From assembly GCA_040954595.2 (NCBI GenBank), contig CM082592.2:2408438-2472437 (forward strand): 64,000 nucleotides of DNA, read 5' to 3'. Shown here in pieces: positions 1 to 64,000 of the stretch. The translations under genes and the position numbers were made by a program. Origin of the DNA: Balanoglossus misakiensis (Eukaryota; Animalia; Hemichordata). The notes beneath the pieces were generated by a model. That model saw only the letters and a program-made list of their open reading frames with translations. It ran no database searches and had not been told where the DNA came from. Position 1 is the first letter of the stretch, and every line of letters starts with the position of its first letter.

Positions 1-74
1 ACACTAACTTACAGCCCTACATCACAGGATGGACATCTGACGGACTGTGCCTATAATCTGTGCATCATACACAC

Positions 75-3000
75 CTTATATTTCCTTCATAGTGACATCT
101 TATAACAACGGTCGGAGTGTCGTCCTCCCACTCATCCTGAAACACGAGAATGACAAGAATGTTTATCCTTCCATCTAACATCACTTATACTCCACATCGT
201 GGCCATAATCTGAGTGACTTCCATTATGATAACACACAGATTTGAAATAATATCAATATTTGCTATTGTTCCCCAACATGAATATAATGCTACAGATCTC
301 TCTTCACTTGCTCAAAACCGTACATTGTACTTCCGGTCAGCAGATTCGCAATGGGTGTATTACATGGAAATAAACCTATATTATTGCAAATTTGGATACT
401 TCGAATTTATGTGACATACCTCCCAGCCAGTATCCCCAACATCTTCTTCTATCTTAACATATGGTTCAGGAATCAGTCCCAATTTACCATTTATTTTACC
501 CTGCACACAAACAAATGCGAATAAATTCTATGAAAGTCTGTTCTCTTGTGCAAGTATACCGGGCATTCTAGGGGAGTATGAAAATGACTACATTTGCCAC
601 TGACTCGGCACTGTTTGGGTTAAAGCACGTAGCTCGTCTCACACGCATGTTCCAGCTGTAGCCGCTGGTTACAGACGTTTAGTGAACAGTCAATCCCATA
701 AGGCAGTGCTCTGTCCTAACAACAGAGAAGATGGCGGCGACCATAATCTGTGTCGGAGATCGTGAAAAGACACCAGCTTGGGTGAAAAGGAGGGACAAAA
801 CCAGAATCTACTTATACGGTGCGCATGAAATATGGAAGGAAGCGAAGGCAGTCCACTATTTGAATGCATCGAATGGAAAATTTTCTGAACATTTGCTGGC
901 TAAATTATGCGCATGTGTGTGAGACGAGCTAGTCGCTTTAAATGAGAATTGAAAGTCTCCAGAGGGTCTGAACATTTATCAAAAATTACAGAAACTGAAA
1001 ATCCACCAGAAACAAATGTGTATGGTACGATTTTGCATTTGCATCAGTGCAATTTCTGGAACCATATTAAAATTTCATCTTCAAAGTCTCTATTTCATTT
1101 TATACTCCATTCTCCAGGAAATAACACAATAAAATGATATTCTTACTTCAATCCAACTTCTGGTTATTGGAATGACATCACCTTTCTTGAAACTCAATTC
1201 TCCGCTAGTCGTTGCAACAAAGTCATACAGGGCCTGTGGTGTTAAACAACACACAGCAGTGTTGGTGCCAAAATGAAACATTTGCATGAAATATCAAAAC
1301 ATTTAAAGGGCGATGGTGTTCGTTTTATGCGCATATCAGATGTGTCAAACCAGAGGTCTCTGGTTACAATATTTGTACATGGTCAATGCCATAAGGCAGT
1401 AACAACAGACAAGATGGCGGCGACCATAGTCTGTTTTGGAGAGTGGGAAAAGACAGCAAATTTTGCATACAGAACAAATTTAACAGCTTTACCCACGCGT
1501 GTGCATTACAGAATAACGTCCTGGTTGACCATACATGCATTTGGGAAAAGGCCAGTGTGTCCTCTAAGCCCGTAAGACGCGCCACTCAGACTCAATAAAC
1601 TCACTGGTGACCCAAGAAAATTATCCACACTACATGCAAAGGCACATAGGGCTGACTCAGAGAAAATACACAGATAAGGTACCTGTAGATCAAGTTGACC
1701 TTGAATCTGAAAATCCTGCTTTCTTGATTTGCAGTCTTGTCACGGTCCCCCTGTCTCCTATAGTCTGTGTCAATACACCCCCTCCCCTGTCTCTCCTAAT
1801 CCACCCCTCACTTCCCCTGTATTGTCTCTGACTCCATGTTCCTGTTTATAAAAAGTCTATCAGTCCAGTATTCAATACAAATTCAACATGCTTACCAGAG
1901 CCCTGGGTCCAGTGATTGCAGCTACAGTGACTGGTTTATTTTCTTTGACACTTGTTGTTGGCGGTGGTTCTGGTTTGACACCAAGTCTGCAATATGGACA
2001 GAGGGAGAGGTGAAGTCATGCAGGCTCTTATTTCAAATCGGTTTCAATGACTCCAAGCATAGTAGTGAGACGACCTCACTTTGAATCACTTTCAACAACA
2101 CAAACACAGTCCCCTTTTGCAGATTTTTTTTTTGAGGGGGGGGGGGCGATTTTTTACTCTGGCAAGGGGGGAATGAAACATCTCCAACATATGAGTGACA
2201 TCATTTTTATATAATAAGGGGCACTGGTCCCCATTTTGCTAGTTGGTGCCCACATATCAACATGGGCATGAATACCCCCACCGCTAGGCCCCGCCCAGAT
2301 GAAACACTGTAATTTTTCAATTTGAGATAAGTGATATCAATGCAAATAAAACTGTTCTATTTAACAACTGCATTGATGCGATTTTTAAGACCAACATATT
2401 ATCCATACCCTATCCGACAAATGTGGGCATTCTTTGGCCAACAACATGAGACTCTGGTTACAAAAATTGTACAAAGTCAATGCCATAAGGCATGTGATAT
2501 GCTAACAACAGACAAGATGCCAGGACCATAATTTGTGTAGGAGATCGGAAAAAGACAGCAAATTGGGTGAAAAAGTTTCCTTAAACTGAGTACTGTGTGC
2601 ATGAAATATGGAAGGAAGCAAAGACAGTCCACTATTTGAATGCATCGAACGCAAAATTTGCAGAACATTTGGATTGGACGTAATGTTTGTACACATGAAA
2701 TTACACACATGTGTATAACACGATCGCCATTAAGTACAGAAAGTCTTACATTTACACTTCAAATGTAGGACTATTCATGTACACTGATATCGCAAATGAA
2801 ATCAAGCTGTACTCACGGTGTTTTGCTTTTGCTGTCTTGCTGTTGTTTGTGTGCCAACCATCTTGCCTTCTCTGATGGTGTCACATGCTGTATTTTACCG
2901 TTGGGAGCTTTGATGACTGGTGTGTCGATGTCTCCTGGCGTCTGACAGAGGAAATCCATCACTATATCATGCTGGGAAATCCTTGCGTCGAGAGCTACCA

Positions 3001-6000
3001 GTTTCTGAAGGGAGAAGAAATTGAGAAGTTGAATTGCAATGAACTTTATCCAGTGATGCAATGCTGCTACTGACTTAAAGGGACAAAAGCCTCTCTCTCT
3101 TGCTGCCCTTTATCCATTATTTATGTTGCATACAAGACACCGTTTATGTCATTCTACACGTGGATATATAGTGAATTATATTATACCAGTATATTGATGG
3201 TGTAAATCACGCTATTTGATTGGTCGAGACACGACACGTGACCGTGATATATTAGCCATATACCACAGTCATATATCATAGTTAAAGAAAATGCCTTTTT
3301 AAAATGTTTTATGCAAAGTTTCAATATACTGGCATAATATAATAGCAATAAAACACCCCCAGCCATGGTATACCACTCGATTTTGACCAGTTCAACTCCA
3401 TATACGCACTCGCTATCGCTCGTGCGTATATGTCGTGAACTGGTCAAAATCTCGTGATATACCATGGCTGGGGGTGTTTTATTGCTTAATCAACGTTCGA
3501 CCACACACAACTTCCATCCCACTTGCAGACACGAGAGTGAAAAACTCACCAAAATGAATAACCGGTGTTTACCATTTATTCATTTTGGCAAGTTTTCACT
3601 CTCATATCCTCCAAACGGGACGGAAGTTGTGTGTGGTCAAACGTCACTATACATCCACATGTAAAATAACACAAAAACTGTCTTGTATCAAACATAATTA
3701 ATGGAAAATAGGCAGCGAGAGAGAGAGACTTTGTCCCTTTAAGTTCTGTCAGAGTTCTACAAGTAGTTACACATATCAATCTGCTACAGCTTTTATGAAT
3801 AACAAAACCAAAGGACAATACATTTTTAATACTGTACACACTGGTGTCTCCAGAAATGTGGGCCTAAATGCAGATTTTGAAGACCTCAGTTAAGGTGGCA
3901 TTGCATGAAAAGTTGTGATTTTTGCCAAATTTTACTTTTTTACATAAATCGGTAGGCCTAATACTGACCCACAACCTGACTAATACGTCTTGGCGGAAAT
4001 GGTGCATAATCACCCTAAAATAGCACTTTTCTGAATGAGTTCACAGCTTAACAAATAGGTGTCAACAATGCAAATAGCCGTTTTTCTCAGTTTGCATTTT
4101 CGCTGCTCTTGACAACTTCGGACTAAAATAGCTTCGCCCTGCGTTGGCCGAATTTGCTCAAATTTTGACAGGGAATTGTGTATGACCCATCCAACAAAAC
4201 GCTAGTTTTGTTTGTCGATAAAGTGTCCCTGGCGGGAATAAACTCTGATTCAATACAACTCACCGTGAATTTGATCAAATTTTCTGAAAATCTAACTTTT
4301 AAACGCTGTTACTCCTCAATGGAAGCAGATAACGCAAAACAAAATTAGCGTTTTTTTGCACGTGTACTCTAGTTTTGAATGACATATTAAGATGCATGAT
4401 GCATGGTCAACTTTTTTACCTATTTTAAATTTCATGACATAATATCAAAAAATGGGTTTTTTTCACCCAAAATCACCACCATTTCCGGGTATCAATAATA
4501 TTTGCAACTCAAACAAAAGTTCAAAATCTCAGCTTCCAGAATATATATGGTTTATGGGGGTTTTAACTTTTTCTTTGATGAGAAATCGGCCTCTGAAAAA
4601 GTCTCGACGGTTTCATGCAGTGCCACCTTAATTGGTACACATACATGTATACATTCCAAGGGATGGGGATTTGAACGTAACTACCTTGGTGTGCACAACA
4701 CACAGATTTGTACAAAATGCAGTATGGATTAATTACCTTGAGATATCTGTTGAGATCAGGAACTCTCCTGTCTGCTACTTCTCTTACAGCACTTCTTTTC
4801 AAATAAATTTTGCCTGTGAAAAAATACACAGATTTGAATGCTATGTTGTCAATGCCAGGCATAAATAAAACACAGTCACAATTTAGTTAGTCATTATTTT
4901 TTGGGAATAAACTATAAATACTCCACTTATACTCATAATTGTATCATTTTGGGTGGTAGAGGTTAAAAGCTGTCATGATTATGAGCTTCAGTCTTACAAT
5001 CAGTACAACTTTCATTATAGCCCCAATAGCTGTCACTGGTAGCATATTTTGTAATTAATGAAACACTTGAATCTTCTCCTTAATATCCTTAGTTGACAAA
5101 TGACACTGTTTTGAATTTGTGAAGATTCTAACATCATGTGTACAAACAATGATAGCTGCACATAGTATGTACCCGGGACATTACAGAGTTTACTATATTC
5201 GGCTCAATCACGTATTAAGCACTCTACTCCAAGCGATCTACAACTTCACAAAATAATACAATGACAGTTGTATAATACTCTTGTAATGGGCAACTGAATA
5301 CATGTAAAAGGGTGTGGCACCCATTTATTACTGAACTTGATCATATTTAAATATGCAGCCACAATCAGAGGTTGATTACATGTTGGTGTATACCCATCAG
5401 TAAGTCCATTTCAATAGACCACAGTGACTCTAAGTTTGAAAAAAAAAGAAGCCAAAAATGGCAGCTATTGGGTCTTCAACAATGCTTGAATTCTTTTCAC
5501 GAAAGCAATTTTTACCTGGTAATGTTGGTAATTTCCTTGGTCCTGCATGACTAGCTTCATTGGGGAATCTGTCATCTAATCGTTCTTGTAGAGTGTTAAA
5601 ATAACTATATCGTCTCACAATCAGGTATGACTTCCCACTTTCTAGAGTCACTTCAATGAAATATACCTGATGTTCAGAAAGTCATGGTACAACACAAATC
5701 AATACATCAGAATTGGGAGTAGTACTTAGACAAAAATACTGTGAAACATGTTATTTTCGCGAGCAATAAGTTTTTCGCAAAATACGCGAGAGCCAAAATA
5801 ACGTGAATTGTTTTTTTCAGTGATAACGATGCAGTAAATAAAATAAGAGAACGCGAAAATTAATACTCGCAAAACAGTTGCCTCTTTTGATATCGCGAAA
5901 ATTTCCTGACGCGAAAATAACATGTTTTGCTTCAAACAGTTTGTAACACAGTTTCAACTTTTCACACTCTAAGGATCAGTCAGTATGTCAGCCGACTTAC

Positions 6001-7097
6001 TCAAGATGGTGCAGGCATGTAATTCGCTCCAAATTGCACTCGCCTAATGACTCGTGCTACATGTCTAAAATTGTACCCAAATTTTGTGTATACCCGCCTG
6101 TGGCAGGGGTAATCGTTAAATCATAGGCTCATAGCACTGGTAATCATTTGGAAATTTTGTGGACATTTAGTGATTTTCAGAAAAAAAATATCTTTTCCAG
6201 GATTTTCAAAAGACAATAAAATGAAATTCAATACTTTCAATTTCAAAGATACAGCAATAAAGAATACTGTGTTACGACACACCCTGTTTAGTCGCTTAGT
6301 CAAGAGAGGAGTAGTTTTTCTTTGCATAACAAAGGGCCCTGCCTTTTCAACTAGTTCATTTAAATATTAGTAATAACCAGATGGTCACCCATATAAAAGG
6401 CCTTCTCACAAAAACCATGAGGCACACTTCTCAACACTGACTCGGAGGAGCATGTCACTCCAGCTCCACATCGCCTTGGGAATTAGGAATTTACCTAGCT
6501 GGGCTGGACTCTGTGAGCAACGGGCTTTGTGTGAGCAACGGACTACTGTGAGCAACTGGCTTCAATGAATGTCGGACTTTGTCAGCAATGGACTTGTGTG
6601 CCTTGGTGAGGCTTGAGTTCGGCCAGGACTTTTGTGGACTCGGTAACTCCTCGACCAAGCAGGGTAAGACACATAGAACATTTTTTTTCTGTGCGACCTT
6701 TTGATTTTAGAATGTTAATTTTTCAATTAAACATTGTGTTGTTGAACTACAAACTCCATTGTGTGCTCCCGGTTTTTTCTACCGTAACAACTGTAAAACG
6801 GGTAGCTTTGGCGAATGATAAATTTTTTCACAAACTTTGCGAGAGCCCCCCAAAAGTAGTTGGGAAACAACAATATGTATAATAGAATTATTTTTCCGCA
6901 GATTAGAGAACGCGAAAATTAATCATTGCAAAATAGTCACCTTTGTTGACATCGTGAAAATTCCCATTAAACAGACAGTTACAGACAGACTACTCACATA
7001 GTATTTAGTTAGATTGGCAAGATTTATGGATCTTCTTTTTTCCATATCAATGATGACAGCAGATACCACACGATCATTCTTAAGATCATATCTGGGA
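75..7097 (-). CDS. NCF4: p40phox / neutrophil cytosolic factor 4-like (PX-SH3-PB1), multi-exon, incomplete at both ends
   Basis: Phase-compatible GT-AG exons (minus): 6998-7097, 5516-5666, 4737-4813, 2817-3004, 1896-1986, 1147-1233, 420-500, 75-136. Spliced peptide: PRYDLKNDRVVSAVIIDMEKRRS...VYFIEVTLESGKSYLIVRRYSYFNTLQERLDDRF...LPTLPGKIYLKRSAVREVADRRVPDLNRYLK (PX domain, resembling human p40phox FVIEVKTKGGSKYLIYRRY...LPTLPAKVY), GPRALALYDFVATTSGELSFKKGDVI...WIEGKINGKLGLIPEPYV (SH3), then VIRCHYEG (start of PB1). Start exon not identified; 3' end is outside the window. Confidence 0.88.
620..941. mobile_element. Non-autonomous DNA transposon, TTAA-flanked (Kolobok-like MITE)
   Basis: TTAA-AGCACGTAGCTCGTCTCACACGCATG ... 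CATGTGTGTGAGACGAGCTAGTCGCT-TTAA inverted termini. Related internal sequence (AACAGACAAGATGGCGGCGACCATA) recurs at about 1303-1500 and 2450-2733. Confidence 0.7.
3075..3742. mobile_element. TTAA-flanked MITE (Kolobok-like) carrying a nested ~310-bp hairpin element
   Basis: TTAAAGGGACAAA...CTTTGTCCCTTTAA termini. Same family at 38928-39214, 41449-41681 (partial) and 42278-42637. Confidence 0.8.
3177..3487. mobile_element. ~310-bp interspersed repeat with a long internal hairpin, nested in the MITE
   Basis: Near-identical copy at about 40572-40884. The 3' half is an inverted repeat AGCAATAAAACACCCCCAGCCATGG...CCATGGCTGGGGGTGTTTTATTGCT. Confidence 0.8.
3890..4631. mobile_element. Non-autonomous DNA transposon with TTAA TSD (Kolobok-like)
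   Basis: TTAA-GGTGGCATTGCATGAAA ... TTTCATGCAGTGCCACC-TTAA. Confidence 0.8.
5737..5930. mobile_element. Short MITE with CGCGAAAAT-type inverted termini
   Basis: AAACATGTTATTTTCGCG ... CGCGAAAATAACATGTTT inverted pair. Related fragment at about 6780-6965. Confidence 0.55.
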
Positions 7098-7934
7098 CTG
7101 TTGGGGGAAAAAACAAAGGAGAAAGTTAGACAACAGAGAAATCAGCTCCAGAAAATTTCTTATCAGCACCAATTGGGATTTGTGTTTAGAACCACAACAA
7201 TATGTTTGTTTATTTTTGGAAAAAACATCAAATTAAAATTTCATGAGGTCTTGTTGAGTTGTTGACAGGATATGGTCAATGTAATATTTGATGACCTGAT
7301 TAGTTTTATCATCCTGCAGACATAACAATACCATAATGTATAATTTCTGGCAGTATGTTTTCAATGTAATGCCTGTAAAGTTCTATTGTAATTTGTTTTA
7401 TTTCTCTTATTCAATCTGAGATATTATTTTAATATAATGTGCTTTAGGTATAACAGATACAGATAAAGATTATTTTCTTCTCAGATTGGTATTTCCATGA
7501 TATTTATACCAGTACTGGCAGTATACTGTAAAGTCCCTCTGGGAATAATGAATGCACAATTCTCTGTCTATACGAACATAAAAACACATATGCCTATTAG
7601 CCATCTGGCTATATATTCAGCCAAGGCACGTTCATTCTTGACCATAGTGACATATATTGCAAAGGGCGATGGCACATACCACGAGTCGCATGTTTATGAT
7701 GTGAATTAATGATAATACTAGTATAAGTATACAATCAATATTTCACCAGAGCCGGTGGCATTCTGTAATCATCATGTGATAGGAAACATAATACATTTGT
7801 ACACTGTTTGCACAAGAGGGAAGCACTTTTCTGGGGATGTAAAACATTGCCTGAACATGTCCAGTCCCTCCACTGAATTTATCTGAGACGTGATCAATGA
7901 ATAGTCGTGACAAAGTCTCCAAGCAACATTATTT

Positions 7935-9735
7935 AGAGAATAATGAACGCCCCAAAGACCCATAATGGACGAAAGCACACATTGTGCGTCATAACATATG
8001 AGGCGAAGCCGAGTATATTATGGAGCACAATGTGTGCTTGAGTCCATTATGGGTCTTTGGGGCGTTCATTATTCTCATTATTTTATAGTTTTGTCAATGC
8101 CAGTGAATTTGCAGACTTCAAAAAGTATAGGTGCGAACAATTCAGACTCGGACACGGAGATCGAGAAGAGCAATGGCGTACGCGTAAACAAAAGGTCACC
8201 TGATCGCGGTGTATCAGTGTACTGTACATTTCTAGTATCATATTCAAACATCAGGAAATAAATAATGAAGGTTTATTAACGCATGTGAAATTCATTTAAG
8301 GGTTCTGCTGAAATATATCTGAAAAAGTTTCGATTTTTGTGTAATCTTGGGGAGGACTCGGGGAATATTTGAATTCGTTTGCGTTCTCAGAAAAGTTCAC
8401 GTATACGGGCGCTCGGAAGGTTGCAATACATAAACAAACTCGCCCTCGATCGACCCTTCGTACCGCGTAGACAACATGACAGTGACACTTGCGGCATACT
8501 TTTTTTTACGTATAGCTTCGTTGACATGACTGCTTGGTACATGGTACACGGTATGTATGGTGAACGAATGTCAAATCCAGCATCATCGAGAAGGTTTGTT
8601 TTACGTGCGTGAGCGAGCAATGTTGACTGCGCGTGATTCAAGAGCAGACGACATGTACATGTACTGCAGCCGTAGGAAGACAAAATATTAAAACAAAACG
8701 CCAGTCGAGGACAGATTTGGAAATTAATAAATATCGCCGTATTTATTCTGTGTACGTTTGCATTTCTTATTTTAGCCCTCTAAATGTTCGCATTGTCTGA
8801 AAACTTCCGTTAGGCTGCATTCACAAACACCTCTGGAGGGGGGGACGGGAGAATTCAATTTTTTTTACCGCTAATTTTCACATGCCCCCCGTACACAACC
8901 CGAATATTTTCAAATCCCCCCCTTCCGAACTGCCAAAATTTTGACATCCCCCCCCACCCATTTTCTTTCACAGAGCAAAACACATCACCTATCTATCTTG
9001 TAAAAAAAGAAAAACAGCGCTCCCATGAAAAGAATTTGAAACTGATGTACCCCCTCACTGAACATTGTTTTTATTTTTAAGTATTTGTATTCTGTGTTAG
9101 GAGACATTGTAAACCGAGAATTGAAGGGGTGGGATTAAGAGGGGGTATCCCCCTCCCACGTAAGAAAATTTTATAAAATACAGAGCTCAAAGCTGCATTT
9201 TAATGAACCCGGCAAAAGCAAATTAACTCAACTACCGATATGTTGGGGAGGACAAACTTAACCGTCAACGCTCAAAGTTATCATGGGGTGGGGGCAAATC
9301 CCCTGACCTGGGACACTAGATAAACCAGTCAATGATTGAAAGGTGCTGATGAATGGAGGGGGTGGGTGTGGGAGGGGGTGTCCCCCTCCCACATTAGAAA
9401 ATTTTGTAAAATAAAGGGCGCGAAACTGCATATTTGTGGACTCAAAATAAATATTTAATCGTCAAAGTTTTCAAGTCCCCCCCTTTCAGTCCCTAAATTA
9501 TTTCAAATCCCCCCCCTTACATACCCTCAATTTTTTCAAATCCCCCCCCCCCTCAATTCTCCTGCCCCCCCCTCCAGAGGTGTTTGTGAATGCAGCCTTA
9601 TTCAGTCGGAAATTGTACACGTCCACTGGTTCTTGGGTGCGTCGCGCGTCCATCGAATAACACGATACATTATCAGTAATAATGTATAGCTATGACGTCA
9701 CAAAATTCACTGGTATTGATAAAGCTATAATATAA
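7935..9735. mobile_element. Hairpin-bearing interspersed element that hosts the Harbinger MITE
   Basis: Palindrome TAATGAACGCCCCAAAGACCCATAATGGAC...GTCCATTATGGGTCTTTGGGGCGTTCATTA at about 7941-8070. A further inverted pair TTATAGTTTTGTCAATGCCAGTGAATTT (~8083) / AAATTCACTGGTATTGATAAAGCTATAA (~9703). Boundaries approximate. Confidence 0.5.
8813..9597. mobile_element. PIF/Harbinger-like MITE
   Basis: TIR GGCTGCATTCACAAACACCTCTGGAGGG / CCCTCCAGAGGTGTTTGTGAATGCAGCC with a 3-bp TTA duplication on both sides. Confidence 0.85.
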
Positions 9736-10932
9736 TATCACATAATGCATTGTGAATGTGAGTGAATAATGCTACTTCAGCTGAATTATTTCTGGTTTAT
9801 TTGTGATTTCCGTTTTCCTGGAACTTGGAAGACAGAGGTTTCACCTGTTGGTTTGTGGGTCAAGTTCAGCAGTCACTGAGTCAGTGCCAAACCCCACCAC
9901 CTCGGGGCATAGTGGGGGATATGGAAATTAGTCATGGTTAGACAATGTGGCATATCCCCACACTTCCCCAACCCTAGCTGAAATGATTGTTGCGGGTGTA
10001 CTAGCAGCACCCGCTACAATCATTGCAGCTACCCCAATCCCAACAAGTGGGGCATTTATTAAATTCGTTGCTTAATCGTGATGGTGGCGACTAGGGGTCA
10101 ATATGAAGCAAATGACCCATCCCTTCTGACTTAGTTCCTTGGCAAACCTCATTTGACCCTTATCGCCCGAGGTGGGCACCCTCGCCGAGGGGAGACAGCT
10201 ACCCAAGGCAGAATCTCGAGCGACTGAAATGAGCTTAGCAAAGGGGAATCTTACACAACGTCATTCTAAAAACATATGTGACATACTTACGCACTAGCGG
10301 CGAGTAAGGCAGTCATTGTATTCAACAGAATCTAGCCAGTTCGCTAAGACCAGAACTGTCTCTCTCTTGGTAAAGGTTTGACACCATCGCTACCAGCCTC
10401 TCAGCTCCAGAGGGCGCCGTCAATGACCTTTGACATTTCAAAGACGTAGTGCGTGTATTTAAAATATATTCATATTTTATAGGAGTTTCTTATTAATATG
10501 TAGAAGGTGGTCTGGCCAATGATGCGTGACGTGCCAGGAAAGCCACGCCAGTCACCCGTTTCCCCACTCTTTGTTATGAAAATCACGACCTTTTCTTTTC
10601 AAATGTAAATTTTTGGGTCAAATACACTGTCGGCCTTGGTACTTTGGTACTTTGCGTTTTATAAATGTTTCACTACGAAATGTTTCCTTGATGTACAGGA
10701 GCTGAGATATCTGTACAAATAGCCGACGAATTTTAAAAACTGTTGGAATCAATTCGCATGTATGCTAACAGTCACTTGCACTTAGCTGCGCTATTGTCAT
10801 ATGTGGCCCAAAATGAACCAACGATTCACACGACCAAGTCCCACGACCGGTCGTACGACCGATTTACAGTCGCGAATATCATGAATATAAACTCACAAGA
10901 CACCCTTTTTAAAGCTCGCGTACGTTAAAAGG

Positions 10933-11085
10933 TAGTCTTGCTCCAAGATTGTGTGATACTGAAAATGAAATGCGCGTCTGCGTTACGTATAGAACGTCCT
11001 GTGGACGCGACGCTAATCACCTGGCGGCGCGTCGTACGAAAGTTCCATTCCCTATCGACAGGCACAGCGACTGCCATAGATTCTA
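10933..11085. mobile_element. 153-bp insertion with 9-bp TSD (Mutator-like MITE)
   Basis: TAG...CTA ends flanked by GTTAAAAGG on both sides. Absent from the mirror arm at ~19400. A relative lies at about 40296-40408. Confidence 0.75.
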
Positions 11086-11374
11086 GTTAAAAGGCAGTAG
11101 GACTATCAACGCATGGAATTCGCGCATGCGCCAAGCCTATCAAATCGGGCATAATGTTACGGGGGGGGGGGGGGGGGGCTATATCGTTTTTTTAGTATGA
11201 CCCCCCCCCCCCCACACACACACACACACATCATCAACCAGCAGCAGTAGCAGGTCGAGGAACACGAGGAAGGAAGCTGTACGACCGTTTGTAGGTCGTG
11301 GCTATATGTTTTTGATTTTCCCGTCCCTTCTCTCTCAACGACCGACTGGGTTGTGCTATTACAGTTTTTTTTTT

Positions 11375-11725
11375 CGACATATCTTCTCCCACGACCGCTT
11401 TTTTGGTCGTGGCTATGTTAATTTCCAATTTCTCGACATATCTTCTCCCACGACCGCTTTTTTGGTCGTGGCTATGTTAATTTCCAATTTCTCGACATAT
11501 CTTCTCCCACGACCGCTTTTTTGGTCGTGGCTATGTTAATTTCCAATTTCTCGACATATCTTCTCCCACGACCGCTTTTTTGGTCGTGGCTATGTTAATT
11601 TCCAATTTCTCGACATATCTTCTCCCAGGACCGGTTTTTTGGTCGTGGCTATGTTTATAATAATTTCCAATTTCTCGACATATCTTCTCCCACGACCGGT
11701 TTTTGGTCGTGGATGTGTTAAGTCT
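11375..11725 (+). repeat. 59-bp tandem repeat (~6 copies), each with a CCACGACC-N-GGTCGTGG hairpin
   Basis: Unit TTTCCAATTTCTCGACATATCTTCTCCCACGACCGCTTTTTTGGTCGTGGCTATGTTAA. Confidence 0.95.
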
Positions 11726-12260
11726 TTGATTTCTTGGTGTTTCTTCTGCCGTGTCTTTATGTCTTCACTCTGGTCCATGGGCCGTCACTCAAGTGTTTTA
11801 CCGACATGTATTGTATAAGGCGCGCGCCAAATAAATAAACATTCTAGTTGCGCGTAAACAGCGGTTGCGCATGTGCAGCCGCCTCAGCAGCCGATCAACA
11901 ATTCGATCTTTATTCGATAAATGCATAAAAATTTGGTGGTTATTCTGGCAACAGCATGCATATATTATACTTGTCAATTAGCTGATCAACCTGGTCATCT
12001 GACCAAATATTTTTTCTTGAAAAAACAACAAAAAAGTTTGCGAATTTCAACTGCATACATGTATTACTATTGACATAATAAACTAACTATATTGCACTTC
12101 AACAGTATCCCCATCAATAAAAACATTTTTCTCAGTAAGCAGGTGATATGTGAGTCTATATCAGTAAAGAAAAAAATACTAGCTTGGGTGCTTAATTTAA
12201 TTGATGAATACGGAATGTTTAATCGTGATACCAAATTGGACAAAATTTAAACGTTACTAA

Positions 12261-15200
12261 TAGACCATGAGCCAGTAGGGGTTTACCTCCCCCCCCCCGG
12301 GGGGGGGGGGTTTTGAGACAATGTTTTCTGAAAGCCTATCATATACTGAGTAAAATTCACTTTGTTTGCCATCTGGGCACCGGGGCGTTTTCGAGTTATT
12401 GGCTTCTAAATTATATTGGGTAACGTATGTAGAAATGCCTAAAAGTGCATATAAATTGACGTAGGGGGGTAAATTAGTCTTGTAAAATACTGTCTCTCTG
12501 AATGTATACCTAGAACAACAGGGAAGTATTTGGTATCAAAAGAAAGCTTAATAAACAAGCCTTCCATTAATTACAAAATAAAAGTTATATGACAAATCAT
12601 GACATCATAGTGACGTCATAAGTCAAAATACCCTTACGAAAATGGTGTTCTGTTCACCTATAAATGTGAGGTTTTGCAAAACACGTCTCTGAGCAATTGT
12701 ACTGATGAAAACTGTGATGTGTTTGGTATCAACAGAAAGCTGATTGAGTAAAGTATCTAATTATTGCAAAAAATTGATATAATAATCAATTACGTCATCA
12801 TTACGTCATACTTCCAAGTACCCTTACCAATTAGTGACTATGATGACAAGTTATTACCCTAGGAGATAGGTGCCTTTAAATAAAAAAATTGGTAAGGAAG
12901 GTTTGTGAAGTCCATTCTATGTAAAAATTGGTGCTGATTCCAAAAAAGGCAGTCTGACTGACCCCCACCCAAGACAAAATTGCCATTTTGGCACTTTTTA
13001 ACCCAAAAAGGTCATTTTTAGAAAACACCCAAAACTTATATATTTTCTTCACTTTCGGAGATCTGATAATGTATTATATACCCACCCTGTGTGAAATTTG
13101 GTAGGTATTCAAAAAAGTAGGTTTATTGGCGCCACTCAAGATTAAATTGCCATTTTGGCACTTTTTAACCCAAAAAAGGTCATTTTAAGAAAACACTAAA
13201 AACACACTGTTTTCGTCACATTCGAAGATCTGATGACATATGATATGCCTATTCTATGTAAAATTTGGTTGATATTACGAAAAAAGCAGTCTGACTGACC
13301 CCACCCAAGACAAAATTGCCATTTTGGCACTTTTTAACCCAAAAAGGTCATTTTTAGAAAACACTAAAAACACACTGTTTTCGTCACATTCGAAGATCTG
13401 ATGACATATGATATGCCTATTCTATGTAAAATTTGGTTGATATTACGACAAAAGCAGTCTGACTGACCCCAAACGAGACAGAATTGCCATTTTGACCATT
13501 TTTGCCCCAAAACGTCATTTTTAGACAAAACTTAAAACACACTCTTCTCTTCATATTGATTGATTTGATGATATATGGAAAGTCAATTCTATGTGTAAAA
13601 TGGTGACTATAAAACATAAAGCAGTCTTTTTGACCCCAAAAATGCCATTTTTGGCCACATTTTTGAGGTCAAAAAAGGTCATTTTTACAAAAAAAACTAA
13701 AAACAAACTGTTTTCTTCATATTTAGAGATCTGATTATGTATGAAAAGTCCATTCTATGTAAAAAAAAATCTGATTGACCCCACTCTAGTCAAAATTGCG
13801 TTTTTGGCAATTTATTGCCTAAAAAGACCTACTTAAGACAAATTTATCATTTTAAACATTATCTAGAGAAAAAAATGTTTGCATTTGGAAATAGCCCAAT
13901 AATGATGATGAAACAGCGTTGAGAGTAAAAGAAGTTATACGAATTGAACCAAAGTCGCATCGATGAATCTAAACACGTCGCCCAGGACCAAGCATTAAAC
14001 ATGATACAGGCGACAAAAAGACAGGCACTGCACGTGGCAAAGTCCCAAATATTCACTTAGAGCATCTCTAAATTGAAACGTCAAGGAATTTAAGAGTTTT
14101 TATTATATTTATTAGGTTTAAACCCACATTTTCCCGTTGTGTGCTAGTTCAGGGGCCAGTTTTAGCTCTATTGAGTATTTAGCATCGTGGGATTGCACCC
14201 CTGTCCAATCAAAATGACGGAGGTATCATGATATAATATAATTTCTGATTTTGTATTCAGAACGAAGAGGATAAATGTCAACAATCTATCCGGAGCTAGT
14301 ATAGATGTACTTAAAAAAATTTATACCATGTATAAACGACTTATAGTATACAGTGTGAATACATGGATCGTCTCGTTTTATTGTTGAGTTCCATTTTAGG
14401 CTAAATGTGCCAAATTGTGGCAACTCTGCCTTTCAATATCATCAATTCAACTGATATCATATGGTATGACATTTTAAATATGCAAATATAACATCAAAAC
14501 TCAAAAGGCAAAAAACACCAATTATTTTGTTTTCTGAAAAAGACAATTGTTGACTAGAAGATGGCTTAGTGGCAATTTTGTATTGAGTGGGGTCTTAATA
14601 AGACTGTTGTGTTGGTATCAGCATATTTTTTGCAAAAAATGGACTTTCCATTCATAATCAAACATTTAAATACGAAGAAAACAGCTTGTTTTCATTTTTT
14701 CTTGAAATGACCTTTTTGACCAAAAATGGCCAAAATGACAATTTTGTAGGGCTGAAAAGAATTTTTTTTTTTGGAATCGGCTCCCTTTCAACAAAAATGG
14801 ACCTTCTCCGTACATCATAAGATCTCTGAAAATAAAGAAAGAAGTTTCAAACAGTTACCTTTTTTGAGCAAAGTGGCCAAAATGGCATTTTTTCCCTCTG
14901 TGGAGTCAGTACTAAGAGTGCTTTTTTGGAAAAATCGCTACTTTTAAGATAGAATGGACTTTTATTTATTATTAGATCACCAAAGGGAAAAAAATAGCAT
15001 GTTTTTAGTATTTTCTAAAAATGACCCTTTTTGGGCAAAAAGTATTTTCATCTTCATTGAGATCAATAAGATTGCTTTTTCTAGAGTCAACACCAATTTT
15101 TCAATAAATGGACTTTTCATACATGATCAAATTTCCAAATATAAAGAAAAACGTTTGCTTATTTCTTAAAATGGCCTTTTTGGGCAAAAACTTGCCAAAA

Positions 15201-16262
15201 ACGCAATTTAATCTTGAGTGGCGCCAATAAACCTACTTTTTTGAATACCTACCAAATTTCACACAGGGTGGGTATATAATACATTATCAGATCTCCGAAA
15301 GTGAAGAAAATATATAAGTTTTGGGTGTTTTCTTAAAATGACCTTTTTTGGGTTAAAAAGTGCCAAAATGGCAATTTAATCTTGAGTGGCGCCAATAAAC
15401 CTACTTTTTTGAATACCTACCAAATTTCACACAGGGTGGGTATATAATACATTATCAGATCTCCGAAAGTGAAGAAAATATATAAGTTTTGGGTGTTTTC
15501 TAAAAATGACCTTTTTGGGTTAAAAAGTGCCAAAATGGCAATTTTGTCTTGGGTGGGGTCAGTCAGACTGCCTTTTTTGGAATCAGCACCAATTTTTACA
15601 TAGAATGGACTTCACAAACCTTCCTTACCAATTTTTTTATTTAAAGGCACCTATCTCCTAGGGTAATAACTTGTCATCATAGTCACTAATTGGTAAGGGT
15701 ACTTGGAAGTATGACGTAATGATGACGTAATTGATTATTATATCAATTTTTTGCAATAATTAGATACTTTACTCAATCAGCTTTCTGTTGATACCAAACA
15801 CATCACAGTTTTCATCAGTACAATTGCTCAGAGACGTGTTTTGCAAAACCTCACATTTATAGGTGAACAGAACACCATTTTCGTAAGGGTATTTTGACTT
15901 ATGACGTCACTATGATGTCATGATTTGTCATATCACTTTTATTTTGTAATTAATGGAAAGCTTGTTTATCAAGCTTTCTTTTGATACCAAATACTTCCCT
16001 GTTGTTCTAGGTATACATTCAGAGAGACAGTATTTTACAAGACTAATTTACCCCCCTACGTCAATTTATATGCACTTTTAGGCATTTCTACATACGTTAC
16101 CCAATATAATTTAGAAGCCAATAACTCGAAAACGCCCCGGTGCCCAGATGACAAACAAAGTGAATTTTACTCAGTATATGATAGGCTTTCAGAAAAACAT
16201 TGTCTCAAAAATTCCCCCGGGGGGGGGGGGGGGGAGGTAAACCCCTTCTGGCTCATGGTCTA
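12261..16262. mobile_element. 4-kb foldback DNA transposon (inner) with ~935-bp near-perfect TIRs and ~170-bp subterminal tandem repeats
   Basis: TAGACCATGAGCCAG...(12261-~13196) is the reverse complement of ~15325-16262. ~170-bp repeats continue inward to ~13850 and from ~14560. The ~700-bp core has no recognisable coding content. Flanks read as a TAA, TA or AT duplication. Confidence 0.9.
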
Positions 16263-16303
16263 TAAATTTTTTTTTAATAAAAAAGGAGTAACTTCACTTT
16301 AAT

Positions 16304-17467
16304 TTAAAGTGGAACGTTGTGATCCGTTTTTGAGCCAATTCTGCGAAATGCGATTAAAAAGTACTATGAAAAACGTTGGTTTCATTCACTTTCACTTACG
16401 CATAACAGAGCTACAGCCAGCCAAAAACTGCGCGAACCCGGAAGTGAGTGACGTCAGCAACTCGTACCGTTGTCCGCTGCCGACGCGTTGGAGCGAGCTT
16501 ATGCTTATACACGCCTGCACTCACGCGACGTTAGCATAGCAAAATATTCTCGGGTAGTAGGCTACAATTTTGAACCAGAGATTCCCTTCTACGACCAAGA
16601 GACTGAATTTTACAGAGGACAAAAGTTCATGCAGTTCTGATCATCTCCGATGTGTCCCGTTTGTCAAGGCTTACACTTGGTGTGGTTTCAGTGAAACCAT
16701 AGACCCTAGGGTCTATGGTGAAACAGACAATACCCTCCCTTGTTGTCTCTCACTCGTTGTCACCTTTTCGAACCACTTTTCTTACAAAAATACTTTGTCA
16801 CCTTTTATGGAGTTGAAAAGAACGCAGGTGCATCGTCCTGCTGTCCAGGTGTAGTACGTCCGTAGTATAATGGAAGCCAATACCATGTTATTCTATGCAT
16901 GTTTCGTCTCTTGAAATGTATTAAAACTGCCCTTTTTAGTTGCTTTCATTTGATAACTATGCGATCGTCAATAAATGGAAATTAAACCCAAATACGTGTA
17001 CCAAAAAACGTGCAGGAAAGATTTAAAACGGTACGTTTATTATTATCAGTTAGAACAACTTTGTATAGGCATTACGGTTTGTTCATAAACGTCGACATGC
17101 ATGGCATCGTGGACATTGCAGGGTCTATGTCTGCACGCATCGACAAATACAATACACGTAGAGCATTGCCTTTGAAAGAAACTTATCCCCGTCGATTTTC
17201 CGAATATGTTTTTAAAATCATGAACTTGACATTTCGCCATGTCAGATCCGCGCAAAATGTGTCTGTTTATTGGAAATGACACGTCGAATGTGTAAAGAGC
17301 GCTGCGCCTCGACTGCAACGCAAGTTGCTGACGTCACTGTAGTATTTTCAACTCGCGTCTTCTGCTTGCGCAGGAAGTGAAAGTGAATTAACCCATCGGA
17401 ACGTTGCCATTTTTGACACCCGGTTTGTACTTTGAAGCCTAAAATTGTGGGTGTCGTTCCTCTTTAA
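16304..17467. mobile_element. TTAA-flanked non-autonomous element (Kolobok-like)
   Basis: TTAAAGTGGAACG ... CGTTCCTCTTTAA, plus subterminal inverted AGTGACGTCAGCAACT / AGTTGCTGACGTCACT. Confidence 0.7.
16698..16717. mobile_element. 20-bp palindromic transposon remnant with 7-bp TSD (P-element-like footprint)
   Basis: GTGAAAC-CATAGACCCTAGGGTCTATG-GTGAAAC. Confidence 0.6.
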
Positions 17468-18997
17468 TTTTATTTAAAATGTACTTGAAACCAGGTATAT
17501 TTTTTTATAAAAGATCAACCGGCGAGTTTAAATACTTGTAAGACAGGGGAGTAGATTATGGGGAAATTGAAGAAAGTTGCGCAATTTAACATTAAGATTA
17601 CTGAATTATCAAACTGCTTATCATATAAATGTGTGAAAAATGCGGAGCCAAAAGTCGTGCCAATCTGTAAAAACGTTATAGATAATAAACAAAATCCGTG
17701 TTTCGAAATACAGTGAAAGTAATAACAAAGCAAGTGAGACTATTCATTGTAGAATAACGAAGTATATTTTTAAGAAGAAATATATAGATTGAAAGATTTC
17801 TAGATCTTTGTATGTAAAATTATACAAATATTATATATGTATTTATAAGTTGATATGACCGGGCGAAATAGACACGTGTTTTGCCCAAAAAGATATATGA
17901 TGTACACTGGCTGTGTAAGAACTCTTGAACTGTGGGCGATAATCATAAGCTGGCGTTTTCTTATTCTGAAATTTGGTTACGATATCTGGTTAAGGTACCC
18001 CCAAAATCGGAAACGCAATCAATGTCGAGTCAATCATCATAACCTTTTTCGCGGAACTGAATAGTTACTGTAGTTTATTTTCATATCACCACTGGCAAGA
18101 TAATAAGTTGAAAGTTTCTGTAACAAAACTTGAGTATATATGGAAATATTAAACTATAATAGTATAAATACATACACATATCCGATTTCATAGCAAATAC
18201 TTATTCCCCAGTATTTTCAGAAGTCTACAGGTCTACAGTCTGTAGTTCCTGGTTGGGAAAAAAAATAAAATAAACACCATTTTCGCATGTGCTGATGTAA
18301 AAATTTATTCGACGCAAAGTGGTAACGCGGGGCAACCGCAGTTGCGCGTCAGGAAACTCGTCGCCCGAAAATCCGACATGACGGATTTCGAGGCGACGTC
18401 GCCAGACGCGTTCCAGCGACGCGACTACATCATACACACGAGGCAACTCACCGAGCAACTCGGGTTGCGCGTCGAGTTGCCTACCGAGTTGCCTCGTGCT
18501 GATAATGACTTTACACGCCAAAGTCGATAGGCTAAATACGATATGATTTCGGCTTGTGGTAATATGCAGTGGTAAAACCGCGATAGAATCGTTAAAACAA
18601 TAACCGTTACGAAGCTCGTTTCGATATAGTGAGGTCTGAAGATATGGATCTGAACCCTAATCACTGAGCACATAGAAAGTGCGCAAAACCCATAAAACCG
18701 GATACGCCGCGTCTTCCATCAGAGAGCGGACAGTCGTGATATAATTCCCCGAATCAGATGTCATTGCTTGGCGCAAAGCTTTACAGTTTTTATGACGAGT
18801 GTAAACGAAAAGATATTTAATTTGTTGAGAAAATAGCTTTTATTCACGAGATGAGTAAGCGTAGTTTTTCGGTGCTAAATTGGCATTCGGTGAACCCCCT
18901 GGGCTGCCCCCTACTAAATGCTTCAAACCAAATCAGGCCTGAAACCAAATGTATTTGATTTGGATGTTGTCGCTGCAAATTGTAATCCAAATAAAAG

Positions 18998-19318
18998 ACT
19001 TAACATATCCACGACCAAAAATCGGTCGTGGGGGAATATACGTAGAGAAATCGAAGACTTAACATAGCCACGACCAAAAAACCGGTCGTGGGAGAATATA
19101 CGTAGAGAAATCGAAGACTTAACATAGCCACGACCAAAAAACTGGTCGTGGGAGAATATACGTAGAGAAATCAAAGAATTAACATATCCACGACCAAAAA
19201 CCGGTCGTTGGGGAATATACGCAGAGAAATAAAAAAACCGGTCGTGGGAGAATATACGTAGAGAAATCAAAGACTTAACATATCCACGACCAAAAAACCG
19301 GTCGTGGGAGAATATACG
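18998..19318 (-). repeat. 60-bp tandem hairpin repeat (mirror of 11375-11725)
   Basis: Unit TTAACATAGCCACGACCAAAAAACCGGTCGTGGGAGAATATACGTAGAGAAATCGAAGAC, 5-6 copies. Confidence 0.95.
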
Positions 19319-19671
19319 TAACATTATGCCCGATTTGATAGGCTTGGCGCATGCGCGAATTCCATGCGTTGATAGTCCTCTTTGCGGCAACTGCTACTGC
19401 CTTTTAACGTACGCGAGCTTTAAAAAGGGTGTCTAGTGAGTTTATATTCATGATATTCGCGACTGTAAATCGGTCGTACGACCGGTCGTGGGACTTGGTC
19501 ATGTGAATCGTTGGTTCATTTTGGGCCAGGTATCATAAGTTGCAGCTCATGTGCCTTTAAATAATAAAATCCAAAAACCACAATTATAAGCACGAAATTC
19601 CAATAATTTTCAAGAGTAGGCGTGGTGAGGAGTGGATGTAGACAGCAGACACGCGTAAGCATAGTAAGCAT

Positions 19672-19900
19672 TAGACTAGCCCACTAGTCTCTTGGTGATT
19701 TTTAAATATCAATACTTTTTATGTTTTCGGTGTTTTTTGTCTTAATAATTTCAATACTTTTTGCGTGCATGCTTGCCTTGAGCGTGTTTTTGCTAGTGAG
19801 GCGAGTTTCGAATTTGGGAATGAGCTTGTGGTTTCGGGTAGCGCGCGCCGACGCGTTCCCTACACATAATGAAGCCCGTGGACTTGGAGCAAGTCTGAGT
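19672..19900 (+). repeat. Interspersed repeat, second copy at about 48877-49075
   Basis: Shared TAGACTAGCCCACTAGTC...GAGCTTGTGGTTTCGGGTAGCG...GACTTGGAGCAAGTCT. Confidence 0.75.
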
Positions 19901-21929
19901 AAGCATTTGAAAATGGCGTGTTTGGTTTGCGCGTTGTCCCCACCAGAGAATGGTAGTGTCCAAGAAGCGCTCGGCTGGCACACTTTAGTCAAAATGATCC
20001 CTATAATCTAGTATACTGTTGACAGTTACATGTAAACAACGCTGTCGCAATTCCTTGAAAAATGATGCGGACGCCCGGGAACGGGCACTTGAAAGTTATT
20101 ACAACATTTTTGAAAGTATTGTCATTTTTAATGTGGATTTTTGGATTCTCCTTTGTATACATAATGAAAATCCGTAATAAAATATAGAGGTCACCGCGCT
20201 TGTTTTTTTTTTTTAAAAACGAGCCATGAATTAAGTCGATGAAAAAAGAAAACTACAGACTCAGTATTTATCACGAATGGTTTGTCTATGGGGAAATATT
20301 TAACGAAATATATCTCAAAATTGAGCGCGGTGACCATTCCATTTTACTGGACTGAATGAATGAATTATCTTTACTTGACAGAGCTATCGTGAACATTACA
20401 ACAGTAGAAGTGGGTTTTCTAGCTATTCCACGTGTAATCCTATGGAAAAAAGATGAACGCGCGTAGTTTTCCAGTTTAATCTGGTACTCACTGGATACCA
20501 AGTACCCCTGCCATTGCAATAGGTGTTAATAGTATTTTCCCTTTGCATGCAAATATCCTTGGGTCGCCCCTTTTGTCTCGATAAAATAAATCGATACCGT
20601 GACAGCAGTGAACTGTAACCACCTGTATTTGTACAATAGTGTTTTTCCGAGTTGGACTGAAACACCAATGAGCGACGCGTTTCTCCGAATGCTGAAATAT
20701 GCTCTATGCGTTTTGGCGGTTGAATATATTTGAATATATTTTATTTGAACAAGACGTTCGAGAAACAAACCTCATTTTTTCACAGGGCGAGCTCCAAGCA
20801 ACATCTTACAGAAGCGGATCTCTGCGTGCCCGTGTCTCCAACCTGCTGCGATGCGCACTAAAGATAAGTTTTCCTTTTACATTTGACATGATTTACTGGT
20901 TAGACCTAAATTATATGTATACTTTCAGCCCGGTTCAAATCCATTGTACTGCATTTTCTGTGTATTTTACCGGTATTTTCGGAAAGACACGCGCCTAAAA
21001 TGTACCACGGTTGGGTACAAACGATTTGACCAACAGACATGTACACATGACGTTTTCGAATTTCGTTCTATGATTTGCATGATCGGTGTTTTTCAAAGAA
21101 AATAGGCTAAATCGATTGCAAAACGCGCCATAATTTCGCGATATTGGTAACCTTCACATGTAATTAAATGGGCCGACCGGTTTATAAATTAGCTGTCCAT
21201 ATGAGCCAGGATCTGACAGCCGACCTGCAGACTCAGGCAGTTCGCACATGCACCACATTGCACCAACCCACTAACCCCTGTCTGGGGCTAGAGGTATGCT
21301 GCTAGATACCTATGGGGGTCCAAATTCTCCTAAAATTTTCGGTAAGAACAGTTTTTTTTATGGGAAAGATAGGCGTTTGTCATTCACGCAAAAGTTTTTA
21401 TCTGACACGCGAGATTTTAGTTAAATTATAGGTGACTTTTGCTATCTAAGTTGCATGTTATAAAACGGCACAGCAGTTCATAATTTTTATTCGGAAAGGT
21501 GGAAAGAAACTACATAGTTGCAAAACGCCACAATTTCGCGATATCGGCCGTCCAGTTTACAAATTAGCTGTTTGAAACTTTTCTGAAATGATAGGTGTCT
21601 TCGGTAAACTAAGTTGCATGTTATGTATAAAATAATGACACGGTTGATCGTTTTTATTCGGAACAAATAAAGAAACTGCGTGGTTGCAAAAAAGTCTTCG
21701 CGATATCAGTCTTCCAGTTTACAGATTAGCTGCTTGAAACTTTTTTTTAAAACACGTTCGAAGATAAGGATGCGCGCCCAGACCAGTTCCACCAATTCTC
21801 TCGGCAATATCGCATAGGCCTAATTCACGAAGAAGCCCCGCGCCCAAGCTTCTCTGAAATTCCGTTTTTCGTTTCTCAACACCATTTCTTTTCCCCTTTC
21901 CCAGAAGAATATTTGAAAGTTTCATCCGT

Positions 21930-22600
21930 CCACACAAGTCTCTTTCTGCTTTCTCAATAGTCATCGTGTCAGAAGAGAAGACAACCAAACAGCAGATTGG
22001 CACCGAGCGAGCGAGCAGGAAGGGCACATCTTTGATGACCGGATCTCCAAACTGCAATATTTGTCCGACAGACACACTTCGTTTTCGTTCCATGATTTTC
22101 CTGCCACACAAGTCTCTTTCTGCTGTCATCGTGTCAGAAGAGAAGACAACCAAACAGCAGATTGGCACCGAGCGAGCGAGCAGGAAGGGCACATCTTTGA
22201 TGACCGGATCTCCAAACTTGCAACATTTGTCCGACAGACACACTTCGTTTTCGTTCAATGATTTTCCTGCCACACAAGTCTCTTTCTGCTGTCATCGTGT
22301 CAGAAGAGAAGACAACCAAACAGCAGATTGGCACCGAGCGAGCGAGCGAGCAGGAAGGGCACATCTTTGATGACCGGATCCGGATCTCCAAACTGCAATA
22401 TTTGTCCGACAGACACACTTCGTTTTCGTTCCATGATTTTCCTGCCACACAAGTCTCTTTCTGCTGTCATCGTGTCAGAAGAGAAGACAACCAAACAGCA
22501 GATTGGCACCGAGCGAGCGAGCAGGAAGGGCACATCTTTGATGACCGGATCTTCAAACTGCAATATTTGTCCGACAGACACACTTCGTTTTCGTTCTTGA
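21930..22600 (+). repeat. ~165-175-bp tandem repeat, 4 copies
   Basis: Unit contains CACACAAGTCTCTTTCTGCTGTCATCGTGTCAGAAGAGAAGACAACCAAACAGCAGATTGGCACCGAGCGAGCGAGCAGG. Confidence 0.95.
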
Positions 22601-22899
22601 TTTTCGCGATTGGTGTTTTTTTTAACTGACCCTTGAAAGTGCAATATTTAAAGTTATAACGCGAATGCCCATAAGATCAATTTTTCAGGCCTTTACTTGT
22701 TTCAACAAAGTCATGCCAGAAGAAACCAACTTTGAAGTCAAGATACCAGTAAACCAGCCCATTCTCGCCATTCTCTTTCTGTCTTCTCAACAGCCAGATC
22801 CAGAAGAAATTAAAGAGAAGGCAACCAGATTTCGCCAAGGAAGGCCCACGCAAAAGTCATGTCGGAAGAAACGAAATTTGAAGTGAAGAAACCAGCAGT

Positions 22900-24220
22900 A
22901 AACCAGTCGCCATTGTAGGAGAAATGGACAAAGAGAATCCAGCCCACGGCCCACCACCACCACCCCACTCCACCAACCTCAACATTGCATATTCTTATTT
23001 GGCATCTTGCCACATTATATTAAACAGTTTCTTTCTGCTTTCTCAACAGTTACTGTGTCAGGTGAAATCAAATTTAAGGAGGAGGCAATCAGAATCCAGT
23101 GCAATCTTCAAACCAGTCGCAGGAGAAATGGACTTTAAAGAGAAGACAAAGAGAATCCAGCCCACGGCCCACCACCACCACCCCACTCCACCAACCTCAG
23201 CATTACATATTCTTATTTGGCATCTTGCCACATTATATTAAACAGTTTCTTTCTGCTTTCTCAACAGTTACTGTGTCAGGTGAAATCAAATTTAAGGAGG
23301 AGGCAATCAGAATCCAGTGCAATCTTCAAACCAGTCGCCATTGTAGGAGAAATGGACTTTAAAGAGAAGACAAAGAGAATCCAGCCCACGGCCCACCACC
23401 ACCACCCCACTCCACCAACCTCAACATTGCATATTCTTATTTGGCATCTTGCCACATTATATTAAACAGTTTCTTTCTGCTTTCTCAACAGTTACTGTGT
23501 CAGGTGAAATCAAATTTAAGGAGGAGGCAATCAGAATCCAGTGCAATCTTCAAACCAGTCGCAGGAGAAATGGACTTTAAAGAGAAGACAAAGAGAATCC
23601 AGCCCACGGCCCACCACCACCACCCCACTCCACCAACCTCAGCATTACATATTCTTATTTGGCATCTTGCCACATTATATTAAACAGTTTCTTTCTGCTT
23701 TCTCAACAGTTACTGTGTCAGGTGAAATCAAATTTAAGGAGGAGGCAATCAGAATCCAGTGCAATCTTCAAACCAGTCGCCATTGTAGGAGAAATGGACT
23801 TTAAAGAGAAGACAAAGAGAATCCAGCCCGCGGCCCACCACCACCACCCCACTCCACCAACCTCAGCATTACATATTCTTATTTGGCATCTTGCCACATT
23901 ATATTAAACAGTTTCTTTCTGCTTTCTCAACAGTTACTGTGTCAGGTGAAATCAAATTTAAGGAGGAGGCAATCAGAATCCAGTGCAATCTTCAAACCAG
24001 TCGCCATTGTAGGAGAAATGGACTTTTAATAAAGAGAAGACAAAGAGAATCCAGCCCGCGGCCCACCACCACCACCCCACTCCACCAACCTCAGCATTAC
24101 ATATTCTTATTTGGCATCTTGCCACATTATATTAAACAGTTTCTTTCTGCTTTCTCAACAGTTACTGTGTCAGGTGAAATCAAATTTGAGGAGGCAATCA
24201 GAATCCAGTGCAATCTTCGA
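22900..24220 (+). repeat. ~220-bp tandem repeat, ~6 copies, two variants differing by 6 bp
   Basis: Recurrent CCCACCACCACCACCCCACTCCACCAACCTC and TTTCTGCTTTCTCAACAGTTACTGTGTCAGGTGAAATC. The CATTGT insertion is present in some units and absent in others. Confidence 0.95.
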
Positions 24221-24299
24221 CATATTATGCTACGCAACCATCTTTATGGTCAATTCATCTTTCCACACATACTAATCTTAACTAAACTTTGTGATTTCT

Positions 24300-26525
24300 C
24301 CACAGATTTATCACACAGATACCCCAGGATGAAGACCAGAAGAACCAGAACACCAAGAAGAAGACGAAGAAAAACACAGTTTTAATTTCGGTATGTGTTA
24401 TTCCATGTAATTAATGCAAAATTATTTTAAAATATACTAACCATTTTTTCCCTTTGCTTCTTTCAACAGATACCCCTGGATGAAGACCAGAAGGCCAAGG
24501 AGAAGACGAAGAAAAACCCAGCGTTAATTATGGTATGTGTTTATCCATGTATAATATGCAAAATTATTTTAATATATTCTAACCATTTTTCCCCTTTGAT
24601 TCCTTCAACAGATACCCCCGGATGAAGACCAGAAGACGAAGACCAGAAGGCCAAGGAGAAGACGAAGAAAAACCCAGCGTTAATTATGGTATGTGTTTAT
24701 CCATGTATAATATGCAAAATTATTTTAATATATTCTAACCATTTTTCCCCTTTGATTCCTTCAACAGATACCCCCGGATGAAGACCAGAAGACGAAGACC
24801 AGAAGGCCAAGGAGAAGACGAAGAAAAACCCAGCGTTAATTATGGTATGTGTTTATCCATGTATAATATGCAAAATTATTTTAAAATATTCTAACCATTT
24901 TTCCCCTTTGATTCCTTCAACAGATACCCCCGGATGAAGACCAGAAGACGAAGACCAGAAGGCCAAGGAGAAGACGAAGAAAAACCCAGCGTTAATTATG
25001 GTATGTGTTTATCCATGTATAATATGCAAAATTATTTTAATATATTCTAACCATTTTTCCCCTTTGATTCCTTCAACAGATACCCCCGGATGAAGACCAG
25101 AAGACGAAGACCAGAAGGCCAAGGAGAAGACGAAGAAAAACCCAGCGTTAATTATGGTATGTGTTTATCCATGTATAATATGCAAAATTATTTTAATATA
25201 TTCTAACCATTTTTCCCCTTTGATTCCTTCAACAGATACCCCCGGATGAAGACCAGAAGACGAAGACCAGAAGGCCAAGGAGAAGACGAAGAAAAACCCA
25301 GCGTTAATTATGGTATGTGTTTATCCATGTATAATATGCAAAATTATTTTAATATATTCTAACCATTTTTCCCCTTTGATTCCTTCAACAGATACCCCCG
25401 GATGAAGACCAGAAGACGAAGACCAGAAGGCCAAGGAGAAGACGAAGAAAAACCCAGCGTTAATTATGGTATGTGTTTATCCATGTATAATATGCAAAAT
25501 TATTTTAAAATATTCTAACCATTTTTCCCCTTTGATTCCTTCAACAGATACCCCCGGATGAAGACCAGAAGACGAAGACCAGAAGGCCAAGGAGAAGACG
25601 AAGAAAAACCCAGCGTTAATTATGGTATGTGTTTATCCATGTATAATATGCAAAATTATTTTAATATATTCTAACCATTTTTCCCCTTTGATTCCTTCAA
25701 CAGATACCCCCGGATGAAGACCAGAAGACGAAGACCAGAAGGCCATGGAGAAGACGAAGAAAAACCCAGCGTTAATTATGGTATGTGTTTATCCATGTAT
25801 AATATGCAAAATTATTTTAAAATATTCTAACCATTTTTCCCCTTTGATTCCTTCAACAGATACCCCCGGATGAAGACCAGAAGACGAAGACCAGAAGGCC
25901 AAGGAGAAGACGAAGAAAAACCCAGCGTTAATTATGGTATGTGTTTATCCATGTATAATATGCAAAATTATTTTAATATATTCTAACCATTTTTCCCCTT
26001 TGATTCCTTCAACAGATACCCCCGGATGAAGACCAGAAGACCAAGGAGAAGACGAAGACCAGAAGACCAAGGAGAAGACGAAGACCAGAAGACCAAGGAG
26101 AAGACGAAAAAAAAACAAGCGTTAATTACGGTATGTGTTAATCCATGTATTAAATGCAAAATTATTTTAAAATATTCTAACCATTTTTCCCCTTTGATTC
26201 CTTCAACAGATACCCACGGATGAAGACCAGAAGACGAAGACCAGAAGACCAAGACGAAGACCAGAAGACCAAGGAGAAGACGAAGACCAGAAGACCAAGG
26301 AGAAGCCGAAGAAAAACCCAGCGTTAATTACGGTATGTGTTAATCCATGTACTAAATGCAAAATTATTTTAAAATATTCTAACCATTTTTCCCCTTTGAT
26401 TTCTTCAACAGATACCCCAGGATGAAGACCAGAAGACGAAGACCAGAAGACCAAGACGAAGACCAGAAGACGAAGGAGACCAAGGAGAAGATGAAGAAAA
26501 ACCCAGCGTTAATTTCGGTATGTGT
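24300..26525 (+). repeat. 156-bp tandem repeat (~14 units), each an exon-like 77 nt plus an intron-like 79 nt
   Basis: Acceptor-like CAG recurs at 24611, 24767, 24923 ... (156-bp period). Unit: TTCTAAC-pyrimidine tract-CAACAG | ATACCCCCGGATGAAGACC...AATTATG | GTATGT. Confidence 0.95.
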
Positions 26526-27729
26526 TATTCCAATAATTTCTTTCATGCACTTTACTAACATTCTATTTCTATCTGTTTATCTCTACAGATCACACAAGAC
26601 CTGGACCTGGATGCGCACAGGGGCAGAGATTTGGGGGTATTGGGCCCTTCCCTGGGTAAGAACGAATTGTTTGATTTACTGTTTAAATTTCAGTTTGCAA
26701 ACTGAGTTGTGGGACTCCTTCCTTTAGATAGGGACACACGGCCTTGTAATGGGATTCTGGGGGCAGGCCCTTTTAGAGTAGGTGCCGTCATAGTGGGTAG
26801 CTTCACGTGCTGACGGTGTAATCTAAACATTGGAAAAATGTGTTTTTCCAATGTTTGGAGACTAAACCCACTTCCCCAAAAATGTAAGCTGTCCTTTGAG
26901 AACCAAGTTCAAGAACACAGTGAGATGTCTCCAGGAATGAAGTCCATGGTGTTAGAAGATCTTGCCTGGCAGTGTGTTCTGGATCATGAGATTATTGGGC
27001 ATGGCAGCTTAACCAGTGATCAGGTAAATGATTGTACAGTGTTGCATTTCCCTGTCATGATGTTATATATGCATATTTGTGACATCTTTTTAAGACAACT
27101 AGATGATGTAAATCAAAATTTAGCATTTTTAGAAGATGTCTAACTGTAGTAAGCCAAACACCAGTAAGAACTAAAATATCTCCACTGGAAAACACTGTTT
27201 GACCAGCCTTTTGATTGAAAACCAAAGGAGACGTGTTCCTGTAGCAAATGGTTTCTAGGGAGAAATTTGAAAAGCAATGACTGTTCCAGATTTTTTTTTT
27301 TTTTTTGCTGGCTTTAGTTGATTTTGTGGCTTGAATGTTTTGCAGGGTGGTGTGCAATTGGAGGAGAGAACTTGTTCAACATGAAGACCTCTGGAGAAGT
27401 TGTCTGTCCATCATGATGTTTCTGGAGCAAGACACTTGGAAAATAGGTCAGTCGTTGAAGTATCATCTAGAAAGGTAGTCGCTACCATTCAAATTAATGT
27501 CCTGATAGCCACGAAAGTTATTCTTTCAATTTTTCTAATGACCTTCTTTGAAAAAAGGAGAAAAAAATATAGGGTCCCCATGCACAATGTTCCAGAAAAT
27601 GGTACCAAAACCACCCAATTCAACAAAAATTGGGATATTTTGAAAATTAGGAGTTTTCTTCAGAAATCCAATGTTTAGAAATCAGCTATGTTAACACCTT
27701 TCCATTAATATAGTGATACGTCAAATCAA

Positions 27730-28740
27730 TGCAACTATAGGGCCATAGCACTATCGAGCTGTTTATCAAAATTATGTAAGGTCAATTTTCAATACACAGT
27801 TAATCAGCTACCTAGACATTAACAGGCTTATTACACCATTTTGGTTCAGGTTCAGAAAGAACACGAGAACATCATATTCTATGTTTGTTCCCAACACTGC
27901 AATAAACAAATGTGTCTAAACTGAAAGGAAAAAGAGAGGAAGTTATTTATACTCTGCTTTTGTTGACTTGAGATAGGCTTCTGATTGTGTTTTGAAGAAG
28001 GATTTATTTTTGAAGTTGGTAAATTTTATCAGTCATTAATTAAAACAAGGTAGGAAAATGTTAATTACACAGTTGTCAAAGAGCTTTGAGACATCTTGTG
28101 GAGCTCAGCAGGGATGTAATTTGTCTGCTTCATTTAAAAAAAATTCTAAATGATTGCACTGATATTTTGGGGGAAGCATCTGATTTTCTAGTCAAACTGG
28201 ATAGTGTCAAGTTAAAACTGTATTATTTATGCAGATCGATGATTTATTGCTAATTTTAGAATCTACAAAAGGGCTTCAAAACTGTGAAAGCAAACTAGGT
28301 GTATACCGCCAACAATGGGAGCTCACAGTAAATGTCAAAACCAAATTTATGATTCTCAACAGGCCTAGGAATAGCAGAATGGTAAAAAAAACTGTGGCTT
28401 CAAAATTCATGGTGAAATGATCAGTCAAGCCAAACAATTTGGTGTATGCTTAATACTCCTAATGGCAAATTTAAGCAAAACCAGTTACACTTGAAAATGA
28501 AAGCAATGAAAGCACTATTTACTGTTAGACGTTCAATTCTGTATGCTCCTCGTGCTGGTATTAGGAGTGAATAAGGTAGATTTCTAATCTGAATGAAAAT
28601 GTTGAAATTCAGTACCCATAATGTAGAATTATGGGTACTTGTCATCAGCAAAAAGAATTCAAATTATTTGATGTAAAATCTGGGTCACTGATGTTCAAGA
28701 GTATAAAAATTAAGTTAGAAAAAGACTTATGTAGAATCTT
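27730..28740 (+). pseudogene. Degraded non-LTR retrotransposon reverse transcriptase (RTE-X/L2/CR1-like)
   Basis: Fragmentary motifs in expected order: NYRAIALSSCLSK, FVDLR*ASDCV (FVDFxKAFD), GAQQGCNLS, a frameshifted YADD, and GLQNCESKLGVYRQQWELTVNVKTK. Many stops and frameshifts. Confidence 0.85.
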
Positions 28741-29133
28741 GGAAAATTTCTACATAATGTTGCAATTTTCAAAATAATTACTGAACTTTACAGCACTCTC
28801 TGATCGTGCATGTTGTGTACTAAATAAAATATGAATTAAAGGCTAGAGCGCATAACAAGTTTTCCGCAAAACTCTGTAGGATAGTCCTGTTAAAATTTTC
28901 ACATCTTGAACTGCTTAAATACTGAAAAGCCAACGTTCATTGACTGCGCCCTCTGGAGGCCAGTCTCACGACCTCTGTTGACCTTGCAACAGGACAATAC
29001 GCGTCAGCTGGTTGTAAAATTGGCTCAGGTCAGGTCATTTGTTTGTGGAGTGTGTTGAACGCCTCCGATACATGGGGGACTGTTTTGCATTGATTTCCAT
29101 CATTCAAAATCTCTGGCGTAAATTGTCGGGACC

Positions 29134-31878
29134 ATGCTGAGTTTAAAAAGCCAAGATACGGGATCTCTTGGATGGAGATTGATGAACGCGTTCATGTGTG
29201 CACTGTTTGCTCTGTTTGCTTATGTACAGGTACGTGTTGGTCATTTCCGGGTTTGGACACATTGGACCACGCCACGCTCCCTTGGGCGTGTTTGTGCAAG
29301 ATTTCATAGACTGATAATAATTTTATATCAGTCTCGGCAGTGTCAAAAATAGAGCCACAAAATGTGTTATTCCTTAATACCATAGCCAAGTCCATCGCGT
29401 TACCAAGACCTGTCATATTGTAGATCCAAAATATTTTCCAATTATTATCAATGTGTTTTGTACATGTACATGTACTTTTGGAAGCCTTTCTAGTCCAGAG
29501 TGTGGTTAAATGTTTTATTTTATAGAAAACTTAATGTCCGTGTGAACTACACCTTTCAAGGTTAAATTAAGTTTGCAGGAGTATCAGATTCATGCAAATG
29601 ATGAAGAAAAAAAATAATTTAACAAATTTTCCAAATAGAGCGAGGTTTATGATGGAAATTGGTCAGTATGAGATCAAAGGCAGTATCTATCATGCTTGTT
29701 TGGACCAGTACTGGCCGAATCGGAGCAAATAAAATGTCAGTGATGCTTATATTTTTCTTTGTTTGCAGAAAAATGATCCTGACCCAGAGTTATGGATGGT
29801 GAGTAACCGTGGTAACCATCAAATGTTCTGACTGCAGGGTATTTTATTTATGATTCATCTCCAGTCTCTCTGCAAACAGAAATGACAGCTTAACTTACTG
29901 TTGGGTGAAGGAAAACCACTGACTTTACCCTTTCTGTCAAAACAGTGGATAGAAATTACCAAGCAACATATTAGACTTCTTGAAGTTAATTTTTTTCTAA
30001 ATTCTTAGTTTGTCATGGGAACACTGTAGCTGTTATCTTTGTCAAAAAGACATATGCTAGGTGCAGAAATTTCTGTTCATTTTCTGTGCCAGTCTTTGTG
30101 AAGTAGCACATTACTGGGGTGTGTCCAATGCGCCTTGCTTCCATCAATGGAACACACTCTAATATTAATTGTAGAAATATTTCTATGTGAAATAAGTTTT
30201 CCGTGTCAGAAAAGGTACTTTATGAAATTGAAAACTGTGCAAAAAATACTGAAAGATATGTTCTTTGTTTGTTTCAGGCTCTTTACAGTATACCTGCATT
30301 GTTGTGTCTGGCTGTAGCAGTGTCCAGTCATGTGACAGGTAAGTTGACTTTTTATGATGTAATTCAAACATTAAACAAAATGTTTAAGGCAGGAAAATAC
30401 AACCATGGATGTGAATCTTGAATTTTTATATTGAGACTTCTTCAAATTGTGAAACTGATATTTTTGTGCACAAACAGTTTAATTACCCACAATGCCTTAG
30501 ATATATTCATTGTTGTTCAGTTGACATTTTAGAAATGTCATTCTGTCACAGCAAGTTAGTCTTTAACCAAAGTTTCTGAATCCTCCATCACAGAGATGAA
30601 AGGTCAATGATTTTAATAGCTTCATGTACCACTGAGGTTAATGTGTGATGATTTTATATTTCCGCAAATCTCGTGTTTCTGGTTTAACTGTTGCGATTAA
30701 AGCAACCATAAATCGGACTACAAGACAAAACTAATTATTTCTTTGTTTTCTCTATGCAGATAATCCAATATGGCGGATAACCTGCACACTGCATGTCATT
30801 GCCATGGGTTTGCTGTCGCTGTATCTGACAAAGACGATAAAAGACAGCGAGACAGAAATGAAATTCTATGAAATGGAAGAAGCCAGGTAAGTTTAGTGTT
30901 TGATTTAAATGGTGAAAGCTGCAGTGATAAAAATTTACAGTTTTAATAAATGATGTCTACAATGTAGCCCTCACGAAATAAATTTTCAAAGCTTAGAGTC
31001 AATTTGAGAATTAAAAAATTCTCTGAGTCAGCCCTATACCTTTGCATGTAGTGTTGATAATTTTCTTGAGTCACCAGTGAGTTTGTTGGGTCAGTGGCGC
31101 CTCATATCAGCTTAGAGGGCACACTGATGCCCAGTAGAACAGAAACTGGGGGGTACTCAAAAATTGATATTTTTCATGTTTTGGCAATGGTGACAAATAT
31201 TTTGATTCTGATCAATTTCTACAATAAAATTAATAGCCACTGTTTTTATTTTTTATTCACAGAGAACTTGGTGGATTGGTTTTTGTTATGCTGTGGTTGA
31301 TCATCTGCGGAAATTCTTCAAGGTCAGTTTTGTCTCCAGATTTTTGTTGCAGTCTTAAATTATTCATAAATATACACAGGCTGTTGTCACACTTTTTTCT
31401 TTTGAGGATTTTTGTTCAAACAAATTAGAACACTTCCAGGACTAGATCGGTTTAAAGGTCTAGTGATGTGGTGTAATTTGAGGCACAATTTGTCACCTAA
31501 TCACTGTTACATGTACCATGGAAAATGCAAATACAGACAGTCACTGATTTTCAGTTAGTACGTGGCACATCCCCAAAAAGTGCCACGATGGCTATTAGAA
31601 TACTTATAGACACAACCTTCGGCCATGTAAAGTCATATGAAATTTTCATATTTATAATGGTTGCAATATTTTCAGGAACATCTCTTTACCACCCTTCATT
31701 GTTGTCATATTTTTTGTTCGCCAGGTTGCGTTTGAGTTTGACATATCTGACACTTGGTTGCGCTGTGCTGGCATCGGTTCCTATCTTGCTCTGGATAGGC
31801 GTGTACATCAACACGGAGTACAGAGAGAAAATGCCGGAACACTGTAAAACTGTCATGTATGCAGATAAGGACTCGTAG
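29134..31878 (+). CDS. TMEM220: Transmembrane protein 220, complete 6-exon gene, 175 aa
   Basis: Exons 29134-29229, 29769-29798, 30278-30338, 30760-30886, 31263-31322, 31725-31878 (528 nt, all GT-AG, in phase). Peptide WRLMNAFMCALFALFAYVQKNDPDPELWMALYSIPA...EEARELGGL...WIGVYINTEYREKMPEHCKTV matches TMEM220 motifs (VQxNDPD, EEGRELSGL, HCKTV). Confidence 0.95.
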
Positions 31879-32630
31879 TGGAAATCGAAGGACCAAGGAA
31901 AATGGCGTCCTGTCTAAGCTGGAACCTTGTAGATATATACCGTACTGAGACACTGGTGTTGACTGTGACATGCACATTGCTGTAATGTATTGCTTGGAAG
32001 CTCATGTTAGCCACAGACAACTTTGATATGGACATGCAGGTGAAAACAGTGATGCACTGCATTGTTCCAAATCTCCTGGACAATTCCTCGAACAATAGTG
32101 CTGCAGCGCATTGCCTATTGGCATAGCAACCTTAAATAACAAAGCATAGGGACTTCACCGTAGCAGTAGTGGCCAAGAGCAAAAGTGACATGGGGAAATA
32201 ATATTGTTCCGCTATCCTGATTTAATTAAATGAATCAAACTTTGGCTCAAACCTAAATCGTGGGTAGTTTTCATGAAAAGAATTCATGATCCTAGCATTC
32301 GGAGTGTTTGACACAGGCTCAAATTTAGCAGAAGTCACATGTCAACTGACTACCAATGCTCCTTACAGACTAATAAATTTTGCAAAATGGTGGTCACCGC
32401 TGACTACCAGTAGGTGGAGCCATTTTAACTGTCAACACTCTATTACTAGAAGGCATATATGTTGCTAAAAGTTTGTAGGAAAATTTTCCCTGTCAGAATT
32501 CCATTAATCAAATTTTCAGCCAATGTTTCATGATTTTATTTGTTTGTTTGGCAGAGTGCTTTCATTTCAATTTATAAAGTTGTGTTGTTGCTTTAGATAT
32601 CAATTGTTTTAGTATTCTGGACCGTAGTAA

Positions 32631-32894
32631 ATGACTTTCCTAGCTCAATTCAGACTTGGAATTTTGCCAGTACGATTCGAAACGGGCGGATTTGGTATAT
32701 TTTACACAGAGAATGCAATGGAAGACGAATTTCACTTTCTTTTACACTGTACTTTATATAATGGAAATTTATTTGATATTACCAGCAAGCATTTTCAAGA
32801 TTTTCAAGAATTGCCAGATACGGAGAAACTCAAACTCTTCCTCAATGACATGAGTCAAGGTACACCAAAACTTATTGCTAAATGGGTAACGTAA
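32631..32894 (+). pseudogene. 3' fragment of a LINE ORF2 (RTE-X-type C-terminus)
   Basis: LAQFRLGILPVRFETG...EDEFHFLLHCTLY is the typical zinc-knuckle C-terminus, with an internal deletion. Confidence 0.75.
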
Positions 32895-33691
32895 GTCCCT
32901 ACTTTACAAAGTACATGTACACTGACTGCCTATACCTTGTTTTGTCTTCAACAATTGTGTGAGTTCAGGTATTTTCAGAAACCTGTGTTAGTGTGTTTTT
33001 CCCTCTTATTTTTATGTATCCTGACTAGCAACTCGTATGAGAATGTATTTATTATTTACAGTGATGAATCAGCCCATTGTGGCTTGTCGTATTGCATTTA
33101 AGTCAATAAATAAATATCTATTTATTAAGTCAGTGATTGCGTGATTGAAATATTTTGTCAGTCTCCATGGGAAATATCTGCGCACCTTCAAAATGTATAC
33201 TTTAATTCTGTCATGTTGATAAAAAGTATGCAGATTCCAATTTGCTGTTCTGATAACTATTAGCTATATGCGTGCCTTTATTAATTATAGTCAAAAAGTT
33301 ATGGCTAGTTTGGAGGTATGAAGTATTTGAGCTCAGTAGCTGCTAAATGTCTGAACGTCAGCTATTCAGACAATCTAGCTCCACCCCCCACCTCCCCCAC
33401 CCCACCCCCACCCAAACTTCAGCTTATGATTAAAGGGACACTACGGTAGCTGTAACTGTTGGCTCTATTGACACTATTTTTGTTCTTGCACCAAATGCGA
33501 TATAGTTTTCTACTCCAAGAACCATCCTACCGGTAATATACCATACGGCACTAAGTACAGCTTTTGAGATTATAGCCTGTAGGTTACTGTGTGTAATGGC
33601 CACCGAAGCCAAAAAATATAAAACCTGATATCCTGCTTATACTTTCAAACAGATTTTTGATCATAGACTTTTCTTCTATCTCATCAGCAGA

Positions 33692-33935
33692 ATGTCTGTG
33701 AAAAGTTTCCTGAAGTTGTGTTGGACAGAGCACCCAGACGGCCCCCCTGACTGTTGGAGATACGTGATCGTCATCTGTAATATCGTTGTGACGTTATTCT
33801 GCATTGGTCTGAATTATGGCATGTGGATCTTGATTGAGGGACTGAGAGACTTTTTCAGAGAATATCATGCGGTGAGAGACGAGGTGGATACAAAATGGAT
33901 TGTTTATATCAGTATTTTCATGGTTGGTCTCACAG
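33692..33935 (+). CDS. SLC16/monocarboxylate-transporter-like (MFS) first coding exon; downstream MFS exons not found
   Basis: Acceptor CAG just before ATG, donor ACAG|GTATGT. Peptide PDGPPDCWRYVIVICNIVVTLFCIGLNYGMWILIEGLRDFF...TKWIVYISIFMVGLTG resembles the MCT PDGGWGW-TM1...TAWIGSI-TM2 pattern, though divergent. Confidence 0.65.
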
Positions 33936-35320
33936 GTATGTTGTGGTTGCATTCTAGTTTTCTGTCTCTTACCGGTACTTGGTGATTGACTGCTCATGCA
34001 ATGGCCTTACCGGAATCGCCCTTACTGCCGGGAAAAGCTGAATTTTTGGCTACATTAAATTTCAGTATTTTTGTTCTGTGTGCCAAAATTGGCAACTATG
34101 CGATTTCTTGTTCTATTCCAAACAGCATTCCTAAAAAATTAAACCCAGTACTCCACTTGTCAACATAGACTGTATGTGTGTAACTGCCATTGTTATTGTT
34201 GACAAATGAATTCTAGTCCGGATTAGAATGCAAATTTTGCACATAAGCAATCAGCTCACTTTATACTTATAATATATACCGGTAGGTTGTGTTTTAATAA
34301 GTTGGATACTGGGTATTTCATCATGTTTCAGGGATCTGAACAAGAAACTGCAGTATAAACACACACTTAAACATACTGTAGATATAGCCAAAAGTTGCAG
34401 CGAATGAAGGTTTAATTACCACAGCTTTTATTTTGGATCGTATGACACCATGAAATTATATAAGACATTCCAAACGCAATCAGCTCAAAGAAGATCACAC
34501 ATGAAAAATTAATCACTTTGTTGATAAAATCTCACCTTCAAATGGGTGATGTACAATAGAAATGATGAAATAAAATGACCCTGGAATTCTGCCGACTTGG
34601 CATGAGACATTTTCCTCCAATAAATTAAACACTCATCACTGTTTACATGTAACACAATTCAAGGCTCCTCAACGGAGAATTCAGTTCTGTTCATTTCAAT
34701 CACTCTTTATTCATCCCAAAAAGGGCAAGTAAATTGGCGGACAAAATGGACCCAAGAAGTCAATTTATAACAACCAAACCTGTACAAAATGAACAGGACT
34801 TAAAAAGTCAAGTCACGTTGCATACATGTGAAACCATTCAAAAGTAGAATTCAACAGCCGCACGGTGGATGAGATTCCTTTGAATTTGAATTTGAGTTCC
34901 TTTGACCGTTTGTCTTGTAAACTGGACAGCTTACGTTGCTGCCCATTCTCAGAAGGAAGAAATTACATTTTGATTAAGCTACTAGGATCTTCAGTTGCTG
35001 TAATGCCCTGTCTACACTACGGTTGGCTGCTTCGTTCATTCTACATGTAAGAATTGTCCAATTTCAAGGATTTGTGGATGAATGTAATGTTTTAAACAAA
35101 CAAACGACTAGACGACTGGTCCAAGCACAATCGAAATCGCATCTTTCAGGGTCTCCGTGAAATGAAATGAATTGAAGTGGCTTCGGGAACTGAACTGGGT
35201 TTTACACAAATGCTGGGCAAATACTGCCATTAACAACCACACTTCCTGTTTTTTTTATTTTGCAGTATGTTTATTTTATTTTTTATAATTATAAGAGGCA
35301 ACCTGAGATGCCGAGTGTTA

Positions 35321-36012
35321 GGGACTGTTCAGTTTTTACGGCAGGGCGGGGGGGGGGGGGGGTCGGCAAGTTTGAGTCATCGGTTTTCAAAATCAGGCCG
35401 ACCCCCCCCCCCCCTTCACTCAGCACCAAAAAATGATGACCCCACCCCCTTTGACAGACCCAAAAATATGATGACCCCCCCCCCACGCTGAAATCATTCG
35501 CCGTCCTGATCCTATGTACACTATATGCATTATAGGGAATGAGGGTTCCGACACCTCAATTCTAAATTTCTTAAAGTGATTGAAGTACATAATAGTATAT
35601 CGTTGCAATAAGAATGAATTATGAATAAATTAGAATGACAAGTCAATACAATAGTTGGCAGGCGGTAGGTTTTGAAGCAAAGCGGAAGAAATACGGCTAG
35701 GACTAGGCTAGTAGGATTGGTAAAACAAGAAAATTGGGGGGGGGGTGTGGGAGGGTGTGTCCCCCTCCCACACGAGAAAATTTTGTAAAATACGGTGCTC
35801 AAAGTTGCATTTGAATGAACTCAAAAGCAAATTAAGTAAATGTTAGGGAGGACAAATTTTACTTTTGCCAGTCAATGTTAGTGTCGGTGGGGGTGGGAAA
35901 GTGCTACTCCTTGGTACACTAGATGTGGTGAAGAACTAAGGGGGTGGGTGTGGGAGGGGGTGTCCCCCTCCCTCATAAGAAAATTTTGAAAAATAAAGGG
36001 CGCAAAACTGCA
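35321..36012. mobile_element. Harbinger-like MITE truncated on the right
   Basis: TTA-GGGACTGTTCAGTTTTTACGGC left terminus. The body is colinear with the complete copy at 55791-56567 but stops before the right TIR. Confidence 0.75.
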
Positions 36013-36184
36013 GTCACAAAATCAACAACAGCACCAACCAGAGTTTCTCAGGATTTTCATATTATAGGAAATTAGGAATATTGCAAGTGAAATTGATTGC
36101 GCCCCAACGTTGGCATCCAGTTCAATTTGATCTTGATTTTGAATGCCAATAATGATATAAATTTTCTGGGTTTTTTTATGACAG

Positions 36185-37408
36185 ACTGAGTTGATGCAGC
36201 TCATGAGTGACGGTTACAGTCAATGCAGTAGTAAAGCATATACATTAATAATAAGACGTATCAGACAAAAACCCAGGTATGTAGACATAAAAGTTCCAAT
36301 AGCTCTTACTGTGGGCTTGTCTTTCGTTATATATTTGTTTATATAAATCTGGAATGTCCTGTTTAACTTATTAAAATATTCATTATGCAGTTGTTACATA
36401 TGATATACATGTAAGTTGCGCGTAAAAATTACCGTACAATAAAATGTGGCTGTTGAACATTGGTCCCAACTTAACGACAATACACAATACGATAGAATTT
36501 TTACTCATTGACTTTCTGGCCTGATTTTCGCATTGTCTTGGAAGGGCATATGAAAAAGGCATATCGATTATTGGTACTCCACTTATTAGACTTTCTACTG
36601 TTTGTCAACAGCACTGCCAAGGAACTCCTGCCAGCCATCATTGATTGTCTGGATAGCAGTGACCATGCAGAGTGTCGTCAATGTGGCTCTCCAACATCTA
36701 CCTGAGTTTGCTCTGTTGTGCCAAGGTAAGGCCTATTATGATAGTCTGAATTAAGTTCCTAATAGCATTAAAATGGGCCATCCCAAGCAGAAAGCAGTCT
36801 TATGGGAGCGCGATACTTATGACCATAAGACCCCTTTCTGCTTGGGATGGTCCAAATGTTCCTGTTCTGAACCACTCTTGTGCTCACAGAAAGTGTCAGA
36901 ATTGAACCATTATGGCTGCCATTGGCCAACGTATCAAGCATTCTGATCAGTACCGTAAATAGAGACTTCTTTTGCAAGATTAATCAAAGTTTCATATAAC
37001 GAAGAATTTACATCATAAATGTAAAATGAATGTGAAACTAGTCTGTCATTTGAAATGTGTCATAAATTTGCACTGTTTTGATAGCAGTGATCATCTTGAC
37101 TTTCACATCATGCAACCAGAAACTTGATCAAATGAATTTTGCATACCTGGAATTTATATACTTGTTAGCACACTACAGCCAATGGTAGAATAGACAGTGT
37201 TGTGGCCAATAATTACAATTTTGAGTGTAAGTGGATATCTTGTCAATGCAGATCATCTGGACTTTTGTTTTGTTTCCTTTCAGAGTATGCAAATGTTTTA
37301 CTGCAGAAAGCATTCATCGTTGGAATTAACACCAAGCTTGACACGGCACCCATCATAGCAGAGACTCTGCAACTGTTGAATATGGAATCAGTCACAGTGT
37401 ATTCATAA
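36185..37408 (+). pseudogene. INTS1: Orphan duplicate of the last three exons of Integrator complex subunit 1, with a 4-nt frameshift
   Basis: Exons 36185-36276 (TELMQLMSDGYSQCSSKAYTLIIRRIRQKP), 36612-36725 (TAKELLPAIIDCLDSSD / SVVNVALQHLPEFALLCQ, frame break at ~36665), 37284-37408 (EYANVLLQKAFIVGINTKLDTAPIIAETLQLLNMESV). These match the INTS1 C-terminus as I recall it (VVQTALRNLPEYALLCQEHAAVLLHRAFLVG...ISEALRILHMEAV). No upstream INTS1 exons seen. Confidence 0.85.
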
Positions 37409-38436
37409 AGTAAACCCTCTTACATGGACTTTAATAGTAGCGGGGAAAAATATCTCTCAGATCTTGTCGCTTTTCATTTTATATAAACACTACTACACAC
37501 AGCAGTTCTTCATAGAAATAGAGCCTTTTTTTGCTTTTTGTTATGGCAGAGCTAGGCCCCCTCATACATGTCCACACCATCAGGTTATAGGTCAACTGAC
37601 ATCTGAGGCTCAGTAATGGATTTTTCTCTATTCTAACTCCTCTGTGCGTATTGAATTTTGAAAGAAAAAATGACATTTCACTGAGTGATATTGACACTGA
37701 TACGGAGAGATCATTGCTGATTTAAGTATTCACAGCGAGATTAAGAATAAAGAGCATTTATAAGACGCCATTGTGTGATTCGATCTTCTGTTTTAATCTG
37801 TTACTCCCATGTTGATTCTTGGTGAGGCGGACGTTGAAAAGGCAGCTAAGTTTACCGTTGTTCCTCGCATGATGGCAGTATATACTGACCGGTGGATGCT
37901 GATGTTGGAGGACAGTTACCCGTTGGTGACAGAAAACTGCCACCGCCGGTACTGTCCGCACACTTCGCACTCAGTACAACGGCGCCATTGTTGAAATATT
38001 TGTATCTGGGATAATTTCTGTGAATTCTGGTAAAATTGGATTATCAAATCGTTTTCAACTTCTGTGGGCCTTTATTCCCTTTGAATAACACAGTGTTCAA
38101 CATTGACATTATTTTGGACTCTGACCATTCCTGATTTGTAGCGCTCCTACACGTCAAGTGAAATTCTTTAAGGCGTTAACATTGAAGTGCTGAATACTAT
38201 AGTAGATGATTTTCCTCTCATTGCGAGATCTCGCGAGACTAGGTTGTGTTCCGTAGCAACTTGCCAAGTAATACAAGTCAAGCTTTGTATGAAATTATAA
38301 TTAGGTGCCGAGTTTAACAAAAATGTAACTTTTGTGCCCTGTTTTGTTTGTGTTGTCACATGAGAATACCCTCGGCGCCGTACAAACTTCTTAGCCAGGC
38401 GAGATCTCTCTTAGAGTTCTGAAAATTGTCTCAGTA

Positions 38437-40001
38437 TTAGACTTTGAGATGCTCTAAATACTCCAGATTCTGTTCTGGATGATAGTACTTGCAGTTATAG
38501 TTGTCGGTATCGTTAATACGTCTGTAGGAACAATATTCAGCATTTGCCAAAAATGTGACGTTTCCCTCTGGATGCCAGCGTATAAAAATGGAGAGTTTCT
38601 CTGGGCACACCTATTGAAGAAAACAGCGAATTGTCAGTCGCTGTTTTCTTGTCCTGTATACGAGAATTAATTTTTTAATTTAATAGCAAAACAAACCACA
38701 TTCCGAAAAGTGGCGGATAATGGTTCGGGGTCGTAATTAGAGAATTGTTATCAAGCTGGTAGAACTGGAAATTGTATGCAAAACTAGTATGGCATGTACG
38801 CCCATTCTTCCTTTTTTGAAGCCAAAATCCAATTTCTGACTTTGATATGAAATCAACACCCGGAGAGAATTGGAATAATGTTAACCTGTCATTATATTGA
38901 ATATTTAGACAGATACCAAAAGAATACTTAAAGGGACAAAGTCTCTCTCTCGCTGCCCTTTACCCATGATTAATATAATTATGTTAGATACAAGGCAACG
39001 TTTATGTTATTCTACATGTGGATATATACTAGTAGTAGAGACCGTTTTGGTGAGTTTTTCACACTCGTGTCTACGAGTGGAATGGAAGCTGTGTTTAGTC
39101 GAACGTTGATTCACTGTATATATCCACATGTAGAATAACATAAACAGTGTCTTGTATTAAACATAGAAACAAACAAACGGGAAAATGGGCGAGAGAGCGA
39201 CTTTGTCCCTTTAATATTCTCTTCAAACTTACATCAAGGTCGTAGCACGTTTCGACGAGTCTGTTGTTAACGTACATGTGAAGTGTGCAATTCATGCAGC
39301 CTCTAACCAGTTCGTCATCGGATATCATGGAACCCTGCAGTGAAATGAAGCAATGGAATAACGAAGCAAATACAGAGTGAACAGAGAGGAAAAGTTAATT
39401 TAAACAGGTGATATCGCATGCACGAAGGTGTTTGTATAGTGCATCGTGGACCCGCAAGTCACCACCGGGAAATTGAATCTTCCAGTGCTAGGCTACTCGT
39501 CTGTGAAATGCCATCGATGCGATATTGACCACCTCGCCTTTCAAGTATCAGACATACAATCGCTAAAATTATATACTTGTCTAGTTACTATGCACTCGTC
39601 TTCGATTACTCCACCACACTCGTTAGGAATGCCTGGGAAAATATTATCCATAATTGTGTTTTTAAGATCTTATTTTGCTTTACCAGGCTTGTCAGTGTGT
39701 CCAACTTGTCAATCACAATGTCCACGGCTCGGAATGTATTTGTTGGTCCGATGAAACTGCCGACAACTTTCAAAAACCTGGTCGTGTGAATCGGATCCTC
39801 ATTTTCCAATATGTCGGGTAGCATCATGATCTCGTCGAAACACTCCACGCCGTGCGTTTAGACAATATCGTATACGGCGTCGTTGTAAGCCGTGATTTTG
39901 GCAGAGGAACAAACCCATGGCTGAGAACGGAATGGATGCCCGGCTTCGAGGCCACGATACACGATGACCAGAAGAGCAGATACGACAAACAGCAACCTCA
40001 T
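38437..40001 (-). pseudogene. Uncharacterised secreted Cys-rich protein, paralogue A, with in-frame stop
   Basis: Coding exons 39684-40001, 39233-39334, 38437-38610. Signal-peptide-like MRLLFVVSALLVIVYRGLEA. TAA at 39860-39858 where paralogue B has TCA (Ser). Probable 5' UTR exon donor at ~40450. Confidence 0.8.
38928..39214. mobile_element. TTAA-flanked MITE (same family as 3075-3742)
   Basis: TTAAAGGGACAAAG...CTTTGTCCCTTTAA. Confidence 0.8.
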
Positions 40002-40571
40002 TGTACGCGTTTACCTGTAGAAGCAAGAATTACCTCTCCATAAAATGATATAGCAGGTTTATACCATCAGGGACAAACTCCTATACGAAGAAGTACGAAG
40101 CCCCGATCAAACAACGATAATATTTCATTAGATTACAATGTTGCTACTAAACCGGATTTTATAAGCATTCTTTTATTTCATGACAATTAATTTTATGGCA
40201 GAATGGACACAGCCCAAAAAAAAATTGCCGAAAGTTTGAGCATTATTCAACTCTTTCCGCCACAGATATGCATATCCCCGCAACGAATCTACTTCAGTCT
40301 TGCTGCAAAACTTTGTGATATTGAAATGCGTCCGCGTATAGAAAATCCTGTGGACGCGACGCTAATGCATCGTCGCTCTGCTTGGCGACGTGTCGTAATA
40401 GAGACTATACGAAGTTACAAACATAAAACTACACGGAAAAATATACTTACCTCTTACTGCTTAGCTTTGAAAGTGTGCAACGAAAGCTTACATGCATCTG
40501 CACGGATGAATTCTTTAATGTTTGTGCACGAATTTTATAAATACTGTCACGATGTGTGTGTTATTTAAAAA

Positions 40572-40884
40572 TTATATTATACCAGTATATTGATGGTGTA
40601 AATCACGCTATTTGATTGGCCGAGACACGACACGTGACCGTGATATATTAGCCATATACCACAGTCATATATCATAGTCAAAGAAAATGCCTTTTTAAAA
40701 TGTTTTATGCAAAGTTTCAATATACTGGCATAATAAAATAGCAATAAAACACCCCCAGCCATGGTATACCACTCGATTTTGACCAGTTCAACTCCATATA
40801 CGCACTCGCTATCGCTCGTGCGTATATGTCGTGAACTGGTCAAAATCTCGTGGTATACCATGGCTGGGGGTGTTTTATTGCTTA
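40572..40884. mobile_element. Second copy of the ~310-bp hairpin element
   Basis: Nearly identical to 3177-3487; both give the same spurious 94-aa ORF. Confidence 0.85.
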
Positions 40885-41639
40885 ACTACAGGAAAGTTTT
40901 TTTTTTAAATAGTTTATATTAGAAAATGAAAATTTAAAAAAAAATAGTAGTTATACAGAAGAATGCTGGTTGATTTTTTTTCGGTTTTATTAATGCCACG
41001 CGTACAACTGCTGAACATATAATTCTGACGTTGTTATGTCCAAGTCCCATTTTCAATTGCAGCTTACTTAACTCATGTTAATAGATATCAAATATTCACT
41101 TTTCTTAATGGAAGCGTCATTGCATTTAGCATTCGTTTTAGTACTCTTGACTGTATTGGTACTAACCATGCAACGAACCAAGAATTACCAAAAAGGAAAC
41201 CAAGAGAGATTGGAAACCACATATGCTTAATATATAGAAGGTTGGCTATCACAGATGTCTTGCACGTTTCTAGATGACTGGTCCAAGCACAACAGAAATC
41301 GCATCTTTCAGCTGGGTCTCCGTGAAATGAAATGGCACCGGGAACTGAACTGATTTTTACACGAAGGCTGGGCAAATACTGCCATTAACAAAAGCACAAT
41401 ACCAGATTCATTTTGAAGTATTAGTTTATTTTATTTATATATAGTGAATCAACGTTCAACCACACACACCTTACAGCCCGCTTGTAGACACGAGAGTGAA
41501 AAACTAGCCAAAATGAATAAATTGTAGAGTTTTTCACTCTCGTGTCTACAAGTGGGCTGTAAGGTGTGTGTGGTTGAACGTTGATTTACTATATATCCAC
41601 ATGTAGAATAACATAAATGGTGTCTTGTATCAAACAAGG

Positions 41640-43157
41640 TTAATGGAAAAGGGGTAGTGAGAGGGAAACTTTGTCCTTTAACATCGGCACAATCAATTGC
41701 ACGCGGTGCAGTCTGTAACTCCAAATCGTGTTCAGGGTGATAGAACTTGCAGTAGTAACTGTAGGTGTCTTCAGAACCTCTGTATAGGCACAGTACTCAA
41801 CGTTGACAGAAAAGGTGACATTTCCTGGTGGATTCCAGTAGAGTGCCTGGGAGAGTTTCTCGGGACATATCTAAATATTAAAATATAATAATAAAAAGAT
41901 TCAATTTTCACCATTATGATTTTTTTCACAAATGTCCTGTTGCGTGGGAAATACAAGACTCCCTAAAAGATTGCAGAATTCCAAAGTCAGAGGGTAGTGT
42001 TCCAGGCAAACATATTACACAGAATGAAAATACCGAGAGAATTATCAAAAGTTACGGACAGTGGATCTTTGATTAAACTTACGTCCATGTCTTTGCACGT
42101 TTCAGCGAGTCTTTCCTCGGTATAGACGTTAACTGTACACTCTAAACACTCTATGACAGATTCGTCGTCAGATATCCTGGTTCCCTGTGGGAAAAAGAAG
42201 CAACGTATTGTTCTCAATACAGGAGGGACTGTGATCGACGTGTGAAACTCAGAGTTGCAACTAAGCTACCCGTTCGCTTAAAAGGACAAAGTCTCTCTCC
42301 TTGCTGCCCCCTTTTCCATTATTATGTTTGATACAAGACACTGTTTATGTTAATGTACATGTACATGTGGATATATAGTGAATCAATGATCAACCACACA
42401 AAACTTCCATCCCACTTGTATGATATGAGAGTAAAAACTCGCCCAAAATGAATAAATGGTAAAGAACGATTATTCATTTTGGCGATTTTTTCACTCTCCT
42501 GTCTATAAGAAGGATGGAAGTTGTGTGTGGTTGAACGCTCATTCACTATATATCCACATGTAGAATAACAAACGGTGTCTTGTATCAAATATAATTAATG
42601 GAAAAAGGGCAGCGAGAGACAGACTTTGTCCCTTTAAAGTGAAAGGGTCGTCGCGCCGCGCTTGTTTTTAAACATTACAATTCATCCACAAATCCCTCAA
42701 GTAATAACATTCTTAGATCCTAGTAGGTCGTGGCGACTGCAGTGAGGTTTGTGCGAGTATTTGAGGACATATTCTCGACAAGGGGGACACCCACGCGGCG
42801 CGACGACCCCTTCCCTTTAAAATTGTATATATTTACCATGTTTATCGCGGCTGTGTCCAACTTGTCACTCACAACGTTCACGCTTCTGTATGTATTTGTT
42901 GGTCCGATATAACTACCAACAACTTTCACGAACTTGGCAGTTAAAATCGGCGTCTCTTTCTCCAGTGCGTCCGGTAACACCATTATCTCTTCGATACACT
43001 CAACGCCGTGAGTTGATATAATATCAAATATGGTATTGTCGTATCCCTTGATTTTGGACGCCGTACAAACCCATGGCTTTGAACGAAACGGGAGGTTGGC
43101 TTCGAAACTACTGTACACGACGCCCAGAAGCGTCGATACGACCAGCAACAACTTCAT
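41640..43157 (-). pseudogene. Uncharacterised secreted Cys-rich protein, paralogue B, frameshift in last exon
   Basis: Coding exons 42837-43157, 42083-42184, and 41870 downwards, with the same intron positions and phases as paralogue A. MKLLLVVSTLLGVVYSSFEA signal peptide. After EYCAYTEV (~41773) the homologous EDTYSYYCKFYHPEHDLE is in another frame, and the shifted frame stops at 41640 inside a MITE. Probable 5' UTR exon donor at ~43558. Confidence 0.75.
42278..42820. mobile_element. Two abutting TTAA-flanked MITEs sharing one TTAA
   Basis: 42278-42637 (GGACAAAG family) followed directly by 42634-42820 (TTAAAGTGAAAGGGTCGTCGCGCCGCG...CGCGGCGCGACGACCCCTTCCCTTTAA). Confidence 0.75.
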
Positions 43158-43867
43158 GGCGTGTTGACCTGTAAAAATTAGAAAATATGTGATGCCTCTA
43201 TTCAAGAAATGCGTGCATGAAAAAAACACACATCCATTTCAAGCCTTGATCACGCACGTATATATACGCACTGATCAAAACACGATCGTATGATAGTTCA
43301 ATTATATTTAAATATCGTTAATTAATTATTTGTTTGTTTCATTTTCATCTTTGATTTTTTATATAATTTTATGACAGAAGGGCCACAGCAAACCACAAAC
43401 TCGGCGAGTGTTGACAAGTAATTTCAGTATTTCTTCCGCAGCAGAAACGCATGCCCCTGAACATTACCACATGGAAAATAAAAAAACATGCAATTTGTCG
43501 GTTAGCGGTGATTTTCAGACAAATACCAGAAAATAAATAAACAAACGCATCCACTTACCCACTCGTCGTTGGCTTTTAAATATTGGACCGACAGTTATCT
43601 GCACGCACAGATGAATGTAGCCTATATTTCTTTAAAAATTACAAAACAAAACGCGAACACTATCGATTTTGCAAACAAGATCCAATCACCAATCAGAGTT
43701 ATTTCAGCTTGTTCCATCAAAATAGAACAAATTGCGAAAATAGCATGACGAGCTTCGGAATACAGAATACCTTTTCGAATTATTCGAGTCCCGTGTACGA
43801 CTAGTGAAATGTATAGCCATAAACTGAGGCAATTATGATGGCAGTTTCAAATGTCACACTTTACCAA

Positions 43868-43933
43868 TCTCTCTCTCTCTCTGTCTCTGTCTCTCTCTCT
43901 CTCTCTCTCTGACTCTCTTTCTCTCTCTCTGTC

Positions 43934-43988
<55 letters not shown>

Positions 43989-44047
43989 GTCTCTCTGTGT
44001 GTGTCTCTCTCTCTCTGTCTCTCTCTGTCTCTGACTCTCTTTCTCTC
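43868..44047 (+). repeat. (CT)n-rich microsatellite
   Basis: Imperfect CT/CTGT run; source of the SLSLSL and ERERER ORFs. Confidence 0.97.
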
Positions 44048-45889
44048 GCGCGCGATTGGATCCACTACAAGAAATAAGAGGCGCGCCGAGTTCTCATCTG
44101 TGAAACTCAAAAACAATTAGTTGCTTACATCATACTGTCGATGCCCTTGATTCTTTTATTTCATAGAATAATATGTGTTTTGTTATTTCCGACTTAAAGA
44201 TAGGCCTATATCACACAAAATAATTCATCTGGTCATGTGTATGTCCAATTCAAAGGAGCCAAAGTCTGGTCACTGTTTGCGTAGCTTATCAGACTGTTTG
44301 TCGATCTGTCCAATGCTTAAAATGTGTTGAGTGGCGTGTCTTGTTATGAAGTATTGGGGACGGATGGACGTTTATATTGTATATGTATGTCGTGGGACAA
44401 ATTTACAGGGGAGTTCTTTGAAAACAAAGAAAATATATATATGTATTTTGCAATGTTTGCAAATGGGGTATTGTGGTCAAAATGTCTGAAGTTAAAAACA
44501 TGAACATAAATGAAGTGTTAAAATAAGAATTTAAGAACAAACAAGAAAATGTTAAAAATATTGTACACCATATTTATTTGCATCAAGTTTCATGAGCATG
44601 GTTCCACTGTCAGATGTCACTTGGTTTGAAAATCAATGATATATGGGACAGATCCTGAAAATTCGAAGGAAGTATCACGAGTCTATGTGCTAAATGTTGT
44701 CATTCTGAAGAAGAGTTTCGTCTAAAATGTGGTATTCAACTATCTTAATGAAAACAACTTACAGACGTTTATGGAAAAGGTCTGCAGTACGTAAATTTCA
44801 GTTTCCTGAATAGTATCACAGTTACTCCATTTTGTCAATTTCCAATCAAAATGCTGAAATACTGGCAAATATAAGTTCTATGGAAAAGGATTACGCGTTA
44901 TTTGTTTTCATATCCACTTTACTTGTCTACTTCCAGAGCCAAAATGCCAAATTAATGCAAGTCACGTGTTTCAAAACTCAAGAAAACAGACTTTCGCTCA
45001 TAAAACCGTTCAATGATACAATGCTACTGGATTACTGTTCTTCCGGTTGAAGAGGATCTAGTAAAGAAACGCATACTATAAAATTTACAAAAATAGAAAT
45101 TCCTTAAAGCTTTTCCTTGTGCCATAATTACCACGACAATATAAGATTAAGTTTACTGTGGAGTTCACGTACAATGTATTAAGCTATCATAGAGACTCCA
45201 AATTCTACAATATATGCTGCCTTCTGAGTTTAACTGGAAGATAGACAGCCAACATTGAAGAAAAATCCCAACTATAGTCAAGGCTGAGGGTTTTGCATGA
45301 GAAATCGTTCCAAAATACGTCATCTTAAAATCAAGGACACATCCTGTCAATGCGAGTATGTAAAATATGCTTATCCATCAAGATTGAAATACTAATGTCA
45401 AGATATTCGAATAAACGTTTACAACTAAACAGGGAAACACTAATATCGTCATTTTCTACTATTTCCGATTTCGTAGACACTATATTTTACAGGCACTGCT
45501 CTGAAGCGTTATATCTGAAAATGTAATTTCACAGTAACGAACAATATTAAACCTGTCAGTTACTCTCATAATCTAGCACTAAATGAATGCTGCATTGAGC
45601 AAAAAATGTACAGAACAAAAATTTTCGCGACACAAATCATCAGTGTATGCTAACATTGTTAGACATCAATACAAGTTCATTAGCAGTTTGACCATAATTT
45701 CTAACGTTTGGCAAGATCAAAGACTCTTCCTCAGTGCTCAGATAGGAGCACCAAATATCAACCCGACACTGCTGACAGTGCCAACCAAGGGAGTTGTTGG
45801 ATGGGTCAAAGTCTTCTCGACGACTGAGTCCTACATTGGTGAATCTGTCCATACACAAACCATGCAAGGGAAGGTATTCCACTGATGAA

Positions 45890-47635
45890 TTAAGCCCACA
45901 TCATGGGATCCGGTGGGAAAGCTGCAAGGAGAGGGAAAGATGTCAGTATATAATTATGTTTCTTCAAACACCGCAGCCAAACAACCAATCATCCCACCAA
46001 ATAACCAGCCAACTAAGTATTAAGAGAGCCACATGTTTAACATATTAATTAGATTTGCAAACAGACTGAAGAAGTTGTACCCACCCTTCCCCAAGTCTCT
46101 CGATGCAAATTCCTCTTCGAATGCTTTCTCCGATTTTTCTTTCAGTAGGTTTTCATATTTTTTCCTTTCCTCGTCGTTTCCCAGTAGCATGTATAGTCGA
46201 ATAAGAAAATAGACTCCTGAAATTGAATGACATAATGGCAGACTATGAGAAGTTACATTTGTAGATACTGAAAAATAATTGGCCGCCTCATTTTATACTA
46301 GTCTTTTAACTGAAGATTATGTATGAACACAATCTGAAACACCAATATCTCGTCCCCGAAAGGAAAAAAAAAACGAACAAAACTAAAGTAGAATTTAGAC
46401 GGATATTAGTAAATCTGCAGAACGGATGAATTAGCTGTAATGTATAGCCAGTTTTACAGTCAAGGGATACTTTTTATGAACAACTGAAATCGCGACTAAA
46501 TTCATCAATAGCAGTTGAAACAATCAACAAAATATTTCGAAAAGACAAAACTTACAAATAACTTTAATCAATGTTTGTTTTAAGCATTCGTTTTTTTTTC
46601 ATTCAAATGTTACTGGTCAGCTTTGCAAGTCATGACTAAGACGTGCCGCAGTCAGTCAGTGCTGATCAACCTATAACGCTATACATGATTTCAAAGGTGA
46701 TTGTCAGTGAAACAAATTGAAGTACCTATCTGCCAGCTGTCGAATTGCTCATAGTGGGACAGAACGCACTCTTTGATCTTCAGTGCCTTTGTCAAGAGGC
46801 CTTCAGCTTCTTCGTATTTACTGACATCCTCGTTCGCGAGATAAAACACAGCAAGGTCAGTCATTCCTTTAAACAAAGAAAACCATTTACGTCATTTTGG
46901 AATAATATGTACAACAACTGAAGTATCACACTTGGCAATATTCCAAACAAAGGTGACCTGTTACAAAACTATTTATTGAGCCAATGTCCAACTCTGATGA
47001 ACAGCAATCTATTTCGTATGGTATAAATACGTTTTCCGTCGTCATTAATATTTCACCAAACGAATTTTATGTTTCTGATCAAACCCTGTAATAACAAACC
47101 CTGATCAAACCCTGTAAACAGTAATATTCAGTTTAAAGTTCACATGTACTCACCAATCGCAATGCTTATATGGTTGCCATTATCTTTGGATCCCCAAACC
47201 TTCTTCTTCATTTCCAGGGACTCCCGAAACAGTGTCTCTATTTTGCCTGTGTCAACTGGCTCCTTTCGGCGGAGAAAAACTGCATATTCATGCATGGCTG
47301 AAAGAGCAATCAAGAGAGTGCAATGATCGCAGTTCGCTCAAAACGGTGATTATGATATACACAAATGTACAGATGCCACGATGGTTTGTATACAGAGAGC
47401 TGTAATGGTAGTTCTTTGCCCGTTAATGTGCAGTTATAAAATAACAAGAATATATTATACTTGCATATACCTATGGCCGTCCATTTTCCTGGCTCATTCT
47501 TGTAGTGTTTCTGACAAATTTTGATTGCCGTCTGGAATTTGCCTTCAATTTCATTCACAGTGCTTTCGTCAGGAATGGGCTTGTTGTAGTCCCTCGCGTA
47601 TCCTCCTTCGAGGGCCATCGCTTGTATATTGTACA
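45890..47635 (-). CDS. TPR-repeat protein (kinesin light chain/NPHP3-type TPRs), 3' exons only
   Basis: Phase-1 symmetric exons 47471-47635, 47154-47297, 46726-46866, 46085-46216 and a terminal exon 45890-45921 (last junction less certain). Peptides AMHEYAVFLRRKEPVDTGKIETLFRESLEMKKKVWG...HISIAIGMTDLAVFYLANEDVSKYEEAEGLLTKALKIKE fit the TPR_12-like consensus. Confidence 0.75.
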
Positions 47636-48117
47636 CTGTGGTTCATAAAAATGTCAACCCTCAAGATACATTGGGTTTAGGTTAATGATTGGTGGGATTT
47701 TGTTTTATCAAACTTGTGGTAAAAGTTTATAAACAATATGAAAAAAAACAACATTCTAATGTGTTGGGAAACAAGGTACTGATATCCGCTTTTGTATGTG
47801 CGCACATTTTAAACGAAATAGTAACGATTAATAGAATCTCACACTACAAAGGACCTGGGATCATATTTCTTACACGAGTTGGGGATTTTCTGTCCCACAC
47901 GAGCCGTAGGCAAGTGTGGGACAAAATTCAGTGAGAGTGTGGGATCGATTTGTTCTCACACTCTGATCCCACACTCCCAGCGTGCCAGGAGTGTGAGAGG
48001 AAGACTGTGACATCCAAAGGCGGTGTTAAATTACAGCATTTAGGCACTTTACATACATCTGCTTCTAACACTACCAATTATCCGAATGGCATGACACTAT
48101 ACTCACACTTTGCCATG

Positions 48118-49510
48118 GAGTGTAACTATTGTGCGGGTCATGCGGGCTGCGGGTCAGTGCGGGTTGCGGGTTGCGGGCCGGTGCGGGTTGCGGGCCAGTG
48201 CGGGTCAACACTTTCAATATGACAATCATGTCCTAAGATTGTTGAAAAAGATATCCTGTAACCAGCACACACCATATCATACACAAATAAACACAAGTTT
48301 TTTTTAAAATATGTATGTAAATTTTTATTCAATAACTCTGTGTCTTATATTTCCATTTTTCTGCTTGTCCACTTGCAAGGGATAAAGTTTTTGTTTCTAA
48401 GAAACAATCCAGCTCTGGCCAGGAAGTCAAATAGGGACTTAACACGAGATCTTCTTTGAAAATATGATGTCGTCCATGGTTTATTATGTCGCATAAGCCT
48501 ATCAGTATGACATCACTGAAATAAAGTGGTAAGAACATCACTATTAGTACCAACATTTTCTAAACAAGCAAAGATTGTCAATTTTCACAATCTGCTGATT
48601 CAAGATTGTTCAATTCAAGTTTTGCAAGTACTTGCTTGACAAGTTAATTTGATTTTATGTATTTTTCACTTTAAAATGTACACTACAACAAACAAAAACA
48701 AAAATGTCCCAAGTGCAGGGATAACACAGAAAGGTTAAGAACTTATTTCCACTACGGTCCCACAAATAATATCAGACTGCTTTTAAGACCTCGAGGGATA
48801 ACACATTATGAAAATCAAATCCTCTTCATATGTCATCAAAATGTGAAAAAACCAACTAGGCTTTGTACGCGTAAAACTAGACTAGCCCACTAGTCGCTTG
48901 GTGATTTTTAAATCTCAATACTTTTTGTGTTTTCGGTGTTTTCATGTCTGCCTTGAGCGTGTTTTTGGTAGTGAGGCAAGTTTCGAATTTGGGACTGAGC
49001 TTGTGGTTTCGGGTAGCGTCGCGTTTCCTACACATAACATGCATAATGAAGCCCATAGACTTGGAGCAAGTCTAGCGTAAAACATATTACATGGGGTTAG
49101 GTTGAGTGCGTGACACGCAGCTCGAGTCATAGATGCAATCACGACAATCTTTTACAATACAAATCATTATACTTTGCATATGAATAACGATTCTAAATAA
49201 TAAGATCGCTCGGTACGTACCTAATGTCGGCGGACATTTTGACCGGATGGCGGGAAAGCATGACGTCACTGGTTGCGCAATACACGACCCGCACTGCAGC
49301 CAGCATCCTTGGTCGATTCCATTGTAATATTGAAAGATGTTGTATTTTTCGAGGTATTCACGAAAGTTATTATGGTATAAGAGGAACTGGGATTATATTT
49401 TGGGTTCATTTTATTCCAAGAAACAATTGCACAGAAGTCTCATTCGTTTTTGGGGCGACCCGCAAATTGGCCCGCACTTTGACCCGCTGACCCGCAAAAT
49501 AACGATACTG
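48118..49510. mobile_element. Putative DNA transposon with GCGGGT subterminal repeats
   Basis: Clustered TGCGGGT/TGCGGGC at 48132-48207 mirrored by ACCCGCA/GCCCGCA at 49457-49497. Imperfect 23-bp TIR, with CCATG on both flanks. Confidence 0.55.
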
Positions 49511-50162
49511 CCATGTCGATGGGTACTCAAAATTTCGGAGTTTCCAGTGATTTTCCTCCGGCCCCGCTCAAGGGCGTAAATCATGACATTCCCATAAGAC
49601 TGTTATTGGTCAAAAGCAATACATTGTCGACAGATTTTGTGGAGGGTGGAGTTGGAAGTAACAACATACATGACATGATTTTTCTGGAATCTTGAGTTAT
49701 TTGGTATAAGACTACCTGATTGAAATATTTTGAGGCCCAACATTAAGAAGATGTTGTTTTTTTATTGTACACATTCTGAAATGTGTTATCACAATGCACT
49801 ATTATAGTGTAGCTGTAGAAGTTTGTGAAACGCGGAAAAAAGTTGAACAGAAAGTATTATCTAATTGATGGCTGCAGGTTAAAATTCCGAGAACTTTGAG
49901 AGATTTGGGAGCAAAAAAGACTGACCTTTTGCAACAACGCCATAGACCTACCCTAAATGGGGAGTTACTGCACTAACTTCGAGAAAATTGGCTCGACTAT
50001 GTAACGTACTTTTGATATAATAAACTGCTAAATTTAAATTACCTTTGTCATTTAATAGTGATGTTTGTTTAGGCCTATAATTAACACTAAAATATGAAGA
50101 AATCTGGCTCAAATATTGTTTGCGTATACAGACAAGTGATTTAACCACTGAGAGAATTAGGC

Positions 50163-50361
50163 GGATCTGGTTCTCTTAGTGGACACGACTATACCCCATG
50201 GGCGATACCATGGTTTTTTAGGGTTAGGGTTAGGAGGGTTAGGGTTAAACTCACCCTCACATTGCCACCCCTAACCCTCCTAACCCTAACCCTAACTCAC
50301 CCTCATTGCCATGGTATCGTTGCCATGGGGTATAGTCGTGTCCACTAAGTGAACCAGATCC
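50163..50361. mobile_element. 199-bp MITE with 8-bp TSD and inverted telomere-like repeats (Merlin- or hAT-like)
   Basis: AATTAGGC-GGATCTGGTTCTCTTAGTGGACACGACTATACCCCATGG ... CCATGGGGTATAGTCGTGTCCACTAAGTGAACCAGATCC-AATTAGGC, with internal TTAGGG and CCCTAA runs. Confidence 0.85.
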
Positions 50362-50776
50362 AATTAGGCCATGTTGTCTTCTTTAATCAATACATGCCAA
50401 TTTTCACAATTAGAGACATAAAACCAGAGTTACCAACCAAATTTGATGAAAAGTTGGATTTATAGATATTATCTCAGACAAAAAATTGACTGTTTTGAAA
50501 GATATATTGTCAATTAATGATTTGCGTATTCAATAAAGCTTCGCACTTATGAATACATGTCCATAGCTAGTGTACCAAGGAAGACTGTTTTGAGAGGTCG
50601 TCGTCATTGCAATCGGTAGTTTATATAATGAGTCGAATTTACATGGACCTCTCGACTGTCAGTATATTTACAAGAAGTAATCTGACATGCGAACAATCAG
50701 TAGTTTAATATTAAGCAAAGACCAATCTCAGTTGTTATTGGTACAGATGAATTGTGTTGTCCTGCTATAATTGACT

Positions 50777-52739
50777 TTATCGGTCTCTGCCATCCCTATT
50801 CAATAGTGTCACGGTTTCCAAATTTCTCTTGGAATTATTGAGAATACAGTTGGACCTGAAATAAAACAAGAATAGCATTAGGAACAGTAAGCTGATAAGA
50901 GCCTTCGGAAATCATGATAATATGAACATTCTCATATGATTGATACTCACGATTTCATGGTTTCCAGATCTTGTATCGTTTCTGGTAATTTTTTCTTAAA
51001 CGTTTCTGGCAGAAGTAATACGAGAAGACCCGATGTGATGGCTATGCTGCCGACAACGATGTACGTGCAAATGTAACATCTATATTTTAATAATATGATA
51101 TACGGTGCAACTATGCCAGAGAATCCGTGCCAAAGATTGATCAGTCCCATCCCAGTATTTCTGAAACGAAATGTGACTTCGCTGAGGTAAGAATGCAGAT
51201 GTATTTGTCGCAGTTGCTGGCAGTTAGTAAACATTGGAATGAATCATGTTTAAAGAAACGCTTGATGTCAAAATTTGTATGAAGATGAAGTTCAGTGACG
51301 TCTGATGTTGATGTTAACTCTTAGACTTCAAACCTCGCCCAACATAGCATGTAAAAAATAATAGTTTTTCTACTATACGTTTCGCTTCAAGTCATTGCAC
51401 ATGGGAAAAGGATAACTACGTAAAATCCCGGTGTAAAATACTTTACCGCATGAAACTATCAACACTTTTCCTCGAAGATATATATCGAAGATTGACAGCT
51501 TATTTTCGCAATAACCCTTTTATGTTAGCATTCATACCTATACAAATTACAAATCACAAAGGGTCTGTGTTCCAAACAGATTTGTGACATTCGTCATGAT
51601 AGTTTTGTATCTCATTTCACGTTCAGTCAATAACAGAACGGAGATGCGGTTTGCATTTGTCAAATATAAGTCATTTTGATTAACATTCAGTTAAAGTAGT
51701 TTTGGTTACGGATAGATACTAACATCATCGATGATTTTAGACACGAGTGAAATCACCACAGGTAACTTTTATTGAACCTTACAACATGTACTTATTTCTG
51801 CTTCAAGAAAACAACAACAGGATATGGGACATGTACCTTAAGGGAGTGGGAAGCACCTCATTGGCTGTGACAACAGCCATAACACCTGCAGCAGATGAGC
51901 CAAATTTTGCCAGTACCAGAAGCAACAACTTCAACCATTCAGTGTCTGCAGAAAATTGTATTAAATCATCAAGTGGAAGAAACGAGGCTTTTAATTTGAT
52001 TTAGTTAAGTTCTCCACATCATTTGTATCTAATAGTAATAACTGCCTACTGGTAGTTTGTTGTTTCAGGCTTCCAAGCAGTGAGTGGGCTGTGACTCGAC
52101 CAGTATGTTTTCCTGGGTTGGTTCAATCAGCCATTCGAATCAGCGACATTGTACATGTAGTTAATACCCGGCCGGACTGTAACCCAACAGCTTAACCCGT
52201 ACTATATGCTTCCGTTCGTGTAAAATTGTGGAGGGGTTAACATTTCTGGTAGCGGAAACAAGCTGTCACCTCTAAATCTCCCAAGATTTTCGAACTTATA
52301 CGTAATTTGTCATGAATATGTGCATCATTATCAATGCCGACTTCTCAGGAGTCAGATCCCCTTGTGATGTGATATATCTTGCCACAGCTCACACATGCGC
52401 ACAAATGTTTGATGTCGAATCATTCCCAGGTGTGTTTTGGCAGAACCAAGAACAGAGAACACAAATAAGAAAATCCCAATTTGGTCGAAATCAATATCAT
52501 AACGTAATGTTTTTAAATAATACCTACCAGTAATAAAACCCGAAGTTATCCATGAAACACCGGAGATAACCATAGCGATTGAAAGTTGCCATCGACGAGA
52601 AAAGAAATGGAGTGTAAACAAAACGAAGATTATGGCGGGCAAGTCAGCCAATGTTATCAGGAAGTAGAGCAGATATGGATTCTCTGAAAAGTAATCCGCA
52701 TTCAACGCCAGACCATAATACATCAGTAAGTCGGCAAAC
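50777..52739 (-). CDS. SLC22 / organic cation transporter-like (MFS), last four exons
   Basis: Exons 52528-52739, 51837-51945, 50951-51160, 50777-50855 in phase. Motifs YYGLALNA, NPYLLY, SRRW, AKFGSSAA, TANEVLPTPLRNTGMG, APYI and LLLPETFKKKLPETIQD are typical of the SLC22 C-terminal half. Upstream exons not found in the window. Confidence 0.9.
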
Positions 52740-53761
52740 CTGTGGGCCAATGAAAATTAAGATACAAGTATGGCGGATGAATATCATGTTGTGCAACAAA
52801 AGTAGCCAAAGAAGTGATAGACGGCCAGTTATAGAAAACGACAAGACACAATTCTCCCCCCCCCCCCCTTCACACACACACACCTTTATACACACTTTCA
52901 TGGCGTCCCTTGATCCGCTATTGGTGCATTTTACACTCTGTTCAATGATTCCCTTCAGTGTTATAACTAAAAAGAGTTTCTCTGTGTTAACTCCTGAACT
53001 GTATTATGACATTCACGCCTGATAAGGTGTACTAAGCGACTACAATCCGCATAGAACAAATAGCAATAAAGCACACCATAGTCATCAAAGTGTAAACTTT
53101 TGCCTCTGTCTTATGATAATTTTGTTGTCAATTGCTGAGCTTCCAAAAACGTTGCATGCAGCAATGCACGGTCACATTGGAAAAATGATACAGATTTCAT
53201 GCAAATACCACCAATTTCGCAGTTTACTACTGTGAGTTGTTTTTACCTAAAGTAAAAATTTTGACCCAGTCAAATTATTGTTTGCATTATTTTCATCATT
53301 TACTTTTCAAACCAAGATTGCCCCCCATTTAAACAACGTTACTAGTGGGCCATACACAAATGTATCATTAAACTCTGAGTGTTGCCTGTTCGTTTAAATG
53401 CGGTATCGACTAGTATCGACTATGAAAAGGCACATTAAATTCAACCGAAAACAAAATCTGCAACGATCTTTGGATTTCTTACCCGTTGTAACATAAGTTG
53501 ATGACCCATGCACGGAGTCCAGGTGTTTGGAATATGTCAACCAGTGGCCGGTTCTGTTTACCCCGTTCCTGTAAAGCGGTAACAAGATTTCCGTGTGATC
53601 AAAACGACTTCAATTTTGTTTTATACATGTATCTGGATTTTACATTATCACATGTATACATGTAGTTGCTGTATACAAATGCTAATTTTATTCATGGTAA
53701 TTATGTCAACCCAAGATCAGGCTCAAGGTTGAGCGACTGCGGTCAGAGAAAATTGAGTTAA

Positions 53762-54602
53762 GGGAACGTTAAGTTTTTACGGCCGGAGGGGGGGGGGGGG
53801 GGGCTGCGGCAAAATCCAGGGCAGAGTGCTTGCCACCCCAAACCCACCGATGATAATATTTAACAAAGTAAATACATAAAGGAGAATAATCGTTTAAGCC
53901 ATTTTGCATAACTGATATAGTTTCGCGCTACATCTTCTATATACTAGAAGTTTTATAAATGATGTCATGACGAAGATGACGCCAAATCTTCTAACTTTGA
54001 GTGGAGTGGCAAAAAGTTAAATTGGTCCTCCCAAACATTGAGATAATTTGCTTTTGAGTTCATTAAAATGCAGCTTTCAGCTACATATTTTACAAAATTC
54101 TAGTCTAGTGTACCAGGGAAGACTTCTTGCCACCCCACCCCGATGCTTACTTTGAGTGGAGTGACAAAATTAAAAATTGTCCTCCCTAACATTGAGTTAA
54201 TTTTCTTTTGAGTTCATTAAAATGCAACTTTGAGCACCGTGTTTGTGGGAGGGGAACACCCCCTCCCATGCCCACCCCCGCCACTTTTCTTGTTTTACCA
54301 ATTCTAGCAACTACTGTATTGACTTGTCATTTTAATTTGTTCATAGATTTCTTTATTGCAACGATATACTATTATACACTTCAATTACTTTAAGAAATTT
54401 ATAATTGAGGTGTGAGGAGCCTCATTCCCTTTAATGCATACAGTGTACATAGGATCAGGACGGCGAATATTTCTGGGTCTGTCAAAGAGGGGGGGGTCAT
54501 CATTTTTTGGTCCTGGGTGAAGGGGGGGGGGTCGGCCTGATTTTGAAAACCGATGACACAAAATTGCCCCCCCCCCCCCAGCCGTAAAAACTGAACGGTC
54601 CA
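53762..54602. mobile_element. Harbinger-like MITE
   Basis: GGGAACGTTAAGTTTTTACGGC ... GCCGTAAAAACTGAACGGTCC with TAA/TTA flanks. Opposite orientation to 55791-56567. Confidence 0.75.
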
Positions 54603-54609
54603 TTACCAC

Positions 54610-54745
54610 ACTGAACATATGAGTTTTAAGTTTTCTTTTGAAAGTTTCCAGGTTTGTAGATTCCCTGATGCCAATAGGTAGTGCGTTCCACAGTTTAGGG
54701 GCTGCATATGAGAAGGCACAGCCGCCATAGGTCTTCTTTTTGTAG
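54610..54745 (-). pseudogene. CR1/L2 LINE 3' end fragment
   Basis: Minus-strand translation YGGCAFSYAAPKLWNALPIGIRESTNLETFKRKLKTHMF is the typical L2/CR1 ORF2 tail. Confidence 0.8.
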
Positions 54746-55203
54746 TTTGGTGGATGAACGCAGTGTACGAGTGGGAGTGTAAGGCTGGTAGGCAGGATTC
54801 AACAACGTTTGGTGCAGTATATTGCTTTGACATTTCAACCATTGGGAAGCGTTGTTTAGCTGCTATTCTCATCTCTTTCTGTTGTCTGTGTTAGATCAAC
54901 GAATTGTACACTCCATGCAGAGTTTGTATGGGTTAACCTAGTCCTAGCCGTATTTTGTCCGCTTTGCTTACGGCTAGGACTAGGCTAGTATGAGTATATG
55001 CTTCACATGGAAACAGCAAAGGGACTTGCCTATCTCTTTGGGTCTTCGTTCTTATTAAGCCTGATGACAATTTTATTTCAGACTAATATATAGGTAAGCA
55101 ACCGAGAACAAGGAGGTTTTATAGGTTAAAGAGTTTTTACACAATCTGTACAGTTTATTTCTGTCAACTCCAAATATGAGGTTGTTTGCATGCCATGTTA
55201 CAC

Positions 55204-57005
55204 TAGCCCGGAGACCAGGGCGTCGATTCTAGAAAGGAGATGACGACTCTGGCGTTGCCGAGGGACATTATGAACGTGTCTTTGGTAATCCAGAACAATG
55301 GATGACGCCAAATATTGAACGCACATTTTGCAGACCCGGAAATGCAACAAACTCGCCGCATCACCTACAGTAATCATTTGGCCATAACCTTTCGTTTCGT
55401 TGGATTTGAAACGAGTGTTTCAAACGGACCTTCCATGTCAGATTCACGGAATGACTGAAGGAGGACAACATGTTTTCGTCTTTCCTGTGTAATTTTATTA
55501 TTCGCAACAAACTGTAAAGTTGATCTGTTTAATGATTGCGCTTCCCTTCCTGTTATTGTTAGATTATATTCTACTGTGACAGTCGTAAAGTAATTCTCTA
55601 CGCATATCGTTCAGCAAAGTAAAATTTTATTTCAAAAGAAAAGACTGAGAATTATATTTATAACCGGACCAATTATATTTCCACATCTCTCATGCAACCT
55701 AACATTCACTCAAGTAGGAGACAGACAAACATAACTCACACTATTACTAGTATCCCGACTAGTATTCAGTTTATTTAGAAATCTCACTAAGGGACCGTTC
55801 AGTTTTTACGGCCGGGGGGCCCGGCAAGTTTGTGTCATCGGTTTTCAAAATCAGGCCGACCCCCCCCCCTTCACCCTTTGACAGACCCAAAAATATGATG
55901 ACCCCCCCCCCCCACGCCGAAAACATTCGCCGTCCTGATCCTATGTACACTGTATGCAATAAAGGGAATGAGGCTCCTCACACCTCAATTATAAATTTCT
56001 TAATGTAATTGAAGTATATAATAGTATATCGTTGCAATAAAGAAATCTATGAACAAATGTAAATGACAAGCTTAAGTCAATACAATATTTGTTAGAATTG
56101 GTAAAACAAGAAAAGTGGCGGGGGTGGGTGTGGGAGGTGTTGTTCCCCTCCCACATAAGAAAATTTTGTAAAATATGTAGCGCAAAGTTGCATTTTAATG
56201 AACTCAAAAGCAAATTAACTCAATGTTAGGGAGGACAAATTTTAATTTTGCCACTCCACTCAAAGTAGGCATCAGGGGTGGGGTGGCAAGAAGTCTGCCC
56301 TGGTACACTAGACAAACCAGCAAAAAATGAAATGTGGCGGAGAATGAAGGGGGTGGGTGTGAAAATTAGAAAATTTTGTAAAATAAGGGGCGCGAAACTG
56401 CAATTTTGTGGACTCAAAAGCAAAAGTTCGGTAGCAAAAGTATGTGACCCCCCCTAAACGTTAAAAAAAACAGATGACCCCCCCCCCCCTTTTGGACTTC
56501 AAAATTTAAGTGACCCCCCCTGGATTTTGCCGCCCCCCCCCCCTGGCCGTAAAAACTGAACGATCCCTAGAAGCGATAATTTTATTTCGCTTTAAAATGT
56601 CTTTTCCAAAGTCGTACGGCTTCTAATGGTGAAATGTTGTTAGAATTACTGCCTTCTACCACGATTTCACCAGATCAAAAAACTGCAAAACTTCGCGATT
56701 ACCAGCAGTAGAACAAGAAACGGACCCTGATTCCCATAATGGGTCAATGTAAAAACACACTGTCAAAGCACCCTACATGTATGTTATCATGTGTGAAATT
56801 CCCGCAACGGGATGTGGGAGTGGTTTTGAAGGTGTATATCATCCAACCACTGGCGCCCGTCAACATTTGATAGATCACTCGTTATCCATTCGTTACTAAG
56901 CGACCCTGATCGTTGCCAGGGCTACTATCTTTCAGCTCAGCAGGACATTGCTAGACTGTCACCGGGCGTTGGAATTCTAGAATCGACGCCCTGGTCTCCG
57001 GGCTA
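55204..57005. mobile_element. Non-autonomous DNA transposon with 9-bp TSD (Mutator-like)
   Basis: ATGTTACAC-TAGCCCGGAGACCAGGGCGTCGATTCTAGAA ... TTCTAGAATCGACGCCCTGGTCTCCGGGCTA-ATGTTACAC. Confidence 0.9.
55791..56567. mobile_element. Harbinger-like MITE nested in the 9-bp-TSD element
   Basis: GGGACCGTTCAGTTTTTACGGCC ... GGCCGTAAAAACTGAACGATCCC, flanks TAA/TAG. Confidence 0.8.
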
Positions 57006-57270
57006 ATGTTACACCACAGTTGTCTGTGGTTACACTTGTACGTTACTAGAATAACTGCTAAATTGACATGTTGAGGGCGCTATATACAATGGACGGAACA
57101 TTCCAAGCTGTTTGCACAGGTGACGCTGCATGTGTTGCAGTTGCACATGATTTTCAGCTTCATGTTGATCTCTCCAATACATGCAATACACTGCTTCAAA
57201 ACCATGGTCTCTTTGCAACAATGTTATTTGATTGACAATGTCTATAATTGATGGAATGTCTAGAGATGTA

Positions 57271-57438
57271 CAGTGAAACCTGTCATTACGGACACCTCTC
57301 TAATAATTAGGACAGATTTTTCAAGACAAAAATCACTGCAGTGTTTGAATAGAATATTACCTGTCTATCAGGGAAACCTCGATTTTTGAGGACAGATTTT
57401 CTGGTCCCAGGGGCGTCCTCAATAGACAGGTTTCACTG
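57271..57438. mobile_element. Tc1/mariner (pogo-like) MITE
   Basis: TA-CAGTGAAACCTGTC ... GACAGGTTTCACTG-TA. Confidence 0.85.
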
Positions 57439-58017
57439 TACATGACTTTAATTTGTTTATGATTCTAATGATTCTTTGAACGCATGTTTCGTTTTCTACA
57501 TGTACTTCAATCCTGTTGTTCTGCATTGTTGACATATAGTCTGGTTTACTAAATAAACTAGGCAGTTAAACCGGACAGCAGTATTTTGAACAATTATCAC
57601 TGTTTGTTTTCATGATTGGAATTTTTTATGGTTATTCCTAGTAAAATATTCCCTATGTTGCTTGTAACCACAAGTAACCTCTCAACTCGCCATCTACTAA
57701 ATGTGTAGCCAGGTTGATAATTTATTTATTTATCACTTGATATTTATTTATTTATCACTGCTGGCTCCTTCATTGTGACCCAGTTTTGTATCACGTGCTA
57801 CATAATATCAAAGTCCAACCTTCTCTGCTGGCTTGAAGCCTGCTTCGTCGCGCACCGCTTCACCACATCACTCCTACTGGCATATGTGGATCTGGTTATG
57901 AAGTCCTGTATCTGACTGAGTAAGCTAAGTTTACCATTATCATGAAATCCCATTTGGGGCCCAATTCACTGTTTGGTTGGATTCAACTCAGCTCGTGTAC
58001 AGGTCTGTGTGTACCTA

Positions 58018-58113
58018 TAGCCTGGTCCCATACCAGTGTGTTTTAGATATATAGAAATTCACACACTGTGTGTAAGTCTATATCTAAAACACACTGGGTA
58101 TGGTGACCAGGCT
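58018..58113. mobile_element. Short palindromic MITE
   Basis: TAGCCTGGTC...CCAGTGTGTTTTAGATATA / TATATCTAAAACACACTGG...GACCAGGCTA. Related 45-bp tandem duplicate at about 58212-58300. Confidence 0.6.
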
Positions 58114-60457
58114 ACGTCAGAGTCAAAACCATGTGGTGGCCTCGTTGCCATGACATCTCATTTTGAATTCTATTGACTTGCAGATCTAAAAAATGGAAGA
58201 TAGTTGACTCTGTGGCCAGACGGCCCTTGTGTGTGAGTCTATCTAAACACACTGGTGGCCAGACGGCCCTTGTGTGTGAGTCTATCTAAACACACTGGGT
58301 GTAACCAACTAGGCTATAAAAATATGCACAGAATTACACTTCAGTTTTTGTAGCCCAGAATTTTCAGTTCAATTCAGTTCAGTTCATGTCATGTAGTTAG
58401 TCCAAACAAATGAACAGAATGTTGTTGTCTTTTTGGGGGTCCAGATTGAAAAGGAAATGGCTAAATAAACACCGTCAAGTTGACTTTTACTGTCCTGCGC
58501 ATGCACGGCTCGACGTTGGGTGAGTACGATTCCCGGTGATGGGACCCTTGACCTTAGTGAGGGGGTCAGTACTGTGGACTGACTGACCTACCTGCAGAGT
58601 CTGACCTGACAATACGGTGTTGGTCAGACTTCTTTAGGTAGGTTAAAATTATATATGCTAGCTGGACTCTGTGTGGAGAATGAACGTATCTGTCAAGGAA
58701 CTCCTAAATCCATAGCTACATGTATAGCATTTCACAGAAATGTTCACACCACTTTTTCAATACACTACAATGCGCGTGTAAAATTTTACAGGAAGTGTGT
58801 CACCGTGGCATTTCGGGTTCAGTTTTCAGATCTCATATTGGAGATCTCATATTTTTGCGCATCGTGCAAATGTGGTCTAATAAAAGAAAAGATGCCCTGC
58901 ATGAAAAGCGACATACATATTCAATTATATTACCATGGCCTGTGAGTCACATTTTAATTGGTCGAGATGAACGACGTCACTGACCACAAATACTCAGTAG
59001 TGGTTTGTTTACATGCCCGTAAATCTGAATAGTAATATAAGCATACATTTCAGTGAATACAACATTTTGCGTAACACAAGTTCCGGGGCCCCTAGTCTTT
59101 TGCGTAGAACATTTTCGTAAATTTTGATGGTTTTCTTGAGTTCGTTGGCAATATAATGGAAATAACCGACTCCGCCCCGACCATTAACGTTTGATTATGG
59201 GCGCAGGCTCGAAGACAGCCAAAAATTCATGGGCTTGGAAGCCTCGCCCATGAATTTTTGGCTTTCCTCTCGCCCTTGCCCATAAACAAACGTTAATGGT
59301 CTATAAAGCATGTCATTACAAATGTATTACGATTGAATTCTTATTGTTTTAGCGTTTTAGCGTTTTAGCAAAGGTTACCATGGCATCAAAACTCCCAGAT
59401 GAGAAGAAAATTAGTGGAGGAAGAACAAGAGGTAGACACATAATTTTCTATGGTATATTATGCGAAAACAATGGGAAATCAAAAACACACTTAAATTGCA
59501 ACTTACTCCGATACGAGAAAATCAACTACACGGTCCATTATTATCCCAACTGGCGTGTTTTTTTTAATGTGTGTTACAAGCCCAGCGGAAAAAAACACGC
59601 TAGTCCGGAATCCAGACTAATTAATATGATGTCAGAGTGCTCTTCTATTTATCTAAAGTATTTAAAATCGGAAATTCATATTCATATCAGAGCTAAACGA
59701 CTTTGAATTTAATTTTATTAAGCAAAAACACAGATTTTACAATCAACACAGGAAATTTCCCGGTGCTTTTGAACAACCTTCAGATGCAACAGTAACCCAC
59801 ATTTTGACTAAAAAAGACATGTCCAAGAATTGGTAATCTGTTGGAATATATACATGGGCTGATGTTTTGGAATTTGACCACGCATCTCGTTAAAATATAG
59901 ACTGAGTCCCCCCCCCCATCCTGGGGATGGGGGACTGTCTGTCTGTCTACCAGTGTCATCGATCGATCTAAAGAACAGCTTATATCATATATTTTTTAAA
60001 ACGTGGACAAGTATTGATTGGGGATGGCCTGACCTGATTGTATTTTTGTGGGCGTGGTTTGCATATAAATGAACTTTTCTAGACTATTCCTTTTAAATAA
60101 TAATTATGTACGTAGAGAAACATGACAGTGTTAACAAATACAGAGTTAAACTGCACCTACTTTGATGAAACCTGAAATGAATTTAAACATCACAAGGATA
60201 GGATGGCACATGATGCTAGTCATGCCGACTAATTACTAATTTGCATATGAATGAATTAAAAAAAAATTAAAACTATATTTGCGAAACAACAGCACATTAC
60301 TGCACCAATGTGATAAACTTACCAGAAATATGATTCACATTTAATTTGGAATGAAATAAGTAACAGATCTATAGATAATTTTATAGTTTATAGATAATAA
60401 AACTGATATTCAACTAAACAGTCATCTGAAAGTATTCTCCCTCTATCTCTCTGTCTC

Positions 60458-60494
<37 letters not shown>

Positions 60495-60769
60495 TAACTT
60501 TTCAAGAGGTGAGTGTATACGCCAATTTCATTTGAAATTTACAGTATTACAGTAGATATTCCTGAATAGTCGGAATGTGGATGTGATGAAGTTCAGCCCA
60601 AAGTTCAATGAGTTCACTTATACATACACATTTTAATAGATTAGTATTTGGGTTTTAAAAAAGATACACAAGGAAATCTCGAAACTCATTGCAAACACTG
60701 ACAGCTTCCATATCCCTTTTGATGTCTCGCCAGGGTATTATTTTCACACATATTCATTCTCTCTCTCTC

Positions 60770-60946
60770 TCTCTCCTTTCAAATTTACATTGACTATTAG
60801 TAAAAAATTAGAATCTGCAAATTACAGGAAACTTCCTCCCATGCCTGAAGGAATTTAAAAAATAAATGTCTCTATCTTCCTCCTTTTCTTTCTTCTTCTC
60901 TGTCTCTGTCTCTCTGTCTGTCTGTCTCTCTCTCTCACTATCTCTG

Positions 60947-60985
<39 letters not shown>

Positions 60986-61193
60986 ATCCCTCTTTCATAT
61001 CCAGGAGGTATGTATATACCCTACTATTATCATTTTAGTCGAGGAATTAGTTGTTGATTTCCTTTCAAATTTACTCTAGCTATTATTAAAATTTAGAATC
61101 TGCGAATTACCGGAAATTTCCTCCCATGCCTGAAGGAATTTAAAAAATAAATGTTTCTCTCTTCCTCCTTTTCTTTCTTCTTCTCTCCCTCAT

Positions 61194-61242
<49 letters not shown>

Positions 61243-61485
61243 GTCTCTATCTCTCTCTCTCTGTCTATCCCTCTTTCATATCCAGGAGGTATGTATATAC
61301 CCTACTTTTATCATTTTAGTCCAGGAATTAGTTGTTGATTTCCTTTCAAATTTACTCTAGCTATTACTAAAAATTAAGAATCTGCGAATTACCGTAAATT
61401 TCCTCTCATGCCTGAAGGAATTTAAAAAATAAATGTCTCTCTCCCTTATTGTCTTTCTTTCTCTCTCTCTCACTCACTATCTCTG

Positions 61486-61518
<33 letters not shown>

Positions 61519-62684
61519 TTCATATCCAGCTGGTGAGTCTATAAATGTACCCAACTTTTATCATTTTAGTCGAGGAATTAGTTGTTGATTTCCTTTAAAA
61601 TTTACATTAGCAATTACTAAAAATTTAGATTCTGCGAATTACCGGATATTTCGTCCCATGCCTGAAGGAATTTAAAAAATAAATGTCTCTCTCTTCCTCA
61701 TTTTCCCTCTTCTTCTCGCTCTCTCTCGCTCTCTCTCTCTCTCATCTATACAGCGTGTAAGTATAATATACCGTACTTTTATCATTTTAGTCGAGGAATT
61801 AATTGTTGATTTCCTTTATAATTAACATTTAGCTATTACTAAAAATGTAGATTTTGCGAATTACCGGATATTTCCTCTCATGCCTAAAGGAATTTAAAAA
61901 ATAAATGTCTCTATCTTCCTCCTTTTCTTTCTTCTTCTCTTCCTCTCCCTCATTGTCTCTCTCTCTCTCTCACTATCTCTGTCTCTATCCCTCTCTCTCT
62001 GTCTATCCCTCTTTCATATCCAGGAGGTATGTATATACCCTACTTTTATCATTTTAGTCCAGGAATTAGTTGTTGATTTCCTTTCAAATTTACTCTAGCT
62101 ATTACTAAAAATTAAGAATCTGCGAATTACCGTAAATTTCCTCTCATGCCTGAAGGAATTTAAAAAATAAATGTCTCTCTCCCTTATTGTCTTTCTTTCT
62201 CTCTCTCTCACTCACTATCCCTCTCTCTCTGTCTATCCCTCTTTCATATCCAGGAGGTATGTATATACCCTACTTTTATCATTTTAGTCCAGGAATTAGT
62301 TATTGATTTCCTTTCAAATTTACTCTAGCTATTACTAAAAATTAAGAATCTGCGAATTACCGTAAATTTCCTCTCATGCCTGAAGGAATTTAAAAAATAA
62401 ATGTCTCTCTCTTCCTCCTTTTTCTTTCTTCTTCTCTGTCTCTGTCTCTCTATCTGTCTCCCTCTCTCTGATATCCAGCTGGTGAGTCTATACATGTACC
62501 ATACTTTTATCATTTTAGTCCAGGAATTAGTTATTGATTTCCTTTCAAATTTACTCTAGCTATTACTAAAAATTAAGAATCTGCGAATTACCGTAAATTT
62601 CCTCTCATGCCTGAAGGAATTTAAAAAATAAATGTCTCTCTCCCTTATTGTCTTTCTTTCTCTCTCTCTCACTCACTATCTCTG

Positions 62685-62742
<58 letters not shown>

Positions 62743-63176
62743 ATATCCAGCTGGTGAGTCTATAAATGTACCCAACTTTTATCATTTTAGTCGAGGAATT
62801 AGTTGTTGATTTCCTTTAAAATTTACATTAGCAATTACTAAAAATTTAGATTCTGCGAATTACCGGATATTTCGTCCCATGCCTGAAGGAATTTAAAAAA
62901 TAAATGTCTCTCTCTTCCTCATTTTCCCTCTTCTTCTCGCTCTCTCTCGCTCTCTCTCTCTCTCATCTATACAGCGTGTAAGTATAATATACCGTACTTT
63001 TATCATTTTAGTCGAGGAATTAATTGTTGATTTCCTTTATAATTAACATTTAGCTATTACTAAAAATGTAGATTCTGCGAATTACCGGATATTTCCTCTC
63101 ATGCCTAAAGGAATTTAAAAAATAAATGTCTCTATCTTCCTCCTTTTCTTTCTTCTTCTCTTCCTCTCCCTCATTG

Positions 63177-63209
<33 letters not shown>

Positions 63210-63452
63210 GTCTCTATCCCTCTCTCTCTGTCTATCCCTCTTTCATATCCAGGAGGTATGTATATACCCTACTTTTATCATTTTAGTCCAGGAATTAGTT
63301 GTTGATTTCCTTTCAAATTTACTCTAGCTATTACTAAAAATTAAGAATCTGAGAATTACCGTAAATTTCCTCTCATGCCTGAAGGAATTTAAAAAATAAA
63401 TGTCTCTCTCCCTTATTGTCTTTCTTTCTCTCTCTCTCACTCACTATCTCTG

Positions 63453-63496
<44 letters not shown>

Positions 63497-63930
63497 ATAT
63501 CCAGCTGGTGAGTCTATAAATGTACCCAACTTTTATCATTTTAGTCGAGGAATTAGTTGTTGATTTCCTTTAAAATTTACATTAGCAATTACTAAAAATT
63601 TAGATTCTGCGAATTACCGGATATTTCGTCCCATGCCTGAAGGAATTTAAAAAATAAATGTCTCTCTCTTCCTCATTTTCCCTCTTCTTCTCGCTCTCTC
63701 TCGCTCTCTCTCTCTCTCATCTATACAGCGTGTAAGTATAATATACCGTACTTTTATCATTTTAGTCGAGGAATTAATTGTTGATTTCCTTTATAATTAA
63801 CATTTAGCTATTACTAAAAATGTAGATTCTGCGAATTACCGGATATTTCCTCTCATGCCTAAAGGAATTTAAAAAATAAATGTCTCTATCTTCCTCCTTT
63901 TCTTTCTTCTTCTCTTCCTCTCCCTCATTG

Positions 63931-63961
<31 letters not shown>

Positions 63962-64000
63962 GTCTCTATCCCTCTCTCCCTGTCTATCCCTCTTTCATAT
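60770..64000 (+). repeat. 220-285-bp satellite with embedded (CT)n tract and a 3-unit (~755 bp) higher-order repeat; candidate micro-exon array
   Basis: AAGGAATTTAAAAAATAAATGT recurs 13 times. Unit types cycle X-Y-Z with two hybrid units. Each unit ends its pyrimidine tract with CAG-NNN-GTRWGT. Continues past the window end. Confidence 0.95.

What the first reader, a model, noticed from the sequence alone, without database searches (positions are those of the whole stretch)
60850..64000. Satellite in which every unit contains a candidate 3-nt micro-exon flanked by canonical splice sites
Seen: in 12 consecutive units on the + strand a long (CT)n pyrimidine tract, in most units with a CTCAC/CTCAT branch-like motif, ends in CAG. 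Exactly three bases follow, then a strong donor. GAG|GTATGT occurs at 61005, 61286, 62024, 62254, 63253; CTG|GTGAGT at 61530, 62479, 62751, 63505; CGT|GTAAGT at 61754, 62975, 63729. The three unit types have diverged, yet all three donor variants are among the best U1-matching hexamers and the 3-nt spacing is kept. Concatenated, the triplets read EELREELLRELR (phase 0, coiled-coil-like) or RSCVRSCCVSCV (phase 1); phase 2 hits TGA. A degenerate unit (AAG|AG|GTGAGT) sits at ~60506. Established: 3-nt micro-exons and schistosome micro-exon genes exist. Inference: this may be a gene region built one codon per exon and expanded by unequal crossover, where exon skipping would tune protein length without frameshift. 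No flanking large exon was identified, and only three independent unit types support the pattern.
Basis: partly seen in the sequence, partly recalled or inferred. Interest (0 to 1): 0.9.

Follow-up and report, generated by a model that had tools for sequence, protein, structure and literature searches.

The report
Acorn-worm gene, one codon per exon
In DNA that is likely from an acorn worm, twelve repeat units of about 250 bases each carry splice signals around exactly three bases, and a start-codon exon and a two-base exon upstream would put them in frame, so this is likely the front of a gene written one amino acid per exon, although no RNA could be examined.

Summary
Twelve units (61005-63731) have a long AG-free (CT)n tract, CAG, three bases and a donor matching U1 at 9 of 11 positions; 17 of 7149 background GT sites do so. 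A thirteenth unit is cut by the window end. New here: a likely start-codon exon (59369-59431, ACCATGG context) ends in phase 1. The 'degenerate' 2-nt unit (60507-60508) would shift it to phase 0, so each triplet is one codon (Glu, Leu or Arg); without it the frame hits TGA. Unit types differ most inside the triplet (4 changes in 3 columns; intron core 17 in 136) while splice sites stay strong (joint simulation P 0.003-0.03). A neighbouring NCF4 exon is 82% identical to Ptychodera flava. Best reading (0.6): the 5' part of a coding gene grown by tandem duplication of intron-plus-codon units. No RNA, downstream exon or homologue could be reached, the statistics rest on three unit types, and another array in this window has splice-like ends without keeping frame. 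This scan's unchecked notes report the same architecture on other DNA (protists, Trichoplax); my paper searches found no such run.

The parts
58497..58519 (+). Candidate end of a non-coding first exon (start unknown), with a GCGCATGCAC element at 58497 (NRF1-like, label recalled) and a donor at 58520
   Evidence: Donor 8/11 U1 matches; coordinates; inferred, no RNA
59369..59431 (+). Candidate start-codon exon: three tandem TTTTAG acceptors (exon starts 59353, 59361, 59369), ATG at 59380 in ACCATGG context, 17 codons plus one base (phase 1), donor at 59432
   Evidence: donor only 6/11, at the low end of five neighbour-gene donors (6-9/11); RCCATGG occurs 15 times on the + strand
60436..60506 (+). 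(CT/GT)n pyrimidine tract, 72-nt AG-free zone, AAG acceptor
60507..60508 (+). Candidate 2-nt exon (AG) with GTGAGT donor; would complete a Glu codon and set phase 0
   Evidence: Donor 9/11; frame open with it, TGA at the fifth joined codon without it; not demonstrably homologous to the array unit
60757..60873 (+). Relic unit: short CT tract fused to the 3' part of the intron core; acceptor, triplet and donor absent
   Evidence: blastn 88% over 100 nt to the core; sequence
61005..61007 (+). 3-nt exon candidate 1, GAG (Glu), donor GTATGT
61286..61288 (+). 3-nt exon candidate 2, GAG (Glu)
61530..61532 (+). 3-nt exon candidate 3, CTG (Leu), donor GTGAGT
61754..61756 (+). 3-nt exon candidate 4, CGT (Arg), donor GTAAGT
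62024..62026 (+). 3-nt exon candidate 5, GAG (Glu)
62254..62256 (+). 3-nt exon candidate 6, GAG (Glu)
62479..62481 (+). 3-nt exon candidate 7, CTG (Leu); mosaic unit with Glu-type intron core
62751..62753 (+). 3-nt exon candidate 8, CTG (Leu)
62975..62977 (+). 3-nt exon candidate 9, CGT (Arg)
63253..63255 (+). 3-nt exon candidate 10, GAG (Glu)
63505..63507 (+). 3-nt exon candidate 11, CTG (Leu)
63729..63731 (+). 3-nt exon candidate 12, CGT (Arg)
63732..64000 (+). Intron core and tract of a 13th, Glu-type unit, cut by the window end just before its acceptor
60774..64000 (+). Whole tandem array: 221-278-nt homologous introns, higher-order three-unit repeat of about 725-750 nt whose copies are 99% identical
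   Evidence: 718 of 724 and 492 of 493 aligned bases identical

Best explanation
This is likely the 5' coding part of a gene, in a likely acorn-worm genome, in which a start-codon exon and a 2-base exon would be followed by at least twelve exons of one codon each, separated by homologous 221-278-base introns. Shown: the splice-signal anatomy, the spacing, the frame arithmetic and the repeat history. Inferred: (1) the exons are too small for cross-exon definition, so each intron would be recognised across itself and removed in order, the strong donor, long AG-free UC tract and distant branch point keeping the two spliceosome contacts apart; (2) the array grew by unequal crossing-over of intron-plus-codon units and then of a Glu/Leu/Arg trimer, with exchange homogenising the intron core while the codons stayed distinct; (3) the product would be a cytosolic protein with a charged Glu/Leu/Arg stretch near its N-terminus whose length could vary by copy number and by skipping without frameshift or stop.
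For: All four donor types score 9/11 against U1 (17 of 7149 background GT), by different routes: the Arg type lost the exonic -2/-1 matches but is perfect at +1..+8, the Glu type keeps them and has a +4 mismatch. Acceptors: 0.86-0.95 pyrimidine and 72-152-nt AG-free zones against 0.54-0.63 and 14-112 nt for six neighbour-gene acceptors picked by eye. Among Glu/Leu/Arg types 4 of 7 minimal changes in the 14-nt site fall in the 3 exon columns, against 17 in 136 core columns (Poisson 6e-4 for that position; no 3-column core window exceeds 3). Random placement of the same changes keeps AG, GT and >=9/11 in all three types with P 0.0025-0.03. The 2-nt unit has the same design without demonstrable homology, and turns the phase-1 ATG exon into phase 0; no ordered pair of triplets makes a stop in phase 0. 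Long AG-free zones, UCUC tracts and distant branch points are published features of microexon acceptors (PMC8797185, PMC12871342, passages; 10.1101/2024.09.17.613571, introduction). 1-nt and 3-nt exons are real (PMC8831610, 10.1101/2024.12.24.630263, passages).
Against: No transcript was seen. Only three to four independent types; keeping AG and GT alone has P 0.08, and the triplet excess is P about 0.1 if corrected for all windows. Two of three phases are stop-free, so an open frame by itself is weak. The ATG exon's donor is 6/11 and three later GTs in the same open stretch tie with it; its link to the array is inferred. No UGC near the acceptors (only at -95 in the Arg type). The codon order is not significantly amphipathic. 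A unit that lost its whole cassette sits at 60757-60873. The array at 24300-26600 keeps splice-like ends in all units yet has exon lengths 72, 63, nine of 77, 115, 123, 106, which break frame, so splice-like satellites here need not be coding. No downstream exon or protein family is known.
Confidence: 0.6

Rival explanations
1. One or a few real ancestral 3-nt exons were amplified into an intronic minisatellite whose copies are mostly skipped pseudo-sites; the gene is real but the run is not spliced in.
For: The majority of the three types is already a 10-11/11 donor, so strong sites may be inherited; higher-order copies are 99% identical, too young for selection to show; one unit lost its cassette. 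An unchecked scan note (e1-9049891) describes silent repeated donors in a sea urchin intron.
Against: The types differ most in the triplet while all donors stay at 9/11; all 12 complete units are intact; silent copies give no reason for distinct codons to survive homogenisation, as in the mosaic unit 62479.
Confidence: 0.22
2. The locus is a non-coding, nonsense-decayed or dead transcript: the AG|GT at 60507-60510 acts as a zero-length (recursive) site or is skipped, so the ATG frame stops after four more codons.
For: Without the 2-nt exon the frame ends at TGA; the array at 24300-26600 shows frame-breaking exon-like repeats in this genome; the ATG exon's donor is weak.
Against: The first AG after the tract is the AAG that gives 2 nt, exactly the length needed for phase 0; the ATG has ACCATGG context; all twelve triplets keep length 3.
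Confidence: 0.13
3. A battery of recursive-splicing (ratchet) points that removes a long intron stepwise and leaves nothing in the mRNA.
For: Five Glu-type units and the 60507 unit contain AG directly before GT after a pyrimidine tract.
Against: The seven Leu- and Arg-type units have no AG next to the donor; ratchet points every 250 nt would be needless (recalled: they serve very long introns).
Confidence: 0.03
4. A host gene whose repeated introns carry a structured small RNA (snoRNA or miRNA), the tiny exons serving only to release them.
For: Conserved intron core of about 135 nt in each unit.
Against: No Rfam match at E<=1 in the array (8 matches, all in two hairpins upstream); six core folds have z between -0.41 and 0.97.
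Confidence: 0.02

Closest known systems
Flatworm micro-exon genes (MEGs) of Schistosoma, Echinococcus, Hymenolepis (10.1101/2020.04.08.031872 and PMC10526429, passages read)
   Same: Runs of consecutive exons with lengths divisible by three; one-residue changes by skipping.
   Different: MEG exons are mostly 15 nt (6-81; abstract says 3-81), proteins are secreted with a signal peptide; here every array exon is one codon, introns are copies of one unit, and the predicted N-terminus is charged.
Chicken BG genes (PMC4046983, passages read)
   Same: Many small same-size exons (13-36 per gene) spelling a predicted coiled coil; expansion and contraction of those exons.
   Different: BG exons are 21 or 24 nt (one heptad) in a cytoplasmic tail after Ig and transmembrane exons; here 3 nt, right after the start codon.
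Avian fast troponin T P exons (PMC7581897, passages read)
   Same: Up to seven repeated small exons lengthen a charged N-terminal region by regulated splice-in.
   Different: Each P exon encodes a multi-residue His/Glu motif; no sequence relation shown.
SRRM3/4 (eMIC)-dependent neural microexons (PMC8797185, PMC12871342, passages; 10.1101/2024.09.17.613571, abstract and introduction)
   Same: Long AG-free zone, UCUC-rich tract, distant branch point, strong donor (as in vertebrates).
   Different: Those are isolated cassette exons with UGC near the acceptor; no such UGC here, and the exons are in a tandem run.
Isolated 1-3-nt exons (plant APC11, VPS55, PMC8831610; human RPS24, 10.1101/2024.12.24.630263; passages read)
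   Same: Show that such exons are spliced and often missed by annotation; GTRAGT donors.
   Different: Single or at most two or three adjacent exons, not a dozen.

Membership tests
Micro-exon gene, operational definition (10.1101/2020.04.08.031872) | At least 7 exons, at least half under 70 nt and divisible by 3, run of at least 4 consecutive | tested here: inconclusive
   Met on the predicted structure (12 consecutive 3-nt units), but exons are unvalidated and the 3' part is outside the window
Schistosome MEG family | N-terminal signal peptide, secreted product | tested here: not met
   The 17 codons after ATG 59380 are charged and polar with no hydrophobic run (by inspection; no predictor run)
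Schistosome MEG family | Variants produced by exon skipping in transcripts | not testable with these tools
   No RNA run was available to lay reads on
Schistosome MEG family | Sequence relation to MEG proteins; flatworm host | tested here: not met
   Neighbour NCF4 exon is closest to Ptychodera flava; no hit for the ATG exon (weak searches)
SRRM3/4 (eMIC)-dependent microexons | Long AG-free zone and UC-rich tract with distant branch point | tested here: met
   72-152 nt AG-free, 0.86-0.95 pyrimidine, YTNAY at -40 to -80 in 11 of 12 units; branch points are predicted only
SRRM3/4 (eMIC)-dependent microexons | UGC motif close to the 3' splice site | tested here: not met
   None within 90 nt; one at -95 in the three Arg-type units
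SRRM3/4 (eMIC)-dependent microexons | Neural-specific, eMIC-dependent inclusion | not testable with these tools
   Needs tissue RNA
Chicken BG-type genes | 21/24-nt heptad exons after signal, Ig-V and transmembrane exons | tested here: not met
   Exons are 3 nt and follow the start-codon exon directly
Recursive splice sites | Acceptor AG directly followed by donor GT | tested here: not met
   Possible in 5 of 12 units and the 60507 unit, absent in 7 of 12
Intronic snoRNA/miRNA cluster | Rfam family or stable fold in the repeated intron | tested here: not met

The most novel reading that the evidence does not exclude
A deuterostome gene in which a 2-nt exon and at least twelve consecutive one-codon exons are all spliced in order, and whose sequence is edited at the codon level by recombination between homogenised introns and by skipping: a protein segment written, shuffled and resized one residue per exon.
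Probability: 0.45. Interest if true: 0.88.

Novelty: new variant of a known kind. Interest (0 to 1): 0.7.

Why it matters
If spliced as predicted, 36 coding bases are spread over about 2.7 kb and twelve exons, preceded by a 2-nt exon. That is beyond the runs in the papers I found (two or three adjacent microexons; MEG exons mostly 15 nt; BG exons 21 nt). It would give a natural, clonable test of how the spliceosome handles consecutive exons too small for exon definition, with near-identical introns as built-in controls. It would also show that a repeat any annotator would mask as satellite is coding, and catch exon birth by tandem duplication in progress in an animal close to chordates.

Tried and rejected
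No whole genome is held, so nothing beyond 64000 could be read. Sequencing-run search on 50600-60430: no RNA holder listed; this is no evidence either way, and no reads could be laid. Protein search with 59353-59472 (lengths above 70 aa): 2 candidates, none at E<=10; shorter lengths were not searched. HMMER over 1.84 billion representatives with 59353-59442: 2 hits, both unrelated repeat proteins matched by repetition. These blanks are weak because only 17 residues are contiguous coding, and the NCF4 control found no identical protein from this organism (1 hit of 4 candidates, 82%). Exact DNA scans of metagenome contigs for the ATG exon and for the intron core: 0 loci each. Pfam on 14 window ORFs: only PX (above cut-off) and a sub-threshold match. 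A neighbour protein at 42720-43160 gave no homologue and only atlas scores under 0.8. Rfam and folding reject a structured RNA in the introns. Amphipathicity of the codon order not significant. No mirror-image splice motif on the - strand of 60401-64000. Earlier-finding look-ups by place and by sequence: nothing. Paper searches for a run of one-codon exons and for hemichordate microexons listed none; the library lacks most subscription papers, the original MEG paper was not held, and no supplements were read, so MEG tables with 3-nt exons may bear on the novelty claim. No fold or complex was predicted: the contiguous coding piece is too short.

Full report
Observation. Each has a pyrimidine tract, CAG, three bases and a donor. 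The triplets are GAG (five units), CTG (four) and CGT (three). Introns between triplets are 221-278 nt. A thirteenth tract of the GAG type is cut at 64000. The bare motif YAGNNNGTRWGT also occurs 4 times outside the array, about as shuffles predict (mean 3.2), so the motif is not the surprise. Its pairing with the tract is: 0 of 81 pyrimidine-preceded AG sites outside the array have a strong donor within 6 nt, and only 17 of 7149 background GT sites reach the 9/11 U1 match that all array donors and the 60509 donor reach (the U1 consensus is recalled, with G at +3 counted as a match).

Organism. An exon at 5517-5663 (- strand) is a PX domain, matches NCF4, and its one database hit of four candidates is Ptychodera flava NCF4-like at 82%. 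The window is therefore likely from an acorn worm or a near relative; this rests on one gene. No identical protein was returned, so this organism's proteins are probably not in that collection.

Gene context, new here. At 59369-59431 lies an exon candidate with three tandem TTTTAG acceptors, an ATG at 59380 in ACCATGG context, 17 codons and one extra base before a GT. A further donor at 58520 (8/11) may end a non-coding first exon. The exon ends in phase 1. Joined directly to the triplets it reaches TGA at the fifth joined codon. With the 2-nt unit at 60507-60508 included the phase becomes 0, each triplet is a whole codon, and the frame is open to the window end. The only other candidate exon found between 59440 and 61000 was a weak 104-nt one at 59659 (pyrimidine 0.67, donor 7/11). 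The 2-nt unit has the same design as the array (72-nt AG-free tract, 9/11 donor) but aligns to the array unit no better than shuffles (43 against a maximum of 52), so it counts as a separate instance, not a decayed copy. Caveats: two of three phases are stop-free; the 59432 donor is 6/11, at the low end of five neighbour donors (6-9/11) and tied by three later GTs.

Repeat history. The intron core differs at 9-12 of 135 positions between the Glu, Leu and Arg types and at 0-2 within most copies of a type; the first unit (61005) is 7-8 changes from the other Glu units. A three-unit higher-order repeat is 99% identical between copies. Unit 62479 has a Leu exon and donor but a Glu-type core, which points to exchange just after the donor. 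At 60757-60873 a short tract is fused to the back half of the core, a unit without its cassette.

Selection signal. In the 14-nt site the three types need 7 changes, 4 of them in the 3 exon columns; AG, GT, the -3 C and +5/+6 GT do not vary. The core has 17 changes in 136 columns, at most 3 in any three adjacent columns; 4 or more at that rate has P 6e-4 at a position named in advance and about 0.1 over all windows. Placing the same changes at random from a majority ancestor keeps AG and GT in all three types with P 0.08, and also a 9/11 donor with P 0.0025-0.03; pairwise versions give 0.002-0.009. This is suggestive, from three types only, and small indels just after the donors make that alignment uncertain. 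The majority ancestor is itself a 10-11/11 donor three bases after CAG, so the founding unit was very likely a real 3-nt exon whichever reading holds.

Acceptor design. AG-free zones are 84-152 nt in the array (0.9% of background AG gaps reach 90) and the last 57 nt are 0.86-0.95 pyrimidine, against 14-112 nt and 0.54-0.63 for six neighbour acceptors that I picked by eye. A branch-like YTNAY lies at -40 to -80 in 11 of 12 units. Papers report long AG-free zones and UCUC tracts before fly eMIC exons (PMC8797185, passages), branch points further from the acceptor before vertebrate neural microexons, with relief of steric hindrance proposed (PMC12871342, passages), and stronger donors (10.1101/2024.09.17.613571, abstract and introduction). 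The UGC motif of that class is missing near these acceptors, so I do not file them as eMIC exons.

Mechanism. Shown: anatomy, frame arithmetic, repeat history. Inferred: ordered removal of short introns, each triplet joining the growing upstream exon; growth by unequal crossing-over; a cytosolic product with a charged Glu/Leu/Arg stretch of variable length. In phase 0 any subset of triplets stays in frame and makes no stop. The order of residues is not significantly amphipathic (P 0.086 and 0.18), so 'coiled coil' is unsupported. What the protein does cannot be told without the exons beyond 64000.

Against. No RNA could be examined (one search listed none; no evidence either way). A second array in this window (24300-26600) has AG and GT borders in every unit but lengths of 72, 63, nine of 77, 115, 123 and 106 nt, so splice-like satellites in this genome can be frame-breaking. 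The youngest copies are too alike for selection to be read. Structured-RNA and recursive-splicing rivals fail their tests.

Known kinds and novelty. The closest are flatworm micro-exon genes (passages), chicken BG genes with 13-36 exons of 21 or 24 nt (passages), avian troponin T P exons (passages) and isolated 1-3-nt exons (passages). It works like these but fails MEG (signal peptide), BG (exon size, layout) and eMIC (UGC) membership. Seven paper searches (listings and abstract starts only) showed no run of one-codon exons; subscription papers and supplements were not seen. This scan's own notes, unchecked by me, report similar arrays in protists and an unidentified eukaryote (RNA not shown or not mentioned in the lines I saw), and a 9-3-3-3 run said to be spliced in Trichoplax. 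They did not set my odds, but they show the idea is not unique to this window. Verdict: real feature, likely coding (0.6), new variant of a known kind, interest 0.7.

Noticed in passing
window 24300-26600 (+): Second exon-plus-intron tandem array (156-nt unit, 99% identical) with AG acceptors and GTATGT donors in every unit; exon-like parts of 72, 63, nine of 77, 115, 123 and 106 nt do not keep frame. Adjacent arrays of 165 and 224 nt at 21960-24218.
   Followed up: partly
window 4563-5681 (-): Exons of an NCF4 (p40phox)-like gene; PX exon 82% identical to Ptychodera flava.
   Followed up: partly
window 39606-39857 and 42720-43238 (-): Two paralogous predicted secreted proteins with no Pfam match and no homologue found; weak atlas likeness (0.79) to MBF2-domain clusters, a lead only.
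   Followed up: partly
window 50947-52756 (-): Exons that look like an SLC22/MFS-type transporter (label recalled, not confirmed by Pfam), head-to-head with the predicted micro-exon gene.
   Followed up: no
window 58017-58115 and 59173-59310: Two long hairpins (inverted repeats, likely MITEs); sub-threshold Rfam miRNA matches only. A third inverted-repeat element at about 57268-57441.
   Followed up: partly
window 43868-44047 (+): A 180-nt (TC)n tract with no acceptor-triplet-donor after it: an ordinary microsatellite, useful as a contrast.
   Followed up: yes
window 46020-47642 (-): Exons of an unidentified protein-coding gene; no Pfam match.
   Followed up: no
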